In this document: positions 1-64,000 of the stretch, one piece after another | How the letters are laid out: every line of letters begins with the position of its first letter | Numbering within the stretch: the stretch's first letter is position 1 | Virus record (IMG/VR): IMGVR_UViG_3300034759_000344 | Location: 32,187 to 96,186 of that record | DNA length: 64,000 bases | DNA from: a virus | Direction: 5' to 3' (one strand) | Translations under genes and position numbers: made by a program | Notes under the pieces: generated by a model | The model's input: only the letters and a program-made list of their open reading frames with translations | Databases searched by the model: none | What the model was told of the DNA's origin: nothing

Positions 1-26
1 TATAGTTGAAAATAAAACTTTGTCAA
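1..26 (-). promoter_or_regulatory. Probable sigma-A promoter firing out of the window (TTGACA at 26-21, 16 nt, then TATA cut by the window edge)
   Basis: Exact -35 hexamer; the -10 is truncated by the edge. Confidence 0.4.
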
Positions 27-69
27 CATGTAGTATAAAAATTTTTGGGAAAAACTTGATTAAATCCAC

Positions 70-1539
70 ATGAATCAATATAATAACTATGAGGTGATGG
101 AATTGATAACCATCGAGATAACCAACACTCTCTCCAGGGTAAAGTTTGATAACCCACGCAGCCAGATAAACAAAGCAGTAGCCAAAAAACTCTACGACCG
201 TTTAGCATACAAGCAACCCGGATATCAATACACTTCTGCCTACCAGAATGGTACCTGGGATGGGTACATACGTCTTTATAATATGTATTCAGGAAAGTTT
301 CTAACTGGGCTGCTGAACAGGGTAATTTCCATTCTGGAAGAAGAAAATATAGCTTACCGCATAGAAGATAAAAGACGTAAACCACAAGTAGAACTGAAAG
401 AGATAAACCTAAACGGAGTAACTTTAAGAGACTATCAAATCGAAGCAGTAGAAAAAGGAATTCAGGCAGGAAGAGGTATATTCGATATGAGCGTAGGAGC
501 CGGTAAAACAGAAATAGCCGCAGCATTAATTCAAAGACTGGATGTACCCACCCTGTTCATAGTGCACATGCGCACCTTGCTCCACCAAACTAAAAAACGC
601 CTTGAAGAAAGGCTGAACACCGAAGTTGCACAATTTGGAGATGGTAAGTATGAGTGGGGCAAGATAGTAGTAGCTTCCATTCAGTCTTTACACCGCTACA
701 TCAAGAATCCTACTCTCAAAGAATTAGTAAAGAATATGAGCATGGTAATTGTGGATGAAGCACACCATGTTGCCAACAACACATATAAAAATATTCTTCA
801 AATATGTGACGCCTATTACCGCTTTGGTTTATCAGGAACCCCTCTTGACAGAGAAGACGGAGGTTCTATGATAACTGTGGGTTATCTTGGTGAAGTCATC
901 TATCAAACTAAAGCTTCGGACCTTATAGAAAGAAACTATTTAGTAGTACCAGAAATAAGGTTTAGTATTGTTCCCGAGGAAGCCATACCTTTACAGTACC
1001 GCCTGGAATACAGAAGGAGCAGCGACTGGAGAGAAGTCTACGAACTAGGCATAGTAAGTAACGACTACCGTAACCAGATGATAAAGGATGAGTTGAAAAA
1101 CTTGTTAAAAGAAAAAAGACATATTTTAATAGTTGTCAAAGAAATAAAACATGCTATAATACTGTTCGAAGACTTGGTTAAAGAAATAGACAAAATTACC
1201 TACTTAACAGGCCAAGAAAGCAGTACTAAAATCCAAAAAAGCATTAAGGATTTCAAAAACGGCAAAATTCAAGTGTTAATTGCCACTCCGCTTTTCGACG
1301 AAGGAGTGGATATACAAGAAATAGATGCTATTATCATGGCAGGGGGTGGTCAAAGCACTATAAAAACCATTCAAAGACTGGGACGTGGAATTCGTAAGAC
1401 CAAGCAGAAAAACAGCGTAACCATAGTAGACTTCTTAGACCTGCATCATCCCATCCTTTACCGACACTCAATGAAGCGGCTGCGCATTTACCAGCGTGAA
1501 AGAGCTTTCAAAGTCCTGGTTCCTGAAAAAATAACTTAA
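70..1539 (+). CDS. Superfamily 2 DNA helicase (UvsW/XPB-like)
   Basis: LRDYQ Q-motif, GAGKT Walker A, DEAH box, SGT motif III, EGVD and QRLGRGIR motif VI; true start may be near 97-103 after GAGGTG. Confidence 0.93.
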   Translation: MNQYNNYEVMELITIEITNTLSRVKFDNPRSQINKAVAKKLYDRLAYKQPGYQYTSAYQNGTWDGYIRLYNMYSGKFLTGLLNRVISILEEENIAYRIEDKRRKPQVELKEINLNGVTLRDYQIEAVEKGIQAGRGIFDMSVGAGKTEIAAALIQRLDVPTLFIVHMRTLLHQTKKRLEERLNTEVAQFGDGKYEWGKIVVASIQSLHRYIKNPTLKELVKNMSMVIVDEAHHVANNTYKNILQICDAYYRFGLSGTPLDREDGGSMITVGYLGEVIYQTKASDLIERNYLVVPEIRFSIVPEEAIPLQYRLEYRRSSDWREVYELGIVSNDYRNQMIKDELKNLLKEKRHILIVVKEIKHAIILFEDLVKEIDKITYLTGQESSTKIQKSIKDFKNGKIQVLIATPLFDEGVDIQEIDAIIMAGGGQSTIKTIQRLGRGIRKTKQKNSVTIVDFLDLHHPILYRHSMKRLRIYQRERAFKVLVPEKIT

Positions 1540-1552
1540 GAAAGGGGGGTTA

Positions 1553-1792
1553 TTGTTGTTAGAAACTTTACGTACCAAAGTACCCATGGAAAAGGTGGAT
1601 AAAGTATTCGGTGACGTGTTACTAAACAGAAAGCAAGTTAGTAAATTACTGAACCTATCTGAAGTATATATATGCCAGCTAACTAGAGAAGGTAAAATAC
1701 CCGCCTACCGCATCGGAAGGAGAATACTGTATTCCCTGAACGAAATAAAAGAATGGTTAGCAACCAAAAAGATAAAAAAGGGTGAAAGGTAA
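1553..1792 (+). CDS. Excisionase/MerR-like HTH DNA-binding protein
   Basis: LLNRKQVSKLLNLS...GKIPAYRIGRRILY pattern of HTH_17. Confidence 0.8.
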   Translation: MLLETLRTKVPMEKVDKVFGDVLLNRKQVSKLLNLSEVYICQLTREGKIPAYRIGRRILYSLNEIKEWLATKKIKKGER

Positions 1793-2619
1793 TGCTAACT
1801 GGAGTAAGAGTACACGATGTAGGAAATGCCTCAAGTACCGTACGAGGAAAGGAACTTTTGGAAAAAATATGCAGCAGCATAAATACTTTACAGTATATTG
1901 TAAACCAGCGTATTAAAAAATGTGAGTACTTAAAAGTAGTTTGTGATGACACAAACAAAAATATTATTGAAAAGTACAACCAAGTTTTAAAGGATTTGTG
2001 CATAGAAACTTTACACTATGAGTACCACCACCACTGTATCAGCGAGCTCACCACCACTTATGGAATACACTACCACCACGGACAGTTCAGCTTCCCAATA
2101 TCCATGACAGTACTGGTAAGTGGATATATAACTCCAGGACTCACCATCAAAACCCTTAAGGACTTCTGCCAATCTCTTAATGCAGTATACGGAATACAGG
2201 AAATGCAAAAAATACTCAGCACCCAGTATGCGGATCAGTTAGCTTACCTATGGTTAAACCAACCGGCAACACTCAAAGACTACAAAACCTACATAGACGA
2301 AGAAGTGTTAAGACAGGCAGTAAACTTGAACTATCCCTTTGCGCTATGTTACCAAAAACAACCCCTGTACATTTCTAATTTACTAACCGTAGATAAAGAA
2401 GAAAAACAAAAAATAGCTGAAATCATAAACCATATGTACCGGAAAAACCTAAGAGTACTCAGCACCGTAAAGCTCCCCAAGAAAGAAGATGAGAAGCACA
2501 CCGTCGTCCTTGTTCCTCTTTATCATTTAGAAACTACTTATGATTGCTTTCTGTTTGTGCCTCACAGTTTAACTGCCAATATGGCTATTCCTACTTCAGG
2601 GGGTCCTCAACCGTGCTAA
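1792..2619 (+). CDS. Hypothetical protein
   Basis: 275-aa ORF coupled to its neighbours in the replication operon. Confidence 0.6.
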   Translation: MLTGVRVHDVGNASSTVRGKELLEKICSSINTLQYIVNQRIKKCEYLKVVCDDTNKNIIEKYNQVLKDLCIETLHYEYHHHCISELTTTYGIHYHHGQFSFPISMTVLVSGYITPGLTIKTLKDFCQSLNAVYGIQEMQKILSTQYADQLAYLWLNQPATLKDYKTYIDEEVLRQAVNLNYPFALCYQKQPLYISNLLTVDKEEKQKIAEIINHMYRKNLRVLSTVKLPKKEDEKHTVVLVPLYHLETTYDCFLFVPHSLTANMAIPTSGGPQPC

Positions 2620-3077
2620 GCGAAAAAGAACAAAAGGAACGAGCCCTGCTTTTAGGCAGGGCTTACGAATCTAACTATTTCCGGTACTACAAAAGACACC
2701 GCAAGGTATTCGGAAAGAACCCTGAAAAATCTAAATACTGGAACCGAATACTGAAATTTATTTCCCTACTGCAGAAAGAAGGAATCAACAACCCTGCTTA
2801 TTATGTAGAACAGGTATTCAAAGAGTTTCACAGCTACTTTCCCAAGAACAAAATATGCACTTTGTATCTGGTAACTTCAGAAAAGGGTATCGAATTTTTT
2901 CAAAAAAGTCAGCGTAAAGTATACATTCCTTCAGAATTAAACGCTATTACAGTTGAAATAGATAGTGAATACATATATAATACTTTAAGTAAAGTAGATG
3001 AATCCATCAAAGAAAATCCAGTTCTACGCAAACTGCTAAAAATCAAGATGGGGAGAGATATTTTCGGTGAAGATTAA
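2613..3077 (+). CDS. Hypothetical protein (possible helicase loader, by position only)
   Basis: ORF 2544-3077; GTG at 2613 overlapping the upstream stop is the more likely start; lies directly before the DnaB-like gene. Confidence 0.5.
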   Translation: MLSEKEQKERALLLGRAYESNYFRYYKRHRKVFGKNPEKSKYWNRILKFISLLQKEGINNPAYYVEQVFKEFHSYFPKNKICTLYLVTSEKGIEFFQKSQRKVYIPSELNAITVEIDSEYIYNTLSKVDESIKENPVLRKLLKIKMGRDIFGED

Positions 3078-4341
3078 ACAACACGAACTAGCTTACCTAA
3101 TAACTTTCAATAGAGAACTGTACCTCCTGGCCACAGAAATAGGAGGGGAACAGCTTTTTGAAAGCCACATTCTCAAAGATATCTACCGTACTGCATCTGA
3201 ATTCTATGACCGCTACGGAACATCTCCAACCTTCGAATCCTTCTTTACAGCGTTTGAAAAGCACTATAGCAAAAAGTACCAACTACTGGACATAGTTGCC
3301 TTAAAGAAAAGCTTTCAAACTCTGCGAGACAGCATACAACCGGAGTTAGCAGAATTTTATGCTGACCACTTAAAAGAGCTCTACAGAAAAAAGCAAGCAG
3401 AGGAAGTAATTCGCAGAGGAATTTCTTACATAGAAAGTGGAAACATAGACAGCTTTGTGCACGACGTAGTAAAACACCTTTCCCTGGAAAACAAGTACAT
3501 AAGATCCGGCAAACTGCTCAGCGATGCGGAAGAAATAGGTAGATATCTACAGAACATTGAGGATACCAGGATACAAACTTTGATACCCATCCTGGACAAA
3601 GTATTGGGAGGAGGGTTTGCTCCACGAGAGCTGGTAATTGTTCTGGGAGGAACTGGAGGAGGAAAGACTGCCTTCCTGATTAACCTGGGATGGGCAGCGG
3701 TTATGCAGAAAAAGAGGGTGCTTTACTACACTTTTGAAGTAGCTATGGAAAGAGTTTTGGCTCGAGCTATCTGCCACATCCTGCAAAAACCCTACCAGGA
3801 AATCATAAGAAATCCTAAAAAAACCAAACAGCTTCTTGAAGAGCACCGCATGTCTCCATACATGGACAATTTTAAAGTTATCGAAGCCCCTACTTTTACC
3901 ATGACCGTTCCCCAGCTAGAAGCCCATATTGAAATGGAAATCATCAAAGAGGGCAAACCGGATATGATAATCGTCGATTATGCAGATATCATGCTTCCTT
4001 CACAACACTACAGCGACCGCTGGCTGGAACTTGAAAACTCCTACATGTACCTGCGAAGCATTGCCCAAAAACACGATGCCGTTTTGATTACTGCTTCTCA
4101 GGTAAACCGAGAAGGAGCTCAAGCTACGAAAATAAAGAACGAACACATTAAAGGTGCATACGGTAAAACTCAAAATGCCGATGTAGTAATCGCCCTCAAC
4201 CGCTCAGCAGAAGATAAAGAAAAGGGAACGGTAAAGATAAGCATCAACAAAAACCGCAATTACGTGGCTGACCAAGTAATTGAAGTTATGGTCAATTTTG
4301 AAACGATGACTTTTTATCAGCCGGTAACCAGAAATGCTTAA
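3067..4341 (+). CDS. Replicative DNA helicase, DnaB/T4 gp41-like
   Basis: GGTGGGKT Walker A, YYTFE, IIVDYAD Walker B, TASQVNR, KNRN. Confidence 0.92.
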   Translation: MKIKQHELAYLITFNRELYLLATEIGGEQLFESHILKDIYRTASEFYDRYGTSPTFESFFTAFEKHYSKKYQLLDIVALKKSFQTLRDSIQPELAEFYADHLKELYRKKQAEEVIRRGISYIESGNIDSFVHDVVKHLSLENKYIRSGKLLSDAEEIGRYLQNIEDTRIQTLIPILDKVLGGGFAPRELVIVLGGTGGGKTAFLINLGWAAVMQKKRVLYYTFEVAMERVLARAICHILQKPYQEIIRNPKKTKQLLEEHRMSPYMDNFKVIEAPTFTMTVPQLEAHIEMEIIKEGKPDMIIVDYADIMLPSQHYSDRWLELENSYMYLRSIAQKHDAVLITASQVNREGAQATKIKNEHIKGAYGKTQNADVVIALNRSAEDKEKGTVKISINKNRNYVADQVIEVMVNFETMTFYQPVTRNA

Positions 4342-5296
4342 GGAAAGCTTAATAAGAATTTTGGAAAATTACGGAATTGAATATCGAGAAACCTCAAAAG
4401 AGGATGTGCGCATCGACTGCTTCTTCTGTGGAGATGTTAAAAAGCATCTTTATGTAGCTCCCAGCAAGGGATTTAACTGTTTTAGATGTGGAGAGCACGG
4501 ATCGTTTAGGCGCTTCTTGAAAGAGCTGGGAAAGGTCATCAACGTGCAGCTTCAAGATGCCGAAAGTGAAGAAGAAAGTTCCGAACCAGAAAAACCGGTA
4601 CTTCCCGATGCTTATCAGAAATTCAGCGATGAACCCCCCGGATGGTTTGAAGCGCTTACCTATCTTCTAAAACGAGGAATTACTCCTCCACAAATAAAAG
4701 AGTACCAAATAGGTTACTGTGCGATGGGGAAGTATGCGGGAAGGATTATCTTTCCCATCTTCCACCATCAAAAAATAGTCAGCTTTGTAGCTCGAGCAGT
4801 TTCTCCTAAAATGATTCCCAAAATACTCAACCCATCCAGCTATGAAGCACCGCCTCCCAACCGCTTTCTATACAACTTTGATAAAGCAGTATTCTTCCCC
4901 AATTTAGTACTCACCGAAGGCGTTTTTGACTGCCTTACCGTAGACCGTATAGGATTTGAAGCCTGTGCTGTAGCCACTTTCGGTAAAAAATTAAGCAATG
5001 CACAACTGGAATTAATCATCGAAGAAGGAAGCTTCAAAAAGATCATCTTTGCCTGGGATACCAGAGATGCTATACCGGAAATCTATAAGCACGCTAACTA
5101 CCTATCCAACTTCTACGACGTCTATGTAGCTTCCTTTCCAGGCGAAGAGGATCCTAACTCATTGGGAAGAGATCTGGCTCAGCATTACATAAAGCGTGCT
5201 GAGCCATTTGACAAGATAAAGATGCGCCTCTACGCACATGTTAAAGGAATATTAAATAAGGGGGAGATAAATTTTGACCAGCTTACAATTGCTTAA
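4334..5296 (+). CDS. DNA primase (Zn finger + TOPRIM)
   Basis: CFFC...CFRC Zn finger, GRIIFPI, EGVFD, WD, EDPN. Confidence 0.92.
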   Translation: MLKESLIRILENYGIEYRETSKEDVRIDCFFCGDVKKHLYVAPSKGFNCFRCGEHGSFRRFLKELGKVINVQLQDAESEEESSEPEKPVLPDAYQKFSDEPPGWFEALTYLLKRGITPPQIKEYQIGYCAMGKYAGRIIFPIFHHQKIVSFVARAVSPKMIPKILNPSSYEAPPPNRFLYNFDKAVFFPNLVLTEGVFDCLTVDRIGFEACAVATFGKKLSNAQLELIIEEGSFKKIIFAWDTRDAIPEIYKHANYLSNFYDVYVASFPGEEDPNSLGRDLAQHYIKRAEPFDKIKMRLYAHVKGILNKGEINFDQLTIA

Positions 5297-7901
5297 ATGT
5301 GAAAAGTGCCCTCTGCAGGGCAAAACCAAAGTCGTCAGGAAGGACTACGGAAAGGATGTAAAGGTTTTGATAGTGGGAGAAGCTCCAGGAGTGGAGGAAG
5401 AAATACAGGGAGAACCCTTCATAGGTAGAGCCGGACAGCTGCTAAGGGAGGTACTCCAGGAAATTGGAATAGACATAAACAGTGTAAGCATCACCAACAC
5501 CTGCCTTTGCCGCCCCTCCGATGCTAACGGTAAAAACCGACCTCCCACTCCCGAAGAAATAGAGTGCTGTAAAAGCCGCCTGCTTGATGAGGTAAGAACC
5601 TCTCCAGCAAGAATAGTGCTTCTTTTGGGTAATGTAGCATTAAGGGCGGTACTCGGAAAAAACGGAATCAAAAAGCACGCTGGCTACGATATATACGACC
5701 AGGATCTCAAGAAGTGGATCATTGTAACCTACCACCCAGCAGCAGTACTCCGTAACTATAACCTGCTTTCAGCTTTCAAATCCCACATCAGCAAAGTCAA
5801 AAAGTATTTAAACGCTGAAAAGGATACCACAGAATACGCAGTAGTCCACAATCTGGAAGACTTCCTTTACTACTACGGAATACTTAACCAAAGTACGGTG
5901 ATTGCTTACGACATAGAAACCAACCAGCAGCTGTCACCATTTTCTGAAGAAGCAGTTATCACCACCATAGCTTTCTCCTGGGATAAAGGCAAAGTAGTAT
6001 GTATACCTTTAAACTACCAGGAAGCTAAATACACTCCAGAAGAAATAGCTAAACTGAAAAGAAAGAAACAGCAGGAACTCAGGAAGCAGGGACTTCCAGC
6101 GGAGGAAAGGAAAAAGATAGCTGATGAATACGAATACCAGCTGCTTAACGAAAAGAAGGGGGAGCCTTACCTTTCCCAAGAACTGGTAAACAGGCATATC
6201 ATACCAAGACTGCACAACTTGTTCTCCAAAAAGGACGTAATATTTGTGGCCCACAACGCTATGTTTGACGCCCTGTGGCTTAACGTAAAATACGGAATTC
6301 CCTGCAGAATGGACTTTGATACCAAAATAGCCGGGTTTATGATTAATGAAAACGACCGCAACAATCTAAAGTACTTAGCATCTCTTTACACCGATATGGT
6401 AGAGTATGAGGCTCCTATGGAAGTTTTCGGCAAATACCAGTTCCTGCTGGCCACTCCTGAGGTGTTTTTCAGGTACAACTGCTCGGATGCCGATGCTACC
6501 TACCGCCTCTATCTGGTCTTAAAGCAGAAGCTAAAAGATGAAGGAGTTGAAAGAGCATATCAAATGGTGTTGAAATTTGCTGAATCACTATTGCAAATTC
6601 AAAGAATAGGGTTTAAAATAGACCAGAGGGGGTTGGATAGGTACATGGCCCGAATAGGAGAAAAACTCCTCGAAAAATTAGAAGAAATAAAAAACCGGCC
6701 GGAAGTAAAATCCTGGGAGTCCCGCAACCAGAAAGAGTTTCTTCCCCATTCCAGTCAGCACGTATCGGATATTCTGTTTAACTGCCTGGGTCTTACCCCT
6801 CATAAAACTACGGAGGCTGGAAACTACTCGGTAGACAAGGAAGTACTTAGCAAGCTGGCTGAGCAGCACCCGCTTCCCAAGCTCATAGATGAGTATAAAA
6901 AACTGCACAAGTTTTACACTTCATTTTTATGCAACCTCAAGAAAGCCAGTGCTTACGACGGCAGAATCCATACTTCCTTCAATCCGGTAGGTACCAAAAC
7001 CGGACGCATCTCTTCTTCAGAGCCCAATCTGCAGAATATCCCGGCCCACGAAACCAAGGATATCAAGAAACTGTTCATCCCTACTTATCCGGATTGGTAC
7101 ATCATGCAGTTTGACTACTCTCAAATGGAACTAAGGGTGCTGGCCTCTTTAGCCAACGAGGAAAAGATGATAGAAGACTTCAGGTCCGGAAAAGACATTC
7201 ACCGGGCTACCGCTCAACGCGTCTTTAATACTGAAGAAGTAACCGATGAACAGCGCTCTTTTGCCAAAAGAATTAACTTCGGAATCGTATACGGCATGAG
7301 CGCCAAAGGTTTAGCAGAACTGCTGAATATACCGCTTGAAGAAGCTCAAGGTTTTATCAACGCCTATTTTGAAACTTACCCAAAAATAAAACAGTACATC
7401 AACGAGTACTGTTACATGGTAAGAACTTACGGATACGTAACTACACCATTTGGAAGGAAAAGGAGGTTACCAGAAGTCATGTCCGGGAATCGAGGAGAAA
7501 TTGCTTCCGCAGAAAGAAAAGCTATCAACGCTCCTATCCAGGCTACTGCCTCGGATATAACTCAAATAGCTATTTATAACATTCAAAAAATATTAAAAGC
7601 TCAGGGCCTCCAAGCACGAGTGGTGCTTACCGTTCACGATTCTATAGTACTTGAAGTTCCAGAAGAGGAGGTAAGAGAGGTGTACTACTTGGTAAAAGAT
7701 ATTATGGAAAACCTTCCCTTAGACTTCATGAAAGTTCCTTTGGTGGCGGATGCCGGCATCGGTAAAAATTATGGAGAGCTGGTGGACGTCGAAGGAGACA
7801 TCCACCAGGCCTTAGAGGCGGTTCTCTCCTCCCCATCAACCTCGCCGCCAAGGACAGGGAAGTCAGAGAGTGAGGAGACAGAAAGGAGGAACCTCCAATG
7901 A
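5274..7901 (+). CDS. Family A DNA polymerase with N-terminal family-4 uracil-DNA glycosylase domain and 3'-5' exonuclease
   Basis: CEKC...GEAPG..E...GEPFIGRAG...TYHPAA (UDG4); YDIET, HNAMFD, YNCSD (exo I-III); TGRISS, DYSQMELR, KRINFGIVYG, VHDS (PolA). Confidence 0.95.
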   Translation: MTSLQLLKCEKCPLQGKTKVVRKDYGKDVKVLIVGEAPGVEEEIQGEPFIGRAGQLLREVLQEIGIDINSVSITNTCLCRPSDANGKNRPPTPEEIECCKSRLLDEVRTSPARIVLLLGNVALRAVLGKNGIKKHAGYDIYDQDLKKWIIVTYHPAAVLRNYNLLSAFKSHISKVKKYLNAEKDTTEYAVVHNLEDFLYYYGILNQSTVIAYDIETNQQLSPFSEEAVITTIAFSWDKGKVVCIPLNYQEAKYTPEEIAKLKRKKQQELRKQGLPAEERKKIADEYEYQLLNEKKGEPYLSQELVNRHIIPRLHNLFSKKDVIFVAHNAMFDALWLNVKYGIPCRMDFDTKIAGFMINENDRNNLKYLASLYTDMVEYEAPMEVFGKYQFLLATPEVFFRYNCSDADATYRLYLVLKQKLKDEGVERAYQMVLKFAESLLQIQRIGFKIDQRGLDRYMARIGEKLLEKLEEIKNRPEVKSWESRNQKEFLPHSSQHVSDILFNCLGLTPHKTTEAGNYSVDKEVLSKLAEQHPLPKLIDEYKKLHKFYTSFLCNLKKASAYDGRIHTSFNPVGTKTGRISSSEPNLQNIPAHETKDIKKLFIPTYPDWYIMQFDYSQMELRVLASLANEEKMIEDFRSGKDIHRATAQRVFNTEEVTDEQRSFAKRINFGIVYGMSAKGLAELLNIPLEEAQGFINAYFETYPKIKQYINEYCYMVRTYGYVTTPFGRKRRLPEVMSGNRGEIASAERKAINAPIQATASDITQIAIYNIQKILKAQGLQARVVLTVHDSIVLEVPEEEVREVYYLVKDIMENLPLDFMKVPLVADAGIGKNYGELVDVEGDIHQALEAVLSSPSTSPPRTGKSESEETERRNLQ

Positions 7902-9841
7902 CAGATATTATTATAAAAACAGCTCAAGCATTTGTCAATAGGGGATACCATGTAGTTCCAACAAAAAATAAGGCGGCAACCATCAAATGGGGGAACCTCC
8001 TGGAGAAAGAACCATGTCTACCTCCTAATATAGAAGAGGAACTAGCTTTGGTACTCGGCGAGGATCTAATAGTACTGGACTTTGAAACGGAAGAAGTTTA
8101 CCAGAAGTTCTTAACCCTTTGTGAGGCATTTAAAATTGATTTAAACACCACCTGGCAGGTAAAAACTAAACGTGGATACCACATCTACTTCAAGAGCAGC
8201 ATCATCTGTACCAATCCAGTAAAACACTCTTCCGTTTGGGGGGAATTTGAACTAAGAACTGGAAAGCAGTACTGCCTCATACCACCTTCTAAAATAACTC
8301 AAACTGGAGCAGAATATAAATGGATAGTTAAACCTAACTTCCTAGATAACTCTGAATGTGAAGAAGATAATCTAATGGAATTCCTAACTGTAAGACCAGT
8401 ATACCGTCTATTCCTAGACTTACTAACTGAAAATAGTGCTGAGAAATCTGATACTGGTAATGAAAAAGGAATGGTAGGTGAAAGTTCTTCTTCTGTTTTT
8501 AACACAAATAAAGAGCAAAATATCTTTACTTGTGTTAAAAACAAAGACAACGTTCAACTTAAAAACAGTTTAGTGAGAGAGGAAGTTAGGTTGAACAACA
8601 ACTCCAGTTTGTGTTTTAAGGCCTTTCAAGAGTTCTTTGGTATTGATGTGGATTCTAATATGGGAAGCTATATTCACTGTATCTTTAGAGATGAGACCAG
8701 ACCTTCTACTAAGTTTACAGTTTTAGAGGACGGCCACATAGGTTATAGAGAGTATCACGGTACTGATGGTATTTACACTTATAAGTGGGAGACTGCTTTT
8801 TATGCTTTACTATATGGAATCCCTCTTTGTGAGGTTAAGATAGAGGATAGAGAAGATTTTAGAGATAAGTTAAGCTTTATTATTAGGGGTTTAGAAGGTT
8901 ATTTTAAGGATATGGAAGCTGAAAAGGGGAGCTATCGCAGGATTAAGCTTCTGGCTAAAATACTTTCTCATTTAAATTTGAGCGATGAGGACAGGGATTT
9001 GCTTATTGATGCCTGGAAAATGGTGGAATTGAGCTATCACGGAAGTGGAAGCCGGACGGTTTTTTGGCTTTCCTGCAGGGATTTAGCACGCATGCTTAGG
9101 TTGTATACTCCAGGTGGAAATTTGAATATATACAAAGCTAACCGCATACTTAACTTTTTCTGCATATTGGGATTGCTTAACAAAGTAGGGTGCACCAGCA
9201 GAACCCATGCTGATGAATACGTATTTGGTGATGTTCGTGAAGGCGTAATTGAGAAGCTGGCTGGGTACAATACTTATTCTTTCTCTAAGGCAAAAGCAGC
9301 AAAGATTATAGGTGAGTATGAAGCAAGTTTGATATATAGAAGGAATTGTGTTAAAATAGATGATGTAGATATAAACGATGTATATACACATTTAGTAAGT
9401 AGAGAAAGAGGTGAGAGTGTTGGAGGAGAGAATTCCTGCGAAGAACTTGGAAGCTGTGGATCAGTCGCTGTCTGCACCGGAGGAGAAGACGATGGAGGAG
9501 GTGATGGAAGAGGAGGAGGAGATGCTGTCGGGGAAGGTAGCGTATTGCACGGTGAAGGAAGTGGCCGAGGAATTGAATATGAGCCCTTTGACGATAAGGA
9601 GCTATATTCGGAATGGCAAGCTGCGTGCGAAGAAGATAGGAAAGTCATACTACGTTTCGGAGCAGGACTTGGAGAGGCTCAAAGAAATGCATCAGGTGGC
9701 AGGAAGAAAAAGAAAGGAAGAAAGGAGTTCACTGTCAGTATCCGCCCTAACCGATACCGAAAAATTTTACGAGGAGCCGCCGGGAAAGCCCACCCTTTTA
9801 AGGGTGGGATGAGAGGCGGCAAGGCCTGGCCTGGGCCCTGA
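7898..9841 (+). CDS. Bifunctional primase-polymerase (Prim-Pol/AEP) domain replication protein; last ~140 aa probably read-through
   Basis: LIVLDFE, VKTKRGYHIYF, ELR..KQYCLIPPS; the low-complexity C-terminus overlaps the next gene. Confidence 0.8.
   Translation: MTDIIIKTAQAFVNRGYHVVPTKNKAATIKWGNLLEKEPCLPPNIEEELALVLGEDLIVLDFETEEVYQKFLTLCEAFKIDLNTTWQVKTKRGYHIYFKSSIICTNPVKHSSVWGEFELRTGKQYCLIPPSKITQTGAEYKWIVKPNFLDNSECEEDNLMEFLTVRPVYRLFLDLLTENSAEKSDTGNEKGMVGESSSSVFNTNKEQNIFTCVKNKDNVQLKNSLVREEVRLNNNSSLCFKAFQEFFGIDVDSNMGSYIHCIFRDETRPSTKFTVLEDGHIGYREYHGTDGIYTYKWETAFYALLYGIPLCEVKIEDREDFRDKLSFIIRGLEGYFKDMEAEKGSYRRIKLLAKILSHLNLSDEDRDLLIDAWKMVELSYHGSGSRTVFWLSCRDLARMLRLYTPGGNLNIYKANRILNFFCILGLLNKVGCTSRTHADEYVFGDVREGVIEKLAGYNTYSFSKAKAAKIIGEYEASLIYRRNCVKIDDVDINDVYTHLVSRERGESVGGENSCEELGSCGSVAVCTGGEDDGGGDGRGGGDAVGEGSVLHGEGSGRGIEYEPFDDKELYSEWQAACEEDRKVILRFGAGLGEAQRNASGGRKKKKGRKEFTVSIRPNRYRKILRGAAGKAHPFKGGMRGGKAWPGP
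8494..8543. repeat. Palindrome copy 1 (TGTTTTTAACACAA-N22-TTGTGTTAAAAACA) inside the prim-pol gene; candidate origin
   Basis: 14-bp perfect inverted arms; same element at 63099 and 63193. Confidence 0.8.
9411..9812 (+). CDS. HTH_17 DNA-binding protein interrupted near its C-terminus by an IS605-type MITE
   Basis: YCTVKEVAEELNMSPLTIRSYIRNGKLRAKKIGKSYYV; removing 9771-9986 extends the frame to a stop at 10055. Confidence 0.8.
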   Translation: MRVLEERIPAKNLEAVDQSLSAPEEKTMEEVMEEEEEMLSGKVAYCTVKEVAEELNMSPLTIRSYIRNGKLRAKKIGKSYYVSEQDLERLKEMHQVAGRKRKEERSSLSVSALTDTEKFYEEPPGKPTLLRVG

Positions 9842-9986
9842 ACAGGCCGTAGGGCTGGACCGGCCCGAACTTAAGCCTTCGGAGAGAGAAGCCGCTGTGC
9901 GGGTGCTGGGGAGCAACCCCTACATCCGCGTAAGCTTTCCTCGGTGAAAGAGGAAGCCCACCCCTTTAGGGGTGGGAGGAGGTCAC
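9771..9986 (+). mobile_element. 216-bp non-autonomous IS200/IS605 element (left-end hairpin + TnpB-type omegaRNA/right end)
   Basis: Follows TTTAC; left hairpin CCCACCCTTTTAAGGGTGGG; right end GAAGCCCACCCCTTTAGGGGTGGGAGGAGGTCAC; excision restores the ORF. Confidence 0.85.
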
Positions 9987-10129
9987 AGCTTTGGGATAAG
10001 CACCGAAAGCAGGCAGCTTCAGGTTCTCAATGATAGCTTTTCAGTTCTTGAATAAAAGTTTTTCGCAGCTTGAATAAAAATTTTACATAATGTAAATTAT
10101 GGGAACTAAAAATTTTTTGGGATTACCTG

Positions 10130-10158
10130 TTGACACATGGGCATATAAGTTATAAAAT
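10130..10158 (+). promoter_or_regulatory. Sigma-A promoter TTGACA-17-TAAAAT
   Basis: Near-consensus hexamers with 17-nt spacing. Confidence 0.75.
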
Positions 10159-10160
10159 AT

Positions 10161-10328
10161 AATTGCTTCCTGGTTGTATCCCTCTGCAAGGCAGAGGTAC
10201 CTATCCAACCCCAAGACAACCAGGAAGCAATTTACGGGGACGGAACAGCCCTTTGAGCGTGGGTAATCTGGTAACAGAAGTTACCTTGACCACGAAGCCA
10301 CCACCTCTACAGGTGGTTGGTAGTTCAC
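10161..10328 (+). ncRNA. Structured leader (17-bp inverted repeat) plus orphan TnpB-type omegaRNA/IS605 right end
   Basis: AATTGCTTCCTGGTTGT/ACAACCAGGAAGCAATT stem (10161-10232), then a scaffold ending GAAGCCACCACCTCTACAGGTGGTTGGTAGTTCAC; no tnpB. Confidence 0.7.
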
Positions 10329-10831
10329 ACCTTTCTACCGTAAGAATCTATTAAGCGGTCAATAAGTTCCAGCTCTTCGGTGCTGTCTTCCTCTTCCTGA
10401 ACATCCAGATCTTCTAGCATCTCTTCTTCCTCTTCTTCAAACTCTCCCTCGGCAGCTGCTATGTTCAGCTTCATATCGGAAAGATCTTCTATCCTGGATA
10501 AAGATACGAAAACAACTACGTTTCCCTTTTTAGAAGATTTGGATTTTTTGTTTCTCAAGTATACGTATCTTAACACTCCCTCGGAAGCTAAAAGATCCAG
10601 ATACTCGCTGATTCTGGGTATTTTGCGGAAAGGCAGCTCTTCTATAAACAGGTCATAGGTTGGAGGTTTACACACCACTTCTCTTTTGTAATTGATGCCT
10701 TCTGCATGTCTTAAAAGCTGGATCAGGAAAAGTTTAGCCGCACTCCATCCTTTGCGATAATCAGCAGAAGTATTCATTCTGCAGATAGCATTAACGATAT
10801 CCGGTATGTTTAACAGGTTACTTTCTGCCAT
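10325..10831 (-). CDS. Hypothetical protein, possibly winged-helix, with a strongly acidic C-terminal tail
   Basis: 168-aa ORF; stop codon supplied by the IS right end. Confidence 0.55.
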   Translation of the reverse strand: MAESNLLNIPDIVNAICRMNTSADYRKGWSAAKLFLIQLLRHAEGINYKREVVCKPPTYDLFIEELPFRKIPRISEYLDLLASEGVLRYVYLRNKKSKSSKKGNVVVFVSLSRIEDLSDMKLNIAAAEGEFEEEEEEMLEDLDVQEEEDSTEELELIDRLIDSYGRKV

Positions 10832-11396
10832 AGCGGTTCACCTTAGCTTGGTTCAGTATTTTACGCAAATCAGTATCCATTTTACTTTCTTTGATAATTA
10901 GTTCCGGTATGGAAAGAAAAGCACGATTTTCTATAAGTAGGACGGCATTGTTAATATTGTATTCCAGATCCCCGAAGATTAGCTTGGTGGCGTGGGGTGT
11001 GGAAACGACTTGTAGGTTTACCGCTAAATGGTCGTTACCGCTGGATAGGATGCTTACTTCCGGAAATAGGCTTTGTTCCAATACGTTGAGCCAGCGGGTG
11101 TAGGATATGTAGTTCTTTAAATACTTTCGAAGCAGGATACTGCGCCTGATCATCAGGAAATTATTGAGGTGCAAAGTTAAGTTTTCATCTTTTCTCTTTT
11201 TAGAGAAGTTTATCACTTGTTCTATAGATTGAGCTATACTAATAGTTCGCTTACTTTTAGTAAGTTCGCTTAGTATGTACTGGCTTATGTAGCACAGCTC
11301 GGTCTTTTCATGGTACAAGATGTGGGGAATCACCCCTATCCACTTTACCTTCTCCTTAGGCATTGGTGCTTGGTGGTATTTTATTTTTATGAACAT
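10818..11396 (-). CDS. Hypothetical protein
   Basis: 192-aa ORF with AAGGAG SD. Confidence 0.6.
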   Translation of the reverse strand: MFIKIKYHQAPMPKEKVKWIGVIPHILYHEKTELCYISQYILSELTKSKRTISIAQSIEQVINFSKKRKDENLTLHLNNFLMIRRSILLRKYLKNYISYTRWLNVLEQSLFPEVSILSSGNDHLAVNLQVVSTPHATKLIFGDLEYNINNAVLLIENRAFLSIPELIIKESKMDTDLRKILNQAKVNRYGRK

Positions 11397-11408
11397 ACCC
11401 TTCCTCCT

Positions 11409-12251
11409 TTACAGTTCACAGGTTTTGATTTCGATTCTTCCTCGGTACTGCCTTTTAGGACCGTAAGGGCTTTCAGTTCCGTAAAAAGTTATTTCATTCA
11501 TACATTGTGCAGGGGGTGGATAGCCATGCTTTCTGGCATATCCACCGTAATTCAGGAAGGAGGGAGTGAGTACTATAAATTGTGATTTCTCAATTACGTT
11601 GAGGTTGCGAAGATCTGGAAGGTGATAACTGGTAGTAATTACCTGGGAAGTGTGCAGGTGGGAGACTACTACCACATCGGCCAGTATGGTTCTTCCGAAC
11701 CTTTCCATCATGTTGGATTTGGCTCCAGCGGTTCTTCCTCCCCCGTATCCATGTGTTTGGTACAGAGTGTACACAAAAGGTTTTTTATTGTAACTTTTTG
11801 ACCCTACTCTTACCACATGCAATATGGATACTGGATTGAAAGGTACTCCCAGTATGTAGGCAATCTCTTTTCCGTAGTCGTGGCCGTCGCTGCGCTTGTC
11901 GTGGTTTCCGGATACAACTCCTAATATCTGGTCTTTAATAGGCTTCAGGTACTCTAAAGCTACATCCACTTGTTGGTCTGGTGAGGTGTACTTGAGCTGG
12001 TAGATGTCTCCCTTTGAAGTTCTGGTAACACATTCAACAATGTCTCCATTGATGAGTACTAGGTTGCCGGTTTCCTTGATGTAGCCGATGACTCTTTGCA
12101 GCATCTTTTCGTCGCACAGTGGGCTTCCAATGTGGATATCAGAGAGGACGTTAATAGTGAGTAGCTCTTTATCAGGGAAATCCCAGCGAAGTATTTCGAT
12201 GGATGTGTCCAACGTCTTCTTTGACACTTCCTGCATATTCCCCCCTTCCAT
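11409..12251 (-). CDS. Calcineurin-like metallophosphoesterase
   Basis: SDIHIG, NGD, GNHD, THG, SHLH motifs. Confidence 0.88.
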   Translation of the reverse strand: MEGGNMQEVSKKTLDTSIEILRWDFPDKELLTINVLSDIHIGSPLCDEKMLQRVIGYIKETGNLVLINGDIVECVTRTSKGDIYQLKYTSPDQQVDVALEYLKPIKDQILGVVSGNHDKRSDGHDYGKEIAYILGVPFNPVSILHVVRVGSKSYNKKPFVYTLYQTHGYGGGRTAGAKSNMMERFGRTILADVVVVSHLHTSQVITTSYHLPDLRNLNVIEKSQFIVLTPSFLNYGGYARKHGYPPPAQCMNEITFYGTESPYGPKRQYRGRIEIKTCEL

Positions 12252-12286
12252 TATCTAAACTATGTTATAGTTGAACGGGCCTTAAC

Positions 12287-12314
12287 AAAAGAAAAGGGAG
12301 CCTTTCAGCTCCCT
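12287..12314 (-). terminator. Rho-independent terminator
   Basis: AGGGAGC-tgaaag-GCTCCCT stem followed by TTTCTTTT on the - strand. Confidence 0.75.
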
Positions 12315-12349
12315 GCATTCAACTATTTAGTTATAGAAACTCTAATTAT

Positions 12350-12378
12350 ATTATATGTGTAAACAGTCATTTTGTCAA
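12350..12378 (-). promoter_or_regulatory. Perfect consensus sigma-A promoter TTGACA-17-TATAAT
   Basis: TTGACA 12378-12373, TATAAT 12355-12350. Confidence 0.85.
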
Positions 12379-12491
12379 CAGTATTTTAACTTATCTAATT
12401 TCTCGTCCGTTTCCCATTGCTTCCTTTTGATGTGTTCAAGGTCATTTTTTAGAACAGCAAGTGTTATTCTCCCGTTGTTGTTCTCAGCCAT
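12375..12491 (-). CDS. 38-aa ORF, possibly a truncated coiled-coil/holin-like gene
   Basis: MAENNNGRITLAVLKNDLEHIKRKQW...; purine-rich SD; stop overlaps the -35 box. Confidence 0.35.
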   Translation of the reverse strand: MAENNNGRITLAVLKNDLEHIKRKQWETDEKLDKLKYC

Positions 12492-12520
12492 CGCCACACC
12501 CCCTAATACAAGCAGGATAG

Positions 12521-12925
12521 CTATCCAAGCAGTTTTTCCAGCACAGCTTCAAAGATTTTTTGGTCAGCATACTGCCAGGTAAGTTGGTCTACGTGCTGAT
12601 TGGCTATGACAAGTACATTGTCTTTGGTCATGGGGATAATTCCTGCTTGGAATGGATCATGTGGCTGAAGGTATAGAAGTTTTCCATCCACATACACGAG
12701 ATATACTTCACCATCATCTGGAACGTCTTCACGAGCAACGATTTTTTCTGGTGGAACACCGTTGATAGGAGTTTGTTTATCCCAAATCTCAATTCTAAAG
12801 CGAGAACGCTCCTGCTCAAATATGGCTTGCTGATCTACTTGAGACAAAGCAGTTTCGATTTCAGATAGAGTTTTAGTTATTCCAACTTCATTTAAACGTT
12901 GCCAAACTTGAAGCTCAGTTAACAT
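12521..12925 (-). CDS. Hypothetical protein (possible fibre chaperone)
   Basis: 134 aa with SD, follows the Kelch gene. Confidence 0.55.
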   Translation of the reverse strand: MLTELQVWQRLNEVGITKTLSEIETALSQVDQQAIFEQERSRFRIEIWDKQTPINGVPPEKIVAREDVPDDGEVYLVYVDGKLLYLQPHDPFQAGIIPMTKDNVLVIANQHVDQLTWQYADQKIFEAVLEKLLG

Positions 12926-12949
12926 AGTTTCACTTCCTTTCGATATTCT

Positions 12950-13924
12950 TTATGCTTTAATGGACAGATAAGATAACAAGGTATTTAACCCTACAATAAT
13001 AGAAGAAGTGATATATTCTTCATTAACACTAAGATAGTTACTACCGTAGCCACCTATAGCATAGATTTGATTTTTAACAGGTGATACTGCTACTAACCCC
13101 CCTCTTGCAGTAGGCATTGAGGGTTTTGAAGACCATGTATTGGTATCAGAATCATACACTTCATTAGTGGAAAGATTTCCCGGATTTATGCCACCTATGG
13201 CATAGACTTTACCGTCTCTTGGGGATGTTGCGGCAAGAACATTCCTTGCGGTAGGCATTGGAGCTTTTGTAGTCCAAGTATTAGTATAAGGGTCGTATTC
13301 TTCATTAGTAGCAAGATATGAGCCGTTATAACCACCTATGGCATAGATTTTACCATTTCCTGGTGACGCAGCTGCCAAAGCATTCCTTGCGGTGGGCATA
13401 TTTGCTTTAGCAGTCCACGTGTTGGTATCAGGATCATATTCTTCATTAGTGGAAAGGTAAACACTGTTATAACCACCTATGGCATAGACTTTATTGTTCA
13501 CCGCTTCTGCAGCAAAAAATGACCGCACAGTGGACATATTTGCTTTAGCAGTCCACGTGTTGGTATCAGGATCATATTCTTCATTAGTGGAAAGGTTTGG
13601 GGTGCCACTATTTCTTCCTCCGATAACATAAACTTTACCATTTCCTGGTGATACAGCTACTGCACCTTCTCGAGCAGTAGGCATTGGAGCTTTAGTAGTC
13701 CAAGTATTAGTATAAGGGTCGTATTCTTCATTAGTAGCAAGATATGAGCCGTTATAACCACCTATGGCATAGATTTTACCATTTCCTGGTGACGCAGCTG
13801 CCAAGTATCTTCTTGCGGTAGGCATTGGTGCTTCTGTGGTCCATCCCTCTCCCACACTTTTCAATTTCTTAGCCAAGGCATATCCTATTACATCCATCGA
13901 TGTTGTTTCTACCTCCTTTCCCAT
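12950..13924 (-). CDS. Kelch-repeat six-bladed beta-propeller protein
   Basis: Six repeats MPTAR...GKIYAIGG...NEEYDP.TNTW; near-identical DNA repeat pairs. Confidence 0.92.
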   Translation of the reverse strand: MGKEVETTSMDVIGYALAKKLKSVGEGWTTEAPMPTARRYLAAASPGNGKIYAIGGYNGSYLATNEEYDPYTNTWTTKAPMPTAREGAVAVSPGNGKVYVIGGRNSGTPNLSTNEEYDPDTNTWTAKANMSTVRSFFAAEAVNNKVYAIGGYNSVYLSTNEEYDPDTNTWTAKANMPTARNALAAASPGNGKIYAIGGYNGSYLATNEEYDPYTNTWTTKAPMPTARNVLAATSPRDGKVYAIGGINPGNLSTNEVYDSDTNTWSSKPSMPTARGGLVAVSPVKNQIYAIGGYGSNYLSVNEEYITSSIIVGLNTLLSYLSIKA

Positions 13925-13942
13925 TACGGTCGAGGTGGTTGA

Positions 13943-14404
13943 TTACGATACACTCCTTGTTATAGAAGTTACGTTTCCGTTAGCATCGTAACTGAGTGTA
14001 GTAGTTATTGTCTGACCTGCCACTTCCTCGGTTACCGTAGTGAGATTTCCGTTCGCATCATAAGTTAGGGTTGTGGTTTTCACAATTGTTTCTCCATTTT
14101 TTTCAACCACAGTAGACACGTTCCCACCGGCGTCGTAGGTTACTTCTGTTGTTCTGGTGTCAATCTGTTGGTTGAGAGCCATAAAAAGATTAACATCCTG
14201 GTTGCTACTTCCAAGTATGGCATAATCCCCGCCACCGCCTCCAGAAGGAGCGTCGATAAATTCCAGCCCGTCCTCAGTAGCCTTGACAGCAACAACCTTT
14301 CCACCAGCCCCAGTATATGAGCTGGGAGTATCGGAAAGAGAAGCAAAGGAGGCAAGAATTTCTTTCAAATCTCCTGACGTTTCATCGAGGATTATCACTT
14401 TCAT
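13943..14404 (-). CDS. Virion fibre/adaptor-like protein with YD-like repeats
   Basis: LSDTPSSYTG..GKVVAV...GLEF fibre motif; three xYDAxGN repeats. Confidence 0.6.
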   Translation of the reverse strand: MKVIILDETSGDLKEILASFASLSDTPSSYTGAGGKVVAVKATEDGLEFIDAPSGGGGGDYAILGSSNQDVNLFMALNQQIDTRTTEVTYDAGGNVSTVVEKNGETIVKTTTLTYDANGNLTTVTEEVAGQTITTTLSYDANGNVTSITRSVS

Positions 14405-14407
14405 CGC

Positions 14408-14920
14408 TTATGCCCTCACAATCAAGAAAGTGTCTGGTTCAAACTTGATTTTGTCAGTGCTAATCGCCCTTCCGATATATTGAACAATGTTTCCAGAACC
14501 GCCTGGTGGAGTAGTCGTAACCTGTCCAGGAGTCGTGGCAAGGAAATATTTGCTTCCTGTAGTGAACCCAGAGCCGGGTAAAAATCCATCAGTATACACC
14601 GAAACATTACTGCCAGCGGTTGCTGCTTCTTTCACGTATCCGACAGCAGGTTTGGTAGCATCTGTTGCATCTGCCTTCCTGGCTTTAAGAGTTCCTGCGT
14701 CGTCGTATATATTCACCACGTCATTAGCCGCAAGGTCCTCTCCAGCCTGGACAACGATAACTTCAGCACCAATACCCTCAGGCATAACGGTGTCATCGAG
14801 CTTCCCGTCGCTTCCAAGGGCAACGATTTTCCCAGCATCAGCCGCACCAGACGATTGAACCGTTGCCTCTACTTCCTCGAGATTTCCAGTTGTTCCAACC
14901 TTCAAATATTTTTCAGCCAT
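14408..14920 (-). CDS. Virion decoration/fibre-base protein
   Basis: AGEDLAANDVVNIY...ARKADA...YFL...PG pattern typical of capsid-fibre proteins. Confidence 0.6.
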   Translation of the reverse strand: MAEKYLKVGTTGNLEEVEATVQSSGAADAGKIVALGSDGKLDDTVMPEGIGAEVIVVQAGEDLAANDVVNIYDDAGTLKARKADATDATKPAVGYVKEAATAGSNVSVYTDGFLPGSGFTTGSKYFLATTPGQVTTTPPGGSGNIVQYIGRAISTDKIKFEPDTFLIVRA

Positions 14921-14935
14921 GACTTAATGACCTCC

Positions 14936-15406
14936 TTAAGCGAGTTTAACAGGAATACCAATACTAAGTGCAAGACGTGTAGCGCTTTCTGCTACACCAA
15001 CAACCAAAACGAAGCCGGTATCGGGCTTCGTATCTATGATTTCTCCGCCGTCACCGAGAAAGTAGACACTCCCCGGAGATAAGTTCCAATTCGGATTCTC
15101 TATCGCACCTATGCGATACACAAGCCCGCTCTGCCCCTCAGCAATATCTTCTACAGTCATTCCTACGATGCGGTTCATATGGGAAAGGTTATAGCAGGAT
15201 GCACTCTGTATCTTACCCTCGGTGTTGACATAAACGATGTGAAAAGCAGGAACGCCTCCAGTTCCCGCTACAAATTTCCCTATTGTGGTTCCAAAGGCAT
15301 CGTCTATTTTCTGCATGTTATCGGCAAAATCCTGAGCAAAAGAACCTACCTGTGCATTGTCGGAAGACTTTACGAGCCCAAGCTTATCGGTTCTAACTTC
15401 CGCCAT
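14936..15406 (-). CDS. Virion decoration/fibre-base protein (paralogous fold to 14408-14920)
   Basis: NMQKIDDA N-terminal fibre motif; WNLSPGSVYFL...VGVA. Confidence 0.55.
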   Translation of the reverse strand: MAEVRTDKLGLVKSSDNAQVGSFAQDFADNMQKIDDAFGTTIGKFVAGTGGVPAFHIVYVNTEGKIQSASCYNLSHMNRIVGMTVEDIAEGQSGLVYRIGAIENPNWNLSPGSVYFLGDGGEIIDTKPDTGFVLVVGVAESATRLALSIGIPVKLA

Positions 15407-15725
15407 AGGACGCCTCCAATGTGCTCTCTACATACTCAACAACGGCATCAGACACGAGATGTATTCCATCCTGAAAATCTACCGCCACCTGGAAGGTGTA
15501 GTTTTCGTCTCCTATATCCAAATCCCCTTCTTGAACGGTATAACGAACCTTGCCCTCAGATGCGGAATAGATTTCTGCATCTCGAACTGCAATAGTATTC
15601 CCTTTCTTGATATAGACCTGAACCGTTGTCGCTGTGGAAAGGTCATATGCGTTACCGTTTTCATCCTGCAGCACGAAAATAATATTTATCCCCTTTTCGC
15701 CTTGTTTCATAGGCGAACCCTCCAC
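15393..15725 (-). CDS. BppU N-terminal-like structural protein
   Basis: GNAYDLSTA...GKVRYTVQEGDLD. Confidence 0.55.
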   Translation of the reverse strand: MEGSPMKQGEKGINIIFVLQDENGNAYDLSTATTVQVYIKKGNTIAVRDAEIYSASEGKVRYTVQEGDLDIGDENYTFQVAVDFQDGIHLVSDAVVEYVESTLEASYGGS

Positions 15726-15925
15726 GTATAATCTTTAGCAACCCTGCACACTTTGCTTACCATAGATTGAAGTCCGCATTGAACCTCGTAGAAGAACTGC
15801 AATATCCCGCTAATCCCGAACCACGAAAATTGATTTATCTCCTGCCAGGATAATTGATTTGCTTCCGCCCAGGACAGGCCACCAACAATCTCTTGTTTAT
15901 ATTTGAAGGAAAGGACTTTGTTCAT
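15707..15925 (-). CDS. Hypothetical protein
   Basis: 72 aa with LSW.E repeats, coupled to neighbours. Confidence 0.45.
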   Translation of the reverse strand: MNKVLSFKYKQEIVGGLSWAEANQLSWQEINQFSWFGISGILQFFYEVQCGLQSMVSKVCRVAKDYTWRVRL

Positions 15926-16068
15926 CGCTTAAAGATGTCCACCAAAAGCAGCGTGAAAATAGCGCAGGCAATCCCGAAGGTCAACAGCGAAAAGATGTTG
16001 CCAGAACCAACCACAACATCACCAACGCAGGCATCGTTACCGAGCACGAAAGAAAGGTTGCCGAACAT
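15922..16068 (-). CDS. 48-aa membrane protein
   Basis: AAGGAGG SD; hydrophobic C-terminal segment; ATGA overlap with the next gene. Confidence 0.45.
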   Translation of the reverse strand: MFGNLSFVLGNDACVGDVVVGSGNIFSLLTFGIACAIFTLLLVDIFKR

Positions 16069-16080
16069 GTTTCCGCCTCC

Positions 16081-16229
16081 TTAAGCTGGATTAGCGTTTA
16101 CCCACTTACCGGTTGCCCCATCGTATTTCAAAATTTGCCCATCGGCTGGACTTGTTATCTCAACATCGTCCAGGTCATTAAGCGTGGGCTTTGCGTTTAT
16201 CCATTTACCGGTTGTATCATCATATTTAA
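16081..16229 (-). pseudogene. 3' fragment of a fibre-repeat gene truncated by an IscB element
   Basis: KYDDTTGKWINAKPTLNDLDDVEITSPADGQILKYDGATGKWVNANPA*; 5' part replaced at a TTAA junction. Confidence 0.65.
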
Positions 16230-16400
16230 CGAACCATAGCAAGAAGTCTCCACCTTCTATAAGGTGGAGATGAATTGCTGGGTAATGTAATTATTGTTTC
16301 TGCAAATTAGAACTAGCTCGCTAGGATTTATTTGCTTGTACTTGTCTGACAGTTGCAGGTAGTTGCCATCTATATCCTGCACGTATACCCACTTACTTGA
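16230..16400 (-). mobile_element. 3' end remnant of an IscB-type IS200/IS605 element
   Basis: Frame KWVYVQDIDGNYLQLSDKYKQINPSELVLICRNNNYI resembles an IscB C-terminus; hairpin TCTCCACCTTATAGAAGGTGGAGA resembles the end at 63335. Confidence 0.65.
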
Positions 16401-16411
16401 ATTGTGTCATT

Positions 16412-16759
16412 CTACTGAGTTTCTTCTTTGTGTTTAGCATAGGGACTGTTCTGGTAAGCAGTACGTACTTCAGCTTCTATCTCTTCATCAGAGAGCTGAA
16501 TGTTTACCTTAGCCAGCAGCTGCTTAGCAATATCTACTGCCTTGCGCAGTTTTTCAATTCCAGATGGTTTAGTGGCGGAATTGGCGTAGAAGTCTTCGGC
16601 AGCAGCTACTGCTTTGTCAGCAACGGTGGTGATTATCATGATACGGTTGAGAATCTCTTCCCTTTTGTTGCGGTCTTTCACATAGTAAGTGAGAATGAAC
16701 GCAATAAGCATGGGAGCAATTCCCAACAGTATTTGCTGTAGAGTTTCAGACCAACTCAT
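16412..16759 (-). CDS. Holin (LL-H-like)
   Basis: Single N-terminal TM; AVAAAE...GIEKL..A...EIEAEV; near the endolysin. Confidence 0.75.
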   Translation of the reverse strand: MSWSETLQQILLGIAPMLIAFILTYYVKDRNKREEILNRIMIITTVADKAVAAAEDFYANSATKPSGIEKLRKAVDIAKQLLAKVNIQLSDEEIEAEVRTAYQNSPYAKHKEETQ

Positions 16760-16774
16760 TTTAATTACCTCCTT

Positions 16775-17386
16775 TTATTTGTTAATATCCCAGTTGGGAT
16801 TTTCGTGGATTCCATTTTCATCTATGGAATATATCCAGTTTCCGTCAGGATTAACTTGGCTGGAGTACTTCTTAACTTCTCTGTTTATCTCCTGTCTGAT
16901 CATCTCCTGAAACACATAGTCAAACTTTTGAAGCTGGATTTCAAAATCCTTGCGCAGTAAATCCCCAAGCTTTTCCCGGTTGTAAACGTGAGTGTAGTAC
17001 TCGATACACTGTTCAAGATCTGTGGCTACTTGGTCTACATATTTTTGCACTGTATTTGAAAACCATTTCCATCCTGATCTTTCCAGGTCTAAATACTTCC
17101 AAGTTAAGTAGTGCATTATCCTCGGTGATATGAGCCACACTATATCCACCAAAGCCTGAATCAGTTTTAAGTACTTTACAAAGTTGTTTACGAAGGTTTC
17201 TTCATCTACTCCCTTTTCTGGAAGGTAGCGGTACAGCTTCCTTACTAAAGCTTCTACTTTCTCTGGACAGTATTCCCCTACTAAAACTAAAAGCTTGCGG
17301 GCTTCCAGAATGATACGAGCGTAGATGAAGAAGAGCTTGAGGTAGTGCATAGAGTTATTCCCACTTGATGTATCCCAAATCCTCAA
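16775..17386 (-). CDS. Hypothetical protein
   Basis: ~200-aa ORF between endolysin and holin. Confidence 0.55.
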   Translation of the reverse strand: MRIWDTSSGNNSMHYLKLFFIYARIILEARKLLVLVGEYCPEKVEALVRKLYRYLPEKGVDEETFVNNFVKYLKLIQALVDIVWLISPRIMHYLTWKYLDLERSGWKWFSNTVQKYVDQVATDLEQCIEYYTHVYNREKLGDLLRKDFEIQLQKFDYVFQEMIRQEINREVKKYSSQVNPDGNWIYSIDENGIHENPNWDINK

Positions 17387-17840
17387 TAACTTTAGCCACT
17401 TTCTTTATCTTATTATAATAATTAGGATCAGTAGCCCATCCCGGTTCTCCAGGTTCAGGTAAAAGGGCTTTCAGGAACTCGTCAGCATTGCCCAGGTGCT
17501 CTAAAGCATCCTGGAACCAGGGAAGGGTTTCTAACAAGTGGTAGTAGTCAAGCAAGCACTCCTGCCAGCTACGGTACTTTCTCCATCTGGCAGTTGTGCG
17601 GTACCATCCTTTTTCTTTAGACCACTCCCACGTGGGAAGCTCTACGACATCCCCTTTCCAACTTTTGCCTGCTTTAATACCAAATAAGTTGTTAGCAGCT
17701 TTGGCTAAGTAAGACTGTCCCCAGTTACTCTCTAAAGCTGCCTGCGCAAAAATGACCGGTTTATTCAGTCTGGCACCGCGCTTGGTAGCCCAGTAAAAGG
17801 CTTTTTCCATGCGTTCTAGAAATGCTCTGCGGTAGTCCAA
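17355..17840 (-). CDS. Endolysin, GH73 glucosaminidase/muramidase (FlgJ-like)
   Basis: AQAALESNWG, NNLFGIKA, WATDPNY. Confidence 0.9.
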   Translation of the reverse strand: MDYRRAFLERMEKAFYWATKRGARLNKPVIFAQAALESNWGQSYLAKAANNLFGIKAGKSWKGDVVELPTWEWSKEKGWYRTTARWRKYRSWQECLLDYYHLLETLPWFQDALEHLGNADEFLKALLPEPGEPGWATDPNYYNKIKKVAKVIEDLGYIKWE

Positions 17841-17854
17841 GTGGGTCCCTCCTT

Positions 17855-18058
17855 TTACAGCTCTTCTAGGTATTTGATGGGTATTTCCACTTTTAGAGCC
17901 AAGTCTTTCAAGGACTCAGGAGTGTTAGGGTTACAATAACGGACCAGAGCCTTGTCTTTTCTGAATTCCACAATTTGACCTACCCAGGCTCGACAGTGTC
18001 TAGTCTCTGGTGAAGGGTCTGGTTTAACCCAGACAAAAGATCCTATATCCATACTCAA
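17855..18058 (-). CDS. Small hypothetical protein (SH3/KOW-like)
   Basis: IGSFVWVK...WVGQIVEF...ALVRY. Confidence 0.45.
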   Translation of the reverse strand: MSMDIGSFVWVKPDPSPETRHCRAWVGQIVEFRKDKALVRYCNPNTPESLKDLALKVEIPIKYLEEL

Positions 18059-18135
18059 TCACCGAAGTGACTGACAGCTTCTAAAATAAGTAGGACTAGA
18101 GCCAAGATGGCTAAGAGGTACCAAGAACTGCTCAT
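18055..18135 (-). CDS. 26-aa single-TM peptide
   Basis: MSSSWYLLAILALVLLILEAVSHFGD; GGAGG SD; overlap with the next gene. Confidence 0.4.
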   Translation of the reverse strand: MSSSWYLLAILALVLLILEAVSHFGD

Positions 18136-18139
18136 GGTT

Positions 18140-18454
18140 TTAGCCTCCAATGATAACATTTGGAGAGCCAGTAGCTATTACTCCTACGTTGTTTTCACAG
18201 AAGCAAGAAAGTAAATCCCCTACTCTGGCTGCCCCCTTTCCATTGATAAGTACACTGCTGGATCCTTCAACTACGTTGCAGGGATGCGTGGTAACGCTTC
18301 CAATGTAGGCTGCAGGATGTCCGTTGATGAATACATTAGGGGAACAGTTAGTGGCAATTTCGTTTTGTAGTACCTGACAAGAGGGGTTTCCTTCTTCATC
18401 CTCAGTTACTTCCCAGCAGGTAGTTATGCTTCCTAAGTAGGCTCCCTGTGGCAT
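18140..18454 (-). CDS. PAAR-domain spike tip protein
   Basis: VFINGHPAAYIG, VLINGKGAARVGD, GSPNVIIGG. Confidence 0.9.
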   Translation of the reverse strand: MPQGAYLGSITTCWEVTEDEEGNPSCQVLQNEIATNCSPNVFINGHPAAYIGSVTTHPCNVVEGSSSVLINGKGAARVGDLLSCFCENNVGVIATGSPNVIIGG

Positions 18455-18462
18455 GGTTCACC

Positions 18463-18566
18463 TCAATACTTGAAGTAGTTAACTCCCCAGACTATCTTGT
18501 ATCCTTCGTCTACAGGACATACCCCTTCGGAGCAAGAGGAGCTTTCCTTTTTATTCTTGCTCTTCT
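18463..18566 (-). pseudogene. 3' fragment of a dead paralogue of the lipoprotein gene 19768-20496
   Basis: Encodes KSKNKKESSSCSEGVCPVDEGYKIVWGVNYFKY*, matching the intact C-terminus ...SKNKKESSSCSEGVCPVNNYLIWGVNYFKY*. Confidence 0.88.
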
Positions 18567-18797
18567 GTGAACTACCCCTCCCTAACCCCTCCGGGTTAGG
18601 GAGGGGCTTCGGTAGGGTTTCCTGCTTCATCGTAACCCCAACGGGTTAGCTCCACAGGCTTGACGTCCCGTGGTTCCCACGGTAGGGAAGCTTTATGCCG
18701 CTTCCAGAGCCAACGCTTTCTTCAGGATATTCCGGGCGGCATTTACATCCCGGTCGAGTATAAGGCCACAATAAGGGCAGTAATGAGTCCGCTCTTC
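18567..18797 (-). mobile_element. tnpB: IS605 remnant: tnpB 3' fragment (18693-18797) + omegaRNA + right end
   Basis: EERTHYCPYCGLILDRDVNAARNILKKALALEAA*; scaffold ends ...GGTAGTTCAC. Confidence 0.88.
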
Positions 18798-18813
18798 TTT
18801 AAATAATATTCAT

Positions 18814-18915
18814 ATAAGCCAGCACAGGAGACTCCATCTTCTTTAAGATGGATAGGAATGCGCTGATTCCTCCTTTCTAATATTAGTGTTTTTGCTCTTA
18901 TTGTCTTTATTAGAA
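18814..18915 (-). mobile_element. 3' end remnant of a second IscB-type element (followed by ATGA)
   Basis: Frame ...KTIRAKTLILERR; hairpin CCATCTTAAAGAAGATGG; 38 bp (18809-18846) repeated exactly at 19390-19427. Confidence 0.6.
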
Positions 18916-18918
18916 GAT

Positions 18919-19013
18919 CTACGTCCGGACTGGGCGGAAGTAACGCCTGTGGAGTGGAAGTTGTCCCACGATGAAGCAGGAAGCCTTGCATTTAAATGCG
19001 AGGAGGAAGTCAC
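18919..19013 (+). ncRNA. Orphan TnpB-type omegaRNA/IS605 right end
   Basis: CTACGTCCGGACTGGGCGGAAGTAACGCCTGTGGAG...GATGAAGCAGGAAGCC...GAGGAAGTCAC. Confidence 0.8.
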
Positions 19014-19375
19014 TTAATGAGCTTAGAGAGGATAACCGCTACTAAAATGGGGGAAAGGATGGAAGATAGGACGGCAACTACCTTATCAGCCGTCCAGCGG
19101 TTAAGATTTCTTCTTTCTCTAAGTTCATCTTGTAGAAATGTAATGTCCTTGTCTTGTATGCTGTTTTTGTTGCTTAAATTTATGACATTGTCATTTATCT
19201 TTTCGAGCTTGTCGTATATTTGCTTTAGATTTTGTTCTAAAATAGCCGAGTAGTTAGAAGCCTCTTTACACAACCTACTCACTTCCTTTTCAAGTGAAGC
19301 TACTCTGGTTTCTATAGAAAGCCTGGTTTCAATATAAGGACATACCTTACTGTCGTTACGTTCTTGATAGGTCAA
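19010..19375 (-). CDS. Coiled-coil protein with C-terminal TM (XhlA/holin-like)
   Basis: RVASLE coiled coil then a hydrophobic C-terminus; AAGGAGG SD. Confidence 0.6.
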   Translation of the reverse strand: MTYQERNDSKVCPYIETRLSIETRVASLEKEVSRLCKEASNYSAILEQNLKQIYDKLEKINDNVINLSNKNSIQDKDITFLQDELRERRNLNRWTADKVVAVLSSILSPILVAVILSKLIK

Positions 19376-19389
19376 GAGAGACCCTCCTT

Positions 19390-19427
19390 TTCATATAAGC
19401 CAGCACAGGAGACTCCATCTTCTTTAA
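19390..19427 (-). repeat. 38-bp exact copy of 18809-18846 (partial IscB-element end)
   Basis: TTCATATAAGCCAGCACAGGAGACTCCATCTTCTTTAA in both places. Confidence 0.85.
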
Positions 19428-19771
19428 AGATTTCTGTTTATAAGTCTGTAGTTTAGACTTTGAGTGTCAAAGTAGTTTTTGCACATATTTAAAAAGAGGT
19501 CAGTACTGATAGGGGAGCAGGAAAAAAGGTCTATAAATAATCGGTTTTTGTATTGACTCAATATTAGATGTGATTCAGCTATGATAGCAAATACTGTGAA
19601 GTGGTTTTTGTATTCTATAACATCTGGACCGAACACTACCGTTAACGGTAAGTCTTTTATGCATTTACAGACAAATTCCATCGCTTGACCTTTGGCTGCT
19701 GGTTCTTTGGTTAGCATATCTACCATGATTTGGGTTCCTACCAATACCGACCCCTCCTTTCTTATAATCAA
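19424..19771 (-). CDS. Pyruvoyl-dependent S-adenosylmethionine decarboxylase-like proenzyme (SpeD/SpeH fold)
   Basis: IIAESH self-cleavage motif and IDLFSC motif; probable TTG start ~19744 after AAGGAGG. Confidence 0.75.
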   Translation of the reverse strand: MIIRKEGSVLVGTQIMVDMLTKEPAAKGQAMEFVCKCIKDLPLTVVFGPDVIEYKNHFTVFAIIAESHLILSQYKNRLFIDLFSCSPISTDLFLNMCKNYFDTQSLNYRLINRNL

Positions 19772-20496
19772 TACTTGAAGTAGTTAACTCCCCATATTAA
19801 GTAGTTGTTTACAGGGCATACCCCTTCGGAGCAAGAAGAGCTTTCCTTTTTATTCTTGCTATTCTTGTTCTTCTTTAAGCAATACGCATCAGTGTAGTAG
19901 AGTACGTGTCCTCTTTCTACTAGATAGTTGATACGGTCCCATACTGGAACTTCAAGGGTAACTTTCATATCTGGATAGTACTTGCGCATGAACTCGTCAA
20001 AGCTATTGTGGCTTCCGAAGTAATACCATAAGTTCCATACGTAGACCTTACCATCTGGCCCGTAAGCGTAAGACAGAGCATGTCCTGGAGTTCCAATATC
20101 TTTCTTTGGATATATGTGCACATAGTAAGCTTCATACCCAAGTGCTTCTTTAGCAAGGTATGCAGTCATTAATGCCCAATCATCACAGTCTCCTTCCCAT
20201 TCTGGTTTTACTATAATACTCCCTTTATTTTTTGCATCTGGTATGCACTTCATTGGTAATTCTGCTGGTGTGAAATAATATCCATTGTATCCAGTTAGAA
20301 TTTTGTCCGAATTATATTCTGCATTTACACTTCTTAAATAGGTCTCGATCAGTTTAGGGGTAGTAATCCAATCGGGAAAGTCAAATAACTTTTGTGGTTC
20401 TGGGTCTATTGGTGTTGGTGCTATAAGGCACCCAGCTACGTTGAACAGCAAAGCAAAGATGACGATAATAGCTATCTTGCGCATTTGGACAATCAC
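19768..20496 (-). CDS. Lipoprotein with transglutaminase-like (Cys-His) domain
   Basis: Signal peptide with VAGC lipobox; GDCDDWA and GHA motifs. Confidence 0.7.
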   Translation of the reverse strand: MIVQMRKIAIIVIFALLFNVAGCLIAPTPIDPEPQKLFDFPDWITTPKLIETYLRSVNAEYNSDKILTGYNGYYFTPAELPMKCIPDAKNKGSIIVKPEWEGDCDDWALMTAYLAKEALGYEAYYVHIYPKKDIGTPGHALSYAYGPDGKVYVWNLWYYFGSHNSFDEFMRKYYPDMKVTLEVPVWDRINYLVERGHVLYYTDAYCLKKNKNSKNKKESSSCSEGVCPVNNYLIWGVNYFKY

Positions 20497-20592
20497 CTAT
20501 TCTAAAGTAGTTTTATAGACAGATATAAGGAAGTTAAGATTGGTTATAAGTAGTAAGGTTCTGAGCTTCTTCGGTGGTCAGCCAGGGACGCT

Positions 20593-20739
20593 TCACGAAC
20601 GCAAAGCTTGTAGTATTTCCCGTTTTTCTTCTTCAGTTAAGGATGGGTATTCAGCAAGAATTTCCTCTGCCGTTCTATTCTCGGCTTGCATTCGGTAGCG
20701 AACTACACGAACGAAAAGGGTTTTCTTCCAAGTAGGCAT
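20593..20739 (-). CDS. 48-aa protein of the type that follows fibre genes (XkdX-like by position)
   Basis: MPTWKKTLFVRVVRYRM...LTEEEKREIL; GAGGTG SD. Confidence 0.55.
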   Translation of the reverse strand: MPTWKKTLFVRVVRYRMQAENRTAEEILAEYPSLTEEEKREILQALRS

Positions 20740-20744
20740 TTATG

Positions 20745-21017
20745 TCACCTCACAGATAAGTTTCCGATAAGATAAGCAATAGCTGCTTCAATATCCTTAA
20801 TTCTTTCATCGGTTGGGGGCTCTGGAGGCTCGGGTGTTGGGTCGTGGTTAGCTATAACTCGCTGTGCAAGTTCCACCTCGTTTGAATCAACTTCTATCTC
20901 AAATCTACCATCAGGGTATGAAGTAACTCGTGGATTTTTTATACCAGCTTCAATCAGTTCTTTGTGAATTTTTATGTGGTTAAGGTTTTGGGCATTGATG
21001 ACTGCTCGGATAGACAT
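20745..21017 (-). CDS. Tail fibre assembly/chaperone-like protein
   Basis: HDPTPEPPEPPTDERIKDIEAAI motif typical of XkdW-like proteins. Confidence 0.6.
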   Translation of the reverse strand: MSIRAVINAQNLNHIKIHKELIEAGIKNPRVTSYPDGRFEIEVDSNEVELAQRVIANHDPTPEPPEPPTDERIKDIEAAIAYLIGNLSVR

Positions 21018-21056
21018 AAAAATACCTCCTCAATATTCCTTTACTATAATACTCTC

Positions 21057-22538
21057 TTAAACCTTATTAAAGTATGGAGAACCGAGTTCTGCCTTGTAAG
21101 TATAGCCAGCACCAGAAATGGATACTTTTAATATTGTGGTAGCGTTGTGAGGTATCCCATAAATACACCCATTGGTAGCAAGAATGCCACCGTCCCACTT
21201 GTACAAATCGGTCAAACTTCCAAAGGTGGTTATTGAGTCATCAGATGGATTTATCTTAAGAACTGTGGTAGCGTTGCTAGGTATCCCATAAATACACCCA
21301 TTGGTAGCAAGAATGCCACCTTCCCACTTGTACGAACCGGTCAAACTTCCAAAGGTGGTTATTGAGTCATCAGATGGATTTATCTTAAGAACTGTGGTAG
21401 CGTTGAAAGGTATCCCGTAAATACATCCGTTGGTAGCAAGAATGCCACCTTCCCACTTGATTGAGTCACTACTCAAACTTCCAAAGGTGGTTATTGAGTC
21501 ATCAGATGGATTTATCTTAAGAACTGTGGTAGCGTTGTGAGGTATCCCGTAAATACATCCATTGGTAGCAAGAACGCCACCAAACCACTTGTACGAACCG
21601 GTCAAACTTCCAAAGGTGGTTATTGAGTCATCAGATGGATTTATCTTAAGAACTGTGGTAGCGTAGTGAGGTATCCCATAAATACATCCATTGGTAGCAA
21701 GAACGCCACCAAACCACTTGTACGAACCGGTCAAACTTCCAAAGGTGGTTATTGAGTCATCAGATGGATTTATCTTAAGAACTGTGGTAGCGTTGTAAGG
21801 TATCCCGTAAATACATCCATTGGTAGCAAGAATGCCACCAGCCCACTTGATTGAGTCACTACTCAAACTTCCAAAGGTGGTTATTGAGTCATCAGATGGA
21901 TTTATCTTAAGAACTGTGGTAGCGTCGTGAGGTATCCCGTAAATACATCCATTGGTAGCAAGAACGCCACCAAACCACTTGTACGAACCGGTCAAACTTC
22001 CAAAGGTGGTTATTGAGTCGGTTGTGCTAACAGTAGTTACGTGCTCAAGTCCATAAAGAGCTGGTTTCCACGTCCAGAAATAGCTTAACAGGTAACCGTT
22101 TTGCGACAACACTTGCCGACCTACTGTGGAGTCGTGGATAACGGAAATGGCAGTATCGCTTTCTCGAATAATGCCCATTGCGTTGCTACTTTCGGCGATA
22201 ATGCCCATTGCGTTGCTACTTTCGGCGATAATGCCCATTGCGTTGCTACTCTCGGCGATAATGCCCATTGCGTTGCTACTCTCGGCGATAATGCCCATTG
22301 CGTTGCTACTCTCGGCGATAATGCCCATTGCGTTGCTACTCTCGGCGATAACACTCATAGTTTGCAGCGTTTTATAAGGTTCAAAGCCTATGCCAATGAC
22401 ACCACGAAAATACCGCCCAGTAGTCTTGTAGGCATCTGTAAGGGCAAGAATGTCGCTCAGGTTGCCATATAGGCCTTCAACAAACGTATTTAATTTATAC
22501 GTTCCACCGCCACGCCTAACAAGTGTCCCTTCGCCCAT
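21057..22538 (-). CDS. Putative receptor-binding protein: 10-aa repeat stalk plus 7-repeat beta-propeller
   Basis: (AESSNAMGII)x6, then seven 43/44-aa repeats KW.GG.LATNGCIYGIP..ATTVLKINP. Confidence 0.75.
   Translation of the reverse strand: MGEGTLVRRGGGTYKLNTFVEGLYGNLSDILALTDAYKTTGRYFRGVIGIGFEPYKTLQTMSVIAESSNAMGIIAESSNAMGIIAESSNAMGIIAESSNAMGIIAESSNAMGIIAESSNAMGIIRESDTAISVIHDSTVGRQVLSQNGYLLSYFWTWKPALYGLEHVTTVSTTDSITTFGSLTGSYKWFGGVLATNGCIYGIPHDATTVLKINPSDDSITTFGSLSSDSIKWAGGILATNGCIYGIPYNATTVLKINPSDDSITTFGSLTGSYKWFGGVLATNGCIYGIPHYATTVLKINPSDDSITTFGSLTGSYKWFGGVLATNGCIYGIPHNATTVLKINPSDDSITTFGSLSSDSIKWEGGILATNGCIYGIPFNATTVLKINPSDDSITTFGSLTGSYKWEGGILATNGCIYGIPSNATTVLKINPSDDSITTFGSLTDLYKWDGGILATNGCIYGIPHNATTILKVSISGAGYTYKAELGSPYFNKV
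21135..22018 (-). repeat. Seven near-identical 129/132-bp coding repeats
   Basis: Direct repeats visible in the DNA. Confidence 0.9.
22171..22350 (-). repeat. Six tandem 30-bp coding repeats
   Basis: ATGCCCATTGCGTTGCTACT(C/T)TCGGCGATA x6, no spacers. Confidence 0.95.
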
Positions 22539-23120
22539 TTACTTCACCACCTTGGCCGTGAATGGCAAGTCTACGGTTGGCTTCTCTATAGCATAAAAGG
22601 TTATGCTATTTGTTCCAGTTACTGCCCTGTAAATGTAGCCCCATTCCTCATTTCTTATGCTGTCTGTTGCGTAGTTTCCACTCATCACGACATCGATAAT
22701 TGGCTCATCATCAGCAGTAATTCCAGTAATTGAAACTGTTTGAGAATAAGGAGCAGCCGTTCCAGACCACCCAACAGCAGATAATGTTCCAGAGTAAGTG
22801 GCTACGGTGGCAAAGTCGGAAGCACTATACCCACTATCCTGTAAATTCCCCGTAGCGTCCAAAGAAGCAAGGTTGCCAGCAGTAGTGCCAGGAACCTTGT
22901 CGGCTTTATCATTATGGGTATGTGATGCTGGTGCTGCTCCTACCTGTTCATAGGTAACCTGGTGAGGGTTATCAGTACGCAGCTCATGTGAGTTTATTTG
23001 CACCTGCAAACTGTGCAAAGTGCTGTCTATAATAGTAAAGTTGTTGTTTAATTTGTCGTCCCAGTAAGTTTCACCCTCAGAAGGAAGATATAAGTTGTAG
23101 TTAGGAGTGTAAGTAGCCAC
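22539..23120 (-). CDS. Tail fibre/adaptor protein
   Basis: YTPNYNL...NNNFTIID, NPHQVT..QVGAAP.SHTH; N-terminus paralogous to 27185-28282. Confidence 0.75.
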   Translation of the reverse strand: MATYTPNYNLYLPSEGETYWDDKLNNNFTIIDSTLHSLQVQINSHELRTDNPHQVTYEQVGAAPASHTHNDKADKVPGTTAGNLASLDATGNLQDSGYSASDFATVATYSGTLSAVGWSGTAAPYSQTVSITGITADDEPIIDVVMSGNYATDSIRNEEWGYIYRAVTGTNSITFYAIEKPTVDLPFTAKVVK

Positions 23121-23134
23121 CGACTATCCCCTCT

Positions 23135-23644
23135 TTAACTACAAGCTTGCTGGTACACTTCTTCAAAAGCTGAGTCCAGGAACTCCTCAGCATTTTGGGG
23201 AACTAAAACTCGTAGTGAAGTACCGCTGCTAGTATTTTTCAAAGACTCTATGGCTCGCAGTACGTTTATGCTTAACTGGGTAAGCAAACCCATAGTTGTG
23301 GTTAGTGTACTCTCGTTACTGATAATTGCTTGAGCAATTAGACGGGACATTACCAACTCGTTGAACAAGTTAGGTTCATCACTTTCTATTCCGCTTGCAT
23401 CAACCAATTCTCCAAATTCTTCAGATTCCAGATAATCGTGGATTTCTTTAATGTGTTTATTGAAGCCTTCATTGAGGTGGTAGATACAGAATATATTTTT
23501 GAACAAGTAGTTGAGCTGGGCTAACTCGTCTCTGTTTAGCTGAAAAGCATTAGCTTTCTCAATTAAAGAATCTATGTGCCTATCATCGCAGTTTCCCATT
23601 AACCAATAGTAGGGTTTAAGCTCTTTACTGCTAATAGTCAACAC
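23135..23644 (-). CDS. Hypothetical helical protein in the radical SAM cluster
   Basis: 169 aa, starts 4 nt after the rSAM stop. Confidence 0.55.
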   Translation of the reverse strand: MLTISSKELKPYYWLMGNCDDRHIDSLIEKANAFQLNRDELAQLNYLFKNIFCIYHLNEGFNKHIKEIHDYLESEEFGELVDASGIESDEPNLFNELVMSRLIAQAIISNESTLTTTMGLLTQLSINVLRAIESLKNTSSGTSLRVLVPQNAEEFLDSAFEEVYQQACS

Positions 23645-23647
23645 CAG

Positions 23648-24778
23648 TTACACCTCACATTTATTCCAAGGTAACTTTATACGCACTTCGTTTTGGTATC
23701 TCAAAAGCATTTTGCACACATCAGGTATGGGAATGGCTAAATCGCCCCAAAACTCAAGCTGTGCTCCCAAGCATCCTCCAGCACAGTACTCTTGGTTGAT
23801 AGGGAATTTGCACTTATGACATATCAGATTGTTATTGCGGTGGAAGTAATAAAAGAACAGAAACTTATTGCAGTCCATGTTTTCTAAATCATGAATGCTT
23901 CCAATCTTTAAATCAGGGTATATTAAGCGGTGACAAGGATAAATACTTCCATCCCAAGCTACGGTAAGCTGGGTTTGAAAACTGCAGGTCAGCCCTCTTT
24001 TTACCATCCCTGGTGTGCGGAATAGGTTAAACTGAGTTTCTCCCAGATTGATGTTTTCTTTTTGTATATAATTAATACACTTCCAGCTTTCCTCTATAAG
24101 GGTGTTTATGCGGTCGTCGTGCCAGGTTCCTCCGTTCCTCACCTGGAGCAGGAATAAATCATCTCCTACTGGATGGTCCTTGCCTCGAACCAAGCGCACG
24201 TTATCTACAAAAAACTTGAAAGTGTCAAACAAAGTATGCACAGTGGGAGCGTAGACCATAGGATGAAATCCACACAAATATCCTTCTCCATAAAGCTTAA
24301 AGAGGTTGTCGTAGTCAAGTTTTAAGTGTTTATACTCAGGGAGGCTGGGCCTCTGTTTTTCTTCCACATAAGGACCGTCAACTGAGAAGCTGAGGTTGAG
24401 CTTTCCGTACTTTTTATACAACCGCTTTATCTCTTCGGGATAGGTGGAGGCAACCCACCCGTTGTTGGGTATATTGACTAAAAATATCTGTGGGTCTTTA
24501 GCTGCTTTCTGAAGTACGTACTCAACCAAGTCTAACTGTAGAAGAGGTTCTCCACCGAACAAATCGATTTTAAACGGACGGTTTCGATACTGCTTTATCT
24601 TGGCTACAGCGGTATCTATAGTTTCTATGCTCATTTTTGGAGACTTATTACCTTGATTGTGTCGGGGCATGTAGCAGTAGCGGCAGCGTAAGTTGCACTC
24701 TGGTGACAGTATTAACTCTAAAGTCTGGAACAGTTGGTGATTTAGTAGTCTTTTAACATGCAGGAATAGTTCGTTCAA
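23648..24778 (-). CDS. Radical SAM/SPASM-domain maturase 2
   Basis: CNLRCRYC, FGGEPL, SVDG; SPASM C...DGSIYPCH...CHKC...CAGGC...C. Confidence 0.92.
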   Translation of the reverse strand: MNELFLHVKRLLNHQLFQTLELILSPECNLRCRYCYMPRHNQGNKSPKMSIETIDTAVAKIKQYRNRPFKIDLFGGEPLLQLDLVEYVLQKAAKDPQIFLVNIPNNGWVASTYPEEIKRLYKKYGKLNLSFSVDGPYVEEKQRPSLPEYKHLKLDYDNLFKLYGEGYLCGFHPMVYAPTVHTLFDTFKFFVDNVRLVRGKDHPVGDDLFLLQVRNGGTWHDDRINTLIEESWKCINYIQKENINLGETQFNLFRTPGMVKRGLTCSFQTQLTVAWDGSIYPCHRLIYPDLKIGSIHDLENMDCNKFLFFYYFHRNNNLICHKCKFPINQEYCAGGCLGAQLEFWGDLAIPIPDVCKMLLRYQNEVRIKLPWNKCEV

Positions 24779-25898
24779 AATTGCTCTGCCCCCATTCTTT
24801 GTAGTGTTTGTAGAACACTTTTACTATTTTGCAGAAATGAAAGTTTGGTGAGTAGTGAAGTCGGTTTAGATTGTGCATGTCCATAGGACATTGCCAGCAC
24901 AAAAAGGGAAATTCTTGGTACACTTCACATTCTTGCTGTTTACAGAAAGCAGCTCTAATTAGGTCGTAGTTATATTTGAAATACACATTGCGGTAAACGG
25001 CTTTGGGATCCAGGTACTCTGCATAAACGTTCCCTAATTTGAAGTAGTCCTGCTTGGTGTTGTCTGTAGACGGTCCGTGGCAGTGGTAAATGCTTCCATC
25101 TAAATCAACACATACTTGAGAATGACATGCTGAACAAACGTTGTTGGGCCTGTTGAAGTACACAAACCATCCCAGTTGTGCCTTTTCATTCTTTTCACAG
25201 TACTCTTTACAGCGGTAAAGGTCTTCATCAAGAGCTTGGGCAGCTTCTTCATCATAAACACTGTCTTTGACTAAGGTAACTGGAGACATAGGATGTTTTA
25301 GCTCTTCCCAAAAGAATTCGCAGGCTTTGTAGAAGTGCCCTTTTTTGACTTGTTCAGGACTTAAAGTGGACTTTATCATCAATTTACTGGTGAAATCTGG
25401 TATTTCTTTGGTCATTATTTCGTAATGTTCCATAACTTTATGGAAAGACCCTTCTCCACCCGCTGTCTTTCTTGCGTAGTCGTGTACTTCTTGAGGTCCA
25501 TCAAGGCTTAGCTGTATGCTTTCAATTTTGTCCCAGTGTTTTTTAACAAACTTGACATAACTTTCGGGAGTGGTAGTGGCATTGGTTGACCAGTTGGTGG
25601 TTACTGGACAGTCAGAGTAATTTTGGAATATGTAAGTAAGTACTTCTTCAATGGTATCCCATTGACATAGTGGTTCGGCACCCCACGGTATGATCTTGCA
25701 CGGAGTGTTGGGTTTAAGTATGTTGGGAAAAACCTTTCTTATCGGCTCTAAAAGCGGAATAACTTCATTGGCTTTAATTTCTATTTGTTTGTAGGTAGCA
25801 TCTCTGATATAGCAGTAAGAGCAGCGGAGATTACATTTTTTGGACATGGGAATTTCTATAACATAAATGCTTTTAAGAAATTTGGACAAGTCTACCAT
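24753..25898 (-). CDS. Radical SAM/SPASM-domain maturase 1
   Basis: CNLRCSYC, WGAEPL, SLDG; C...DGSIYHCH...C....C...CWQCP...C; ATG at 25898 after GGAGG. Confidence 0.9.
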   Translation of the reverse strand: MVDLSKFLKSIYVIEIPMSKKCNLRCSYCYIRDATYKQIEIKANEVIPLLEPIRKVFPNILKPNTPCKIIPWGAEPLCQWDTIEEVLTYIFQNYSDCPVTTNWSTNATTTPESYVKFVKKHWDKIESIQLSLDGPQEVHDYARKTAGGEGSFHKVMEHYEIMTKEIPDFTSKLMIKSTLSPEQVKKGHFYKACEFFWEELKHPMSPVTLVKDSVYDEEAAQALDEDLYRCKEYCEKNEKAQLGWFVYFNRPNNVCSACHSQVCVDLDGSIYHCHGPSTDNTKQDYFKLGNVYAEYLDPKAVYRNVYFKYNYDLIRAAFCKQQECEVYQEFPFLCWQCPMDMHNLNRLHYSPNFHFCKIVKVFYKHYKEWGQSNFERTIPAC

Positions 25899-26193
25899 AA
25901 AATGCCTCCAATACTGCCTCAAATGAAGGTAAGTAGCAAGGACCTTTTGCACTTACCGCATTGTTGGTACTGTTAACTCCATCTACACTACGTTGATGGT
26001 GGGCAGTAGAGTTCAAAGTGGAATAGCTCAAACTGTGCCCATCGTTACTGTATACTGCTTTGTTGTAGCTTGTGTAGTAAGAGCTGTTGTGAGTAGGACA
26101 GGCAGCTTCCAAGCTCTCTATAGCAGTCCTTAATTCAGAAATATGTACTTGTCTCACTTTTGTGGTATTAGTTATACTATCGGTCCAAGACAT
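25873..26193 (-). CDS. Small fibre-like protein / putative rSAM substrate B
   Basis: MSWTD...KVRQVHISELRTAI leader, then CPTH and a Y/S/N/H-rich tail ending GPCY; GGAGG SD. Confidence 0.65.
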   Translation of the reverse strand: MSWTDSITNTTKVRQVHISELRTAIESLEAACPTHNSSYYTSYNKAVYSNDGHSLSYSTLNSTAHHQRSVDGVNSTNNAVSAKGPCYLPSFEAVLEAFYGRLVQIS

Positions 26194-26205
26194 GATTGCC
26201 TCCGT

Positions 26206-26592
26206 TTATACGTAGTGCACGCAGTTGCCACTACCCAAAGCATAGTTGTATTTAGCAGTTCCGTTTTCGCTTGAGTCGTGGCCGCTGTAGTTGGATCCGT
26301 AATCAATACTGTGAGCAGTTCCGTAGTTAGAACAGTAACCGTCGTAGCTTGAGTTATAGGAGCGTACGGTAGTATGGTGAGTACCACAGCCAACAGTTAG
26401 CGGGGTTCCATCAACAGCAGAACGCAGGTCATTTATATGAGAAGCAAGAATTTTACTTTGCTCAGCAGTAATATTTATGGAAAGCTGGGAATACCCACGC
26501 TCACTACGCTCTGTGTTGAGCCTGGATACTATTTCGTCAATATGTATCTTTCTGATTTTAATATTGGTTAAATTAGTATCTGTCCAAGCCAT
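26206..26592 (-). CDS. Small fibre-like protein / putative rSAM substrate A
   Basis: MAWTD...KIRKIHIDEI...KILASHINDLRSAV leader, then CGTH and a Y/S/N/G/H-rich tail ending NCVHYV. Confidence 0.65.
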   Translation of the reverse strand: MAWTDTNLTNIKIRKIHIDEIVSRLNTERSERGYSQLSINITAEQSKILASHINDLRSAVDGTPLTVGCGTHHTTVRSYNSSYDGYCSNYGTAHSIDYGSNYSGHDSSENGTAKYNYALGSGNCVHYV

Positions 26593-26595
26593 GGG

Positions 26596-26937
26596 TTAGT
26601 GGATTTGCCTAATGACAATATCCAAATCACAAACTGGAATACCGAAGGTGAGGTTTATTTGGTCCAATAAGTAACCAGGTTCTGTGTTTCCTATAGTGTA
26701 AAAGCACTTGGTGTTGTAGTAGAGGTTCATCTCAATAGGCTTTTTAGCCACTTCGTTCAGCTGACTGGCAATGCGTACAGCATCTTCAGGAGACACGTTA
26801 ATGCGTATGTGCATTACATTTATTAAAGATCCGTCGCTGGCAATTTCTTTGTTCTGCATCATGGAAAGAAACCCTACTTCCTCAGCCAAAACTGTCTCAG
26901 TATTTTCTCTATCTATGATTTCTATGGAATAGCCCAT
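26596..26937 (-). CDS. Hypothetical protein
   Basis: 113 aa, GGAGGT SD. Confidence 0.55.
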   Translation of the reverse strand: MGYSIEIIDRENTETVLAEEVGFLSMMQNKEIASDGSLINVMHIRINVSPEDAVRIASQLNEVAKKPIEMNLYYNTKCFYTIGNTEPGYLLDQINLTFGIPVCDLDIVIRQIH

Positions 26938-26939
26938 AG

Positions 26940-27188
26940 TTACACCTCCATGGGAATCAAATACATTTCAGAGAGTTTATGGCAGGTATAGATACTTACG
27001 GTCTTCAAGTTAATGAAGTATGTGTTGTTTTCCCACTCTACTTCCAGGTTGTATCCAGGGTTTACGTAGTTCATAATTGACTGCAGTACTGGAAAAGATC
27101 CTCTGATGCGAATTCTGTTTCCTGTAGGCAGCTCATCTACCCCGACATAATCTACTTCAAACTCTCTTCCATTTATTAAAATATTCAT
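26940..27188 (-). CDS. Hypothetical protein
   Basis: 82 aa, ATGA-coupled to the fibre gene. Confidence 0.55.
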   Translation of the reverse strand: MNILINGREFEVDYVGVDELPTGNRIRIRGSFPVLQSIMNYVNPGYNLEVEWENNTYFINLKTVSIYTCHKLSEMYLIPMEV

Positions 27189-28282
27189 CTTATCAACACC
27201 TTTATTTTCCTAACTTCATGCCGTCCTACACTTTCCATAGCTTTAGCTACCACTTCTTGGTTGCGTTTGGCTTTTTTCAGCATCCCGTCTTTTCCTACAG
27301 TAAGTGGGTCTCCAGGTTTCACGCCTTTTTTACCACCATCCACTTTGGCATACACTTGACCTACTAAAGCTAAAGGAACTTTCTTGTGTTTTTGGTATTC
27401 TTCTTCCCAGTTATGGGTCATACCTAAAAGCAGTCCTGGATGATAAGAAACTATACCTGCAAAGCTACCTCCATTTACTGCTTTCATAACCCTACCGTCA
27501 TCTGTGAACACCATTACTGTACCTTCTTCAGGCAGCCTAGGTTCTACAGTAATAAATCCTTCAGCAAGGTCGGAATTGTACACGGCTCCCACTAATCCGT
27601 AATCATTGACATAAGCTCTGGTAGTTCCTCCAGTCTGGAAATAGATAGTTTGCCCTGAAGGAACATTTATGCCAGTAGCTGAAGTGTTGCTTTTCCATAC
27701 AAAGTCCTCAGCATGTTTATTATCTACAGTATCGGCATTGTCAGCCTGCTCTACACTTCCATCACTATCTGGGTCATAGGTAGCTTTGGTCATCTCTCCA
27801 GCTACAGTGTAATTACTGCCATCAGTTGAAAACTCAAGCAGGGAGCCGTTAACCCTGAAGTGGATGTTATCTACGGTATCTGAATTGTCAGCTTGTTCTA
27901 CGCTTCCATCATCATCAGGGTCATAAGCGGATTTAGTCATTTCCCCAGCTACAATGTAGTTGCGACCGTCAGTCGAAAATTCCAGCAGTCCAGCGCTGAC
28001 TCTTAGGTGGACGTTGTCCACGGTATCAGCATTGGCAGCCTGAGGTACCTGACCGTAGATATCGCTACCTACATGCTGGTGCTGCGCAGGAGCAGCACCA
28101 GTTTGGTCATAGGTGACTTGATGGGGATTGTTAGTGTCATTTTTGTGAGCATTTAACAATCCAGTTAAGGAAGCTATAAGACTGTCTATAGTTTCCAAAT
28201 TCCCGTTTATCTCATCGTGCCAGTTTACGTCTCCTGGTGCTGGTAAAGCAAAATTGTAGTTCGGAGTGTAGCTGTTAGCCAT
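27185..28282 (-). CDS. Tail fibre protein with C-terminal intramolecular chaperone (peptidase G2/IMC-like)
   Basis: NPHQVT, NADTVD, YDPD.DG.V..AD repeats; YNSDLAEGF...GIVS..PG...VPLALVGQVYAKV...PGD.L. Confidence 0.8.
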   Translation of the reverse strand: MANSYTPNYNFALPAPGDVNWHDEINGNLETIDSLIASLTGLLNAHKNDTNNPHQVTYDQTGAAPAQHQHVGSDIYGQVPQAANADTVDNVHLRVSAGLLEFSTDGRNYIVAGEMTKSAYDPDDDGSVEQADNSDTVDNIHFRVNGSLLEFSTDGSNYTVAGEMTKATYDPDSDGSVEQADNADTVDNKHAEDFVWKSNTSATGINVPSGQTIYFQTGGTTRAYVNDYGLVGAVYNSDLAEGFITVEPRLPEEGTVMVFTDDGRVMKAVNGGSFAGIVSYHPGLLLGMTHNWEEEYQKHKKVPLALVGQVYAKVDGGKKGVKPGDPLTVGKDGMLKKAKRNQEVVAKAMESVGRHEVRKIKVLIR

Positions 28283-28294
28283 TTAGAACACTCC

Positions 28295-31200
28295 TTACCT
28301 AAGGAGTACTATCAAGTTGGTGCAAGCTGGTTGGTCAGTTACCTGTAGGGTATTCAAGTCCACTCTAACTTTAAGTGAAGTTGCTGGACTACCTAAAGTA
28401 TGAGTGTACTTTCTGCGTTCCCAGTTGTAAGCTGGAGAACCCACTAAAGTCATATTGGTGAGCTCTGTCCAATTTTGTCCGTTATCAGTAGAAATGCTTA
28501 CTGTAGCACTACAGTTGGTAGCTGATGGACGGTAAACATCACACCAAAGCTCTATGTTGGTAAACTCACCGTTGGAGATTATAGTTCTTGATACATAGGT
28601 TGCTGAAGTGTCTAATTGGTACAAAGATATCAGTAATTTGTCCGCTACTACTGGGCTCAGCCTATCAGTATTGGATTCCATTTCCAACTTCAGTTTTATG
28701 GAAGTTGCCTGGACTTTGGGAGTATCGTTTACCAGATTGTTAGCTAACGGATACCAGGTAGCTCCATTGTCAAAAGAATAGTAGAGTTTTATCTTAGTGT
28801 TTTCTGGAATGTAGGTGGTGAGCTGGGGCAGTACTTGGAGATAGTTGTAGTTAACGGTTTCGGTAACTATGGTGGCACTGCTTGCTGTAAACTGAGCTCG
28901 GTAGATTTTGAATTTAATATCCCAAGTTTGATGGTCTGCCCAGGCTAGGGCGTTGGACGAGGAGAACATCAGTCCTTGCAAGTAAGGCTGTCTGGATATG
29001 GGAGCTCCAGTTAGTAGGTCTGATTGTCCCATTTCAGCGTAGAACACTTCGTATGCAGTACTGTCGGAGGAAATTGTTATGCAGTAGTAGTTTTCTCCTA
29101 ACAGCAGGATTGGTGAGTCAAAAGTTATTACCGTTTCTGCTGAGGAATCATCAGATACATTTATTTGGTCTGGTGTAACGGTTTTGCTGGCTATAATATC
29201 TTCTCCAGGATAACCATTCACCACATTTCTTATTTGTACAGTTACTGGGATGTTATTACTGTCTTTCTTTTTGAAGTAGAGCCCTACTGAGGTTATGAAA
29301 CAGGTATCTCCTACGTAGAAAGTTTGAGCTACAGGATCTTTTCCGTTGTTGCAAGTTTTTTTGTTTGCAGCACTACCCAGGAATCCTCCAAAAATGGCTC
29401 CAAGCAAAGCTCCTATTGGACCAGCTACCATTGCACCTATAGCTGCTCCTGTAGCTGCTCCAACTACAGTAGAAGCTGAACTTGAAGAGCTGGATGATGA
29501 TGGCTTAGGGGTACTTGTTGGTTGGTTGGTGGGTTGTGAAATAGCGCAGTTTTGAGATGGACGGGGAATGGGACAGGGAGGTGGTGTGTAGTTTGGAGCG
29601 CTCTGGTTGTAGATGGTTCTTTCCACTTGATTAATCTTTACTCTTTCGTAGACGTCCCTTACGCCATTGGCATAGAAGTAAGTTTCTGCGCTTTGGTAGT
29701 CGTTTTTAACCTCTATTTTCTTAAGTCCTGTTGTAAATTTGTTGGCAGGTAAGGTTACGGTCAGAGCAAAAGTGCCGTCGCTTTTGGATTTCACTGTTCC
29801 TACATCTGTTCCCAAAGGAGTACCTTCTATAGGAGTGGCTACTAAGTTTACTCCGTCAACGTAAACTTTCAGATTATCTTGGTCGGGATAGAAGTTAGAT
29901 CCTCTAATGGTTATGGTAGTGTCTTCAGGTATTAATTCTAGTGATTCCTGACGTAGCAGTCTGTTTTCAAACCAAGAGCTGATAATTCTATCAGATACTG
30001 AGTTTCTTGGATGGAAGCGGTCGTAACGAGCGTACTTGGTGTTTATAACTACTGTTTCTGTGGATTCATTGATGATCACATCGGAGTTGTATATCTTTTC
30101 GCTTGGATCTGTGCTTAAGAATGGTTCCCGCTCGAATAGAGCATACTGGTTAACTCGAATACTGGACGAAGCTTTTGGTTGTTCTATGTAAATCGTTTCT
30201 TCATAGGGAAGGATGTAAGCGTTTTGTGTCTTTTGAGCTGTTGAAGATGCTACAGGTAAAGCTACATGATTTACTTCGGAGTAACCAGGAACAAAAGCTT
30301 GTAATTCAGGTACGATAGCCCCGTTCCAGTTAGGATGGTAAATGTCTGCTTTGGTGTATCCCACACAACCCTCGGAGAACATACCCACTAAGTCGGTGGG
30401 TGAAGAGCCCAAGTTTACTGGGTCGTCGAGCTGAGATAAAGCTAAATTGTATTCAAGCATTTCCACTCTGCGAATTAGCTCGTGCAGTTCAGGCATTGAT
30501 ATGCGTTTCAAGTTGTAGTTAGTGACTTCTAATTGATTGGAGTTAGGTGGGAAATAGATTTCGCAGAGCGGTAGAGAAGTAGATGGTGGAATAGGTTTTT
30601 TGTTGAACCCAACGTCTGCTGGTTCGCCTTCTAAGCGTGTTATGTTACCGTCTTTATCCAAATAAAGAACATCGGTTCTGGCTAAGTAGTAGTCGTAGTC
30701 AACTTCAAAGTACGAACCGTCTACTATGTTATCTACGGTGGGTAGAAACTTGATAATGGTGTCTCCTTTGGTGTCGGTAGTTACTTGGTAATCGTTGCCT
30801 TCTCCAGGAACCAGTATTTTCTGGTAGATAAAAGTTACCGTGTAAGATGTTCCTGGATTAGGTTCTGCTCCTAGTGGAGACCAATCAATTATGTTCCCAT
30901 TTACAATGTTGTAATCTGTGCCTGCAGTATAAGTGGTAGTGTCTTGCTTAACTTCGATTACTTGCAGTACGTTGTTGAAGGGTATAGTATCTGCTCCACC
31001 GATGGTTGCACCGCGTACCATGTTGTAATCGGTTACCTGAACGTTGGCTCTTACTACGTTTACAGAGGCTACAGGTTGCTTGTAAAGAGCGTAGTCGGTA
31101 GTTCCCGATTGGTAGAGGTGCATCTCATCGGTTATTGATCTGGTGGAAGTGCAGGGATTCACCGTATTAATAACTGGAGAAGGAATGGAAACTTCATATC

Positions 31201-31864
31201 CTAAAACATAAGCTTTACCTGGAGCAGTAATCAAGTCCGCTTTACCATCTTCTCGAAGCAAAGCTGAAGTAGTCAACCCTCTTACCAGGTAGTTTTCGGA
31301 TTCATCGTAAGTTCTGCGGGCTAAGATGTTTAAAATGGTGGAGTATTCGGTAGCCTGGCGGTGCTGAACTAATGCACCATCTTTAAGTTCGTACAGTTTG
31401 ATGGTTGGGGTGGGACTTAACACCACTTGGGTGGTAATTTTCAAGCGGTGGGCACCAGGTTTTCCGTAACCTCTTCCACCTGGATAGATGTCTCTCAAGT
31501 CAGGGTCTTCTTCTTCAGTGACTATCTCTTCAGTTATATCAACTCCAATTATTTCCGTACCAGTTCCCGTTATGCCTAAGACGGTTTCTGCTACGGGAAC
31601 TATAAACCCGTTGTAGTAAACACTCCCTGAAGTAATGGTTACTGTATTTCCTTCTATAACAATCTGACATCCTTCTACTATAGCTCCCTCTTTAAACAGA
31701 ATGTTGGCTAAGTCACGAAGCTGGAGCTGTACTAAGTGCTGTAGTTGGGAAAGTTCACGGGCTTGTATGTAACGTCCAGGTACTGCCAATATTTGGTAGT
31801 ACCCTTTAGCTTTTTCCTCTTCAGTCTTTATCAAGTATGGACTTTGGGTAAGGTCTACAGCCAT
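28295..31864 (-). CDS. Large baseplate/adsorption-associated tail protein (DUF4815-like)
   Basis: PGRYIQARELSQLQ, LARRTYDESENY, GKAYVLGYE, DPVAQTF. Confidence 0.8.
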   Translation of the reverse strand: MAVDLTQSPYLIKTEEEKAKGYYQILAVPGRYIQARELSQLQHLVQLQLRDLANILFKEGAIVEGCQIVIEGNTVTITSGSVYYNGFIVPVAETVLGITGTGTEIIGVDITEEIVTEEEDPDLRDIYPGGRGYGKPGAHRLKITTQVVLSPTPTIKLYELKDGALVQHRQATEYSTILNILARRTYDESENYLVRGLTTSALLREDGKADLITAPGKAYVLGYEVSIPSPVINTVNPCTSTRSITDEMHLYQSGTTDYALYKQPVASVNVVRANVQVTDYNMVRGATIGGADTIPFNNVLQVIEVKQDTTTYTAGTDYNIVNGNIIDWSPLGAEPNPGTSYTVTFIYQKILVPGEGNDYQVTTDTKGDTIIKFLPTVDNIVDGSYFEVDYDYYLARTDVLYLDKDGNITRLEGEPADVGFNKKPIPPSTSLPLCEIYFPPNSNQLEVTNYNLKRISMPELHELIRRVEMLEYNLALSQLDDPVNLGSSPTDLVGMFSEGCVGYTKADIYHPNWNGAIVPELQAFVPGYSEVNHVALPVASSTAQKTQNAYILPYEETIYIEQPKASSSIRVNQYALFEREPFLSTDPSEKIYNSDVIINESTETVVINTKYARYDRFHPRNSVSDRIISSWFENRLLRQESLELIPEDTTITIRGSNFYPDQDNLKVYVDGVNLVATPIEGTPLGTDVGTVKSKSDGTFALTVTLPANKFTTGLKKIEVKNDYQSAETYFYANGVRDVYERVKINQVERTIYNQSAPNYTPPPCPIPRPSQNCAISQPTNQPTSTPKPSSSSSSSSASTVVGAATGAAIGAMVAGPIGALLGAIFGGFLGSAANKKTCNNGKDPVAQTFYVGDTCFITSVGLYFKKKDSNNIPVTVQIRNVVNGYPGEDIIASKTVTPDQINVSDDSSAETVITFDSPILLLGENYYCITISSDSTAYEVFYAEMGQSDLLTGAPISRQPYLQGLMFSSSNALAWADHQTWDIKFKIYRAQFTASSATIVTETVNYNYLQVLPQLTTYIPENTKIKLYYSFDNGATWYPLANNLVNDTPKVQATSIKLKLEMESNTDRLSPVVADKLLISLYQLDTSATYVSRTIISNGEFTNIELWCDVYRPSATNCSATVSISTDNGQNWTELTNMTLVGSPAYNWERRKYTHTLGSPATSLKVRVDLNTLQVTDQPACTNLIVLLR

Positions 31865-31878
31865 TTACGCCACCATCC

Positions 31879-32391
31879 TTAGAAGTTGAATACGATGTAG
31901 AATACTTCGTACTGATTGGGCTGAATGTGCAGCGGTTCTCGATTAGACACCCACTCAAGGTATCCCGTAAATTCCACTTCAGATGGAAGCAGTAAGGTTT
32001 TTCCTTCATTGCCTGCAGTTGGTACCAACTTGCTGTATAGTCCTACCTGACGGAAAGTAACATCGTCACTGATATCGGTATCAGTAATAGTTGCTTTAAT
32101 GAGTATTGTGGTCACCAGGTTGTTGCGAGCAAATTCTTCGGATACTGCTTTATAAGTTACTCCTTGTACTATGTACTCGCCTGTAGTATCTTCTACCACA
32201 AAGGTTTTAACGTCTGCTTTTTTAAAGATTACTGGTTCTTCTACGTCTAAAATATCTGGACTTACTATAGGTGGATTATTTTCATCTGGCCAGGGAGTGG
32301 TTCTACCTATACAAATCCATAAATCTCCAGATATGAAATCCATAGCTCTTGATATGTTTCCAATTACAGGAATGGCAATACTATTTGGCAT
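31879..32391 (-). CDS. Baseplate wedge protein
   Basis: IGRTTPWPDENNPP, FRQVGL. Confidence 0.7.
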   Translation of the reverse strand: MPNSIAIPVIGNISRAMDFISGDLWICIGRTTPWPDENNPPIVSPDILDVEEPVIFKKADVKTFVVEDTTGEYIVQGVTYKAVSEEFARNNLVTTILIKATITDTDISDDVTFRQVGLYSKLVPTAGNEGKTLLLPSEVEFTGYLEWVSNREPLHIQPNQYEVFYIVFNF

Positions 32392-32404
32392 AATCTATTC
32401 CTCC

Positions 32405-32947
32405 TTAATATTCGTACGTAATGCGGGTATATACACTTCCGTAAGGTGTAGTACCGCCGTAACCATCTATGCCGTATCCACCAGAACTCATCAAAACGCT
32501 CTCAGCGTTGGTAATGGTTACGTTTGGTACGCTGTATGTGCTTGTGACTACCAGACTACTTTCAGTGCTAGCAGCTGCCTGAGAATAGTCGGTAATAAAA
32601 TTAAGTCGAGTAGTCCTTCCTAAGATAGTGAGAGGTTTAGGTACGTAAGTAAAGGAACTGGTAGTCAGCTCTACACCGTGGGATACGTTAGAAGTGGAAA
32701 TGGAAATAGTCGAGCGGTAGTTAATAACTGAGTACTTAGTTCCAAAAAGAGGTGTTGGAGTTGGATAGGTTTTTACCATAGCAGTTACTACAACCACTCG
32801 ATGAGCCATGGCGGGATCTCCATAAGGGTCCAGACCGTACCTGGATTTACCGTATCCTGGTACGGTTTCCATAACTCCCGTCTTGAGTTTTTCAGGAGTA
32901 GCTATGGCGTGTATGTGTACTTGAGTGCTGGTTTTTAGATAGCCCAT
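32405..32947 (-). CDS. Virion structural protein (YG-repeat)
   Basis: GYG..RYG..PYG motifs; baseplate context. Confidence 0.55.
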   Translation of the reverse strand: MGYLKTSTQVHIHAIATPEKLKTGVMETVPGYGKSRYGLDPYGDPAMAHRVVVVTAMVKTYPTPTPLFGTKYSVINYRSTISISTSNVSHGVELTTSSFTYVPKPLTILGRTTRLNFITDYSQAAASTESSLVVTSTYSVPNVTITNAESVLMSSGGYGIDGYGGTTPYGSVYTRITYEY

Positions 32948-33610
32948 TTACGCTATTCCTCCAGCATTCAACTTTCCAATGGTGTTGGTTACATAGTAAG
33001 CTCCACCAGGGTCGGTGACACACAGCACGGATTCGGTAGTTGTACTTGGGGTATAGAGACTGGTATCTGTAAGAACGGATGCGAGTACATAAGTGTAGAT
33101 TACTTGTACTCCAGCAGCCTTAGTATTCTCGACTTTAAACTTTACTTCATCACTTAGGTAATCCGGTGTTTGGATATCGATTAGTGCCCAGGTCCAATAC
33201 TTGTAGTCAGGTATTCGGGACTCGTTGGCTGTAAAGCCCCCATTTAGCGGGTAAAGCTCGGTGTGGGGTTCATATACTACTACATCTGCTTCGGCAATAT
33301 CCGAATACATAGAAACTATTCTCTTCAGTCCTGCTTTGGTTTGCTTAGGTAAAGTTACCTCTTTGATTATGCGTTCCCGATAGCTTTCATCCCCCTCCCC
33401 GCTTAACCTGGAAATTCCGAATATTTTCCCCCACTCATCTAAATACTCTCCTTTAGCCTGTAGAAAGTAAGCGTTGGAAAGCAAAGAAGTTACATCACCT
33501 TCAGCAGTTTCTACTGCACTCTGCAAAGTCCTTATCAAAGTACTGTGATCACTACCTGGTTCACTATCTGCTTTTAGGAAAGGAGGCAAAAACCTGACTA
33601 TTCTGGACAT
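32948..33610 (-). CDS. Baseplate wedge protein (P2 gpI-like)
   Basis: A.GEYLDEWG..FGI.R..GE.DESYRERI, KAAG. Confidence 0.78.
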   Translation of the reverse strand: MSRIVRFLPPFLKADSEPGSDHSTLIRTLQSAVETAEGDVTSLLSNAYFLQAKGEYLDEWGKIFGISRLSGEGDESYRERIIKEVTLPKQTKAGLKRIVSMYSDIAEADVVVYEPHTELYPLNGGFTANESRIPDYKYWTWALIDIQTPDYLSDEVKFKVENTKAAGVQVIYTYVLASVLTDTSLYTPSTTTESVLCVTDPGGAYYVTNTIGKLNAGGIA

Positions 33611-33612
33611 GG

Positions 33613-34653
33613 TTATCTATCCTCAACTGTTTGTATATTTACAGTTACCACACCGCTTTTCAGCACTTGGTTGGAGAGTATGGTGTACTGAGAATCTGGT
33701 ATCACTTCTACCGTGCGGATGATTTCAGGATGTTGAGCAAGTATTAAGCCTGCTAGGTGCTGGGGATAGAAGTCTTTTCCAACTTCCCTGGAGTTTAAGT
33801 AATTGGATACTAAAGTTTGGATACTGGAAGCAAGTTCTGTAGTGTCAACGTTGGGAACTATACCGACATTGACAGTAACATTTAGATTGATTCTACCTAT
33901 TTGTATGGGTGTGGCTTGAATGCCGGCAGCCTTTACCGATTCAATGGTCTCTTCTAGCTTTTCCTGGAGTTCAGAATCTATCTCTCCGTTTACGGTGTCC
34001 AGGTATATGTAAATACATCCTGGAAACTGCTCTTCAATCTTTACGTAGGTAACTTCTGGAAGTAAAGAAAGCTCATAACGTATGGCATCGAAAGTTCCTC
34101 TTCCCAGTGCTTTGACGAAGGAGGCAAATCTTTCCCTTTTGCTCAGTTCAGTTTCTCCATCAAAACCGCCTTCCGCAGTTTTGGGATTGGTTACTGAAAT
34201 CACATAAGGTACGTAGCTTCTAAGGTAGGTAATGGTTCCAGCAGATACGTTACCAATGCTCCCCTCGTACTGACAAACTACCGGAACGGACACTGAAGTT
34301 TCACCAGCTGCTACCTCAACATCCTGGGAAACTTCAAAAACGATTCCGTCTTTGGTAGCCAGCAGGGTTCCTTTGGGTATAACAAATGCTGGATGATCAA
34401 AAGTTAAGTTGAACTGCACATCAGTGTAAGCTTTAGTAGCCTGTAAGGCAGTAAATCCAAAAGCCTGATACACACTAGTAGCTATGGCTTTGATTATTGT
34501 TTCATGAACATACAGGTAAAGCTCTTCAATTTCTAGAGCCAAAGCTTCAAAAAAGCCTCGAATGGTAGAACCTACCGAAAAGTCAGTAACCTTCTTACAC
34601 AGTCCTTGAAAAAAAGATACTAAGCTTACAAGAACTTCTTCTGCTGTTTTCAT
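33613..34653 (-). CDS. Baseplate J-like protein
   Basis: DFSVGSTIR, G..GNV.AG.I, GGFDGET, KAAGI. Confidence 0.88.
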   Translation of the reverse strand: MKTAEEVLVSLVSFFQGLCKKVTDFSVGSTIRGFFEALALEIEELYLYVHETIIKAIATSVYQAFGFTALQATKAYTDVQFNLTFDHPAFVIPKGTLLATKDGIVFEVSQDVEVAAGETSVSVPVVCQYEGSIGNVSAGTITYLRSYVPYVISVTNPKTAEGGFDGETELSKRERFASFVKALGRGTFDAIRYELSLLPEVTYVKIEEQFPGCIYIYLDTVNGEIDSELQEKLEETIESVKAAGIQATPIQIGRINLNVTVNVGIVPNVDTTELASSIQTLVSNYLNSREVGKDFYPQHLAGLILAQHPEIIRTVEVIPDSQYTILSNQVLKSGVVTVNIQTVEDR

Positions 34654-35564
34654 ATGCGCACCACCGTGCTTAGAGGTAGAACGAGATCAGTTTTAAGCAG
34701 TACTTTGCAGGAAATATCTATACGGTCACCAAAGATCTTTACGTCGATATTGGTCACATCTTTTACCCTGAAGTCCTGCATAAGAGTTTGGCGAACTTCA
34801 AAAGCCAGGCGCTCCGGTAAATGGCTTTTAGTAGGATGTCCTATGTAAGTGGGAAGAAGTGACCCGTATTCAGGATGTAGAAAGTAAGAACCTCTTACAG
34901 TTATTAGCTTGCGCACCAAGGCTTGAGCAACATTTTCGGCTCCCGATACCAGATACAGGTCTCCTTGAGGGCCCGCTTCAACTTCCCCGAAAGTTTCGTA
35001 GTTTGCTGGGTTGTACTCAGCAAAAATGTCGGTGCCGTAGAGGTCGTTGTAGTCCAGCAAAGTGTTGGATTGACCATCGTCGATTACTACATAAATGCTT
35101 TCTCCAGGTTTCAGTACTCTTTTGTAGTATCCACCACTGAATTCGGAATCGTTGCTGATAGTTAATCCTGAGTACTCTTCAGAATCAAACTTCCAGGTGC
35201 TGTTTTCCGGTACGTTGTAAGCTTCTCCGTAACTTTCCGCAGTTACGTTTATATCTCCCTGCTGGATTCCCGACACTAAAGTTAACTCTTCTGTGGTTAA
35301 AAAACTCAACCATATTCCGTTACGCAAACAAAGCAGTCGAGTTCCTTTAGGAATAGTGACTTCAGTGTTTAACAGTTCCTCGCTTTTGGTTACGGTAACT
35401 GTACCTTGACTGTAGCCTTCCCTGGGATAGTCAGCATCTACTATATAGGGATACTCCAGATTGTTGAGGTTGATTAAGGTTTGCTCATCTTTAGTAGCTG
35501 GAAAGAGCTGCAACACGTTCTGCAGAGTATCCCAGGCTTTTAGAGTGTAGGTGCTCAAATACAT
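34650..35564 (-). CDS. Baseplate protein with C-terminal gp25/gpW-like domain
   Basis: GDL..VSG.EN..QAL...L.T.RG...HPEYGS, QDFRV. Confidence 0.78.
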   Translation of the reverse strand: MYLSTYTLKAWDTLQNVLQLFPATKDEQTLINLNNLEYPYIVDADYPREGYSQGTVTVTKSEELLNTEVTIPKGTRLLCLRNGIWLSFLTTEELTLVSGIQQGDINVTAESYGEAYNVPENSTWKFDSEEYSGLTISNDSEFSGGYYKRVLKPGESIYVVIDDGQSNTLLDYNDLYGTDIFAEYNPANYETFGEVEAGPQGDLYLVSGAENVAQALVRKLITVRGSYFLHPEYGSLLPTYIGHPTKSHLPERLAFEVRQTLMQDFRVKDVTNIDVKIFGDRIDISCKVLLKTDLVLPLSTVVRI

Positions 35565-36475
35565 AAGACTTTTTTCACTCCTCGCAGGGACTGGATCAGG
35601 AGCTTGTTGAGCTTAATGTCAGAAAATATTTTTTGGTTGTAAAGGTAAGTGTATACATCTACTAAGGGTAAGTTTACATAATTCAAATCAATAAAGCCGT
35701 GTAGGTATAAAAGATTCTTCAAGGTTTGGTGTACGTTTACTGTAACTCCGTTTATCTCTCTTTCTGGAGGGTTGCTGAGCTCTTCCTCCACCACGTTCTG
35801 CAGGGATTTAACCACTAAATAAAAGTAGTAAAGCAACGCTTCTATGCAGTAATAGTTAGGCATTTGACTGTACTTGGTATTGAGCAGGAAAAAGTTTTTA
35901 TAGTTAAAGATAAGCTGTTTAAATGAAGGATCTAAATGCAGGTTCTGAACGGGAATAGTGCTAAACTTGGTGAAAAAGTCCCCAGAAGATATCACCTCAT
36001 CCTGGAAACCTACCCTACCTATCGATTCTTGACGGGGGGCTGATAAAGCCAGATTTATTTTGCTGGGCTGCAGGGTACCAGTAGTGGTAGTTATCAGTAT
36101 AGAGGAAGCAGACCCTTGTTTAGCATAGTAAGTGTTAAAAGCAGCTGAGATGTTTTGGAAGTGCTGGTACTGTTCCGGGTTAAAGCATAGGTAGTGCAGG
36201 AATTTGGTAAGCCCTGGAGGTACCTCACTCACCTCCGCTTCCTGAATTGCGGATATTTTGGTGTAGTTATCTCCCGGTATGTAAAAAGCGATGGTATTGG
36301 GAGCTAAATAGTAATTCTTACCTATAACCACTCCGTACTCGCCGTCTATAGATAGAATGGTTCCCGGTACATAGCTTTTGGCTAGGTCGTAAGATACTTC
36401 TGCACTACGCATGATGTACTTTGTATACTCACTGCTAAAAGGATTTCGGTAAGATACTCTATGCAGTAAGCTCAT
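35555..36475 (-). CDS. Hypothetical (baseplate region)
   Basis: 306 aa, coupled on both sides. Confidence 0.55.
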   Translation of the reverse strand: MSLLHRVSYRNPFSSEYTKYIMRSAEVSYDLAKSYVPGTILSIDGEYGVVIGKNYYLAPNTIAFYIPGDNYTKISAIQEAEVSEVPPGLTKFLHYLCFNPEQYQHFQNISAAFNTYYAKQGSASSILITTTTGTLQPSKINLALSAPRQESIGRVGFQDEVISSGDFFTKFSTIPVQNLHLDPSFKQLIFNYKNFFLLNTKYSQMPNYYCIEALLYYFYLVVKSLQNVVEEELSNPPEREINGVTVNVHQTLKNLLYLHGFIDLNYVNLPLVDVYTYLYNQKIFSDIKLNKLLIQSLRGVKKVLCI

Positions 36476-37059
36476 GGGAACACCTTCAAAGGATCGTTGA
36501 AGTCTTCGCTGTTTGCAAATTCAGGAAGAGAGTTAAATGGGTAACCCATAGCTCCTGCAGGAACCCGTAGGTCCCCCCGCAGGGCTTGGGGATTATACTC
36601 GTCAAGGTAAGAATAATAAATAACGATTAGATTGATGTCGTACTGGTATAAGTACGGCTTGGAAGAGCTTCTGTTCAGGGTGAATTTCTGCGGCATAGTG
36701 ATGAACAGCAAGTTATCCGTATAGTTAAAAACGTAGAGAACTTTGGATACCGGTATTCCCGGCAGGCGGTCTTTGAACACTTCTTCATGAACTATGCGGT
36801 AGAGTTTTTTGAACTGCTCAAAAGCAGTATTCAAAGTTTGCGACTGACTGTTGCGTATGGTATCTGCAACTACACCTCTTAAAGAAAGCGTACCTATACC
36901 CAAACCAAAGTCATCTATAAAGACACCGCCTTTGGTTTGGATGGCGTTAACCCTGGTCGGTACGGTAAAGTTGTAGTCTTGAGGGTTAATAATAAGGTCG
37001 TAAGAACTTAAAATATTGTTGGTGCTCAAATCTCTTACTTCAAAAGAGAACTTTTTCAA
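36472..37059 (-). CDS. Tail/baseplate protein (tube-initiator-like)
   Basis: INPQDY...RVNAIQTKGG.FIDDFG.G...RSSSKPYLYQY. Confidence 0.7.
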   Translation of the reverse strand: MKKFSFEVRDLSTNNILSSYDLIINPQDYNFTVPTRVNAIQTKGGVFIDDFGLGIGTLSLRGVVADTIRNSQSQTLNTAFEQFKKLYRIVHEEVFKDRLPGIPVSKVLYVFNYTDNLLFITMPQKFTLNRSSSKPYLYQYDINLIVIYYSYLDEYNPQALRGDLRVPAGAMGYPFNSLPEFANSEDFNDPLKVFP

Positions 37060-37085
37060 AGCTTCCCCCCTCCAAAATATAATAT

Positions 37086-38366
37086 TCAGTTAAGTTCGAT
37101 AATGCCAGCATTAACATCCACAATAGAACCACCGTTGATGATAACCGCACCTGCATTGATGTACAGAGTACCTCCTACAAGCTTTATTGATGCTCCACTG
37201 GTTTTCAGTTCCAGGTAATCTCCCCGCATGTACACCTGAGTTCCCGTCTTATTGATGGCCGTAATGGTGTCTTGTTTCATAAATATCTGACTTCCGGTGT
37301 GGTTTTTGGCTTGAATGGTATCATCTTCAATCCTTACATAGTCGCTAGTATCCCCTTCCGAGGATTTGAGAAGTATCTTTCTGGGCAGTATCTCTAATCT
37401 GCTTTTGGCTTTGTCGTTGTTTACTTCCACCTGAATCAAATCCTCGCCAAGTATTACACTTTCCGACTTTTTCTTCTTACCTTCTTTTACTCTAGTTAAA
37501 GCCAAATAATCTGCCCGAAGCTGTATCTGATCAGTTAGTTTCTGATAACTGCTATTCCCTGCTCCTCCGTTGTTGTGGTAATCAAGGAGCAATCCGTCGT
37601 CTTGAAACTGCAGGGACATAGCTTCAGTTACCTGATAGTCCTCTACCTGACTTGTTTCTTCTGAAGTTTCTTTAGCCTGCTGGTCACTGCTCTCCTCCTG
37701 AGATTCTTCTTTAGTTTTTTCCAGCTTCTCTTTTACTAACAGCAGTTTAGAATCGGGAGCTATCTTGAAGGTTAAAGCATTTTGGGGCTCGTCATCAGCA
37801 TCCACATGTTGGAGTTTAACGTAGTAGCGTTTTTGTTGTACAGCCGCTCCTTCTTCATCTTTGCTATACTTCTCAACTCTTTTGGCACTCTGTGGAAAAT
37901 ACGTAGGGAAAGTGTCTATGTTTTCTTGAGGTGGAGAAGTAGGATCTACTGCAGTTTCCTCACTGCTTAAGTACTGGTCAAAGACATCCTTAAGCTTCTT
38001 AGAGTACAAAGGATCTTCAGCCCAGGCTCCGGTGTTAGGTTCTGTAGTACTTTGTATTTCTTGGAAGAATTTTTCAGGGTTGTTACGAACTTCCCAAGCA
38101 GTTATGTGGTGCTTCTTTAGGTTGTAAATGTAAGATTCTACAGCCTCCCATTGATCAGAAAACAAGGCGTAGCCTTCAGAATCTACACCTGCTGGTCCGG
38201 TAAAGCGCATACCCCAAAGATTGAACGGGTTGCGCTCCATAGTACTCCCCCAGCCGGTTTCCAGGGCTGCTTGAGTTACAATGATTCTCCAGTCTATTCC
38301 GTATTTAGCTTCAGCTACTTGGGCATAAGGCTTTAAGTAGTTTATAAAATCCTGCTGACTGCTCAT
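37086..38366 (-). CDS. Tail-associated GH73 lysin fused to gp5-like beta-helix spike C-terminus
   Basis: QAALETGWG, NLWGM, WAEDPLY; C-terminal beta-repeats ending IIELN. Confidence 0.8.
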   Translation of the reverse strand: MSSQQDFINYLKPYAQVAEAKYGIDWRIIVTQAALETGWGSTMERNPFNLWGMRFTGPAGVDSEGYALFSDQWEAVESYIYNLKKHHITAWEVRNNPEKFFQEIQSTTEPNTGAWAEDPLYSKKLKDVFDQYLSSEETAVDPTSPPQENIDTFPTYFPQSAKRVEKYSKDEEGAAVQQKRYYVKLQHVDADDEPQNALTFKIAPDSKLLLVKEKLEKTKEESQEESSDQQAKETSEETSQVEDYQVTEAMSLQFQDDGLLLDYHNNGGAGNSSYQKLTDQIQLRADYLALTRVKEGKKKKSESVILGEDLIQVEVNNDKAKSRLEILPRKILLKSSEGDTSDYVRIEDDTIQAKNHTGSQIFMKQDTITAINKTGTQVYMRGDYLELKTSGASIKLVGGTLYINAGAVIINGGSIVDVNAGIIELN

Positions 38367-38380
38367 GATTCACCTCCAAG

Positions 38381-39712
38381 TTAGAGGCACGCGACTTCAG
38401 TCGTGTGAGATATAGAATAGTTTGTTTTTGTCTTGCTATATTGCCAACCATCGGCTGTTTGAATCAGCTTGCAGTACTTATAACTTATTCCCTGACATAC
38501 CCTTTTGCCATTTTTATCCTTAATGTCGAAAAATCCGCTTGCTCTCACTGCTACCATACCCATCCAGATACCAGCGTACTTTCCTCGTGGTACAATAGCT
38601 TTAACTATATCTCCAGTTTGGAAACCAAAGTGTTTCTTACATCTTTGCCTATGCCCACGTGGGAAACCAAACTTATCTGTATTACACATCTGCCTTGTTC
38701 CACGACCAACTGCACGCCATATTTGCACATAACTTTGTGTTATACGTATCTCGCTCGGTGTACTCTCACCAACACAACATGCATCGAAATAGTGCTCTTT
38801 GGGAAACCCCAGACGAATGCGATTTGCCTTTGTTAGCGCTCCTGTTCCGTATTCAACTGGTATTCCAAAACCGCTTAATGATTTGCGCAGATATGAGCGT
38901 ATCGAGTTCATGAATGCTGCTTGCTTGTATGTTTGTCTAGCCTGCTCTTGAACATGTGGGTATCCAAACTCAACAGCTGTTTTGTTGCCCTTCTTTTGGT
39001 TACACTCGTGGCAAGCAAGTGTTAGATTTGATACTCTATCTGTGCCACCTCTTGACCTTGGTACGATGTGGTCGATTTCCAGTGGTACGTCACTTCTACC
39101 ACAGTACGCACACTTTCGTCCCCACTTTTCCAAAAGATATTCCCTTACCTCGTAGCCAAAAAGCGTGCCTCGTTGGTATTCGATACCAGAAATCTCTGGA
39201 TTTTGCAACTTTTGAGTATCAAACTTTGCATCTTCGATGGATATTGCACTTATTGGCAACAGCTTTGTCAGTTTCCTTACCGCATTTATAAGCTGGTCTA
39301 CTCTTGCTTTGAGCGATGGTGGCAGCCACCCTTCAGGCCGTCTGCGATTTAGAAACCTAGGCTTTTGATATCTAGTCTTTCTGTTTCTTCTACTTCGACG
39401 AACAGCACGCCTGGCATCAAGTTTTTGCTTTATGTCTGTCTTGTGGTGTATCTCGCAAAGAAAAACTGTTTCTGCTACATCGCCGTCTTCTCGCAAAACT
39501 GCTACTCCTGTAGTTTTTGCGCCAGGGTCAAGTTTTAGCCTTAATGGTTGCAACTGACTTTGCTGTACTGTTCTGTCTTTTAGACGTATAGTGAACGGAT
39601 GCATTTTGTGGACTACTGCCCTGTCACGACTTAGTAACTGTCTTGCGCGCTTTTCTGAACACGGCATCAGAGGCTTTTTGTTTTTGTCCAACACAAACAC
39701 CATGTGTCTCAC
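38381..39712 (-). CDS. iscB: IscB RNA-guided endonuclease
   Basis: PLMP, RuvC-I LDPG, bridge helix RRAVRRSRRNRK, RuvC-II E, HNH DHIVPRSRGG..N...CHECN, RuvC-III HYFDA. Confidence 0.95.
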   Translation of the reverse strand: MRHMVFVLDKNKKPLMPCSEKRARQLLSRDRAVVHKMHPFTIRLKDRTVQQSQLQPLRLKLDPGAKTTGVAVLREDGDVAETVFLCEIHHKTDIKQKLDARRAVRRSRRNRKTRYQKPRFLNRRRPEGWLPPSLKARVDQLINAVRKLTKLLPISAISIEDAKFDTQKLQNPEISGIEYQRGTLFGYEVREYLLEKWGRKCAYCGRSDVPLEIDHIVPRSRGGTDRVSNLTLACHECNQKKGNKTAVEFGYPHVQEQARQTYKQAAFMNSIRSYLRKSLSGFGIPVEYGTGALTKANRIRLGFPKEHYFDACCVGESTPSEIRITQSYVQIWRAVGRGTRQMCNTDKFGFPRGHRQRCKKHFGFQTGDIVKAIVPRGKYAGIWMGMVAVRASGFFDIKDKNGKRVCQGISYKYCKLIQTADGWQYSKTKTNYSISHTTEVACL

Positions 39713-39719
39713 TCCTTGA

Positions 39720-39998
39720 AAATGCCCTTACGGGCCTTATGACGTGCTAAAGCGGACTCACTTTAGCACTCTCCTCGCCAATGTTGGTAGCCGGCGCGTG
39801 TGCTGGTCCGTTTCGCCCACACCCCAAAGGTTGTCTGCAACCAGCACTTCCAGGGTCCGGGACTGGAGAAGCATCCCGGAGTGGGTCTTGAGCCTACTAC
39901 CAACGTAGCACCTTCGTCCCCTTGTCCTTTGGGTCCGGTGCTTAGGCTGGTCAACCAGGGCTTTTACAAGCCCTCGACTTCAGTCGGGGGTAGTTGAC
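39720..39998 (-). ncRNA. IscB omegaRNA (HEARO-type) scaffold; guide is the flank 39999-40014
   Basis: GTCAAC...GTTGACCAGCCTAAG...CTACGTT...GGATGCTTCTCCAGTCC...AACATTGGCGAGGAGA. Confidence 0.85.
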
Positions 39999-40770
39999 TA
40001 TCTCCTTCCGACTGCTGTGTAGAGGAACCTTCTTCTTGAGCTTCTTCCTGCTTTTCTTGGAATCTAATATGCTTTTCAGAAAGCATAATGCCGTCGGGGT
40101 CTTCAAACCCTCCAGGAAGGGTATCCATAACTTTAACTGAAGCGGTAGACGGCAAACTGCCGAAAGCCGCTCCCAGTACTGAACCTAAGATCCCTCCTCC
40201 ACCGCTGAATCCGGCTAAAAGGTCCCCGATGGTGCTTCCTCCTAAAAGGTTTCCAAACATGCCTTTAAAAGGAGCGGGAAGCAGTTTATTTAAAGCACTT
40301 CCAATAAAGTACTTAACTACATCTTTCACTATCTGGTCCGGGCTGGTGTTTTTGAGGTACTGAACGATTCCCATGAAAGTTCCAAAGTATCCAGCAGCTT
40401 CAGAAAGCACGCTTTTTACATTGGAAGGAAAGAAAGAGGTAAAGAAGGCAATGCAGTTGTTCAGGTTGAGCTTTCCATTTTCAATTATGGAAGCTAAATT
40501 GCGGAAAAACGAAAGCCCTTTAGCTACGGAAGCTAAAGACCCTCCCGTTAATTCATTCAGCACTCCTAAAGCGCTGTCAAATTTGTTGAGCAGGTCCTGA
40601 AATCCGTTAATGGTTGGATTGTCGAATATCCCTTCCAAACCGTTGTATACGGTATCTATCTTGTTGTAGATGTCCAGAATTTTGTTTTTAGCTTCTTCAG
40701 GACCCAATTCTACAGCCAGCTGTAAAATGTCTTCAACGTCTATTTTGATGCGCTGTCTAGTTTCTGCCAT
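39964..40770 (-). CDS. Helical Gly-rich protein of the spike region; C-terminus altered by the IscB insertion
   Basis: 268 aa; last ~11 codons come from the element. Confidence 0.6.
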   Translation of the reverse strand: MAETRQRIKIDVEDILQLAVELGPEEAKNKILDIYNKIDTVYNGLEGIFDNPTINGFQDLLNKFDSALGVLNELTGGSLASVAKGLSFFRNLASIIENGKLNLNNCIAFFTSFFPSNVKSVLSEAAGYFGTFMGIVQYLKNTSPDQIVKDVVKYFIGSALNKLLPAPFKGMFGNLLGGSTIGDLLAGFSGGGGILGSVLGAAFGSLPSTASVKVMDTLPGGFEDPDGIMLSEKHIRFQEKQEEAQEEGSSTQQSEGDSQLPPTEVEGL

Positions 40771-40778
40771 GGCAATCC

Positions 40779-41801
40779 CTACCTATTAGGGTTATCGACA
40801 ACGGTACCGCAGTTGGAACAAGTCCAAGTATCCTTATAGGGACAGCCGTCTACTGGAGAGCCACAATTCGGACAGGTCGCCCATCCTGCACCGCAAACGC
40901 AAGATGAAGCAGGATCCTCAGGACTGATGTCTATAGCCCCACAGCAGCATCCCCCGTCGTTGTAATCTTCTTCAGTATCCGGGTCTCCGCTCAAGATTTT
41001 CTGTACCTGCTTATCGGCTAAAACCTTGTCTACGGCTTCTTCCATGGTGAGCTCTCCCGATTGGACCTGATTAACTATATCTTTAACGGTATCCAGATCG
41101 AGAATTTGAGCAGCTTCTTTCATTTCTTCTGCTTTCTCTTTAGCTTTAACTACAGAATCTATTAATCCTTTGGCATCGCTTACGGGATCCTCACGTCCTA
41201 TTTTTATGAAGAAGCCTCCCAGCTCGCTGCTGTTTTTACCTAAGGGAAAAGAAGCTTCAATTTCTCCCAAGTGGTTTACTTTAAACCATACTCCAGAAGG
41301 AAATACAGCAATGTAGCGCTCTTTTTCAGCAAGTACATAGTTTTCCGTAGGACCTTGCTCGTCTTCAGGATCCTCGCTGGCTCCGCTGATGTTTAGGGCT
41401 CGGAATAAAGGATGCAGGCATCCCAGTACTACCGGTGAAGAATAGTTGCCTCTTAAAAATCCAACTACTACGTAGTCTCCTACATTGGGAAGCATACTTA
41501 TTCCATATCCAAAAAGAGGAGACTTTAAGTGCTTTCCGTACTCGGTGCTTTCTGAAAACCAGTTTTCTGTAGGTACTGCACCGGCTAGGGGAGTGAGCAC
41601 TGGTACCTTGATGCCCAACTGCCCTTTTCCTGCGCTGTCAAAAGAGGTGGTGCCGGATACATCGTAAGTATCTAGATAAACCACGTCTACACACATGTCT
41701 AGTGGATAAACTTTAACTACACGAGCCAGAAGTAGGGAGTTTATCTTGGTTTGTTCAGTTCTCTTTACACCTGAAGTTACTCCATCATCGTAAAAAGACA
41801 T
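40779..41801 (-). CDS. Baseplate spike N-terminal (gp5/gpV OB-fold) protein with C-terminal Cys-rich Zn ribbon
   Basis: LARVVKVY...VDV, LPNVGDYVVVGF...PVVLG; C-terminal CCC, CVC, CPNC, CSNC. Confidence 0.72.
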   Translation of the reverse strand: MSFYDDGVTSGVKRTEQTKINSLLLARVVKVYPLDMCVDVVYLDTYDVSGTTSFDSAGKGQLGIKVPVLTPLAGAVPTENWFSESTEYGKHLKSPLFGYGISMLPNVGDYVVVGFLRGNYSSPVVLGCLHPLFRALNISGASEDPEDEQGPTENYVLAEKERYIAVFPSGVWFKVNHLGEIEASFPLGKNSSELGGFFIKIGREDPVSDAKGLIDSVVKAKEKAEEMKEAAQILDLDTVKDIVNQVQSGELTMEEAVDKVLADKQVQKILSGDPDTEEDYNDGGCCCGAIDISPEDPASSCVCGAGWATCPNCGSPVDGCPYKDTWTCSNCGTVVDNPNR

Positions 41802-41816
41802 GGTTACCTTCCTTCC

Positions 41817-43550
41817 TTAATCAGGTACTTCTACTCCTCTACCCAGCTTAATAGTAGTGAAGAAGTGGGAAAAGTTTACAAATTCGTGGATTACGGACTC
41901 TACATAGAATATAAAGCGGCGGTTTCCTGCCAGGAGAGCTCCATCTTTGTTGTACACATCATAAGGATTGTAGTAAAGAACGTCTCCCGGCTTTATCTGA
42001 GGGTTGCCTCTTACGGTTACTGTTCCTATCAGAAATTCATTGCATTTTACAAACCACTGCTTCAAAACATTGGTCAGGGGAACAGCTATCGCCTGGGAGG
42101 TGTTATATATGGCTTTTTCTATGGCTTCAGGTTTATCCAGCCTCTGATTGTTAACAATAGCTGAGGTGCTTTGCTCTTCGCTTTTAGATTCCTCTTGATT
42201 GGGCAAGGCTATAATCTGAATGTAGTCGTACTGTTTAATCAAGGGGTTCAGTCCGTGTCTTCGGATATGGTCCAGATCGCAAACCGGTTCTTGAATGTGC
42301 AGAAGGTGCATACCTATAGCCCCTTGAGTTTGGGCATCTACAAAAAATAGATTGTAAGGTACCTCGTTGTTGAATCCCAGGCTTTCCTGAACTACTTCTT
42401 CATCATATACTTCGTGGATGTTGTTTTTAGTAAGTGATGAAAATACCGGACTGCTGCCTAAAAGAGTACCAAATTCTGGTTTAAGCAGAGCGTCTCCACC
42501 GCTTCCGGTAACTACCGGATAATTAGGGTCGCAGTTAAAAGGGGCTGGACGTACTAAAATGTTGCAGTAAGGATTTACTTCCAGATATATAGATCCTCCG
42601 CTGAAAGAGGCATAAATTTTGGGGTAAGTGATGATGATCTCGTTAAAAGGCTTCTGGAGAACCTGATGCACAAACTGGGAACCAGAACCGATAAAGTTGT
42701 AGTACTGAAGGCCGTAGATGGGCAGGGATTTGCCTCCTAAAGAGAAGGACTGCGAGTTATTGTCGATGATAAACATCTCTCCCAAAGCCCTTCCTTTGAG
42801 TTTTACTAGCCCTTCCTCAGCATTGGGACTGCCTGCAACTGCGTACATAAAGTCCGGACAGAAGATTTCCTGTATGTAAGTGCGAATTACCTCGTGTACT
42901 TCAACAGCTACTGCTTGGTCTCCCAACTTGAAAAGCAGCTCGTTAATCCCTACATAGGCACTGATTACTCCTCTATCTCGAAGCTGCTGGAGAGCTCCAA
43001 TGGAAGTGGTATTTGAGTACATGTAGTGGTTGTTAAAAAGTCCAGTTATGTCCAAACCAGAAATGATGAGCTTGCGGTCAGCGGCAGGATTTTCTACATC
43101 TCCCTGCATTACGGTTTGCTTGGTAATGTTGTTGACAATGCCTACCATGGTAACTGTGTATTCGTAGGGGTCCAAAGAATAAGGGTAAAGGTAATGCTCG
43201 CGGCGCATTCCGATGATTACTATATCCCCAACGTATACCTTCTCTTCCCAAGACAAACCGTACTCGTCTTGACTGTTTACTATTTCTAACTGGAAGGAAT
43301 TAATACCAAATCCGTTAACTTCTTGGTGCACTACCGCTCTAATAACGCTGCTGTCAATACGGGTAGTTTTAGACAAAGAGTTAGCATAATCCAGTTCATG
43401 AAGAGTGGCGGTAGTGGCAAAAGTGTAGTAAATCTTTCTGCGCAGTTGGTTTCCCGAAGCAGTATTGAATACTGGAAGAAAGATGGCTATCATGCTGGGG
43501 GTATCGTATACAGCTCTTGGAAACTGACTGTTGAGCTCTATCGTACGCAT
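41817..43550 (-). CDS. Baseplate hub/tail protein
   Basis: ISGLD, KPFNE, GTVTVRGNPQIKPGD, FYVESVIHEF, LGRG; follows the TMP. Confidence 0.75.
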   Translation of the reverse strand: MRTIELNSQFPRAVYDTPSMIAIFLPVFNTASGNQLRRKIYYTFATTATLHELDYANSLSKTTRIDSSVIRAVVHQEVNGFGINSFQLEIVNSQDEYGLSWEEKVYVGDIVIIGMRREHYLYPYSLDPYEYTVTMVGIVNNITKQTVMQGDVENPAADRKLIISGLDITGLFNNHYMYSNTTSIGALQQLRDRGVISAYVGINELLFKLGDQAVAVEVHEVIRTYIQEIFCPDFMYAVAGSPNAEEGLVKLKGRALGEMFIIDNNSQSFSLGGKSLPIYGLQYYNFIGSGSQFVHQVLQKPFNEIIITYPKIYASFSGGSIYLEVNPYCNILVRPAPFNCDPNYPVVTGSGGDALLKPEFGTLLGSSPVFSSLTKNNIHEVYDEEVVQESLGFNNEVPYNLFFVDAQTQGAIGMHLLHIQEPVCDLDHIRRHGLNPLIKQYDYIQIIALPNQEESKSEEQSTSAIVNNQRLDKPEAIEKAIYNTSQAIAVPLTNVLKQWFVKCNEFLIGTVTVRGNPQIKPGDVLYYNPYDVYNKDGALLAGNRRFIFYVESVIHEFVNFSHFFTTIKLGRGVEVPD

Positions 43551-43552
43551 TT

Positions 43553-46500
43553 TTACCTACCCTCGATGGATGAGGTGGTGATTTTCAACTTCTCAAAGAA
43601 GTCCTGCAGTACACTACTAGTGGCTTCCGCTACCCTACCGGGTATCTCAGCATTAGTACCTTCTATGTTTTGAGTTATGTTGATGTTGAAATTGAAAGTT
43701 CGGTTGTCGCTTACCGGAATGGGAAGATTGGTGAGAGCTGCTCCTATGGGAACAGTAGCTGGGGTCTCTTTCATAGCTGGAAGCCTAACCACACCGTATC
43801 CGGGTTGAGCAACCGCTTGAGGCATTTGAGGAGCAATTAGGTGGTACTCCTGCTCTTCTACCATTCTCCAGGGTGTAGGAGCTGGAATGGTTTTTCTCCC
43901 TTTTGCACCAGCTTCAGCTTCTTCTTGAGTTCCGAGCAGCTTATTGAGTTCAACTGGATTAAGAGAGAGGTTGCCGGCATTTCTCACTACTTCAGCTGCT
44001 TGATTTAGTCCGGAAACAAGATCTTTACCTTCCCTGATTTTGGAAAGCCTGTCGTAAACGATCAAAGCTAAATCTAAAGCCTGAATTTCATTTATATTGG
44101 GTTTTTCAGCAAAGGCCTGATGCAGTGCTTTGATAGCATTTATTACATTTTCTGGGAGATTTAAGGTCATATAAGTGCCTCTAAGATTCATCAATCCGTT
44201 TTCATTAAGCAGTCGGTTCAGCTCTTCAGGATTCATTCCCGATAGAAGTGCCTGCTGCAGGTCGTTCAGTACTTCTGCATTTCCTTCGTTGACTGCATTC
44301 GGTAAACTTACAGCTAAACCAGCAAATATGCTGGTTACGCTTTGCTTCCATCTTACTTTCTCTATTTCGGATCGGTACTTGCGTTTTTCCTCTTCGCTAA
44401 ATTGAGCATAACCTACCCCTACTTTTGCATAAGTGGACTGCAGTTCTTTGTAGGTTTGAAGGATTTCTTGAGTTCTTTCAGTAACTTGCTTGCGGTAGTA
44501 GTCGTAAGTAGCCTGACCGATGTCTATACCCATTTGATTTATTTTTCTGAACTGCTCTATTCTGGCTAGAGCCATTTCTTCGAATGCTGTAAGCCTGGTT
44601 TGCTTCAGCTTGTTATAGTATTTAGGAGCAAAAATAGCTGACAGGTACTCCCAGAACTTATTGGGGTTGATTTGCTGTTCTACCCTGCGTGTTTGTTCCT
44701 GGAACTGTATGTACTGCTTTACCAACTGTTCCTGATAGGTAGCTGGCTGCTGGCTTCTTTCCATCGTGGAAATGGTAGAAGCTAGGTTACTGCGGTATTC
44801 TTTGTAAAGGGCAATGTTTTCTTCTAACTGGTCTCCTAAATTGCGGAGGTAGGTGCGGAGCGCCTGAAACCCGGTTATAACACCGGTAACAATGGCTCCC
44901 AGTACCCCTATAGACATACCTCCAATAAGCGGCATGCCCTGCATAAATGGAAGGTAAGTTTGCAGGGGAGTTTTCAAGAACCTTACTGCTCCACGCCATA
45001 TGGAAGCCAGCCCTACTCCGCCTTCAGCTAACGCTTTTTGAATTTCTTTTATTCTAGCTAAATCTCCAGCTTTGCGGGCAAGTTCCAACTCACCTTTTAA
45101 CCTGAGCTGGTTTACCTCACGCCTCAGCAGTGTGTAAGCAAAGTTTCCGATTACCCAACCTGCTCCCTCTCCCACCATGTTCTGCAGTACAGAAGCCATC
45201 ATCATTCCGGTGCCCATAGCTCCTGAGGTAGCGAAACCTCGGAACAACTGCCCCATACCCTGAATACCTATCAAAGGATTGAAGGTAGCCATTCCGTAAG
45301 CCAGGTTACCTAACCCTCCAAATATCTGCGGGAAGCCTCCCATAGCAGATACAATGGGGAGGATTATTTTATCTAGTGAAGACATTAGGGCTCCCTGACG
45401 CTCGGCCAGGGCTTCCATGAACCTTTCGCCACCGGACTTACCAGCTTCAGCAAATATGGTTTCTATTCTTCTGCGGACAGCAGCCTCTTGAGAAGTATTT
45501 ACTTCTTTTTGAGCATCGATAAGTTCATCGTAAAGATTAAGCAATTCAGTAGCTTTATCTATGGTTATTCCAAAGACCTGACTGAGGTATATGGCAGAAG
45601 TTCCTCTTTGAGCCGGACCAAACTGCTTGGTAAGGAAGCGCAGAGTTTCTTCGAGCAGATTTATGTTCTGGTTCCCTACCCGTATTTGACTGATGAATCC
45701 TCCAACATCTATTTGGCGCTGAATGGCTGCTAAGGTAGCCACATCCAGGGATATTCCTCTTTGGGACAAAACGGCAGCTACTAAAGGATGCATTATGCCT
45801 CCGCGTCCGGAACGCAGCTGTTCGCTCATGGAAAGCAGAGTCTGCATGCCGTAGATGCCTCGGGTACCGGCTCCCACAGTTGGAGCTGCCATAGCACTAA
45901 ATACTGTGGCGTAGCGGGAGAGAAGTTCTGGAGATATGCCGCCTCCTGCACCTTCCATAACATATTTGGAGAAAGTCTCCATAGAAGCCAGGATTTCTTT
46001 AGTACCTATAGCACGGCGCAGGTCTTTGCGGGCTAATACGTTTCCTAAAACGTTGAATATTCCTTCCCAGCTTCCTGGTGAGGTAAACAAACGCTGAATG
46101 GTAGCAAACTGTTCAGTTACCTCAGATTCCATACCTACAAATCCGGTGCCTCTTGCCAGCTGATAAAGAGGAGCTATCTGCCCTCTCAAGAGGGTGGAGA
46201 GGCCCATGCCTCCGGTACCGGCAATATCGGTAAAGGCGGTTAGTGCCTGAGAAGCTCCTTCAATGTTGATGCGAAAGTCTCTTAATACATTCTGCATCTC
46301 CCTCTGGAATACCCGGTAGAACATTCCTCCGCCACCGGGTTGAGTGTAGTAACCGAGTCTGCCTCCCATTCTGGTTTCCAGGGGGAACAGCTGGTTGATA
46401 AACTGATCAATACCTTCGGTTACTAAGCGCTCCGGCTCTATACCTACACGGGAGATTATTCCTCCGAAGGCACCGGTTACCGCTCGCGAGGCTCTGGTTA

Positions 46501-49234
46501 CAAACAATTTACCAGGAGATAGAGTACCTAACTCTTCGATGAGGGAGCGTAAGGGATTGTTTACATACTGAGAGCTGGCAATAAATCTAGCAAAGTGCTT
46601 GAAGGGGAGATTTTCTTCCAGAGTTCTAGCTATTACATCAGGAATTTCTCCTTCTTCTACTTTAGCCAGACCCATAACGTCTTCAGACTGCCGCAACTGC
46701 AGCATGTTGTGAACGGTTACCGAGAAGGCACGGCTGTAGGAGCGGATGAGATAGTCCAACCAGGCTCTAGTTGGAGCGTAGCGCAGTCGTTTCAGGGAGA
46801 ATTGGTAGGGATCAGTAGCTACGATATTTTCGAGATTTTTGAGGAACAAACCAGTTATATACTCAGGACTGGTTACATTCCTACCTGCCTTCTGGATTAG
46901 AGACTCTCCCTCTCCAGGTTTAAGTCCCATTAAGTTATATATTTCTTGAATACGCTTTCTGCGTATTTCTTCAGCTTTGCGCTCTTCTTCCTCACGCTTT
47001 GCCGCTTCTTCCAGCAGCTTTTTGGTTTCCACAGCTCCCAAGTTGGCTAAATCTTTAGCGCTTTGCAGGATTCGCTGTACCATTTCCGGCTTCATAACTG
47101 CTTCCAGGTTGCCAATTCCTTCATCTATTATGGTTTTAAGTGCCCCTGTTATATCTGGAATTATCTCTTGTAAGTTCTGTATTTCCTGGGCAGTTTCTGG
47201 CAGGTTAATTTTCATTCCTTTTAGCCATTCGGAGATGGCATTAGTAATGGCTCCGCTGATACCTGACACTAGAGCATCGGTAGAAATAGGCTCTTCTCTA
47301 GTTTTCAATTTTTGGATGATATTTGTGGTGTAGGCGTCTATGATACTGGTCAGCTCTTCAAGTATGCTCTTGCGGTAGGCGTCATATTTCTCCTGAACTT
47401 CTTTGGTTACTTTTCCAAAATCGCGCATTGAAATGTTTCCGGACAGTACTTTAGTCATTACAGGCTCTTTGCTCAGCATTTCAGATACGGCAACAACATC
47501 TACGATGTGCTTAAGGTGGTAGCCAGTAACAGTTCTCCATTTTTTGCTTACTGCTAGCTCCCTGGCAAAATCTTCCAGTTCAGATGCTTGTATCTTTCCA
47601 CCTAAAGGAGTAAATCGTCCGATAATTGTTTCTATGGCTTTTCTTATAGGCTGGAAGCTGCTTTGTTCAATCAGTCTCTGTAGGATTTCTCCAGTATCGG
47701 TAGAAGCCCATATTTGAGCAAATTGAGTACTTAAAGCAGTTAAGAAATTTCCAAAGGCCTCATAGAGTAGTTGTTTACGCTGGGTACTTTCTTTTCCAGT
47801 TACTATTTGTTTAATTGATGTTAAATCTGTTCCTTTAAACAAAGGCTTTATATACTGATACAGGGAAGTGGCTAGAGCTCCCTCCATAGGAGTTTCAAGG
47901 CCAAAGTAGCCTTTTTCTCCGGTAAATAGCTGTTTGGTAATGGCTGCCAAAGGAGAAAGACCTTTTTTCTCTATATCCTGTAAGTAACGGTCAAAAACCG
48001 CTGCCAGCTGTTTTAATTCGTCTTCATTGGGGAAGTTTTCAAAGAGATGGTTGAGGTCGGTATCTCTATAATCATAACCTTCACCATCACCTGTCTTCTT
48101 TCTTCCTCCTCCTCCGCCTTTCTTGCCTCCTCCACCTGCAGCCGTAGGCGGACTGGATACTTTGTTTATAAACATACTTTGGTAATTGCCGAGTATCTGC
48201 TGTGCATCTTGATACAGCTTTTGTACCTTCTGGGCTACCTCTTTACCTCTGATAGTTCCACCTAAAATATATAAATCGTTGTTTTCAAATCCACCCTGGC
48301 TTTGGACAAACTCCTGCAGTGCTTTAGTGTATCTAAAGGGAGCAGAAGAAATGACGGTACTTTCTTTACCTTCTTTAAGCAGTACCCATTCTAACTGGGC
48401 TTTGTTATTGGGGAGCAGTTTTAAGTGGGCTTTTTGAACTCTTACAAAATCCTTACCAAGATTGGTTACCCGGTACTTTACAAATCTCTTTATGTCCTCA
48501 ATTATTTCATTTGTTGATTGATTGGCTAAACGTTTAAAGGTTCTAGGAATCTTTTTCTTAAACTCTTTTTCCAGCTCCTGTTGAGCTTTAATGAGATTTT
48601 CAGCAAGTGTTTCTTGGGTATTCTGAACAGCTTCCTGTACCTTTTGTTGTTGTTCTTTGTCGTATTTGGGTTTACCAAAAATCCTATTAAACCACTGGGT
48701 AGTAAAAGGTTTTACTTCTTTAGGTACCAGGCTCTTGCTGGCTATTCTCGAGAAGGAGCGGGCCATGTATTCGGGATTAGCATATTCCTTTATTCTTCCG
48801 TATATTGCCGAGTAGTCAGGAGGGCTGATAGTTGGTGAGGAGTGGTGTACTTGGTGGTAAAACTGGTGCAAGTAGGTATCTATATAGCGGGCAGCTACGT
48901 TAAAGCGCATACGGTCAAAAACTTCCCGTTCTGCAGGTCGCAAAGAAGTATAGCGGTGGAGAGCATGGCGCATTGCAATGGCATTGAGGGGGTTGGCAAA
49001 TAAAGACTGAGGAGATGCTGTAGCTATGATCTGCGCTTTATCGTAAGTTCCTACTTCTCTTTGGTAGCGCAAAGTTAAAAAGCGAAGCAGGTCTTTAACA
49101 TGTTCGTACTGACTTTCAGTAAGGACCTGCTGCAAGCGCCTTCCACCTAATAAAAAGTCGGTTGCCACATCATTAAACTTATTGGCAACCGAGTCTAGTT
49201 TTTGAATTATCCGGTCAAGGAGAGGCTCAGGCAT
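43553..49234 (-). CDS. Tape measure protein
   Basis: 1893 aa, helical with hydrophobic Gly-rich segments; follows the tail chaperones. Confidence 0.82.
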   Translation of the reverse strand: MPEPLLDRIIQKLDSVANKFNDVATDFLLGGRRLQQVLTESQYEHVKDLLRFLTLRYQREVGTYDKAQIIATASPQSLFANPLNAIAMRHALHRYTSLRPAEREVFDRMRFNVAARYIDTYLHQFYHQVHHSSPTISPPDYSAIYGRIKEYANPEYMARSFSRIASKSLVPKEVKPFTTQWFNRIFGKPKYDKEQQQKVQEAVQNTQETLAENLIKAQQELEKEFKKKIPRTFKRLANQSTNEIIEDIKRFVKYRVTNLGKDFVRVQKAHLKLLPNNKAQLEWVLLKEGKESTVISSAPFRYTKALQEFVQSQGGFENNDLYILGGTIRGKEVAQKVQKLYQDAQQILGNYQSMFINKVSSPPTAAGGGGKKGGGGGRKKTGDGEGYDYRDTDLNHLFENFPNEDELKQLAAVFDRYLQDIEKKGLSPLAAITKQLFTGEKGYFGLETPMEGALATSLYQYIKPLFKGTDLTSIKQIVTGKESTQRKQLLYEAFGNFLTALSTQFAQIWASTDTGEILQRLIEQSSFQPIRKAIETIIGRFTPLGGKIQASELEDFARELAVSKKWRTVTGYHLKHIVDVVAVSEMLSKEPVMTKVLSGNISMRDFGKVTKEVQEKYDAYRKSILEELTSIIDAYTTNIIQKLKTREEPISTDALVSGISGAITNAISEWLKGMKINLPETAQEIQNLQEIIPDITGALKTIIDEGIGNLEAVMKPEMVQRILQSAKDLANLGAVETKKLLEEAAKREEEERKAEEIRRKRIQEIYNLMGLKPGEGESLIQKAGRNVTSPEYITGLFLKNLENIVATDPYQFSLKRLRYAPTRAWLDYLIRSYSRAFSVTVHNMLQLRQSEDVMGLAKVEEGEIPDVIARTLEENLPFKHFARFIASSQYVNNPLRSLIEELGTLSPGKLFVTRASRAVTGAFGGIISRVGIEPERLVTEGIDQFINQLFPLETRMGGRLGYYTQPGGGGMFYRVFQREMQNVLRDFRINIEGASQALTAFTDIAGTGGMGLSTLLRGQIAPLYQLARGTGFVGMESEVTEQFATIQRLFTSPGSWEGIFNVLGNVLARKDLRRAIGTKEILASMETFSKYVMEGAGGGISPELLSRYATVFSAMAAPTVGAGTRGIYGMQTLLSMSEQLRSGRGGIMHPLVAAVLSQRGISLDVATLAAIQRQIDVGGFISQIRVGNQNINLLEETLRFLTKQFGPAQRGTSAIYLSQVFGITIDKATELLNLYDELIDAQKEVNTSQEAAVRRRIETIFAEAGKSGGERFMEALAERQGALMSSLDKIILPIVSAMGGFPQIFGGLGNLAYGMATFNPLIGIQGMGQLFRGFATSGAMGTGMMMASVLQNMVGEGAGWVIGNFAYTLLRREVNQLRLKGELELARKAGDLARIKEIQKALAEGGVGLASIWRGAVRFLKTPLQTYLPFMQGMPLIGGMSIGVLGAIVTGVITGFQALRTYLRNLGDQLEENIALYKEYRSNLASTISTMERSQQPATYQEQLVKQYIQFQEQTRRVEQQINPNKFWEYLSAIFAPKYYNKLKQTRLTAFEEMALARIEQFRKINQMGIDIGQATYDYYRKQVTERTQEILQTYKELQSTYAKVGVGYAQFSEEEKRKYRSEIEKVRWKQSVTSIFAGLAVSLPNAVNEGNAEVLNDLQQALLSGMNPEELNRLLNENGLMNLRGTYMTLNLPENVINAIKALHQAFAEKPNINEIQALDLALIVYDRLSKIREGKDLVSGLNQAAEVVRNAGNLSLNPVELNKLLGTQEEAEAGAKGRKTIPAPTPWRMVEEQEYHLIAPQMPQAVAQPGYGVVRLPAMKETPATVPIGAALTNLPIPVSDNRTFNFNINITQNIEGTNAEIPGRVAEATSSVLQDFFEKLKITTSSIEGR

Positions 49235-49248
49235 CTTTCTGGACCCCT

Positions 49249-49530
49249 TTAGCTTGGGTTTTTAGCTTGGTTTTTCAGACGTTCCCACTCTCTTTCAAAC
49301 TCATCGTCATAGAAGCTTTCCTTTATAATTCCGTGCTGTTTATCCACTATATGCTCTTTCTTGCGCTCTTGGCGGTTGTACATAGCAACCAATAGAGATA
49401 TTTGTTCAGGGGTAAGGGATTGGAAACGTTCATCAGTGGGAAGAATACGAAAGTGCTCAAAAATCCACCAAAAGGTTTCAAACTGCGGTAAAGCTGCGAT
49501 GTGATTCGTGTACTTACTTAGCGCTGCGAA
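49249..49530 (-). CDS. Tail assembly chaperone extension (gpT-like), reached by +1 frameshift
   Basis: 94-codon open frame without an early start: ...WWIFEHFRILPTDERFQSLTPEQISLL...FYDDEFEREW. Confidence 0.7.
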   Translation of the reverse strand, partial: FAALSKYTNHIAALPQFETFWWIFEHFRILPTDERFQSLTPEQISLLVAMYNRQERKKEHIVDKQHGIIKESFYDDEFEREWERLKNQAKNPS

Positions 49531-49882
49531 AGGATGCGAGGAACCTTGATAGTTCCCCGTACAAAGTAATTATGAAATCAATGTCGTCGAATTCCAGAAT
49601 GTTTTCTAAAAATTTCGGACGCTCTACAAGTAGAGTATCTACAGTAAAGATGATGTTTAAAAGATTCTCAAGGTTGCTTGTATCCTCAGGGCAGGTTCCT
49701 TCCTTCATCAGCCCTTCTATATACTTGCGAACCTTGGCAAAGATTACCATGTTGTCGTGGATGGTATCTTTCTTAAAGACAAATTTGTACTTCTCTCCCC
49801 GGTACGGGAGCTCTACTTCGTGGGTTCTCTTGTGGCTTTGTAGGATTTCCATACCTGCTTTGTTAAGAGTTTCTTGGTCCAT
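49514..49882 (-). CDS. Tail assembly chaperone (gpG-like)
   Basis: Between tube and TMP; ends ...ASFRSAK. Confidence 0.78.
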   Translation of the reverse strand: MDQETLNKAGMEILQSHKRTHEVELPYRGEKYKFVFKKDTIHDNMVIFAKVRKYIEGLMKEGTCPEDTSNLENLLNIIFTVDTLLVERPKFLENILEFDDIDFIITLYGELSRFLASFRSAK

Positions 49883-49910
49883 TAAATATCCTCCTTCCTT
49901 GTGAAAACCT

Positions 49911-49938
49911 AGCTGGGGCTGTCTATGCAGCCCCAGCC
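49911..49938 (-). terminator. Hairpin after the tail tube gene
   Basis: GCTGGGGCTG/CAGCCCCAGC stem, weak U-tract. Confidence 0.5.
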
Positions 49939-49958
49939 GTGATTAAAGTTAATGGCTA

Positions 49959-50588
49959 TTAACCACCAGAAGCAGGGGGAGTAACACCGGCAGGTACACC
50001 GGCGCCGCCAGAAGTTTGTGCGGTGTTCACATTGATGGTTTTATTATACAGGTACTCTTTTTCAGAGAAGACCACTTCAACGTCTTCAGCCAGAATTTCT
50101 CCCTGAGCTATGTTTTCAGTACAGCTGTTAATCACACAATTCCTATAAGCAAACAGCGGATGTCCTCTATACTTGTCTTTTACGATGATGTCGAATCCGT
50201 TGAGAGAGTGCCTCAAGATACCGCCTTCTACTGAATAGGAGAAAACGGTACCGGTTTCACGCATGAGGTCTTCGAGTTCCTGCAAGCGCACCATCATTTT
50301 GCTGAGAGTAAGGGTACCCTCAAACCTCATAGGAATGAATTCTTGAGGTTTAATGCTTCCTATTTCGTAAACTCCTTCTACGTTGAAGTTAAGAGTGGCC
50401 CGAAGACCGGTAGCACGACCAATTCTTACATCTTGGTTGTTAGCACCTTTAACTACTATTTCTATCTCATGGGCACCGATTACATCGTGCAACCTAAGTC
50501 GGTTAATTGCACTTTGGTTAGTAGCAGATCCTGACTTACCGAAGTAGTCGTAATAGAAATCATTAGGTGTAGTTGTTGGATATGTCAT
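49959..50588 (-). CDS. Tail tube protein
   Basis: IGRA.G...EGVYEIGSIKPQE...FEGTLTL; follows the sheath. Confidence 0.85.
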   Translation of the reverse strand: MTYPTTTPNDFYYDYFGKSGSATNQSAINRLRLHDVIGAHEIEIVVKGANNQDVRIGRATGLRATLNFNVEGVYEIGSIKPQEFIPMRFEGTLTLSKMMVRLQELEDLMRETGTVFSYSVEGGILRHSLNGFDIIVKDKYRGHPLFAYRNCVINSCTENIAQGEILAEDVEVVFSEKEYLYNKTINVNTAQTSGGAGVPAGVTPPASGG

Positions 50589-50612
50589 CTATATATCTCC
50601 TCCTTAAATCGG

Positions 50613-52331
50613 TTATGCTGCAGGAGTGAATACCTGAGTCACAAAGATGTAGTTAGAAGTAAGCGCCGGGGAAGCTTCAAAGCTAATCTGCACTACATCG
50701 CCGGAAGCCACTACCTGTACGTTGCGGTAGGCTGGATTGTTTTCAGTACCTACTAAGGCACCTCTACCAGCAAATCCTTCCAGAATTCCTAACACGGTGA
50801 GTTTGATGTCGTTTACAGTGGAAGTGGTGATTGGTTTTCCGATGTAGGCAGATTCCAGGGTGGTTCTGATGGTCTTGGAGATGTTGTCAATGGTTACCAC
50901 TGCAGCTATGTCCATGTAGGCCAGGTTGTTGGTAGCTCTATAAGTGGTAACTCCCTTAACCACATAGAATCCCTTGTTGGTACGGTAAGCAACAGGAGTT
51001 ACTCCAGACTTCAAGAGAGCTACCTGCTCAGTTGGAGAGAAGCGGGTAGTGAGATTTACAACGTTGATGCTCTTGTTGGTAATGTTTTCCTGTGGACGCA
51101 GTCCTGCCTTCATTCCTGCCAACAAGGCTGCCAGGTAGTAGGAAGGACGCTTTACAGTAGTGCCTCCGTAATTTTCAATAATACCAGGAGCACAGTACAC
51201 TACACGGTAAGAAGCATTAAAGGGAAGCGCTGCTGCCTGGTAGTCGGAAACGGTAGCGTCAGGATTGCTGTGGCCTAAGAAAGCCATGCGCTCCATGCGG
51301 TTAACCACGTCGCTCATAGCTTCCACATGGGCCAAAACTGCTCCCTGAACATCACCGTCTCCAGAAGCTACACAAATGTAGTGCACATCTTCAGCTTCGA
51401 GAAGCGCTAAAGCACTGGTGTACTCAGTAACGGTAGGTGCAGCACCATCAGCTCCACCGGTGAAGAAGGAAAGTGGAGTATTGGTTGGTGCAGCAGTATC
51501 GTTGGGATCGGTTTTGCTGGCAGTTACCAGGCTAGAGTTTTTGTTAATGGTGTGAATACAAGCTCCTAAGGTTGCTGTGATTGTGAAAGTACTAGTTATA
51601 TCTTGATCAGTGACTGCATCCAAGTAAGAGCTGGGTAAATCATCGTATAACATGTAAGTGGACTTAACTGCAGTAAAGTTAGGACGCAGGTTAATGGCAT
51701 TGATTACTTTTTCAATGGTGCTGTATTCAGAAGAAGTAAGGTCCAAGGTGAAAGTGTCTTCGGGTATTACGTTGCTGGATGCATCTAAAGTGGTAACGCT
51801 CAAAGTGGTTGCTGACCCTGCAGCTACGGTGATGGTAAGAGTGGAAGTGGTTCCGGTTCCGTTGTAAGTGATGTTCAACGCAGGGCCTAAATTGTCGTAA
51901 GTTTCCACATACTGAGAGAAACCATCGATGATGGTGATTTTCTTACCAACAGTACTACCGTTGCCTACCTCAGCCTGCAGGAGGTTACCAACAGAACCGT
52001 AGTCTTTGGAAGTTAAAACCAAAGTACCAGCACTGAAGGAAGCCTGTGCAGCACCAGCACCAGCAACTTTGATGGCTACTACTTGTTGAGGAGTTCCTCC
52101 GCGGTAGACGTAGTTGATAAGCTCATACAACTCTCCGCCTTTCAAGGTCTTAAAAGCCTGTCCGGGAGATGTAAAACGGTATACTTGATTGGGAACTCCA
52201 CCTTTAGCAGGACCTATTACAGCAACAACTGATGCATCGACAGCAGATTCACGTACCTCAAAGGCAGAAACGTCATTGTAAGTGTAGACGCCAGGCAGTT
52301 CAATTGTTTTTCCGCCAAACTGATATGCCAT
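50613..52331 (-). CDS. Tail sheath protein
   Basis: PGVY, IG.A.GG.PN.VY, SKDYG, GG.DG, LL..GV, GVTT. Confidence 0.93.
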   Translation of the reverse strand: MAYQFGGKTIELPGVYTYNDVSAFEVRESAVDASVVAVIGPAKGGVPNQVYRFTSPGQAFKTLKGGELYELINYVYRGGTPQQVVAIKVAGAGAAQASFSAGTLVLTSKDYGSVGNLLQAEVGNGSTVGKKITIIDGFSQYVETYDNLGPALNITYNGTGTTSTLTITVAAGSATTLSVTTLDASSNVIPEDTFTLDLTSSEYSTIEKVINAINLRPNFTAVKSTYMLYDDLPSSYLDAVTDQDITSTFTITATLGACIHTINKNSSLVTASKTDPNDTAAPTNTPLSFFTGGADGAAPTVTEYTSALALLEAEDVHYICVASGDGDVQGAVLAHVEAMSDVVNRMERMAFLGHSNPDATVSDYQAAALPFNASYRVVYCAPGIIENYGGTTVKRPSYYLAALLAGMKAGLRPQENITNKSINVVNLTTRFSPTEQVALLKSGVTPVAYRTNKGFYVVKGVTTYRATNNLAYMDIAAVVTIDNISKTIRTTLESAYIGKPITTSTVNDIKLTVLGILEGFAGRGALVGTENNPAYRNVQVVASGDVVQISFEASPALTSNYIFVTQVFTPAA

Positions 52332-52348
52332 AGTGTTCGTTTACCTCC

Positions 52349-53140
52349 TTATACGGTTAATTCAATTTTGCGCAGGATGTCGTAGAAGTTGTAACCTGAA
52401 ACTTCGATTTCGAAGTTTAAAGTTAGCTGTCTCTGAAACAGAGGTTCTGGCTGGTCTTCTCGCATGTAGGGCATAATACCGCTTCCAAAAAGCTGCTGGT
52501 TCTTTACTCCCAGACCAGATACCAGCGTACGTAAGGACAGCAAAGAATGTTGTGCTATGCGGTAAAGTATCATCACCTCATTTAAGTTATTGGATATGAC
52601 GCTTATCGAATAATTTGCTTCTATTACTGTTGTTTGCGGTTCAGCATAATTTTGGAAGTAGGTGTAGTCGGCTGTGTACACCCCTTCCTCTATATAATAT
52701 TCTCCTAAAATCTGTATTTTCCCGGTGTAGTAGTCTAAAAGGTACTGATTTTCTAATAGTTTTTCTCCGTTGCAGTAGACGGTAATCTGGTAAATGGGGA
52801 AGTTGCCCAACTGACCTCTTCCGTAGGTATCCAGGGACAAAGCTTCTCCAGTAACCTCTACCAAACTTACCGCCTGTAAGTCTCCTGACTGCTGTCCCAC
52901 TTCCCTTATGGATTCTCTTTCTTCTTCACAGCTGATGATAACTGCGGGTATTCTGAAGTTGCTTATAGCATCGGTAATGTAAAAGTTTACTTTGCTTTGA
53001 GAAGCTATAATGCGCAAAGTATTTTTGTAGCTGGGATCTGGATGGGATACCAGGTAGTCAATGAATTGAGGATTTTCCTGGTAAAACTTAAAAGCATCTT
53101 TTAATATTTTGACAAAGAAATATTCTAAAGACGGTATCAT
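52349..53140 (-). CDS. Tail completion/terminator protein
   Basis: MIPSLE N-terminus; directly before the sheath. Confidence 0.65.
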   Translation of the reverse strand: MIPSLEYFFVKILKDAFKFYQENPQFIDYLVSHPDPSYKNTLRIIASQSKVNFYITDAISNFRIPAVIISCEEERESIREVGQQSGDLQAVSLVEVTGEALSLDTYGRGQLGNFPIYQITVYCNGEKLLENQYLLDYYTGKIQILGEYYIEEGVYTADYTYFQNYAEPQTTVIEANYSISVISNNLNEVMILYRIAQHSLLSLRTLVSGLGVKNQQLFGSGIMPYMREDQPEPLFQRQLTLNFEIEVSGYNFYDILRKIELTV

Positions 53141-56001
53141 ATCTCTACCTCAACTTCTTTCTTTACTAAGTCTTCTACTATTCTGCGGTAGTAAGGAAGT
53201 ATGCGGGTTTTAACTTCCTCTTCAGAATAGCCTGCAGCTTCTTCTAAAGCTTGCCTTTCTATATTGGAAATCATGGACAGCAATTTGTTTACCTTACCTC
53301 TTTTTTTGTATTCTTTGGACAGGTTTTTGGTATAGTGCAGGGTTTTCAAAACGGAGTTCTGGAGATCCATAATGGGATCTGTAGGAGAAGACTGGGTAAT
53401 TTTTATATTCATAAGCAGTTTTTGGTAGCGCAAAACATCTTCTTTAGGTACCAAGTGTATCTCAGTAGCTAACATTAGGCGTACAACATCAGAATCACGA
53501 ACCGGACGGCCTTTACGCATAAAAGTGTAGTAAGAATGTCCCGGTGTTTCTTCTATCCAGGAAGCAAACAAAGCTTTGATACGCTTTTGGTAGTGCTCAA
53601 TGAACTTTTGAGTAAAGTAAGCAAGACCTCTTACCCCCATTACGGGTTTCATATAAAACGAGCTGTAGGCTGTTTTCTCACTCAAGCGCCGGAAGTAAAT
53701 GTTGCTGCTTTGCACCAGATAAGTACCTTTGTTAACCCGCACAGCATTTTTTACCCTGCCGCTGCGCACATAGCTTACTGGAACCAGCAAACTTTCCACC
53801 CGCTGTTTAGGATTTCTGTAGGTGGAAACGGTGGAGTAAATTCTCATGGGAGCAGAAATATTCTCAGGAGCATTAATTCCTTCTGTATATGCTGAAGGCA
53901 GGTTTTTCCTGTGCTTTACGCTTATGTTGGGCCCTTGATTAGGGGAAGCAAGTAATTCGGTATATCCAGAGTAAAATGCAGAGTCTTCTGGCAGTTTCTG
54001 CAAGAAGGCTTTCAACTCCCTGCTTAACTTTCTCCAGGGATCCTTGATAGTCATATCTACAGGACGAGATTTCACCATAGGAATATCCACATACCTGGTA
54101 CCATCTTCCGCCTTCTTCTTTTTGGATTCTCGAATGAACCCCCACAGGTACCCTCCTTTTCTCCCGTATTCGAGCATTCCGGCTACCATACCGGAGATAC
54201 TCACTTGAATTCCTTGGTAGGGGTCTATAGAAATGTTTAAACCGTTGAGGTAGGCAGTAATTTGCTTGGGAGTTAACGTTTTGCTGGCTAAATAGGACTT
54301 CAATTCCCGGTAAGCCGTCTTAAATGCTTCATGGAATCTTTTAACATATTCATCATAAAACTTTTTAGTGCGGTATTTTCCCAGATACCTGCTCCGCAGC
54401 TGGTAATCTTTAGTTAATTTCTTTATGTACTGCAGGTCGATGTTTATGTAGTACATCTTTCTGGGTTGCGCTGGAAGCTTCTGAATTCTGCGCAGAAGGT
54501 TTTCCACTCCACTATCTCCAGTCATCCACTTAGCATAAGCCCTACGCATGCTGTCCATTGCTTTATGCAGATCGCCAAGTTCTCTTTTAAGCTTTAATAT
54601 GTACTTGTACTCAATACTGCGCAAAAGCTTAAGGTACTCATTGTAAGTTTCCTGATAGAGATTGATTATCTTCTGAGCTGTCTCATATATTTGGGACTTA
54701 AGCTGGAAAAGGACTGCTGTGTAGTCCCTCCACTCTTTATCCATTTCAGAAGCAAAGGTCAGCGCAGCTGCCTTTAAGCGCAGCTGGTTGATTTGCTTGG
54801 AAAGATTTTTGAGCAGATTATCGGTGCTACTTATCAAATTCTTAATCTTTTCTGCCTGATTTTTCAGCTTATCCACATAGGAAAGTACTTCTTCAGGAAG
54901 CTTCTCAACTTCACGGGGCATCCCAACATCTTTAATTTTTTTCTCAAGTTCTTTGGCAAGGCTTTGGTTAGCTTTCTCTACGCTATCCTGTATAGCCTTT
55001 ACTACATTATCCTGAGTAAGTTCCTGCTGCAGCTTTTCTTTCTCGGTAGAAATTTGGGAAAGAACCTTTTCGGCTTCATTAAGGATCTCTACAGCTTCTT
55101 CAAAGTAAGACTCCAAATAATCGGTATTCTTTTCAAGAGCTTTTAGAATTTCTTTTCTGTACTGCTCAAACTCATAATTAATCAGTTTAGCTATCTCCCT
55201 GGATACCGCAGAAGTAAGCGGAGCTTTTTGTACGAGTACGTTCATAAATTCGTGTCTTCTTCCGCACTTGGGACAGGTGATGATAACCGTGCCTAGTTGA
55301 GAACCAGCTTCCACATCGTTTAAGTCTATACTCGAAACTATATCCAGAAGCTTTACGCTGTGTTTGCAGTCGGATGCTAAACTCTTGAGCTGGATCCTGG
55401 AAATACGATCCAGTTCTTTAGCCAGCATTTCCAAAAATTTATAAGCCTCTATTTTAGATCCTTTAGGAGGCTCTTTGTACATAACCAGGGCCTGGCGGAA
55501 CTTGTTTAGATTAGCTATATCAGGCATTTCTATAGCTTTTCTGGCGGAAGTCAGCAGGTTGGCGAGCACGTTATTATAGACACTAACTAAAAGCTTAAAT
55601 TGAGAAACTACTTTATCAGGGCCTACTTTTACTTTAGTTAACAGGTAATAGTTGTGTCGGGGGTCAATGATGGGAAGAATCTTTTTAAGAACTCGGTAAG
55701 CGGTTGCCTCAATGGTTAAAGAATCTTTGTAGACGAGCAGCTGATTGCTCATTTCTCTCAGAAGGAATTCCACTTTCTTTACAAAGTTCTGGATGTCGAT
55801 CAGCAAATCTGCAAGGCCTTCCATTGACTGTTTAGTGGGCTTTTGGCTTTTCAAACCTGCCAAAATAGCACCAAGTTTAAACAGCAGCCGATCTTTAATC
55901 AGCGATACCTGCTGATTAATTTCTTCTGCTATACCAACTATAGAGGCCTTTTTAGCTATCTCTTTTATTTGCTCAATGGTTTGTTCCAGCTGACGGTTCA
56001 T
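53137..56001 (-). CDS. Large neck-region protein with long coiled-coil N-terminal extension
   Basis: 954 aa; MLEYG...KK..DG.RYVDIP...FRRLSEK motif in the C-terminal third; CPKC. Confidence 0.6.
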   Translation of the reverse strand: MNRQLEQTIEQIKEIAKKASIVGIAEEINQQVSLIKDRLLFKLGAILAGLKSQKPTKQSMEGLADLLIDIQNFVKKVEFLLREMSNQLLVYKDSLTIEATAYRVLKKILPIIDPRHNYYLLTKVKVGPDKVVSQFKLLVSVYNNVLANLLTSARKAIEMPDIANLNKFRQALVMYKEPPKGSKIEAYKFLEMLAKELDRISRIQLKSLASDCKHSVKLLDIVSSIDLNDVEAGSQLGTVIITCPKCGRRHEFMNVLVQKAPLTSAVSREIAKLINYEFEQYRKEILKALEKNTDYLESYFEEAVEILNEAEKVLSQISTEKEKLQQELTQDNVVKAIQDSVEKANQSLAKELEKKIKDVGMPREVEKLPEEVLSYVDKLKNQAEKIKNLISSTDNLLKNLSKQINQLRLKAAALTFASEMDKEWRDYTAVLFQLKSQIYETAQKIINLYQETYNEYLKLLRSIEYKYILKLKRELGDLHKAMDSMRRAYAKWMTGDSGVENLLRRIQKLPAQPRKMYYINIDLQYIKKLTKDYQLRSRYLGKYRTKKFYDEYVKRFHEAFKTAYRELKSYLASKTLTPKQITAYLNGLNISIDPYQGIQVSISGMVAGMLEYGRKGGYLWGFIRESKKKKAEDGTRYVDIPMVKSRPVDMTIKDPWRKLSRELKAFLQKLPEDSAFYSGYTELLASPNQGPNISVKHRKNLPSAYTEGINAPENISAPMRIYSTVSTYRNPKQRVESLLVPVSYVRSGRVKNAVRVNKGTYLVQSSNIYFRRLSEKTAYSSFYMKPVMGVRGLAYFTQKFIEHYQKRIKALFASWIEETPGHSYYTFMRKGRPVRDSDVVRLMLATEIHLVPKEDVLRYQKLLMNIKITQSSPTDPIMDLQNSVLKTLHYTKNLSKEYKKRGKVNKLLSMISNIERQALEEAAGYSEEEVKTRILPYYRRIVEDLVKKEVEVEI

Positions 56002-56714
56002 GAGTTGAGAGTATTGATGAAGTTTTGTTTACTTCCTAAAATAGTATCTTCTCTTTGCACCAAGTACTGATTGGGAAGCTCCACTTCCCTGCCCTGCAGG
56101 TCTTTAATGCCCCGGGCTTCATGAAGGATGTTGACCACTACATAAACCACCGGTGCCTGCAGGCGTATGCTGATACGTACATCATCGGGTATGTTGATGA
56201 AGGTAATGGTATCGATATCAAAGGTGTAGTCCACTCCCTCTACCAAAGTGTAAAGGCTTCCGTCATCAGCAATACGCTTAATGCTCTCTATGGAAGTTAT
56301 GGCTCTCGGAAACTTAAAGCTGTCTCCACTTTTTATAAAAGTCTCCAAGAACACTCCTTCGAAGTTGGGGAAAAGCAAGCGGTCACGCATGCCCAGCTTA
56401 ATATAGCTTTGGGTGGTAATGTAAGCGGTACCAAATACCCACAGTCCCGGCTGGGCGAATTGAGGAATGGCTTCTAACCTGGTGAACACTACCTGAATGT
56501 CGCTGTCGTAAGTGTAGGCATAGCCCCTTCCATAACAGTAAGAACAGTAAGAATTAGGTACACCGTTTAAATCCACACAGGGACAGATGTGGGCCTTCCA
56601 CCACTGTACGCTGACTCCCCGCTCGGATATAAACTCATCTGCCTTTTCAAGATGCAGGGTAGCTGCCTGGTAGGGAATGCGGATACCGCCAAATTTAAGC
56701 GACGACAAAGTCAA
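55998..56714 (-). CDS. Head-tail adaptor/closure protein
   Basis: WWKA..CPC......C.YC.GRG, GTA.IT, RDR. Confidence 0.75.
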   Translation of the reverse strand: MTLSSLKFGGIRIPYQAATLHLEKADEFISERGVSVQWWKAHICPCVDLNGVPNSYCSYCYGRGYAYTYDSDIQVVFTRLEAIPQFAQPGLWVFGTAYITTQSYIKLGMRDRLLFPNFEGVFLETFIKSGDSFKFPRAITSIESIKRIADDGSLYTLVEGVDYTFDIDTITFINIPDDVRISIRLQAPVVYVVVNILHEARGIKDLQGREVELPNQYLVQREDTILGSKQNFINTLNS

Positions 56715-57414
56715 TCCCCCTAAAGGAATGAGCTACTTGATCGAAGAAGAGCTGAATGTCTCTACGATACTCTTCAATTTTAGGGTGCTTGGAAAAAGCA
56801 GTAGTGGACTGAGACACTCCGTCTACTGTTATGGATTGAGAGCCCACATTAGGACCTACTACCAGGTCCATGAAGGTTTCGGCCAGGTTAACGCAAACCA
56901 TCTTGGCCAAAAGCTCTTTTAGGGCATCGGGAACCGGGTCAAATCCAGCTGTGTAAGTTATTCTCCACAATTTAGGAGCATACTGCCATTGGCGGAAGAT
57001 AATAGGAAGCCACATACCAGAAGAAGTAATCATTACCGTTCCCAAAGCTCCAAAGGTCGGAAAGAGCTGAATTTGACCTTTACCGTGGCTGGCTCTTACC
57101 CACTCTTTGTTGAACTCCAGCACGGAATAGTTGGTAAATACCATCTCTACTTTGTCTATAGAAATTATCGGGCGGCGGTAAAGGTCGATGTATGCCCAGG
57201 ACTGGTAATCCTGTACATAGTAGTCGTGCTCTTCTACAAACTGCCTAGGCTCTATCTGCACGTTTAGAGCACGCTGGAGTCTATCTTGAGCTGACTCTAT
57301 ATACGCTGATAAAACAGAATCTGGGAGCGGATTTCCAGATGCATCTCGGATATCCAGCCCCCAGAGATAGTTGTTGCGTACGTAGTCAGGTGTAATAACC
57401 GCCACAAGCATCAC
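56695..57414 (-). CDS. Head completion (neck) protein
   Basis: YL.G.DIRD..GNPLPD, EEHDYY, GQIQLFP, Y.AG, SITVDGVSQS. Confidence 0.78.
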   Translation of the reverse strand: MMLVAVITPDYVRNNYLWGLDIRDASGNPLPDSVLSAYIESAQDRLQRALNVQIEPRQFVEEHDYYVQDYQSWAYIDLYRRPIISIDKVEMVFTNYSVLEFNKEWVRASHGKGQIQLFPTFGALGTVMITSSGMWLPIIFRQWQYAPKLWRITYTAGFDPVPDALKELLAKMVCVNLAETFMDLVVGPNVGSQSITVDGVSQSTTAFSKHPKIEEYRRDIQLFFDQVAHSFRGIDFVVA

Positions 57415-57420
57415 CTCGCT

Positions 57421-57789
57421 TTAGCGCTGGTGACCTTGGACGACTGTCTTAAATCCCAGCACGTTTAAGTAGTTTTCATTGCTACCAAGATCCGGAGTGA
57501 AAGTGATTACCAGCGACTTTTCCAGATTGAAGTTCATAGATATCTTAGGACTGAACTCCAGTCTTTGAGCTATGCGGGTTTTGAACACTGTCTCTCCGCC
57601 GTACTCTACGGTAAGTACCCCATTGCCATACACTACAAAATCGGTAAGCGAAACTGCTAGACCGTCCTGTACGGGAAAAGAGTAATTTAAAGCAGAACCA
57701 TCGGTACTTTCTAAAGTAATGCTAAAGGGGCGGTTAAGCAGTACGTAGTACTGGTTTACACCTAAACTCAGTGAAGCCAGCCTTTTCAA
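57421..57789 (-). CDS. Hypothetical protein
   Basis: 122 aa in the head operon. Confidence 0.5.
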   Translation of the reverse strand: MKRLASLSLGVNQYYVLLNRPFSITLESTDGSALNYSFPVQDGLAVSLTDFVVYGNGVLTVEYGGETVFKTRIAQRLEFSPKISMNFNLEKSLVITFTPDLGSNENYLNVLGFKTVVQGHQR

Positions 57790-57803
57790 ATTAGCTCACC
57801 CCT

Positions 57804-58145
57804 TTATTCCTCAGGTTCTGCTTCTGGTATTTCTTCTTTAGGCTCTTCTTCTTCTTCTTTTTTCTTCTTCCTGGATTTTTTAACTGGTTTTTCTTCTTCT
57901 TCCAAACTGCCAAAAGGTTTAGAATCTATACTGGAGAAGGCTTCTATAGGCTCGGATTTGGGAAGATCCTTTGCCTCCTCAACAGGTTCAAAGCCAGGTA
58001 TTTTTAGAAGAGCCAAATACAGCTCCCGATCATTGATTTCAGCTATTCCGTTGTTGTCAAACTGAATGACGCCTTGAGCGGTTATAGAACGCAGTCCTTT
58101 AAGGCGTAAGTTGCGTATTTTTGGCATATACATTTCCCCTTTCAA
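57804..58145 (-). CDS. Small head-associated protein with charged tail
   Basis: G.IQFDNNG.AE...LLKIPGF; follows the MCP. Confidence 0.6.
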   Translation of the reverse strand: MKGEMYMPKIRNLRLKGLRSITAQGVIQFDNNGIAEINDRELYLALLKIPGFEPVEEAKDLPKSEPIEAFSSIDSKPFGSLEEEEKPVKKSRKKKKEEEEEPKEEIPEAEPEE

Positions 58146-58156
58146 TCTATGTTAAG

Positions 58157-58181
58157 CGGGAGGGGGGATCCCCCCTCCCGC
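58157..58181 (-). terminator. GC-rich hairpin after the major capsid gene
   Basis: GCGGGAGGGG/CCCCTCCCGC stem. Confidence 0.55.
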
Positions 58182-58201
58182 ATTACCAAGGGTTGGTTAG
58201 A

Positions 58202-59641
58202 TTAGAACTCCAGGCTGGAGTCATCCAGACGCCCAATGTTCTTAACGACAACCCACTTACGTGGTGCGTACATAATCAGAACGCCGTACATGAGCAGGAT
58301 CCAACGGATTGCCGGTTGGATCTGGGCCAAGGGCACCTGGGTAAGCGGAAGGAGTTCTTTCCACTCTAATACGTTGGGTGAGAGTTCGCCGAGGAACGCA
58401 GTATAGGTTCCGGGCATGGTGTCGTTGACGTCTTTGAAGGTGGTGGTACCGCCGGAAGCAATGCTGGCAGCAGGTACAGAAGCTATCCAGTAGTACTTAC
58501 CTCCGTTATCGCTGCGGTAAATGTTGAAGTAGGCAGGAGCATTCACTACCGAAGCAGCATTGGTAATGGTAAGGGTGACCGATTTCTGAAGATCACCAGA
58601 GGTTATGCTGACTGCAGCTGATTCTACCGGAGCAGATTCACCGTAGCGGTTTACTGCAGTAACTTTATACTGGACAGTAAGACCGGTAGCACCAGATTTT
58701 GCCCAGTCTCCGCCGTCATCAGCAAGGCTGAGTTCAGCGGTTACGGATGCAGGAGCGGTAGCTGCACTAGCATGAGTGGCTGCCTCAGGAGGCTGTTTGA
58801 GCGGGCAGCGCAGATCTCCAATACCAAGGAAGAAGGTGGACTCGATGTCAATCGGTCCTGCCTGAGTGAAGAGCTTGGTTACTTCCGGGCCAGCAGTAGC
58901 ATTGCTAGGCGCAGGAAGGAATGCTCTCTGCAGGGTCATGAATTGTTTCAAGATGTCGCTGTAAACGGCTGGCGGTAGATAGAATTTGTTAGGAAATCCA
59001 TAGTTGTCCATGACTAGCTGGACGATGTTGTTCACTACGGGTTCGGTAAGCGGCTGGCCTTCCATATCGTAGGTATTCTCTACCAGGTTGTAGAGACCGT
59101 CAAACTCCAGCCATTCTGAACCACCGATGTTGAGTTTGGAGTTGCCCCAGAAGAGAGCCCATTCCAGCTGACGTGCAATCTGACGAGCACCAGCCAGGTT
59201 TTCTGCGGCAACTGCATTCATGATGTAGGTATTTACCAAAGTGGTTGGGTGGGTGATCCAACGGAGAGTTCCCAGATATTTAACGTATGCTACACCTCTT
59301 TCGAAGTTAGCATACTCTTCAGGTGGGTTTTCACCTGCGGGAACAAACACGTTGTTGTTGGACTGAGTATAGCTGGTCAAACGAATGAACTGTTCAACGG
59401 TTGAGTAAGCTTTGCCTTTTGGTATATCTCTAAAGAATTTAAAATGCTGTTCAGTATAGGTAACTACCTTGAGAGTTTTGTCTACAACTTCCATACGCAG
59501 CGGGGTAATACCAGAGGTCATGTTAAATGGATTGACCTCATACCCCATATCTACTGCTTTTTTAAGCTGCATTATTGCCTGCTGATCATTAAGGTCAAAC
59601 CCAAGATCGCTGGGAGTTGCTAATCCTAAAGTGTAGGACAT
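58202..59641 (-). CDS. Major capsid protein (SPO1/Herelleviridae-like)
   Basis: LRMEVVDKTLKVVTY, AYSTVEQ, EWALFWGNS, LEFDGL, YKVTAVN..GES, YG.L..YAPRKW. Confidence 0.93.
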   Translation of the reverse strand: MSYTLGLATPSDLGFDLNDQQAIMQLKKAVDMGYEVNPFNMTSGITPLRMEVVDKTLKVVTYTEQHFKFFRDIPKGKAYSTVEQFIRLTSYTQSNNNVFVPAGENPPEEYANFERGVAYVKYLGTLRWITHPTTLVNTYIMNAVAAENLAGARQIARQLEWALFWGNSKLNIGGSEWLEFDGLYNLVENTYDMEGQPLTEPVVNNIVQLVMDNYGFPNKFYLPPAVYSDILKQFMTLQRAFLPAPSNATAGPEVTKLFTQAGPIDIESTFFLGIGDLRCPLKQPPEAATHASAATAPASVTAELSLADDGGDWAKSGATGLTVQYKVTAVNRYGESAPVESAAVSITSGDLQKSVTLTITNAASVVNAPAYFNIYRSDNGGKYYWIASVPAASIASGGTTTFKDVNDTMPGTYTAFLGELSPNVLEWKELLPLTQVPLAQIQPAIRWILLMYGVLIMYAPRKWVVVKNIGRLDDSSLEF

Positions 59642-59679
59642 AGATATATCACACCTCCGAGTGTTATCTCAAATAAGGT

Positions 59680-60390
59680 TTAGTTTATTCCAAGCAGTTG
59701 TTTAGTATTACTAGAAAGAACTTCAACGTTTTTGAAGGCGTTGAAGGAAGCAAACTCAGCTTCAGAAACTTTGCCTTCAACAACCAAGTTGAAGAGCTTG
59801 TCCAGAATTTCATCAGGAGAAAGCGATTTCTTCATTTCTTTACCTTTGTCGCTGTCTCCAGGAAATCTCTGGGCAGCGTCGACTTTTACTGATTTACGAA
59901 CTGGGGTCTTCTCAACTTTCTCCAGACGACCAGTCACCTCTTCTATTTTGGTGGAAAGGTTGTCCACAAATGTGCTGACTTCAGTTATCGACTTGGCCAG
60001 AATCTTCACAGCCTCGTCTTTCTTTTTGAGGGATTCCACCAAAGCATCCACTTGAGAAGCCCAGTTATGCATAACATCCTGAAGAGACTTAAGAACGTCT
60101 TCCACTTTGAGTTCTTCTTTGGTAGTCTCTTCCTGTTCTGCATCTTCTTCAGCCTCTTCAGCAGCCTTTGCAGTTTCCTGCTCATCACTCTGCTCTGCTT
60201 TGGCTTCACCAGTATCCACTTCTTCGGAACCTGCTTCAGCGCTCTTTTTGAGCTCAGTTTCTTCTTCAGATTCCGACTTGTTGAGGCTTAACAGGGCCTC
60301 AATCTCTTCCACTGATTTCTTGATGATGTTAGAAAGCATGTTGTAATGCACACCTCCATAGTTACTGTTTGATTTCGTCATAAGCCTCAA
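59680..60390 (-). CDS. Capsid scaffolding protein
   Basis: Acidic/coiled-coil with repeated xxKS motifs; probable start at MHYN/MLSN after GGAGGT. Confidence 0.75.
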   Translation of the reverse strand: MRLMTKSNSNYGGVHYNMLSNIIKKSVEEIEALLSLNKSESEEETELKKSAEAGSEEVDTGEAKAEQSDEQETAKAAEEAEEDAEQEETTKEELKVEDVLKSLQDVMHNWASQVDALVESLKKKDEAVKILAKSITEVSTFVDNLSTKIEEVTGRLEKVEKTPVRKSVKVDAAQRFPGDSDKGKEMKKSLSPDEILDKLFNLVVEGKVSEAEFASFNAFKNVEVLSSNTKQLLGIN

Positions 60391-61126
60391 GTACTCTTAA
60401 ACACCTAGGACAGGTAAGTATGGAGTACAAGAATGCTTCTTCTCGGGTTAACTCTCCTTTGTTGAGGAGATAGGTTTTGAACTCATTGCACTTTTCCAGA
60501 ATAAAGCACAGATTTTTGAGAGCTTCATCTACTGACTCAGCGCGTAAGGCAGCTATACCTTCCGTCATTTCATGAGGATTAACCACATACCCAACATCCA
60601 CAGCCTTAACCAGCGACTTTACCAAAGCATCCATGGTAGCTTGAGGATTAACCGGACGCTTGGTAATAGCCACTTCGTAGACTTTGGCTTTGGATATGAC
60701 GGTATGACCTCCATCCGGAGATGCTTGATGCGGCTTCTCTCCTTCATAAGCCTCAATCTTCCCTTCCAGTGAGAAGTAGAGAGTTCGGGGGGAGTTGCTC
60801 TTTTTGAGGGTGACCACCAGATCCCAGATCTTATCAGCCAGAGGAAGTCCTTTAAAAAGCTCTCCAGCTACATAAAAGCCGTCTTCGGCTACATAGCATT
60901 CTTCTTTGTAAGGGTAGCCGACTATGGCATCGGGGGTATTCTGGTGATCCCAGTTAAAGAAACCATAGTCAACAAAGTAGGATATGTCTAACCCCTTTTG
61001 CAGAACGTAATGACCAACTGTATCCAGATCCGGTGTTGAGGCTTTTCCAAATATGTATCTTTTACCCTCACCGGAATCGTTGTAGGACTTTTCAATATCC
61101 ACTTCTATGTTGCAAAGCACTTCCAT
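60362..61126 (-). CDS. Prohead protease
   Basis: IFGKASTPDLD, FNWDH, FSLEG, VAIT..PVNP.AT. Confidence 0.88.
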   Translation of the reverse strand: MEVLCNIEVDIEKSYNDSGEGKRYIFGKASTPDLDTVGHYVLQKGLDISYFVDYGFFNWDHQNTPDAIVGYPYKEECYVAEDGFYVAGELFKGLPLADKIWDLVVTLKKSNSPRTLYFSLEGKIEAYEGEKPHQASPDGGHTVISKAKVYEVAITKRPVNPQATMDALVKSLVKAVDVGYVVNPHEMTEGIAALRAESVDEALKNLCFILEKCNEFKTYLLNKGELTREEAFLYSILTCPRCLRVLEAYDEIKQ

Positions 61127-61156
61127 TGTTAGGCATCACCTCACACTACAGTATCC

Positions 61157-61191
61157 CTACTGCCCGGCCGGGGGGCTGCCGGGCAGTAGAG
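61157..61191. other. Strong 12-bp GC hairpin between the portal and protease genes
   Basis: CTACTGCCCGGC/GCCGGGCAGTAG. Confidence 0.6.
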
Positions 61192-61241
61192 CCAGGAAGG
61201 AGGAAGGGAGGTGGGGCGAGGAGAGAGGACCGGAATATTCA

Positions 61242-61352
61242 TCACACCTCAGAATTTGGTTTATTGGTTTCAAACTGAGGTTGACCAGTTTTGAAAGTAG
61301 GCTGTCCAGTTCTCAAAGTAGGCTGGACAGAAGGTTCTTTTACGTCAGACAT
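61242..61352 (-). CDS. 36-aa ORF with 7-aa repeats
   Basis: MSDVKEPSVQPTLRTGQPTFKTGQPQFETNKPNSEV; AAGGAGG SD; overlaps the portal stop. Confidence 0.4.
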   Translation of the reverse strand: MSDVKEPSVQPTLRTGQPTFKTGQPQFETNKPNSEV

Positions 61353-62907
61353 CTTTATTACTCCTCCTTAACTTTAAATTTTCCTTTATGAGTTCCTCTA
61401 GAACCCTTAACTGCTCCCGCTTCCATTCATACTCCATCTCCCTAAGCTTAAGCTGGTAGTTGATGTACTCGGGAGCAAGAATGATATCACCATTGGGAAC
61501 TTCCGGAAGATCCTCTTCCCTGCGCACCTCATTGATGGTTTTATAAGTGCGCAGCTCAATTTCCTGGGCCTTGAGCTTCTCCATTCCCATTCTCCGATCA
61601 AGGCCCTCAAACACAAACACATAGTTAGGGTTAATCTTCCACACTATGTGTCTAGTGATAGTACTAGCAATAAAGTCTAAAAGAGGATAAAGACCTTTAT
61701 CCCGGGACTGCCTAAGCTTGTTCTCGTAGGAGTTATCAAATAAAGCCGATTCATGAGAATCTGATCCAGAACCACCGCGGGAAGGAAAGTTAATCTCAGC
61801 AGGGTCTATACAATACACAGCGCAGATCACATTGACCAGGTAGTCCATCCACTTACCAAACTCCATATCATGGTTGGACTTCTGAAGCTCTATAAACTGC
61901 ACATCAGGAGCAGAGATAATCGGCATCTTCCAAGCACCGACTAAACCTGCAACCTGCGCCTGCCACTGCCTGCGAAAATCATCCAGCCTCTCCTTGGTAA
62001 GATTACCACCCTTAAAATTCAAAACCCCTTTAGGCAGAGCGCCCTGGCTAAAATACCGGGAATTGTACTCAGATGCATTCAGATGCGCAGTAATTTCTTT
62101 AATCAGCATCTCAAGCTCCGAGTACCCATACCCGTACGAATTTATATGCGACCGGGGATAAAAAACAGCATAAGCAAGCTCGTCATAAGTAAACTCCGCA
62201 ACCTTCTCCCCGTTAACTATTTGAATATACCCTACATCATCCGGAGTAGGATCAGTGTACCTCCCATCCCCTTCTTTATGCGGAAGCACTATCCTAATAG
62301 TCGAAGCATCAACCGCATAAAACGCAACCAGCTCCCCATTCCTATTCCTGACCAGCTCTATACACACTGCATCATAAACCAGCCTATCCCTAACTATCTT
62401 CTTTAAAAACTCTCCAAACCCATCCCGAACACTTCCATCCTCTACCCCGCAGTTCAGGATGAAATTCTCTATCTCAGTAATCTCTTTTTTAGTTTTCTCG
62501 TCTATCTCCTGCTTAGGATCCAGAGGCCTAACCTTAAACCCAATCCTGTCGTCCCTCAACCGAGCAGGATAAGAAAACCTAGAAACCTGATTAATCCGGG
62601 TATTAATAATCGCAGAAACTATTGCATTACGCTCCGACATCCTGCGGAGCAGCTCAAAAGACAGAGTGGCATCTCTTTCCTTAGCCTCAAAAACAGTAAT
62701 CAAATTCAAAGGATTAATATCCCAGAACTTAGGCCTCTTCCTGGAACGCCTCTTACCCTTATACAGTTTGTTACTGCTATCAATCTCAATAGCCTTCTTT
62801 AACTCTTCTTCACTGCGAGCAGTAAGAGCAGCCTCAATTCTTTCATCTATTTGCTTTTCGTACTTTTCACTTCTCTGAGTATTGGAAACAGACTTGCGGT
62901 TAACCAT
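61345..62907 (-). CDS. Portal protein
   Basis: AIINTRINQV, AVDASTIR, YGYSELE, F.QG..PKGVL, DMEF.KW, IDPAEI, TINEVR; ATG at 62907 after AAGGGGG. Confidence 0.93.
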   Translation of the reverse strand: MVNRKSVSNTQRSEKYEKQIDERIEAALTARSEEELKKAIEIDSSNKLYKGKRRSRKRPKFWDINPLNLITVFEAKERDATLSFELLRRMSERNAIVSAIINTRINQVSRFSYPARLRDDRIGFKVRPLDPKQEIDEKTKKEITEIENFILNCGVEDGSVRDGFGEFLKKIVRDRLVYDAVCIELVRNRNGELVAFYAVDASTIRIVLPHKEGDGRYTDPTPDDVGYIQIVNGEKVAEFTYDELAYAVFYPRSHINSYGYGYSELEMLIKEITAHLNASEYNSRYFSQGALPKGVLNFKGGNLTKERLDDFRRQWQAQVAGLVGAWKMPIISAPDVQFIELQKSNHDMEFGKWMDYLVNVICAVYCIDPAEINFPSRGGSGSDSHESALFDNSYENKLRQSRDKGLYPLLDFIASTITRHIVWKINPNYVFVFEGLDRRMGMEKLKAQEIELRTYKTINEVRREEDLPEVPNGDIILAPEYINYQLKLREMEYEWKREQLRVLEELIKENLKLRRSNKDV

Positions 62908-63098
62908 ATAATCCCCCTTGCTAAATCTATCCACTATATAATATTCAACTAAACCTGCATTTAACTTAATTTTGAGCACATAAACCTATAAAAAATCTGC
63001 AGTTAACTTAAAAAACTACACAAAACAGCACAATAAAAATGCAGTTAAATTAGAAAACCATGAAGAAATAAATCAGAATAAAACACCTAACTTCATTC

Positions 63099-63147
63099 TG
63101 TTTTTAACACAAATAAAGAGCAAATACTTTTACTTGTGTTAAAAACA
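63099..63147. repeat. Palindrome copy 2
   Basis: TGTTTTTAACACAA...TTGTGTTAAAAACA; 29 bp identical to 8491-8519. Confidence 0.85.
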
Positions 63148-63192
63148 TAGAAGTAGAACCAGAAGGTCTATCTCATTCTACAACCTCACTAC

Positions 63193-63243
63193 TGTTTTTA
63201 ACACAAATAAAGATCCGAGACTCTTTTACTTGTGTTAAAAACA
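63193..63243. repeat. Palindrome copy 3
   Basis: Same arms, different loop. Confidence 0.85.
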
Positions 63244-63444
63244 TACTCTTCCTTCAGTTTTCTAAATCCAAACTTTCTAAATTTAGCTTTAGAAATACTG
63301 ATATAGAGAAGTTTCATTTTATCACTAATTTTAACTAACCAGCGACAGAAGTCGTCCACTTCTATAAGTGGGTGATGAATGTCGCTCGACAATTCCTTCC
63401 TTTATGATATAATCAGTATTAGAGGAAGGAGTTGAGCAAATACA

Positions 63445-63846
63445 ATGCGATTAGATACCAACAACCATTCAGTATTCTTGTTATATTATCATCTTGTTTT
63501 GGTAACTAAATATAGAAGAAAAGTTATTGATGACAATATATCAAATAGACTAAAAGAAATATTTGAGAAAATACAAGATAATTATAATATAACATTACAA
63601 GAATGGAATCATGATAAAGACCATGTGCATATATTATTCAAAGCACATCCTAACACAGAGTTGTCAAAATTCATAAATGCATATAAAAGCGCTTCATCGA
63701 GATTGATAAAGAAAGAGTTTCCTGAAATCAAGCAACAACTTTGGAAGGAATATTTTTGGTCAAGAAGCTATTGTTTGCTTACTACAGGTGGTGAACCAAT
63801 TGAAGTAATTAAAAGATATATAGAATCACAAGGAAAGGAGGCGTAA
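63445..63846 (+). CDS. tnpA: Y1 HUH transposase
   Basis: YHLVLVTKYRR, DHVH, FWSRSY, YIESQ. Confidence 0.95.
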   Translation: MRLDTNNHSVFLLYYHLVLVTKYRRKVIDDNISNRLKEIFEKIQDNYNITLQEWNHDKDHVHILFKAHPNTELSKFINAYKSASSRLIKKEFPEIKQQLWKEYFWSRSYCLLTTGGEPIEVIKRYIESQGKEA

Positions 63847-63848
63847 AC

Positions 63849-64000
63849 TTGCTAAAAGCATATAAATACAGAATATACCCAACAAAAGAACAAGAAGAAT
63901 ATCTATCTAAAGTATTTGGTTGTGTGAGGTTTATATACAACAAAATGCTTCATGATAAAATAGAACATTACAAACAAACAGGAGAAATGCTAAACAATAC
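63849..64000 (+). CDS. tnpB: TnpB, N-terminus only
   Basis: TTG start after AAGGAGG; MLKAYKYRIYPTKEQEEYLSKVFGCVRFIYNKML. Confidence 0.9.
   Translation, partial: MLKAYKYRIYPTKEQEEYLSKVFGCVRFIYNKMLHDKIEHYKQTGEMLNN

Follow-up and report, generated by a model that had tools for sequence, protein, structure and literature searches.

Our analysis of the region between a PAAR-domain gene and an intact lipoprotein gene, in a window of 64,000 nucleotides (the whole stretch of DNA that was analysed), leads us to favor, with somewhat better than even confidence, the view that this locus consists of the remains of IS200/IS605 elements within a dispensable part of a phage late operon and is not a guide-and-escape system; this judgement includes the history proposed below. 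The guide of a truncated IS605 element resembles the intact gene because the guide is DNA of a gene relic, and the relic shares ancestry with the intact gene. As read from the sequence, the match thus appears to be a case of paralogy, neither a product of chance nor evidence of targeting, and we consider it likely that the match arose by descent and that the RNA is itself a relic. The source of the DNA is an uncultivated phage, probably one of thermophilic or anaerobic Bacillota. The features of the locus are the following:

18140..18454 (-), PAAR-domain gene, directly downstream of the dead lipoprotein tail (Pfam PF05488, E 1.9e-18)
18463..18566 (-), 3′ piece of the dead lipoprotein tail, 104 nt, with the conserved family C-terminus and stop codon
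18546..18566 (-), guide-encoding flank beyond the right end of the IS605 element; its nt 1-8 repeat 18798..18791
18567..18790 (-), omegaRNA scaffold and right end, terminating in GTTCAC at 18567 (fold z-score -4.4; sub-threshold RAGATH-18 match)
18693..18797 (-), tnpB remnant, last 34 codons and stop (match to positions 39-60 of the 60 in Pfam PF07282, E 6e-8)
18791..18813 (-), 5′ piece of the dead tail, with the reverse complement of TTCAT, TTTAA at 18803..18799 and protospacer nt 1-8 at 18798..18791
18814..19013 (+), tnpB-less mini IS200/IS605 element, 200 bp, with left-end hairpin and omegaRNA-like right end (aligned to MAG copies)
19010..19375 (-), ORF121, coiled-coil protein with a C-terminal membrane helix (open reading frame; weak PHROG 'hemolysin' match)
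19390..19427 (+), solo left-end piece of the mini IS, made up of TTCAT and the initial 33 nt, with 100% identity to 18809-18846 and abutting the ORF115 stop codon
19424..19771 (-), ORF115, AdoMet-decarboxylase-like (Pfam PF02675, E 1.9e-7)
19768..20496 (-), intact lipoprotein gene, 242 aa (open reading frame with lipobox and conserved C-terminal tail)
19854..19879 (-), near-cognate site, CTTAA at 19879..19875 plus a 21-nt protospacer-like stretch at 19874..19854 (alignment to the guide)

The 242-aa lipoprotein aligned over its full length with three homologues, known as proteins alone, at 57-68% identity, and Pfam and PHROG searches assigned it to no family. Tandem paralogues of its gene are present on a related metagenome contig. 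For ORF121, whose stop codon (19012..19010) falls within the right end of the mini IS, a word-indexed search returned no homologue except ORF121 itself. Relatives for allele comparison were sought in IMG/VR and JGI metagenomes by single-protein and profile scans, which gave matches of 30-54% identity without synteny; a PAAR-based scan reached distant loci only, blastn against GenBank phages yielded no match, and no lipoprotein homologue was found in candidate host genomes.

The relic consists of 126 nt of the lipoprotein-gene 3′ tail, located between ORF121 and the PAAR gene, with the truncated IS605 element inside it. Its 3′ piece (18566..18463) copies the 3′ tail of the gene at 20496..19768, to which it is 93% identical over 59 nt and 94% identical over 32 nt; this bears out the claim of the initial annotation that the omegaRNA end is followed by the tail of a dead paralogue. 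The 5′ piece, described there as the dead counterpart of the sequence from 19889 down, likewise withstood scrutiny: 18813..18791 and 19889..19867 match at 18 of 23 positions, ungapped and in frame (17 of 21 in a separate alignment), and when one copy of a duplicated 8-mer is removed, the two pieces join as an open frame that ends like the lipoprotein homologues. A reading of 18813..18791 as decayed tnpB, the parent of which shares TAAAGAA with it, was rejected; the gene reading fits better, given the ungapped in-frame match and the identity of the 8-mer with the start of the guide. The 7+4 nt shared between the relic site and the parent tnpB are read as microhomology.

The IS605 element is truncated at its 5′ end and spans 18797..18567 (-), comprising the last 34 tnpB codons and the whole omegaRNA. 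The initial annotation had recognized a TnpB-type omegaRNA ending at 18567, and correctly so: in addition to the PF07282 match, the remnant is 95% identical to full elements of Moorella thermoacetica DSM 21394 and Bacillota MAG053, and the flanks of four homologous copies diverge exactly at 18567, all copies ending in GTTCAC. Full copies in these two genomes and in a Syntrophomonadaceae MAG have 89-95% nucleotide identity to the phage element over the last 227 nt, with the same right-end boundary and a left flank of TTTAA or ATTAA. They keep the left end and tnpB, and the Syntrophomonadaceae copy also tnpA, whereas the phage copy begins 34 codons before the stop. Homology of the remnant to full tnpB genes starts at GAGC (18794), and from there the M. 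thermoacetica copy is 100% identical to it for ~55 nt. Natural mini derivatives retain a minimal right end, the start of which lies near 18683 in the phage element. The omegaRNA and the MAG053 copy are the same but for ~1 nt, and the intactness of the former thus appears to reflect only the recency of the event; the IS605 element would have been exchanged very recently between the phage and Moorella-like bacteria.

Determination of the TAM of the family, which had been proposed as a check, gave TTTAA in nine of the ten left-end flanks of the closest IS relatives and ATTAA in the other one. In the reconstructed empty site, TTTAA lies directly against the first guide base, and in the window nt 1-8 of the guide come right after TTTAA. 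Thus, of the earlier description of a tnpB remnant following TTTAA, the role of TTTAA as the TAM was upheld but not the direct adjacency, with the 8 protospacer nucleotides 18798..18791 intervening. In SisTnpB7 of Sulfolobus islandicus (PMC11043419) and in ISDra2 (PMC8612924), the scaffold coincides in part with the 3′ end of tnpB and with the right end, and flanking DNA supplies the guide, as in the phage element. SisTnpB7 is the one characterized TnpB with the TAM TTTAA and the right-end motif TTCAC (PMC11043419), both of which the phage element shares, a likeness in motifs. In contrast to these two systems, the phage element has no left end, no tnpA, no cognate nuclease in cis and lacks ~90% of tnpB.

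The second element at the locus is the mini IS, with its TAM, TTCAT, at 18809-18813. It aligns end to end (~200 nt) with four ~205-bp copies in two Aquificales MAGs, the flanks of which are unrelated; the flank motifs of all these copies are TTCAT, TTTAC or TTTGC. Its left end is 88% like the left end of the phage's own full tnpB element, and its would-be guide, starting at 19014, is antisense to the end of ORF121 and unrelated to the lipoprotein gene. The initial annotation had placed an IscB end next to ATGA, an assignment that has to be withdrawn, as this sequence is the left end of the plus-strand mini IS. HEARO/IscB occurs in the window only at 38381-39998, where HEARO RNA matches are confined to 39763-39998; no HEARO RNA match was obtained in 18400-19100 even at E up to 1, and the ends of the resident IscB element differ.

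Based on these features, we propose the following history, in an order that we infer. A second copy of the lipoprotein gene, either a paralogue or an older allele, would have left the relic between ORF121 and the PAAR gene. A Moorella/Bacillota-type IS605 element (tnpA-tnpB-omegaRNA, TAM TTTAA, right end TTCAC) would have inserted 3′ of the relic's TTTAA, and the mini IS on the other strand, 3′ of the TTCAT that ends 5 nt upstream of TTTAA. Both insertion motifs are absent from the intact gene, which is enough to explain why the relic is the invaded copy. Subsequently, an element-free copy of the site may have suffered a break 8 nt or more beyond the TAM, in the region of TnpB cleavage; with an IS-bearing genome as template, repair would have copied inward from the right end and halted inside tnpB, and the repair end would have re-annealed on the 7+4-nt microhomology, so that the left side would retain the TAM and 8 nt of the target and the right side the target in full.

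The left junction is the basis of the last steps. One copy of the 8-mer lies on each side of the tnpB/omegaRNA remnant. In the parent tnpB of M. thermoacetica and MAG053, TAAAGAA and GAGC are 6 nt apart, while in the relic the TAM-target sequence is contiguous, the 6 nt missing at the junction being TTATCC. TnpB has been shown to cut at a distance of 15-21 bp from the TAM, with an IS-bearing copy then serving as the repair template (PMC8612924). The 8-nt duplication and the 7+4-nt microhomology suggest, as far as sequence can tell, a break in an empty target and its incomplete repair from an IS-bearing copy; we give this abortive-repair origin, drawn from one junction, about even chances. A scan of 142 omegaRNA cores in the loci retrieved, for a junction with TTAA and a guide prefix upstream, found it in the window only, and a search of 23 genomes of that family did not recover the empty site of the Moorella insertion.

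Interrupted gap repair is known to generate internally or terminally deleted transposons in P elements and Ac/Ds. The phage junction resembles these in its truncated copy, its microhomology junction and a repair synthesis that would have halted inside the element. It differs from them in that the break is here proposed to come from an RNA-guided nuclease cutting distal to the TAM, which would predict the 8-nt duplication of the target.

Alternatively, a full insertion could simply have decayed, with no empty target involved: a deletion from the TAM into tnpB via TAA microhomology, and a later 6-nt deletion that recreated by chance 8 nt equal to the guide start. Deletions do accumulate in pseudogenes, and given the parent order of TAAAGAA, 6 nt and GAGC, two deletions formally give the observed sequence. 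Nevertheless, this account requires an 8-nt coincidence, the 6 nt removed are without a flanking repeat, and the rest of the remnant is undecayed, as the stretch of full identity to the M. thermoacetica copy indicates. We regard it as unlikely. Under the abortive-repair reading, the TAM with 8 nt of target and microhomology into tnpB is the footprint expected from incomplete repair of a TnpB-cut empty site, and were junctions of this kind to turn up at other loci, they would provide natural evidence of RNA-guided restorative homing and of the origin of tnpB-less omegaRNA remnants. As it stands, the locus is annotation-level knowledge of IS debris tolerated by a phage in a gene relic: a commonplace type of feature, of which one junction is instructive.

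Another possibility is that the orphan guide still works. The tnpB-less omegaRNA would then be produced as part of the late-operon transcript, and a TnpB of the host, or one unseen in the phage, would load it in trans; this would lead to cutting of, or homing into, rival phages with an uninterrupted relic-type allele, while the resident genome would be spared by the interruption of its own site. The scaffold is whole and has the same orientation as the late operon, and the remnant is probably transcribed; near-identical full elements exist in candidate hosts, with scaffolds 95-99% identical in Moorella-like Bacillota; and the phage has at least three gene-less omegaRNA modules. In addition, a second truncated tnpB in the record has its break at nearly the same place in the gene (within ~15 nt), which could hint at selection to keep whole omegaRNAs. 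However, no cognate TnpB was found in the 96-kb record (~63% of the phage genome), where the single full TnpB has 26% identity to the cognate type and an omegaRNA scaffold of another kind, and the omegaRNA is probably without a partner nuclease in the phage. A dedicated promoter was looked for and none was found. Neither the exact 20-nt empty-site pattern nor a degenerate tail pattern matched anything in IMG/VR, and a protein search with the dead tail against 5.8 billion proteins returned no relic-type tail, only the window's own intact gene. Moreover, the near-identity to the bacterial copies leaves no time for selection to show. We consider a working guide quite unlikely, and the suggestion of the initial annotation that the guide now targets other phages with the sensitive allele found no backing, with neither the cognate nuclease in the record nor a sensitive allele in any collection searched.

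The initial annotation had also put forward that a cleavage-resistant allele replaced a doubly invaded one; in full, a functional allele would have been invaded by two elements and then replaced, through recombination, by one selected as uncuttable at its TAMs and seed. Its description of the site in the intact gene, ~1.3 kb upstream of the guide, was accurate: both motifs are changed (CTTAA in place of TTTAA, ATGC in place of ATGA), and after protospacer position 5 there are 9 nt duplicated in tandem and in frame (19869..19861). The differences indeed affect position -5 of the TTTAA motif, two bases of TTCAT and the protospacer itself, and targets with a weak TAM are highly mismatch-sensitive in SisTnpB7 (PMC11043419). 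The same work reported that SisTnpB7 cleaves equally well with any base at -5 and tolerates single mismatches beside a strong TAM (PMC11043419). The sole change in TTTAA is at -5, and one relative of the element is flanked by ATTAA; without a gap, the guide mismatches the intact site at positions 7, 16, 17 and 21, so that position 7 is the only mismatch among nt 1-15. By analogy with SisTnpB7, its -5 neutrality and mismatch tolerance argue against resistance of the intact allele. TTCAT, in turn, serves the guide of another element. The differences are all non-synonymous and lie in a linker of varying length among homologues, where they belong to a total of 13-14 substitutions and two indels between the two copies (119 nt compared), so the TAM and seed changes are not exceptional; they would equally explain a TnpA insertion in the relic only. 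A selected, cleavage-resistant replacement is therefore very unlikely in our view.

In intronless homing and marker exclusion by phage homing endonucleases (SegF and others), the nuclease spares its own allele by sequence differences and cuts that of the rival (PMC13565253). The earlier reading shares this concept; for the phage locus, no nuclease partner was found in the 96-kb record and no rival allele in the collections searched. That gene-less omegaRNA modules serve the phage as borrowed weapons, the late-transcribed orphan guide being loaded by a host IS605 TnpB and cutting or converting co-infecting phages with the relic-type allele while the intact paralogue is spared, appears highly improbable.

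The paralogous site pair is, in itself, a natural substrate set for TAM and mismatch discrimination by a bacterial TTTAA-type TnpB, opposing TTTAA with a perfect target to CTTAA with either one mismatch in 15 nt or a 9-nt insertion.

The mini IS at 18814-19013 we take to be a PATE-like non-autonomous IS200/IS605 derivative, a class that also includes the stand-alone omegaRNAs of OMEGA systems. As in PATE-like mini elements, it has both ends, no open reading frame, several independent copies elsewhere and no target duplication. It differs from them in that it sits in a late operon, supplies the stop codon of ORF121 and is accompanied by a solo left-end piece 581 bp away.

The window covers the final 64 kb of an IMG/VR virus record 96 kb long, which CheckV puts at ~63% completeness. 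The genes surrounding the relic, the dead 126-nt tail of a second lipoprotein-gene copy (18813..18791 and 18566..18463), lie on the minus strand and make up a late region of tail/lysis type:

late region around the relic, minus strand, tail-fibre-like gene
20496..19768, minus strand, lipoprotein gene, 242 aa (the intact gene)
19424..19771, minus strand, late region, ORF115, AdoMet-decarboxylase-like
19010..19375, minus strand, late region, ORF121
18454..18140, minus strand, PAAR gene
late region around the relic, minus strand, glucosaminidase gene

No Pfam or PHROG family was assigned to the lipoprotein (19768-20496, -); it has a conserved GDCDDWA...GHA pattern, which may resemble that of transglutaminase-like cysteine peptidases. 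Two homologues of the gene stand in tandem on a short metagenome contig (L160:108-904, Ga0172377_10190734).

The element inside the relic is a 5′-truncated IS605 remnant. Positions 18797..18693 (-) encode the final 34 residues of TnpB (Pfam PF07282, E 6e-8, profile positions 39-60 of 60), followed down to 18567 by a non-coding stretch with a strong fold (z-score -4.4); the conserved omegaRNA core pattern derived from this stretch is found at more than 120 loci in bacteria and also on 11 viral contigs. Its nearest copies are full elements in Moorella thermoacetica DSM 21394 (L136) and Bacillota MAG053 (L137), with 95% identity over 227 nt, while the copy of a Syntrophomonadaceae MAG (L138), carrying tnpA and tnpB, is 89% identical; the initial annotation of a TnpB-type omegaRNA was thus right. 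Because every copy ends in GTTCAC and the flanks diverge directly after it, 18567 is the last base of the right end and 18566 the first of the guide, as had been proposed. About one base separates the omegaRNA from its MAG053 counterpart; therefore, its intactness reflects recent transfer and is not evidence of selection.

The target motif was determined by comparing the flanks of 10 left ends of this IS family, obtained from omegaRNA-core loci and a search of 23 Moorella-family genomes. All open with the same hairpin-bearing sequence, and the flanks farther upstream are unrelated; the adjoining motif is TTTAA in nine and ATTAA in one. Thus, TTTAA, previously suggested as the TAM, is the target motif of the family. 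In the window, the guide sequence begins immediately after TTTAA, exactly as the donor-joint model requires.

The 104 nt past the right end are a copy of the intact-gene tail (59 nt at 93% and 32 nt at 94% identity), and the 23 nt of 18813..18791 are identical to 19889..19867 at 18 positions. Fused with a single copy of their common 8-mer, the two dead pieces give an open frame with the conserved C-terminus of the family, bearing out the earlier view of a dead lipoprotein-gene copy. Two changes noted in the intact copy were also confirmed: CTTAA replaces TTTAA, and the insertion that follows protospacer position 5 is a tandem duplication of 9 nt. Across 119 nt, 13-14 substitutions and two indels distinguish the relic from the intact copy; those near the site are all non-synonymous and are sited in a lysine-rich linker of variable length among homologues. 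The relic may descend from a tandem paralogue, or it may be what is left of an allele that was replaced. All three IS insertions at the locus are in non-coding or relic DNA, which fits tolerance in dispensable sequence.

The locus is otherwise another case of a known kind of feature; what is worth remembering is the left junction of the remnant. The tnpB remnant had been described as directly following TTTAA; instead, 8 nt identical to the guide start (18798..18791) intervene. The tnpB homology starts at GAGC (18794), and the next ~55 nt are 100% identical to the M. thermoacetica copy. The parent tnpB contains TAAAGAA, six other bases and GAGC, and the same 7 and 4 nt are contiguous in the target. 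Cleavage by TnpB falls 15-21 bp from the TAM, and an IS-bearing copy is the proposed template for repair of the break (PMC8612924). From this one junction, the simplest account would be that a broken empty site was joined into tnpB by microhomology. If a copy of the site without the element was broken 8 nt or more beyond the TAM, the resulting end could have joined into tnpB of an IS-bearing copy via the bulged microhomology (7 + 4 nt); repair synthesis from the right end, aborting within tnpB, would then yield the TAM with a target prefix, the 5′-truncated element and the full target. The junction sequence could alternatively come from two deletions in succession, but only with an 8-nt coincidence. 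A scan of 142 omegaRNA cores revealed no second junction of a TAM plus target prefix.

The intact copy had been interpreted as a cleavage-resistant allele that replaced a doubly invaded one; on this, the evidence is neutral or points the other way. Position -5 is the sole departure of its TAM from TTTAA, and ATTAA flanks one natural relative. SisTnpB7, which has both TTTAA and the TTCAC end motif in common with the remnant's family, cleaves indistinguishably with any base at -5 and tolerates single mismatches beside its cognate TAM (PMC11043419). Aligned without gaps, the intact site has one mismatch to the guide in the first 15 nt (position 7) and others at 16, 17 and 21. More simply, the differences between the two copies account for the choice of insertion site: TnpA, dependent on the same motifs, entered the relic and left the intact gene free. 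The other reading, a guide that targets related phages, is likewise unsupported, neither empty-site DNA nor a protein with the relic-type tail having been found in searches of DNA and protein collections. The sole full TnpB of the record (L164, 405 aa, outside the window) shares 26% identity with the cognate type, and its scaffold is a different one. No promoter of its own was found at the locus for the omegaRNA remnant, which has the same orientation as the operon. A putative host TnpB could possibly act on it in trans.

An exact 38-nt repeat lies beside ATGA at 18809-18846 and 19390-19427. The repeat is the left end of a mini IS of 200 bp that lacks tnpB (18814-19013, +) and has a hairpin at its left end and an omegaRNA-like right end. 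Two Aquificales MAGs contain four copies of ~205 bp that align with this element over its whole length, each copy with different flanks. The sequence next to ATGA is therefore not an IscB end, as first assumed; HEARO/IscB sequence, rejected as its source, is present only at 38381-39998, with ends that differ from the repeat. Read on the other strand, the ATGA motif is the mini-IS flank TTCAT, and related left ends are flanked by TTCAT or TTTAT in this phage and by TTTAC or TTTGC in the Aquificales MAGs. The guide that the mini IS would encode runs antisense to the end of ORF121, the stop codon of which is supplied by the mini-IS right end. Because the ATGA motif belongs to this element, its change in the intact gene is irrelevant to the guide at 18566. 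The second repeat (19390-19427, +), a solo 33-nt left-end piece plus TTCAT, is 100% identical to the full copy and stops exactly at the ORF115 stop codon; it may be the left-side counterpart of the truncated right-side remnant. Sub-threshold Rfam RAGATH-18 matches were observed at the omegaRNA cores of the remnant (18619-18658, -; E 0.026) and the mini IS (18946-18982, +; E 2.8e-4), and the RAGATH-18 motif may represent a portion of this omegaRNA class. Natural mini derivatives in two Moorella-family genomes (L175 and L176), with the left end joined straight to the omegaRNA start (CTACCGTGGG...), show the minimal right end kept in Moorella-type IS605.

Elsewhere in the window, an apparently intact IscB element (38381-39998, -) has a 443-aa ORF with RRXRR and HNH domains preceded by a HEARO RNA (118 bits); the upstream gene (40770..39964) extends into the HEARO sequence for ~11 codons and then stops. 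The only complete tnpB of the record (L164:1414-2631, -) lies ~10 kb ahead of the window start; its element has its own left end, 88% like that of the mini IS and flanked by TTTAT, and its right end closes GGTAGTTCAC. A third scar, ~12.8 kb ahead of the window start (L166:1300-1610, -), consists of ~50 nt from the start of a HEARO RNA fused to a C-terminal tnpB remnant and omegaRNA. It is nested just within another left end with a TTCAT flank, and its tnpB break point is at most about 15 nt from that at 18794.

Follow-up and report, generated by a model that had tools for sequence, protein, structure and literature searches.

Gene content and setting of the cassette

The window, i.e. the whole analysed stretch of 64,000 nucleotides from the 96-kb record of an uncultivated phage, contains nine closely packed genes at positions 22539-28282, all on the minus strand according to its ORF list (Table 1). 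Between two tail-fibre genes lie the genes for two small uncharacterised proteins, two paralogous small proteins (WTD-long and WTD-short), two radical-SAM (rSAM) enzymes and an uncharacterised protein of 169 residues (p169). All ORFs of this cluster lie at the coordinates and on the strand given in an earlier note on this DNA. The tight spacing described there, with overlaps or gaps below 15 nt, is borne out as close packing, although two overlaps, between the 106-aa and rSAM1 genes and between the rSAM1 and rSAM2 genes, extend over 26 nt. The former is counted from the ATG at 25898, preceded by GGAGG at 6 nt, which is most likely the rSAM1 start and gives a protein of 381 residues; the full ORF would encode 399. 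The 106-aa gene likewise has a GGAGG Shine-Dalgarno sequence 6 nt before its ATG. Promoter-like and terminator-like sites in region 20400-32500 showed no excess over shuffled expectation.

Table 1. Genes of the cassette and its two boundary genes, in order of transcription
Product	Position	Strand	Remarks
Tail-fibre protein, 365 aa	27185-28282	minus	ORF; upstream cassette boundary
Uncharacterised protein, 82 aa	26940-27188	minus	ORF; 4-nt ATGA overlap with 365-aa fibre gene
Uncharacterised protein, 113 aa	26596-26937	minus	ORF
WTD-long repeat protein, 128 aa, putative rSAM substrate	26206-26592	minus	ORF
WTD-short repeat protein, 106 aa, putative rSAM substrate	25873-26193	minus	ORF
Radical-SAM enzyme A (rSAM1), 381 aa	24753-25898 (full ORF 24753-25952)	minus	PF04055, phrog_1802
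Radical-SAM/SPASM enzyme B (rSAM2), 376 aa	23648-24778	minus	PF04055, TIGR04085
Uncharacterised protein p169, 169 aa, probably helper	23135-23644	minus	directly after enzyme B
Tail-fibre protein, 193 aa	22539-23120	minus	downstream cassette boundary; phrog_8147, phrog_31688

The two fibre proteins share their N-terminal ~70 residues (54% identity), and both match the tail-fibre family phrog_8147 (1e-5 for the 365-aa fibre). The C-terminus of the 365-aa fibre has weak matches to Phage_cement and Peptidase_G2. In the related locus L043 its syntenic counterpart (5540-6790) is 53% identical, and the position of the 193-aa fibre is taken by a 425-aa fibre (10799-12076). A 493-aa repeat protein (21057-22538) abuts the 193-aa fibre gene with zero gap, and the genes upstream of the cassette encode baseplate wedge and baseplate proteins. 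The tail-operon setting seen in the earlier note is thus confirmed by flanking fibre and baseplate genes in the window, and tail genes recur at several distant loci. The note was also correct about the lack of an exporter, leader peptidase or sulfatase in the cluster: no C39 peptidase, sulfatase or ABC transporter was found above cut-off in the entire 96-kb record, which is, within the limits that this sets, 63% complete (CheckV estimate).

Radical-SAM enzymes

Both enzymes match PF04055 above cut-off (42.5 bits for enzyme A, 54.7 for enzyme B) and carry a CxxxCxxC motif, CNLRCSYC and CNLRCRYC, respectively. Enzyme A, which also matches phrog_1802 (1.8e-29), indeed has the GAEP in place of GGEP that had been pointed out previously, and WG[ATS]EP is the norm across its family; enzyme B has GGEP. 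Across 19 sequences, ten cysteines of enzyme B never vary, namely C28/32/35 and C265/282/320/323/332/336/355. The protein contains a complete 7-Cys SPASM domain (TIGR04085, 37.3 bits versus a cut-off of 27; PF13186, 20.8 bits versus 21.5), the sole model-supported SPASM of the pair. The conserved cysteines of enzyme A are C40/C44/C47 and C273/C291/C355 (399-aa ORF numbering), and only three auxiliary (non-cluster) cysteines are kept in its family. By its cysteine pattern enzyme A is twitch-like, without a canonical SPASM domain, so that the earlier assignment of CxxxCxxC plus SPASM cysteines to both enzymes stands in full for enzyme B, but only as regards CxxxCxxC for enzyme A.

Neither enzyme reaches the cut-off of any curated NCBIfam family. 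The best NCBIfam matches, all far under their cut-offs, are PapB, CcpM, Nif11, anSME and HxsB, with PapB on top for both enzymes (101.7 bits for A and 97.2 for B versus 340). All of these top matches are peptide/protein maturases, which supports the previous placement of both enzymes in the peptide/protein-maturase branch of rSAM-SPASM enzymes.

The WTD proteins

The N-terminal domain of the WTD proteins is built of one or two copies of a repeat of about 33 residues, WTD...HIxELR. WTD-long has two copies of the motif (WTD/HIxE(L/I)R) in residues 1-65, followed by the junction cysteine Cys69, a Tyr/Ser/Asn/His/Gly tract and the conserved end NYALGSGNC. WTD-short has a single motif, a junction cysteine (ACPTH) and a Tyr/Ser/Asn/His tract that runs into a conserved KGPC(Y/F) and a variable tail of 13-19 residues. 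Using an alignment of 90 sequences, AF2 predicts the N-domain to be folded (pLDDT 79-95) and the tract, at least in WTD-long, to be disordered (pLDDT <55). Identity among the WTD-long orthologues of loci L037, L039 and L043 is 45-59% in the N-domain versus 18-44% in the tract, and 45-69% versus 18-44% for WTD proteins overall; tract lengths range from 32 to 92 residues. The junction cysteine is at least 90% conserved in the 90 sequences, and the proteins of the window have only 2-3 cysteines.

Family tracts follow a pattern [Tyr/His]-[Asp/Asn]-[Ser/Thr/Gly]-[Ser/Thr/Gly] with a period of four residues (z = 11.6 for aromatics and 20.1 for Ser/Thr versus shuffles). This rhythm is weak in the window's own two proteins (z about 2.2; 18 of 500 shuffles reach the observed value). 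The tracts of L006 and L030/L031 are almost devoid of Tyr or His, which means that aromatic cross-linking cannot be a chemistry common to the whole family.

The WTD repeat itself is found much more widely, in 3665 clusters at E <= 1e-3 representing thousands of proteins. Carriers include bacterial secreted proteins with signal peptides, without the tract and with no sign of an rSAM link, so that the repeat does not serve exclusively as a leader for rSAM enzymes. An RRE domain was not detected. The description of the two proteins as paralogues with leader and core therefore holds for their paralogy and for the conserved N-part and variable tract, but the N-part is a folded repeat domain rather than a mere disposable leader. 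In one fused form, WTD motifs and a tetrad tract make up the C-terminal part of a 960-aa protein with galactose-binding-like domains.

Conservation in other phages

In 42 related loci from contigs of uncultivated phages, enzymes A and B are encoded side by side in 33. At least one WTD protein is found beside the enzymes in 28 of the 42 loci, and two in 24. As in the window, such a pair usually consists of a longer protein carrying two motifs and a shorter one carrying a single motif. Where WTD proteins are missing, the locus is mostly truncated or frame-broken. Among the loci of the nearest cellular rSAM relatives (<=26% identity), none of 80 has a WTD or C2 protein (see below). The neighbourhood survey proposed in the earlier note thus yields the expected co-occurrence of WTD proteins with the tandem rSAM pair. 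In a sister clade, proteins encoded beside two to three rSAM genes combine these WTD motifs with Cys-rich CTCNCNY(S) repeats, indicating that the motif travels with rSAM enzymes across core types. Comparative genomics hence supports the small proteins as candidate substrates of the enzymes.

The close clade (L037-L043) is fully syntenic with the window, in the order 1189-aa protein, fibre, small gene, WTD-long, WTD-short, A, B, p169 and fibre. The tail-module setting is secure for this clade and for the window, and for only some of the distant loci, where neighbours include tape measure (L012), sheath (L003), a tail protein (L021) and lectin-like proteins, while most have no PHROG annotation. 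Eleven distant loci have an extra GT1 glycosyltransferase, which is missing from the window.

The 82-aa protein, found in the close clade only, and the 113-aa protein correspond to the N-terminal half (residues 4-74; weak, E 0.011) and C-terminal half (residues 99-176; E 2e-6) of a single 204-aa protein of L037 (249-863); L039 and L043 have a gene of about 105 codons at the position of the 113-aa gene. The 82-aa protein has no Pfam, PHROG, NCBIfam or PADLOC match, and the 113-aa protein no family match. The two separate small genes noted before are thus present in the window, but they are fused in L037, and neither belongs to the wider cassette. p169 is conserved in L037 and L039-L042 (42-51% identity) and has no family or atlas match. 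It occupies the slot right after enzyme B in which the wider cassette has a conserved protein of 154-193 residues, C2 (33 of 42 loci), albeit without detectable homology (hhalign probability 9%).

Proposed function

Starting from the observed gene content, conservation, motifs and cofactor-binding residues, we propose, with a probability of roughly 60%, that the cassette is a phage-borne, RiPP-like system for whole-protein maturation inside the late tail-fibre operon, with the WTD proteins as substrates. In the 128-aa and 106-aa paralogues, which consist of a folded WTD domain, a junction cysteine and a hypervariable low-complexity tract, this tract would be the target of enzyme A (a single auxiliary site, twitch-like) and enzyme B (complete SPASM domain with two clusters). 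By analogy with HxsD, which assists HxsC, p169 probably is a helper of the two enzymes. By hydrogen abstraction from the tract, the enzymes would introduce covalent modifications, of which repeated cross-links between side chains and a link involving the junction cysteine are the most likely. As the cassette lacks a signal peptide, protease and exporter, the products would stay whole proteins. Most likely they would be attached to the tail fibres or close to them, forming a stiffened surface element that evolves fast. The covalent stiffening would be made in the cytoplasm, a reducing environment that precludes disulfides. The case for the small proteins as substrates is strong, their association with the virion is proposed with moderate confidence, and cross-link chemistry on the tract is put forward tentatively. 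No cultured phage with the cassette was found, and a literature search returned no paper describing such a system in a virus; the gene set is common to dozens of other uncultivated phages.

It is possible, though rather unlikely, that the rSAM pair modifies the WTD proteins for a role outside the virion, as effectors freed at lysis or working in the cell, e.g. in signalling, in a bacteriocin-like activity, in superinfection exclusion following an HXS-like logic, or in counter-defence. A lysing phage needs no exporter, which fits its absence, the product of the characterised analogue HXS is a non-structural effector, the tract is predicted to be disordered, and none of the small proteins matches a virion-protein family (Pfam, PHROG). 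Yet in phages of unrelated types the cassette is embedded among tail or fibre genes, its genes overlap and it lacks a separate promoter, and the 960-aa fusion puts the module on a large carbohydrate-binding-like protein. Moreover, with 14.7% Asp and 3.4% Lys+Arg, the tracts have an acidic or neutral character, unlike the basic DNA-binding repeats of HxsA, and the WTD proteins have neither a peptidoglycan-binding domain nor a signal peptide.

We consider it improbable that the enzymes modify the flanking fibres (365 and 193 aa) or another structural protein, with the WTD proteins as accessories or adaptors. The enzymes do lie between two fibre genes, and the WTD repeat is widespread as a structural module outside an rSAM context, but distant loci swap fibres and other neighbours while keeping the WTD pair, both enzymes and C2, and the fibres have no repeat tract or Cys pattern that recurs with the enzymes. 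Hardly any credit is given to action on a non-protein substrate (nucleotide, cofactor or lipid) in auxiliary metabolism, with the small proteins adjacent by chance: although many phages carry rSAM genes for other uses (QueE-like, viperin-like; weak matches were seen) and a distant relative occurs in Campylobacter phages in a non-tail context, the enzymes match best, without exception, to SPASM-containing peptide/protein maturases, and the linkage to repeat proteins extends across three clades with different core types.

Comparison with known systems

The maturation system proposed here shares features with several rSAM systems. In the CXXX-repeat system (maturase TIGR04115; 47 bits versus a cut-off of 350) and in phage Cys-repeat cassettes, Cys is found at every fourth position, where the window has Tyr/His; the likeness to both runs via the sister clade with its CTCNCNY(S) repeats. 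In Erwinia phage phiEaH2 the gene for a virion structural protein is followed by three small Cys-repeat genes and a pair of rSAM genes (gp083-gp088), but there the W-T-D signature is missing from the leaders. The target of PapB in PapA (ranthipeptide, freyrasin) is a repeated Cys-x3-Asp motif, with a four-residue spacing resembling that of the tracts, and the conserved junction cysteine and Asp/Asn-rich tracts recall both PapB/PapA and SCIFF/CteB. These thioether systems differ from the cassette in view of the few cysteines of the window proteins, the lack of a detected RRE and of an evident secreted-peptide logic. Triceptide (three-residue cyclophane) rSAM-SPASM enzymes such as XyeB, GrrM/OscB, FxsB, YhhB, HaaB and HtkB (e.g. 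PMC11499958) belong to the same broad branch of SPASM maturases, and their substrates likewise have repeated aromatic-x-x motifs, with Tyr/His at i and Ser/Thr at i+2. However, these systems use one enzyme on short peptides, usually with a protease or exporter, their models score only 21-58 bits here (cut-offs 310-450), and some cassette tracts have no aromatics.

Among characterised systems, HXS (HxsA/B/C/D; NCBIfam TIGR03978 and TIGR03977), by which bacteria defend themselves against phages, comes closest. It comprises a pair of rSAM enzymes, a small partner protein and a repeat protein of the His-x-Ser type, and it sets a precedent for a whole repeat protein being matured by rSAM enzymes together with such a partner (Li et al., Nat Commun 2026, PMC13128918). 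The HxsB model gives only 53.5 and 58.6 bits on the window enzymes versus a cut-off of 370, and the HxsC model about 23-27 bits on relatives. HXS belongs to bacteria (99.7% Pseudomonadota), which export its product to the periplasm, whereas the present cassette is phage-encoded, in a tail operon, with two putative substrates; HxsA combines basic repeats with a peptidoglycan-binding domain, in contrast to the WTD N-domain and the Tyr/Asp/Asn-rich, non-basic tracts found here. Both systems have an adjacent rSAM pair, one with and one without a full SPASM, as well as a small partner protein, and in both there is a protein of about 100-200 residues with [His]-x-[Ser]-type repeats. In both the repeat protein would be matured whole rather than as a short peptide, as we infer for the window, and both bear on phage infection.

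Organization of the operon

The source of the window is a linear 96-kb IMG/VR record with an estimated completeness of 63% (CheckV). On its minus strand, nine genes lie end to end between 22539 and 28282 (see table), separated by gaps of 2, 3, 12, 3 and 14 nt or joined by overlaps, one of 4 nt and two of 26 nt. Of the two larger overlaps, the second results from placing the start of the first radical-SAM (rSAM) enzyme, enzyme A, at an ATG preceded by GGAGG 6 nt upstream; the gene of the 106-aa protein has a ribosome-binding site of the same kind. Since promoter-like and terminator-like sites in the region 20400–32500 are fewer than in shuffled sequences, the block reads as one late operon. Encoded upstream of it are a baseplate wedge, other baseplate proteins and a phrog_877 member of 1189 aa, and both flanking fibre proteins match the tail-fibre family phrog_8147. 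No match to the DNA of this region was found among cultured phages.

Directly downstream of the 193-aa fibre is a 493-aa protein with near-identical N-terminal 'SNAMGIIAES' units and seven near-identical blades of about 45 aa. In the related contig L037, a single 204-aa gene stands for both the 82-aa and the 113-aa gene, each of which matches one half of it, and in L039 and L043 one gene of about 105 aa occupies their position.

Positions of the operon genes and of related features at other loci
Locus	Feature	Position	Strand
Window	365-aa fibre, first gene in operon order		minus
Window	82-aa and 113-aa unknown proteins	26596–27188	minus
Window	128-aa protein (long WTD form), after the 113-aa gene	26206–26592	minus
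Window	106-aa protein (short WTD form), paralogue of the 128-aa protein	25873–26193	minus
Window	Enzyme A (rSAM1), 381 aa	from ATG 25898	minus
Window	Enzyme B (rSAM2), 376 aa	23648–24778	minus
Window	169-aa unknown protein (p169), after the two enzymes	23135–23644	minus
Window	193-aa fibre, last of the nine genes		minus
Window	493-aa repeat protein	21057–22538	
L037	204-aa single gene	249–863	
L055	Sister Cys-repeat WTD protein	8105–8848	
L069	Sister Cys-repeat WTD protein	7484–8104	
L072	Sister Cys-repeat WTD protein	13008–14618	
L076	Sister Cys-repeat WTD protein	3985–4548	
L082	Sister Cys-repeat WTD protein	7083–9131	
L197 (Erwinia phage phiEaH2)	Block of small Cys-repeat genes with an rSAM pair	3111–7311	
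L197	The three small genes	3111–3494, 3437–3904, 3937–4155	
L005	GT1-family glycosyltransferase	12982–13980	
L025	GT1-family glycosyltransferase	7789–9189	
L009	Homing-endonuclease-like genes before and after enzyme A	5669–6286, 7764–8447	
L010	Homing-endonuclease-like genes before and after enzyme A	7134–7751, 9229–9912	
L019, L021, L023, L028	Enzyme B with mini-intein	9383–11200	
L031	Rearranged cassette	5913–11778	
L036 (Campylobacter phage CP220)	Nearest cultured-phage rSAM relative	6983–8086	

The small WTD proteins

The long and short forms (the window's 128-aa and 106-aa proteins) are characterized in alignments by the motif W-[ST]-x...I-x-x-x-H-[IV]-x-E-[LI]-[RK], present in two copies in the long form and in one copy in the short form, and by a cysteine at the end of the motif region (the junction Cys), with a conservation of ≥90% across 90 sequences. 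AlphaFold2 modelling of the 128-aa protein with this 90-sequence alignment gave pLDDT values of 79–95 for residues 1–65 and below 55 for the remainder; a single-sequence model was poor (pLDDT 43). Neither protein has a Pfam domain. Fold searching with the alignment-based model yielded no significant match, with nothing at E ≤ 0.001 in Foldseek against PDB and BFVD, and a VIA-align search gave generic helical matches with a best Z of 5.1.

The junction Cys is followed by a low-complexity tract that is not basic and is made up largely of Asp and Asn (14.7% and 10.1%), Ser and Thr (11.9% and 9.6%), Tyr and His (9.9% and 4.6%) and Gly (8.1%). The tracts have a very strong four-residue period, to which His adds an eight-residue one: relative to shuffles, z is 11.6 for aromatic residues, which occupy i and i+4, and 20.1 at lag 4 for Ser/Thr, which occupy i+2 and i+3. 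This rhythm can be seen in the two short tracts of the window, e.g. as Tyr/His four residues apart in the 128-aa protein, and is only weakly significant there (z about 2.2). Repeated aromatic-x-x motifs, the usual signature of cyclophane-synthase substrates, are also present. Within the close clade the N-terminal domains are 45–69% identical, whereas the tracts (32–92 residues) share only 18–44% identity; the long form retains its ending NYALGSGNC, and the short form KGPC(Y/F). A conserved N-terminal domain with a variable tract corresponds to a recognition domain with a variable core, and hence fits the WTD proteins as enzyme substrates.

Searched against 1.84 billion representatives, a profile of the WTD motif matched 3665 protein clusters. 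Many of these are small proteins with an N-terminal motif, like those of the window; many more are large proteins that bacteria secrete, with a signal peptide and Laminin_G_3, FG-GAP or Rhs-type regions, in which often three tandem motifs are found C-terminally or ahead of a Cys-rich domain. This repeat of about 33 aa, 'SWTDPxITxxxTxIRxxHIxELR', has no Pfam family (matches include P0138, P0149, P0169, P0174, P0195, P0209 and P0241). Its presence in so many secreted proteins indicates a general structural module rather than a dedicated leader, which tempers the earlier note's view of the N-terminal part as a leader. The motif also occurs in a fused form, a 960-aa protein with galactose-binding-like domains and, at its C-terminus, two motifs, a junction Cys and a tetrad tract. 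The contig encoding it is 10,747 nt long, as is one with an enzyme B relative. Relatives of its N-terminal region, present on 17 viral contigs, lack the WTD/rSAM module, bar one weak exception, and a word-indexed search for longer fused forms returned only 4 matches.

More distant metagenome loci form a sister clade, with two to three rSAM genes, small helical proteins, and proteins in which two to three WTD motifs are followed by CTCNCNY(S) repeats. Several of these loci are on phage-like contigs of 125–240 kb, at least one with a phage-type lysozyme. Two of the sister WTD proteins, of 536 and 682 aa, have extra domains; the one from L072 has a C-terminal Hint/intein-like domain. The occurrence of the same WTD motif with rSAM enzymes across different core types strengthens the reading of the WTD proteins as substrates. 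The Cys-repeat variant occurs in SPN3US-like Erwinia phages; a looser analogue was found in the cultured Erwinia phage phiEaH2, where an rSAM pair accompanies three small Cys-repeat genes. These small genes (unannotated or mis-annotated) encode a leader with Cys-Ser-Gly repeats and are followed by a 295-aa protein and the two rSAM genes, the block lying just after a virion structural protein.

The radical-SAM enzymes

Both enzymes belong to the radical-SAM superfamily by PF04055 (42.5 bits for enzyme A and 54.7 bits for enzyme B; cut-off 29.5) and contain the CxxxCxxC cluster motif, as CNLRCSYC and CNLRCRYC respectively, with cysteines that are invariant in the family alignments. A SPASM domain, i.e. 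a seven-Cys C-terminal domain binding two auxiliary 4Fe-4S clusters, was identified in enzyme B by TIGR04085 (37.3 bits, cut-off 27; PF13186 scored 20.8 bits, cut-off 21.5); its cysteines C265, C282, C320, C323, C332, C336 and C355 are invariant in 19 broad and in 12 close relatives. SPASM cysteines had been ascribed to both enzymes, which holds for enzyme B but not for enzyme A: the latter matches neither SPASM model, only C273, C291 and C355 of its non-cluster cysteines are kept across 19 family members, and its extra cysteines in the window's clade are not conserved. With three such cysteines, enzyme A resembles a one-cluster 'twitch' enzyme, and its relatives weakly match a twitch-domain model (NF033640, 34.8 bits against a cut-off of 170). 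The WGAEP sequence of enzyme A is the norm of its family.

The best NCBIfam matches of both enzymes (PapB, CcpM, Nif11, anSME, DynA, HxsB, SCIFF and cyclophane synthases) are all peptide or protein maturases, with scores of about 100 bits or less against curated cut-offs of 300–855 bits, placing the enzymes in the maturase branch and in no named family. PapB-type ranthipeptide maturases (NF047865, cut-off 340 bits) scored 101.7 bits on enzyme A and 97.2 on enzyme B. The three-residue cyclophane synthases (cut-offs 310–450 bits) reached 57.7 (A) and 36.1 (B) bits for YhhB, 48.7 (A) for GrrM/OscB, 32.1 (A) for FxsB and 20.8 for XyeB, the last on the enzyme B relative of L012. The CXXX-repeat maturase model (TIGR04115, cut-off 350 bits) scored 47.7 and 47.3 bits; in that system the target has a Cys at each fourth position, and the window's two small proteins have 2–3 cysteines. 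Triceptide, PapB/ranthipeptide and CXXX-repeat systems thus have single features in common with the cassette and fail as assignments. An anSME system, defined by TIGR03942 (cut-off 349 bits) together with a sulfatase substrate carrying a C/S-x-P/A-x-R motif, was rejected: scores were 67.1 and 51.6 bits, the record has no sulfatase gene, and the small proteins have no visible sulfatase-type motif (C/S-x-P-x-R). The only PADLOC matches of the cassette were weak ones to viperin-type rSAMs.

At four loci enzyme B is enlarged to 605 aa by a mini-intein of about 165 aa (CFPAG...VHN|C) that interrupts the CxxxCxxC cluster motif itself and whose removal by splicing would regenerate CNLNCDYC.

Conservation of the cassette

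The cassette was defined as adjacent enzymes A and B, one or two WTD-motif proteins with junction Cys and low-complexity tract, and a protein of about 150–190 aa after enzyme B; it comprises five genes, or three in minimal form. All elements are present in the window, the helper by position only: p169 was rejected as a homologue of C2, the conserved helical protein of 154–193 aa that follows the wider-clade set (hhalign probability 9%), and had nothing usable in the protein atlas.

Close relatives of enzyme B (42–62% identity) were found in metagenomes only. The seven contigs L037–L043 are syntenic with the window wherever long enough, in the order 1189-aa protein, fibre, small gene, long and short WTD proteins, enzyme A, enzyme B, p169, fibre. 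A wider clade, with enzyme B identities of 23–32%, comprises 33 viral contigs, some from records of 160–220 kb, and two metagenome loci (L044, L045). Here an enzyme A relative almost always directly adjoins enzyme B, and the pair has as immediate neighbours one or two small genes whose products combine this N-terminal motif of the WTD proteins with a low-complexity tract. Uniform HMM detection over 42 loci identified both enzymes in 33, at least one WTD protein in 28, two WTD proteins in 24 and the C2 helper in 33; those lacking a WTD protein are mostly truncated at a contig boundary or have disrupted frames. The control set consisted of the 80 closest rSAM relatives (≤26% identity) among 185,579 species-representative prokaryote genomes, and none (0/80) had a WTD or C2 protein at its locus. 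The suspected co-occurrence of WTD proteins with rSAM enzymes is thus borne out.

Tail genes recur near the cassette: a 1410-aa tape measure gene upstream in L012, a tail sheath gene just after the enzyme pair in L003, and a tail protein upstream in L021. Most neighbours in distant loci are blank in PHROG and Pfam annotation. A lectin-like protein is added in five wide-clade loci, and in 11 wide-clade cassettes a GT1-family glycosyltransferase (cluster C4) directly follows the helper gene, so that the tracts may also be glycosylated, a hint of further decoration; the window's record has no GT1 glycosyltransferase.

None of the cultured phages in INPHARED has the cassette. Searching them with enzyme B retrieved only distant rSAMs of Campylobacter, Erwinia and Fusobacterium phages in other contexts, a wide-clade enzyme B had no match among them, and a contig profile scan with the close enzyme alignment found only distant cellular rSAMs. 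The nearest cultured-phage relative, in CP220 (24% identity), is encoded among sugar-nucleotide and replication genes and, having no WTD-type neighbour, belongs to a different system.

In L009 and L010 the genes flanking enzyme A are of the GIY-YIG type, and a 56-aa remnant of a second enzyme A N-terminus lies upstream. L031 has a rearranged order of enzyme A, a C2 copy, two very long WTD proteins (390 and 368 aa, with aromatic-free 8/16-residue repeats), enzyme B and a second C2 copy, which gives each enzyme a helper of its own.

Proposed function and comparison with known systems

Modification of both WTD proteins by the enzyme pair is considered probable (roughly 0.8). Cyclophane-type links are suggested by Tyr/His recurring every four residues and Ser/Thr two positions further along, and a possible thioether by the junction Cys together with the PapB-like best matches; the aromatic-free tracts of L006 and L030/L031 argue for Asp/Asn or Ser/Thr as common targets.

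That the WTD proteins end up on the virion is slightly favoured, by the recurring tail-module position, the fused 960-aa form, and the lack of exporter, protease and signal peptide; exporter, peptidase and sulfatase genes are indeed absent from the cluster, as the earlier note had stated. This placement is weakened by HXS (HxsA/B/C/D), a bacterial anti-phage system and the closest characterised analogue, of which the product is a non-structural effector. More tentatively, and with odds well short of even, radical-SAM stapling of a fast-evolving tract on a tail-associated protein might yield a rigid element for host recognition or adhesion that resists proteases and is assembled under the reducing conditions of the cytoplasm. 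A composition rich in Tyr, Ser, Asp and Asn suits binding sites such as antibody loops. If correct, it would be the first case of a virion protein cross-linked by an enzyme through radical chemistry, and hypervariable stapled binders would have a natural source.

The isopeptide chainmail of the HK97 capsid is a covalent virion chemistry that is autocatalytic; if phages routinely use such an enzyme pair on their tail-module proteins, virion assembly would gain an enzymatic, radical-based post-translational step, RiPP enzymology would gain a new precursor family (WTD domain with tetrad tracts) and two uncharacterised enzyme clades, and a connection of hypervariable tracts with host recognition would become testable. 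To our knowledge, rSAM maturases have been studied in bacterial pathways, for peptide natural products, cofactor and enzyme maturation and, recently, a defence effector (HXS). A literature search for a phage rSAM/RiPP tail system returned nothing relevant, in agreement with the earlier statement that no characterised phage system of this kind is known, and no experimental description of such maturation in a virus tail-operon setting was found.

The four-part architecture of HXS is analogous to that of the cassette, and its repeat protein undergoes processing and modification (+8 Da) as a protein (Li et al., Nat Commun 2026, PMC13128918). Membership fails on HxsB (TIGR03978; 53.5 and 58.6 bits for the window enzymes, far below the cut-off of 370), HxsC (TIGR03977; 23–27 bits on relatives) and the His-x-Ser repeat protein HxsA, and the putative cassette substrates, unlike HxsA, are non-basic and contain no peptidoglycan-binding domain. 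Maturation of repeat peptides or proteins by radical-SAM enzymes is known as such, and what is new is the precursor family, the two enzyme clades and the setting in a virus tail operon.

Follow-up and report, generated by a model that had tools for sequence, protein, structure and literature searches.

A widespread repeat unit joined to variable, periodic cores in two phage proteins encoded beside radical SAM/SPASM genes: candidate protein-sized substrates in a tail-fibre operon

The window analysed here is a 64-kb stretch (64,000 nucleotides) of a 96-kb viral record that is ~63% complete. The genes considered lie on its minus strand between 22539 and 28282. The upstream member is a tail-fibre gene (27185-28282; phrog_8147 tail fibre protein, E 1e-5) with an orthologue at the same position in loci L003, L005 and L006. 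The downstream member is a tail-fibre-like gene (22539-23120; phrog_8147, E 2e-6). The cassette between them contains two substrate-like genes, A and B, two radical SAM/SPASM enzymes and a conserved 169-aa protein (23135-23644) with no family match, a possible helper. Between the fibre gene and A there are also two small ORFs without a family match (26596-26937, 113 aa; 26940-27188, 82 aa), the counterpart of which is one fused 204-aa ORF in L003 and L004. Throughout 22539-28282 the intergenic gaps or overlaps are no larger than 26 nt, and no terminator-like site was found on the minus strand between 23120 and 28282. Judged from the sequence, the cassette and the fibre genes are predicted to be one operon. 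Among the sequencing runs listed as containing this DNA there was none of RNA.

As given in the preliminary description, A and B are minus-strand ORFs at 26206-26592 (128 aa) and 25873-26193 (106 aa), respectively. A starts 3 nt past the stop of the preceding gene, and B has a GGAGG (26199-26203) 5 nt upstream of its ATG. Their paralogy, first proposed from shared motifs, was borne out by BLASTP at the N-termini (E 4e-6) and between A 46-95 and B 11-62 (E 2e-5). The shared M(A/S)WTD start reads MAWTD in A and MSWTD in B, and K(I/V)RxxHIxE(I/L) reads KIRKIHIDEI in A and KVRQVHISEL in B. The leader of A (residues 1-68; 26389-26592) contains unit 1 (WTD ... KIRKIHIDEI), unit 2 (KILASHINDLR), with the second helix copy KILASHINDLRSAV at residues 47-60, and a final TPLTVG. 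The shorter leader of B (residues 1-31; 26101-26193) is a single unit. Both proteins then switch, at the C-x-T-H reported earlier, into their cores. That of A (residues 69-128; 26209-26388) runs from C-G-T-H to YNYALGSGNC-VHYV and is 77% Y/S/N/H/G/T/D, as against 43% in the leader. That of B (residues 32-88; 25930-26100) runs from C-P-T-H to KGPCYL and is followed by an unconserved 18-aa tail. The Cys noted near the core ends are there (NCVHYV, GPCY); A has 3 Cys in all, B has 2 and neither has a CX3D-type motif. NSSY and TAH occur in both cores but, taken alone, can be given no weight because they are short matches within low-complexity sequence. In sequencing run X5 the contigs end at 25898 and 26592 and leave 25899-26591, the A/B pair, uncovered, which proves nothing.

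Homologues of A were found at E 1e-21 to 1e-25 in one search and 1e-21 to 1e-43 in another, with syntenic copies at loci L003-L006, and its end motif NYALGSGNC is common to P0009, P0010, L004 and L005. Orthologues of B (L003-L005) keep the leader (68%) and AKGPCYL, while the C-terminal tail is not conserved in them. In the family the first core Cys, at a Gly-Cys junction, is almost invariant and the end motifs contain Cys. No relatives were found in cultured phages at the DNA or protein level, viral scans with A1, P0019 and P0016 as queries gave no matches and a PDB sequence search with the family profile returned nothing meaningful. The collected homologues have the conserved leader and variable core that had been expected: mean identity is 56% in the leader and 31% in the core (shuffled baseline 22%), the leader exceeds the core in 66 of 66 pairs, and the divergent cores are 32-81 residues in length. 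The front part had also been described as helical and the core as unlikely to fold alone. AlphaFold2, using a shallow alignment for A (16 sequences), accords with both, predicting helices at 11-31 and 50-62 in the leader (pLDDT 76-86) and no fold, beta-helix included, in the core (pLDDT ~30). Fold searches of PDB and BFVD with the model of A gave nothing at E <= 0.001.

The front part had been called a leader, but it is not a dedicated leader of the RiPP type. In A it is built from two copies, and in B from one, of a widespread repeat unit of ~37 aa, here called the WTD/HIxELR unit, which also occurs in non-phage surface proteins encoded with no radical SAM gene close by. An HMM for the unit, built from unrelated proteins only, detected two units in A (E 4e-4 and 2e-3; residues 3-22 and 42-62) and a single unit in B (E 3e-11); the window's remaining 407 six-frame segments gave no match. 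The unit has no model in Pfam or NCBIfam. Of 144 collected proteins, 72 have it as a triple repeat at the C-terminus, and unit-plus-tail proteins number about 45; surface proteins of Patescibacteria have three units at the C-terminus, and no radical SAM gene was found near the triple-unit proteins in Patescibacteria genomes. For these reasons the unit is not by itself a radical SAM recognition tag. A and B, encoded within a fibre module, share it with a recognised fibre, since the 309-aa tail fibre of L034, whose end is Gp10_C-like, begins with one unit. In other proteins units come after lectin, propeller or RHS domains, and some of these proteins continue into a Cys-rich tail. A model of three units is predicted to form three helices (pTM 0.74), and a fold search with it gave only weak rows, with Z <=7.2 being in the noise range for helical models; the best were a designed filament and a BARA domain (Z ~7). 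SLH-type surface anchors likewise place three tandem units at the end of diverse secreted proteins, an analogy only, as they have no sequence relation to the unit and weak structural matches (Z 3.9-4.0). An unnamed, widespread repeat unit common to phages and candidate-phyla bacteria is now defined.

The preliminary description had seen a rhythm of about four residues in the cores, as in the string NYGT-AHSI-DYGS-NYSG-HDSS-ENGT (residues 89-112 of A). The rhythm is real and family-wide, but it is carried mainly by Ser/Thr, with the aromatics two positions off; aromatic spacing in the core of A is 4,3,4,4,4,4,3. Comparison of the lag-4 minus lag-2 autocorrelation with 2000 shuffles per core gave p = 0.0025 (A) and 0.0375 (B) for a Ser/Thr period of 4, and p < 0.05 in 21 of 22 family cores. 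Family-wide, the Ser/Thr z values are +11.2 at lag 4 and -11.6 at lag 2, and several homologues (P0018, P0008, P0009) have an 8-residue super-period. This periodic rule is maintained although the cores are unalignable. The aromatic-x-(S/T) triplets picked out earlier are enriched in the family (139 observed, 95 expected, z 5.9 for S/T at +2), as are aromatics with S/T at -2 (z 6.4); in the two cores of the window 11 were observed at +2 and 6.2 expected (z 2.6). The excess of N-x-S/T sequons does not go beyond what the overall period-4 pattern brings with it. Enrichment of Tyr-Gly, the splicease site, was rejected (29 observed and 29 expected in the family), and Tyr/His-Gly is likewise at expectation in the family cores.

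Counted from its ATG at 25898, enzyme 1 (24753-25898) is 381 aa long; a GTG at 25952 is also open. It has CxxxCxxC at residues 22-29, GAEP in place of GGEP, and a match to Pfam PF04055 (E 1e-10). Its best NCBIfam match is PapB (101.7 bits, cut-off 340) and its PDB matches are anSME (4k36) and CteB (5wgg), with the alignment beginning at CteB residue 100. Enzyme 2 (23648-24778; 376 aa) has CxxxCxxC at 28-35 and SPASM cysteines at 265-355, and matches PF04055 (E 2e-14), SPASM (E 5e-4), TIGR04085 (E 3e-9), PapB (97.2 bits, cut-off 340) and CteB 5wgg (E 8e-19). Such matches place both enzymes among the relatives of SPASM peptide/protein maturases, with neither reaching the cut-off of any curated NCBIfam family. 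Both begin almost at CxxxCxxC and are therefore without the N-terminal RRE of CteB; no PqqD-like RRE was detected in either, and the small ORFs gave no Pfam PqqD match. The relatives of these enzymes in cultured phages are only ~22% identical and occur in Campylobacter CP220-like phages. A viral scan with enzyme 1 gave no matches and one with enzyme 2 gave a single locus, L041, which is fragmentary and lacks a usable flank upstream.

The pairing of a unit-plus-tail protein with radical SAM genes recurs in other phages. It was found in seven viral lineages (the window's own, L003-5, L008, L010, L011, L012-32, L033; the close relatives L012-L032 were counted once), the unit proteins of which are at most 55% identical. 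The unit-plus-tail protein is followed within ~400 nt by one to three CxxxCxxC/SPASM genes, beside fibre genes. The loci were found via the unit and not via the enzymes, and the enzymes of the other lineages are very divergent, scoring 40-85 bits against those of the window. The 5 kb upstream flanks of the linked loci contain no CxxxCxxC/SPASM gene. In other phage lineages the unit proteins have Cys-rich tails. Such a recurring arrangement in phages is absent from the family databases and literature searched, the latter offering no paper in which phage fibre proteins are modified by radical SAM enzymes.

It is most likely that the back ends of A and B are modified by the adjacent radical SAM enzymes. 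The explanation we prefer, with a probability of roughly 0.55, is that A and B are protein substrates of these enzymes and become cross-linked, protein-sized components on or with the adsorption apparatus of the virion. The folded front part would be a handle for the enzymes, a docking partner, or both. Behind the Gly-Cys would come an intrinsically unstructured segment whose sequence may drift freely under one rule, namely that Ser/Thr recurs at each fourth residue and Tyr/His (or Asn/Asp/Val) stands two positions from it; a short, conserved end motif containing Cys would also be kept. Along this core segment the enzymes would install repeated side-chain cross-links, by which a flexible tail would become a rigid knot resistant to proteases. 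The product would most likely stay protein-sized and act at the virion rather than as a released small peptide, because the tight late operon lies between tail-fibre genes with no protease or exporter adjoining and because the unit heads a true tail fibre and elsewhere follows large binding domains.

Of the possible chemistries, cyclophane-type links fit best, joining an aromatic carbon to a C-beta from i to i+2 as in the triceptides. Triceptides are three-residue cyclophane RiPPs made by the rSAM/SPASM enzymes XncB, OscB, MscB/FxsB, YxdB, HaaB and YhhB, and for MscB the link runs from Phe to the Ser C-beta at i+2, with Tyr and His also known as donors (PMC11002830). As with A and B, a SPASM enzyme is encoded beside a substrate with repeated aromatic-x-(Ser/Asn/Asp/Arg/Ala) triplets, and the aromatic-x-(S/T) triplets of A and B have the residue geometry of the cyclophane-forming enzymes (PMC11002830), a likeness at the level of sequence. 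Unlike triceptide precursors, the candidate substrates of the A/B family are proteins of 100-370 aa that begin with folded repeat units and are encoded among the fibre genes of a phage, and the window's enzymes, at 32-58 bits, fall under the cut-offs of these families (310-445). The scores of enzyme 1 with the 3-CyFE families are 48.7 bits of 310 (TIGR04261), 32.1 of 370 (TIGR04269) and 57.7 of 445 (NF041707). A different chemistry has a substantial though lesser chance: thioether or ether bridges from the bracketing Cys or the periodic Ser/Thr, anSME-like Ser oxidation, epimerisation, or tyramine excision at the two Tyr-Gly sites of A. The highest-scoring matches are those to the thioether maturase PapB, CteB and anSME, and this together with the almost invariant first core Cys, the Cys of the end motifs and the Cys-rich tails in other lineages points to chemistry of this kind. 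Weighed against it are the few Cys of A and B, the lack of CX3D-type motifs, a Tyr-Gly frequency at expectation in the family and family scores that are all far under their cut-offs. The PapB scores of both enzymes and the lack of a Cys-rich donor-motif core likewise place A and B outside the ranthipeptides and sactipeptides.

Alternatively, the polar/aromatic pattern of period 4 could reflect the structural repeat of some fold that escaped AlphaFold2 with 16 sequences. A and B would then be ordinary small fibre or adaptor proteins whose cores fold only on assembly, for example as a polar beta-rich trimer repeat, and the enzymes would act elsewhere, for example on the large fibre proteins or a host target. 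A structural repeat would be expected to give both the period of 4 and the 8-residue super-period, and both in Patescibacteria and in the L034 fibre the unit is found with no radical SAM gene. We nevertheless consider this improbable, as a tailed unit protein lies directly before the enzymes in 7 of 7 lineages with enough flank while the other neighbours vary, and it is the constant partner of enzymes that vary in number and sequence. A conserved N-terminal leader and variable C-terminal core beside SPASM maturases are generic traits of RiPP precursors, the Gly-Cys junction could mark a cleavage site and a weak Peptidase_U32 match (E 1e-4, just under the cut-off) follows the L004 cassette. A classical RiPP, in which the leader is removed and the modified core set free at lysis as a small active peptide (bacteriocin, signal or anti-defence molecule), is nevertheless doubtful. 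The window's cassette contains no protease, exporter or other transporter, or immunity gene, and the 96-kb record no relative of the U32-like gene. The leader is a folded repeat unit that fibres and large surface proteins also have, the cores, at 60-300 residues, are longer than is usual in RiPPs, and the genes have fibre genes on either side in one operon.

The known targets of radical SAM maturation are small secreted peptides and a few bacterial proteins. Its use by phages on structural or adsorption proteins of their own would, if true, add a new layer to virion biochemistry and newly supply cross-linked scaffolds that follow a simple sequence rule. A bolder and distinctly tentative extension of the preferred explanation is that part of the adsorption apparatus in phages of anaerobes is made by radical chemistry of the RiPP kind, as a stapled, quickly diversifying receptor-binding tip. 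A docking module common with Patescibacteria surface proteins would carry a freely evolving Tyr/Ser/Asn segment, which dedicated radical SAM enzymes would staple at every fourth residue to give a rigid, covalently hardened binding knot. The sequencing runs containing the DNA come from anoxic habitats, which are suited to oxygen-sensitive enzymes.

Partial likenesses to other systems were also found. In the CXXX-repeat peptide system (target TIGR04114, maturase TIGR04115) a modifiable residue likewise occurs at every fourth position beside a SPASM maturase; however, the periodic residue is Cys there and Ser/Thr in A and B, the leader differs, and the TIGR04115 score is 47 bits (cut-off 350). 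The protein-like RiPP leaders NHLP and Nif11 (PMC12537861) and the splicease substrates (PMC11414181) resemble A and B in their long, helical, structured leaders, which in those systems engage or activate the maturase, and in that the substrates, candidate ones in A and B, are proteins and not short peptides. They have no sequence relation to A and B, the nif11-type maturase model TIGR04064 scores 73-79 bits (cut-off 519), and the XYG splice motif of the spliceotides is not enriched in the family cores. In the HXS anti-phage system of Pseudomonadota, HxsD-HxsB-HxsC-HxsA, two radical SAM enzymes and a small helper mature a protein-sized substrate with short His-x-Ser repeats, and the product stays a protein (Nat Commun 2026, PMC13128918). 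The A/B cassette similarly combines two radical SAM enzymes, a possible small helper and candidate protein-sized substrates with a short repeat, whereas the gene order differs and HXS is a bacterial defence with a peptidoglycan-binding effector. The enzymes score 54-59 bits with HxsB (TIGR03978, cut-off 370) and 21.6 bits with HxsC (TIGR03977), and HxsD (TIGR03976) gave no match, including to the 169-aa protein, for which there was no Atlas lead and no homologue beyond a 43% identical orthologue at the same position in L004. The strings PYYW and Y-H-L-N-E of the 169-aa protein bear a likeness, by eye only, to motifs of HxsD.

The window comes from a 96-kb IMG/VR virus record (estimated completeness 63%), a myovirus that encodes a portal protein, a major head protein, a sheath protein and a DNA polymerase. 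A run of minus-strand genes extends from 28282 to 22539 with intergenic gaps or overlaps of no more than 26 nt. It comprises a tail-fibre gene (27185-28282), two small ORFs of no known family (26940-27188 and 26596-26937, the latter of 113 aa), gene A (26206-26592, 128 aa), gene B (25873-26193, 106 aa), the radical SAM/SPASM genes for enzyme 1 (24753-25898) and enzyme 2 (23648-24778), a conserved 169-aa putative helper protein of no known family (23135-23644) and a second fibre-like gene (22539-23120). No terminator-like site was found between 23120 and 28282. Gene A starts 3 nt past the preceding stop codon and the ATG of B has GGAGG 5 nt ahead of it. On the simplest reading, to which we assign a probability of about 0.8, the neighbouring enzymes act on A and B as their substrates. 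Beside the second fibre-like gene lies a 493-aa protein (21057-22538), the front part of which is tail fibre protein phrog_7809 according to PHROGs; N-terminal IIAESSNAMG repeats precede seven near-identical blades of ~46 aa each (…TTFGSL…KW-GG-LATNGCIYGIP…).

The preliminary description had proposed that A and B are paralogues sharing a leader followed by a Cys-bracketed core. Every string it quoted was found in the two proteins and the paralogy was borne out by BLASTP (E 4e-6 and 2e-5). The conserved front part was confirmed, but it is not a leader private to proteins of this type; it is built from a general repeat unit of ~37 aa. Of 1.84 billion representative proteins, 139 were matched by a profile combining A with the three homologues nearest to it, and these were sorted using a unit HMM trained on unrelated members. 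Units, usually three, lie at the extreme C-terminus of 72 proteins, mostly behind lectin, beta-propeller, Calx-beta, Kelch/FG-GAP or RHS domains. In 31 others the units are followed by a Cys-rich tail and in ~25, including A and B, by a Tyr/Ser/Asn/His-rich tail. The same HMM found two units in A, one in B and no further copies in the window, and no model of the unit was present in Pfam or NCBIfam. An AlphaFold2 model of a three-unit protein has one helix per unit (pTM 0.74) and only weak structural matches (Z ≤7.2). The genomes in which C-terminal triple-unit proteins were seen are those of Patescibacteria (Wolfebacteria, Nomurabacteria and others); pilin-like genes lie near these proteins there and radical SAM genes do not. 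At loci of this kind (L035-L039) the three-unit proteins adjoin pilin-like genes and proteins ending ...VYAP, and at phage loci L010, L014 and L033 the fibre-like gene just before the unit protein ends ...YAP or ...YAS; these endings may mark a shared docking pair.

Collection of homologues showed a conserved leader and a drifting core, as had been anticipated. Among 12 close-family members the mean identity was 56% for the leader and 31% for the core (shuffled baseline 22%), the leader being the more similar in all 66 pairs, and cores were 32-81 residues long. The junction, ...TP-x-T-x-G-C, hardly varies, and cores end either in (F/Y)NY(A/I)LGSGNC (A, P0009, P0010, L004 and L005) or in K(G/A)(P/A)C(F/Y) (B, its orthologues, P0002, P0004, P0006 and P0007). 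The variable stretch is thus framed on both sides, with one Cys in each frame, so the proposed bracketing holds. AlphaFold2 gave the leader of A a pLDDT of 76-86 with helices at 11-31 and 50-62, and the core ~30, with no beta-helix.

The suggested rhythm of ~4 residues was also found, though its strongest carrier across 22 cores is Ser/Thr. Aromatic residues in the core of A are spaced 4,3,4,4,4,4,3. Ser/Thr autocorrelation gave z of +11.2, +9.3 and +7.0 at lags 4, 8 and 12 and of -11.6, -8.1 and -7.4 at lags 2, 6 and 10, pooled values that are inflated by sequence kinship. The safer figures are the tests of single proteins, in which 21 of the 22 cores reached significance (p 0.0025 for A and 0.0375 for B). 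Relative to aromatic residues, Ser/Thr is enriched at +2 (z 5.9) and -2 (z 6.4) and depleted at +4 and -4, and 8-residue units can be read in several homologues, e.g. NDSTVYSD-KDATIHSD in P0018. Maintenance of the pattern while the core sequence drifts points to selection acting on the pattern.

The pairing with radical SAM genes recurs elsewhere. Three metagenomic loci (L003-L005) contain the cassette at ~50% identity: a fibre gene comes first, then a 204-aa ORF in which the two small ones are fused, then A', B', the two enzymes (1 before 2) and the helper. A search for the unit in viral contigs yielded 26 loci, a collection biased toward finding the unit. All unit-plus-tail proteins there with enough downstream sequence are followed by CxxxCxxC/SPASM genes (one in L010; three in L011, L012-L032 and L033) and preceded by a fibre-like gene, and no such enzyme gene was found in the upstream flanks. 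L008 is a further case. Unit proteins of the linked lineages are at most 55% identical and their enzymes only remotely like those of the window (40-85 bits), so the pairing is either old or recurrent. A second type of unit protein (L008, L011, L014 and L033), with three units and a conserved Cys-rich domain of ~130 aa (CICE-x-EQC-x-YC-x-DCG ... CKCNPY-x-W), is always accompanied by three orthologous radical SAM/SPASM genes. In L006 an IS200/605 pair (1500-3121; TnpA-like, 143 aa, and TnpB-like, 379 aa) directly follows the A-like gene, in the place expected for B and the enzymes, and the contig ends shortly beyond.

Both enzymes matched PF04055; enzyme 2 also matched SPASM models and enzyme 1 has a SPASM-like C-terminal cysteine pattern. 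Their best curated match was PapB (~100 bits vs a cut-off of 340), then CcpM, nif11-type maturase, anSME, DynA, YhhB and HxsB, all far below the family cut-offs. The nearest solved structures are anSME and CteB. CteB has an RRE at its N-terminus, and since the alignments begin near its residue 95-100 the enzymes would lack an RRE of this type; a search of the small ORFs for a PqqD-like protein found none. A relative of enzyme 2 (28% identical) on a low-GC viral contig, L041:891-2249, reads as two ORFs under table 11, perhaps because the genetic code differs, an intron is present or the gene is broken.

Among described systems, those that come nearest are triceptides, the CXXX-repeat system, protein-like RiPP leaders and the HXS defence system, in which a repeat-bearing protein substrate is accompanied by a helper and two radical SAM enzymes (PMC13128918). 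Membership tests placed the cassette in none of them, and the literature searched contained no report of phage fibre proteins being modified by radical SAM enzymes. Triceptide enzymes link residues i and i+2, a geometry that the aromatic-x-Ser/Thr enrichment fits; Tyr and His are known donors, and MscB joins Phe to the C-beta of Ser (PMC11002830). Cyclophane formation on the cores is nevertheless a rather doubtful candidate because neither enzyme fell within the triceptide families.

A released peptide is a less favoured product than a protein-sized one connected with adsorption, because A and B sit inside a fibre operon without a protease or exporter and because the unit also occurs behind large binding domains and on a true fibre. 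In the latter case, L034, a tail fibre of 309 aa has a single unit as its N-terminus and finishes in a Gp10_C-like end; the locus has no radical SAM gene. Association of A and B with the virion is put at even odds. DNA of the window occurs in sequencing runs of subsurface, soil and anaerobic-digester metagenomes, settings that suit enzymes sensitive to oxygen.

The helper is kept in L004 at 43% identity; no relatives beyond this locus and no protein family were found. Two of its strings that are also kept in L004, PYYW and (I)YHLNE, recall by eye LYW and LLNDYxLRE of HxsD, and the HxsD model TIGR03976 gave no match. After the helper gene L004 has a Peptidase_U32-like ORF (4343-5254; E 1e-4, narrowly short of the Pfam cut-off); no relative of it was found in the 96-kb record. 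In an anaerobic-digester run from another study, a contig over the helper gene (window 23319-23911) differs at 63 of 594 bases, against 0-2 bases for the contigs covering enzyme 1 and the 113-aa ORF, suggesting a mosaic locus in which the helper gene is exchanged or fast-evolving.
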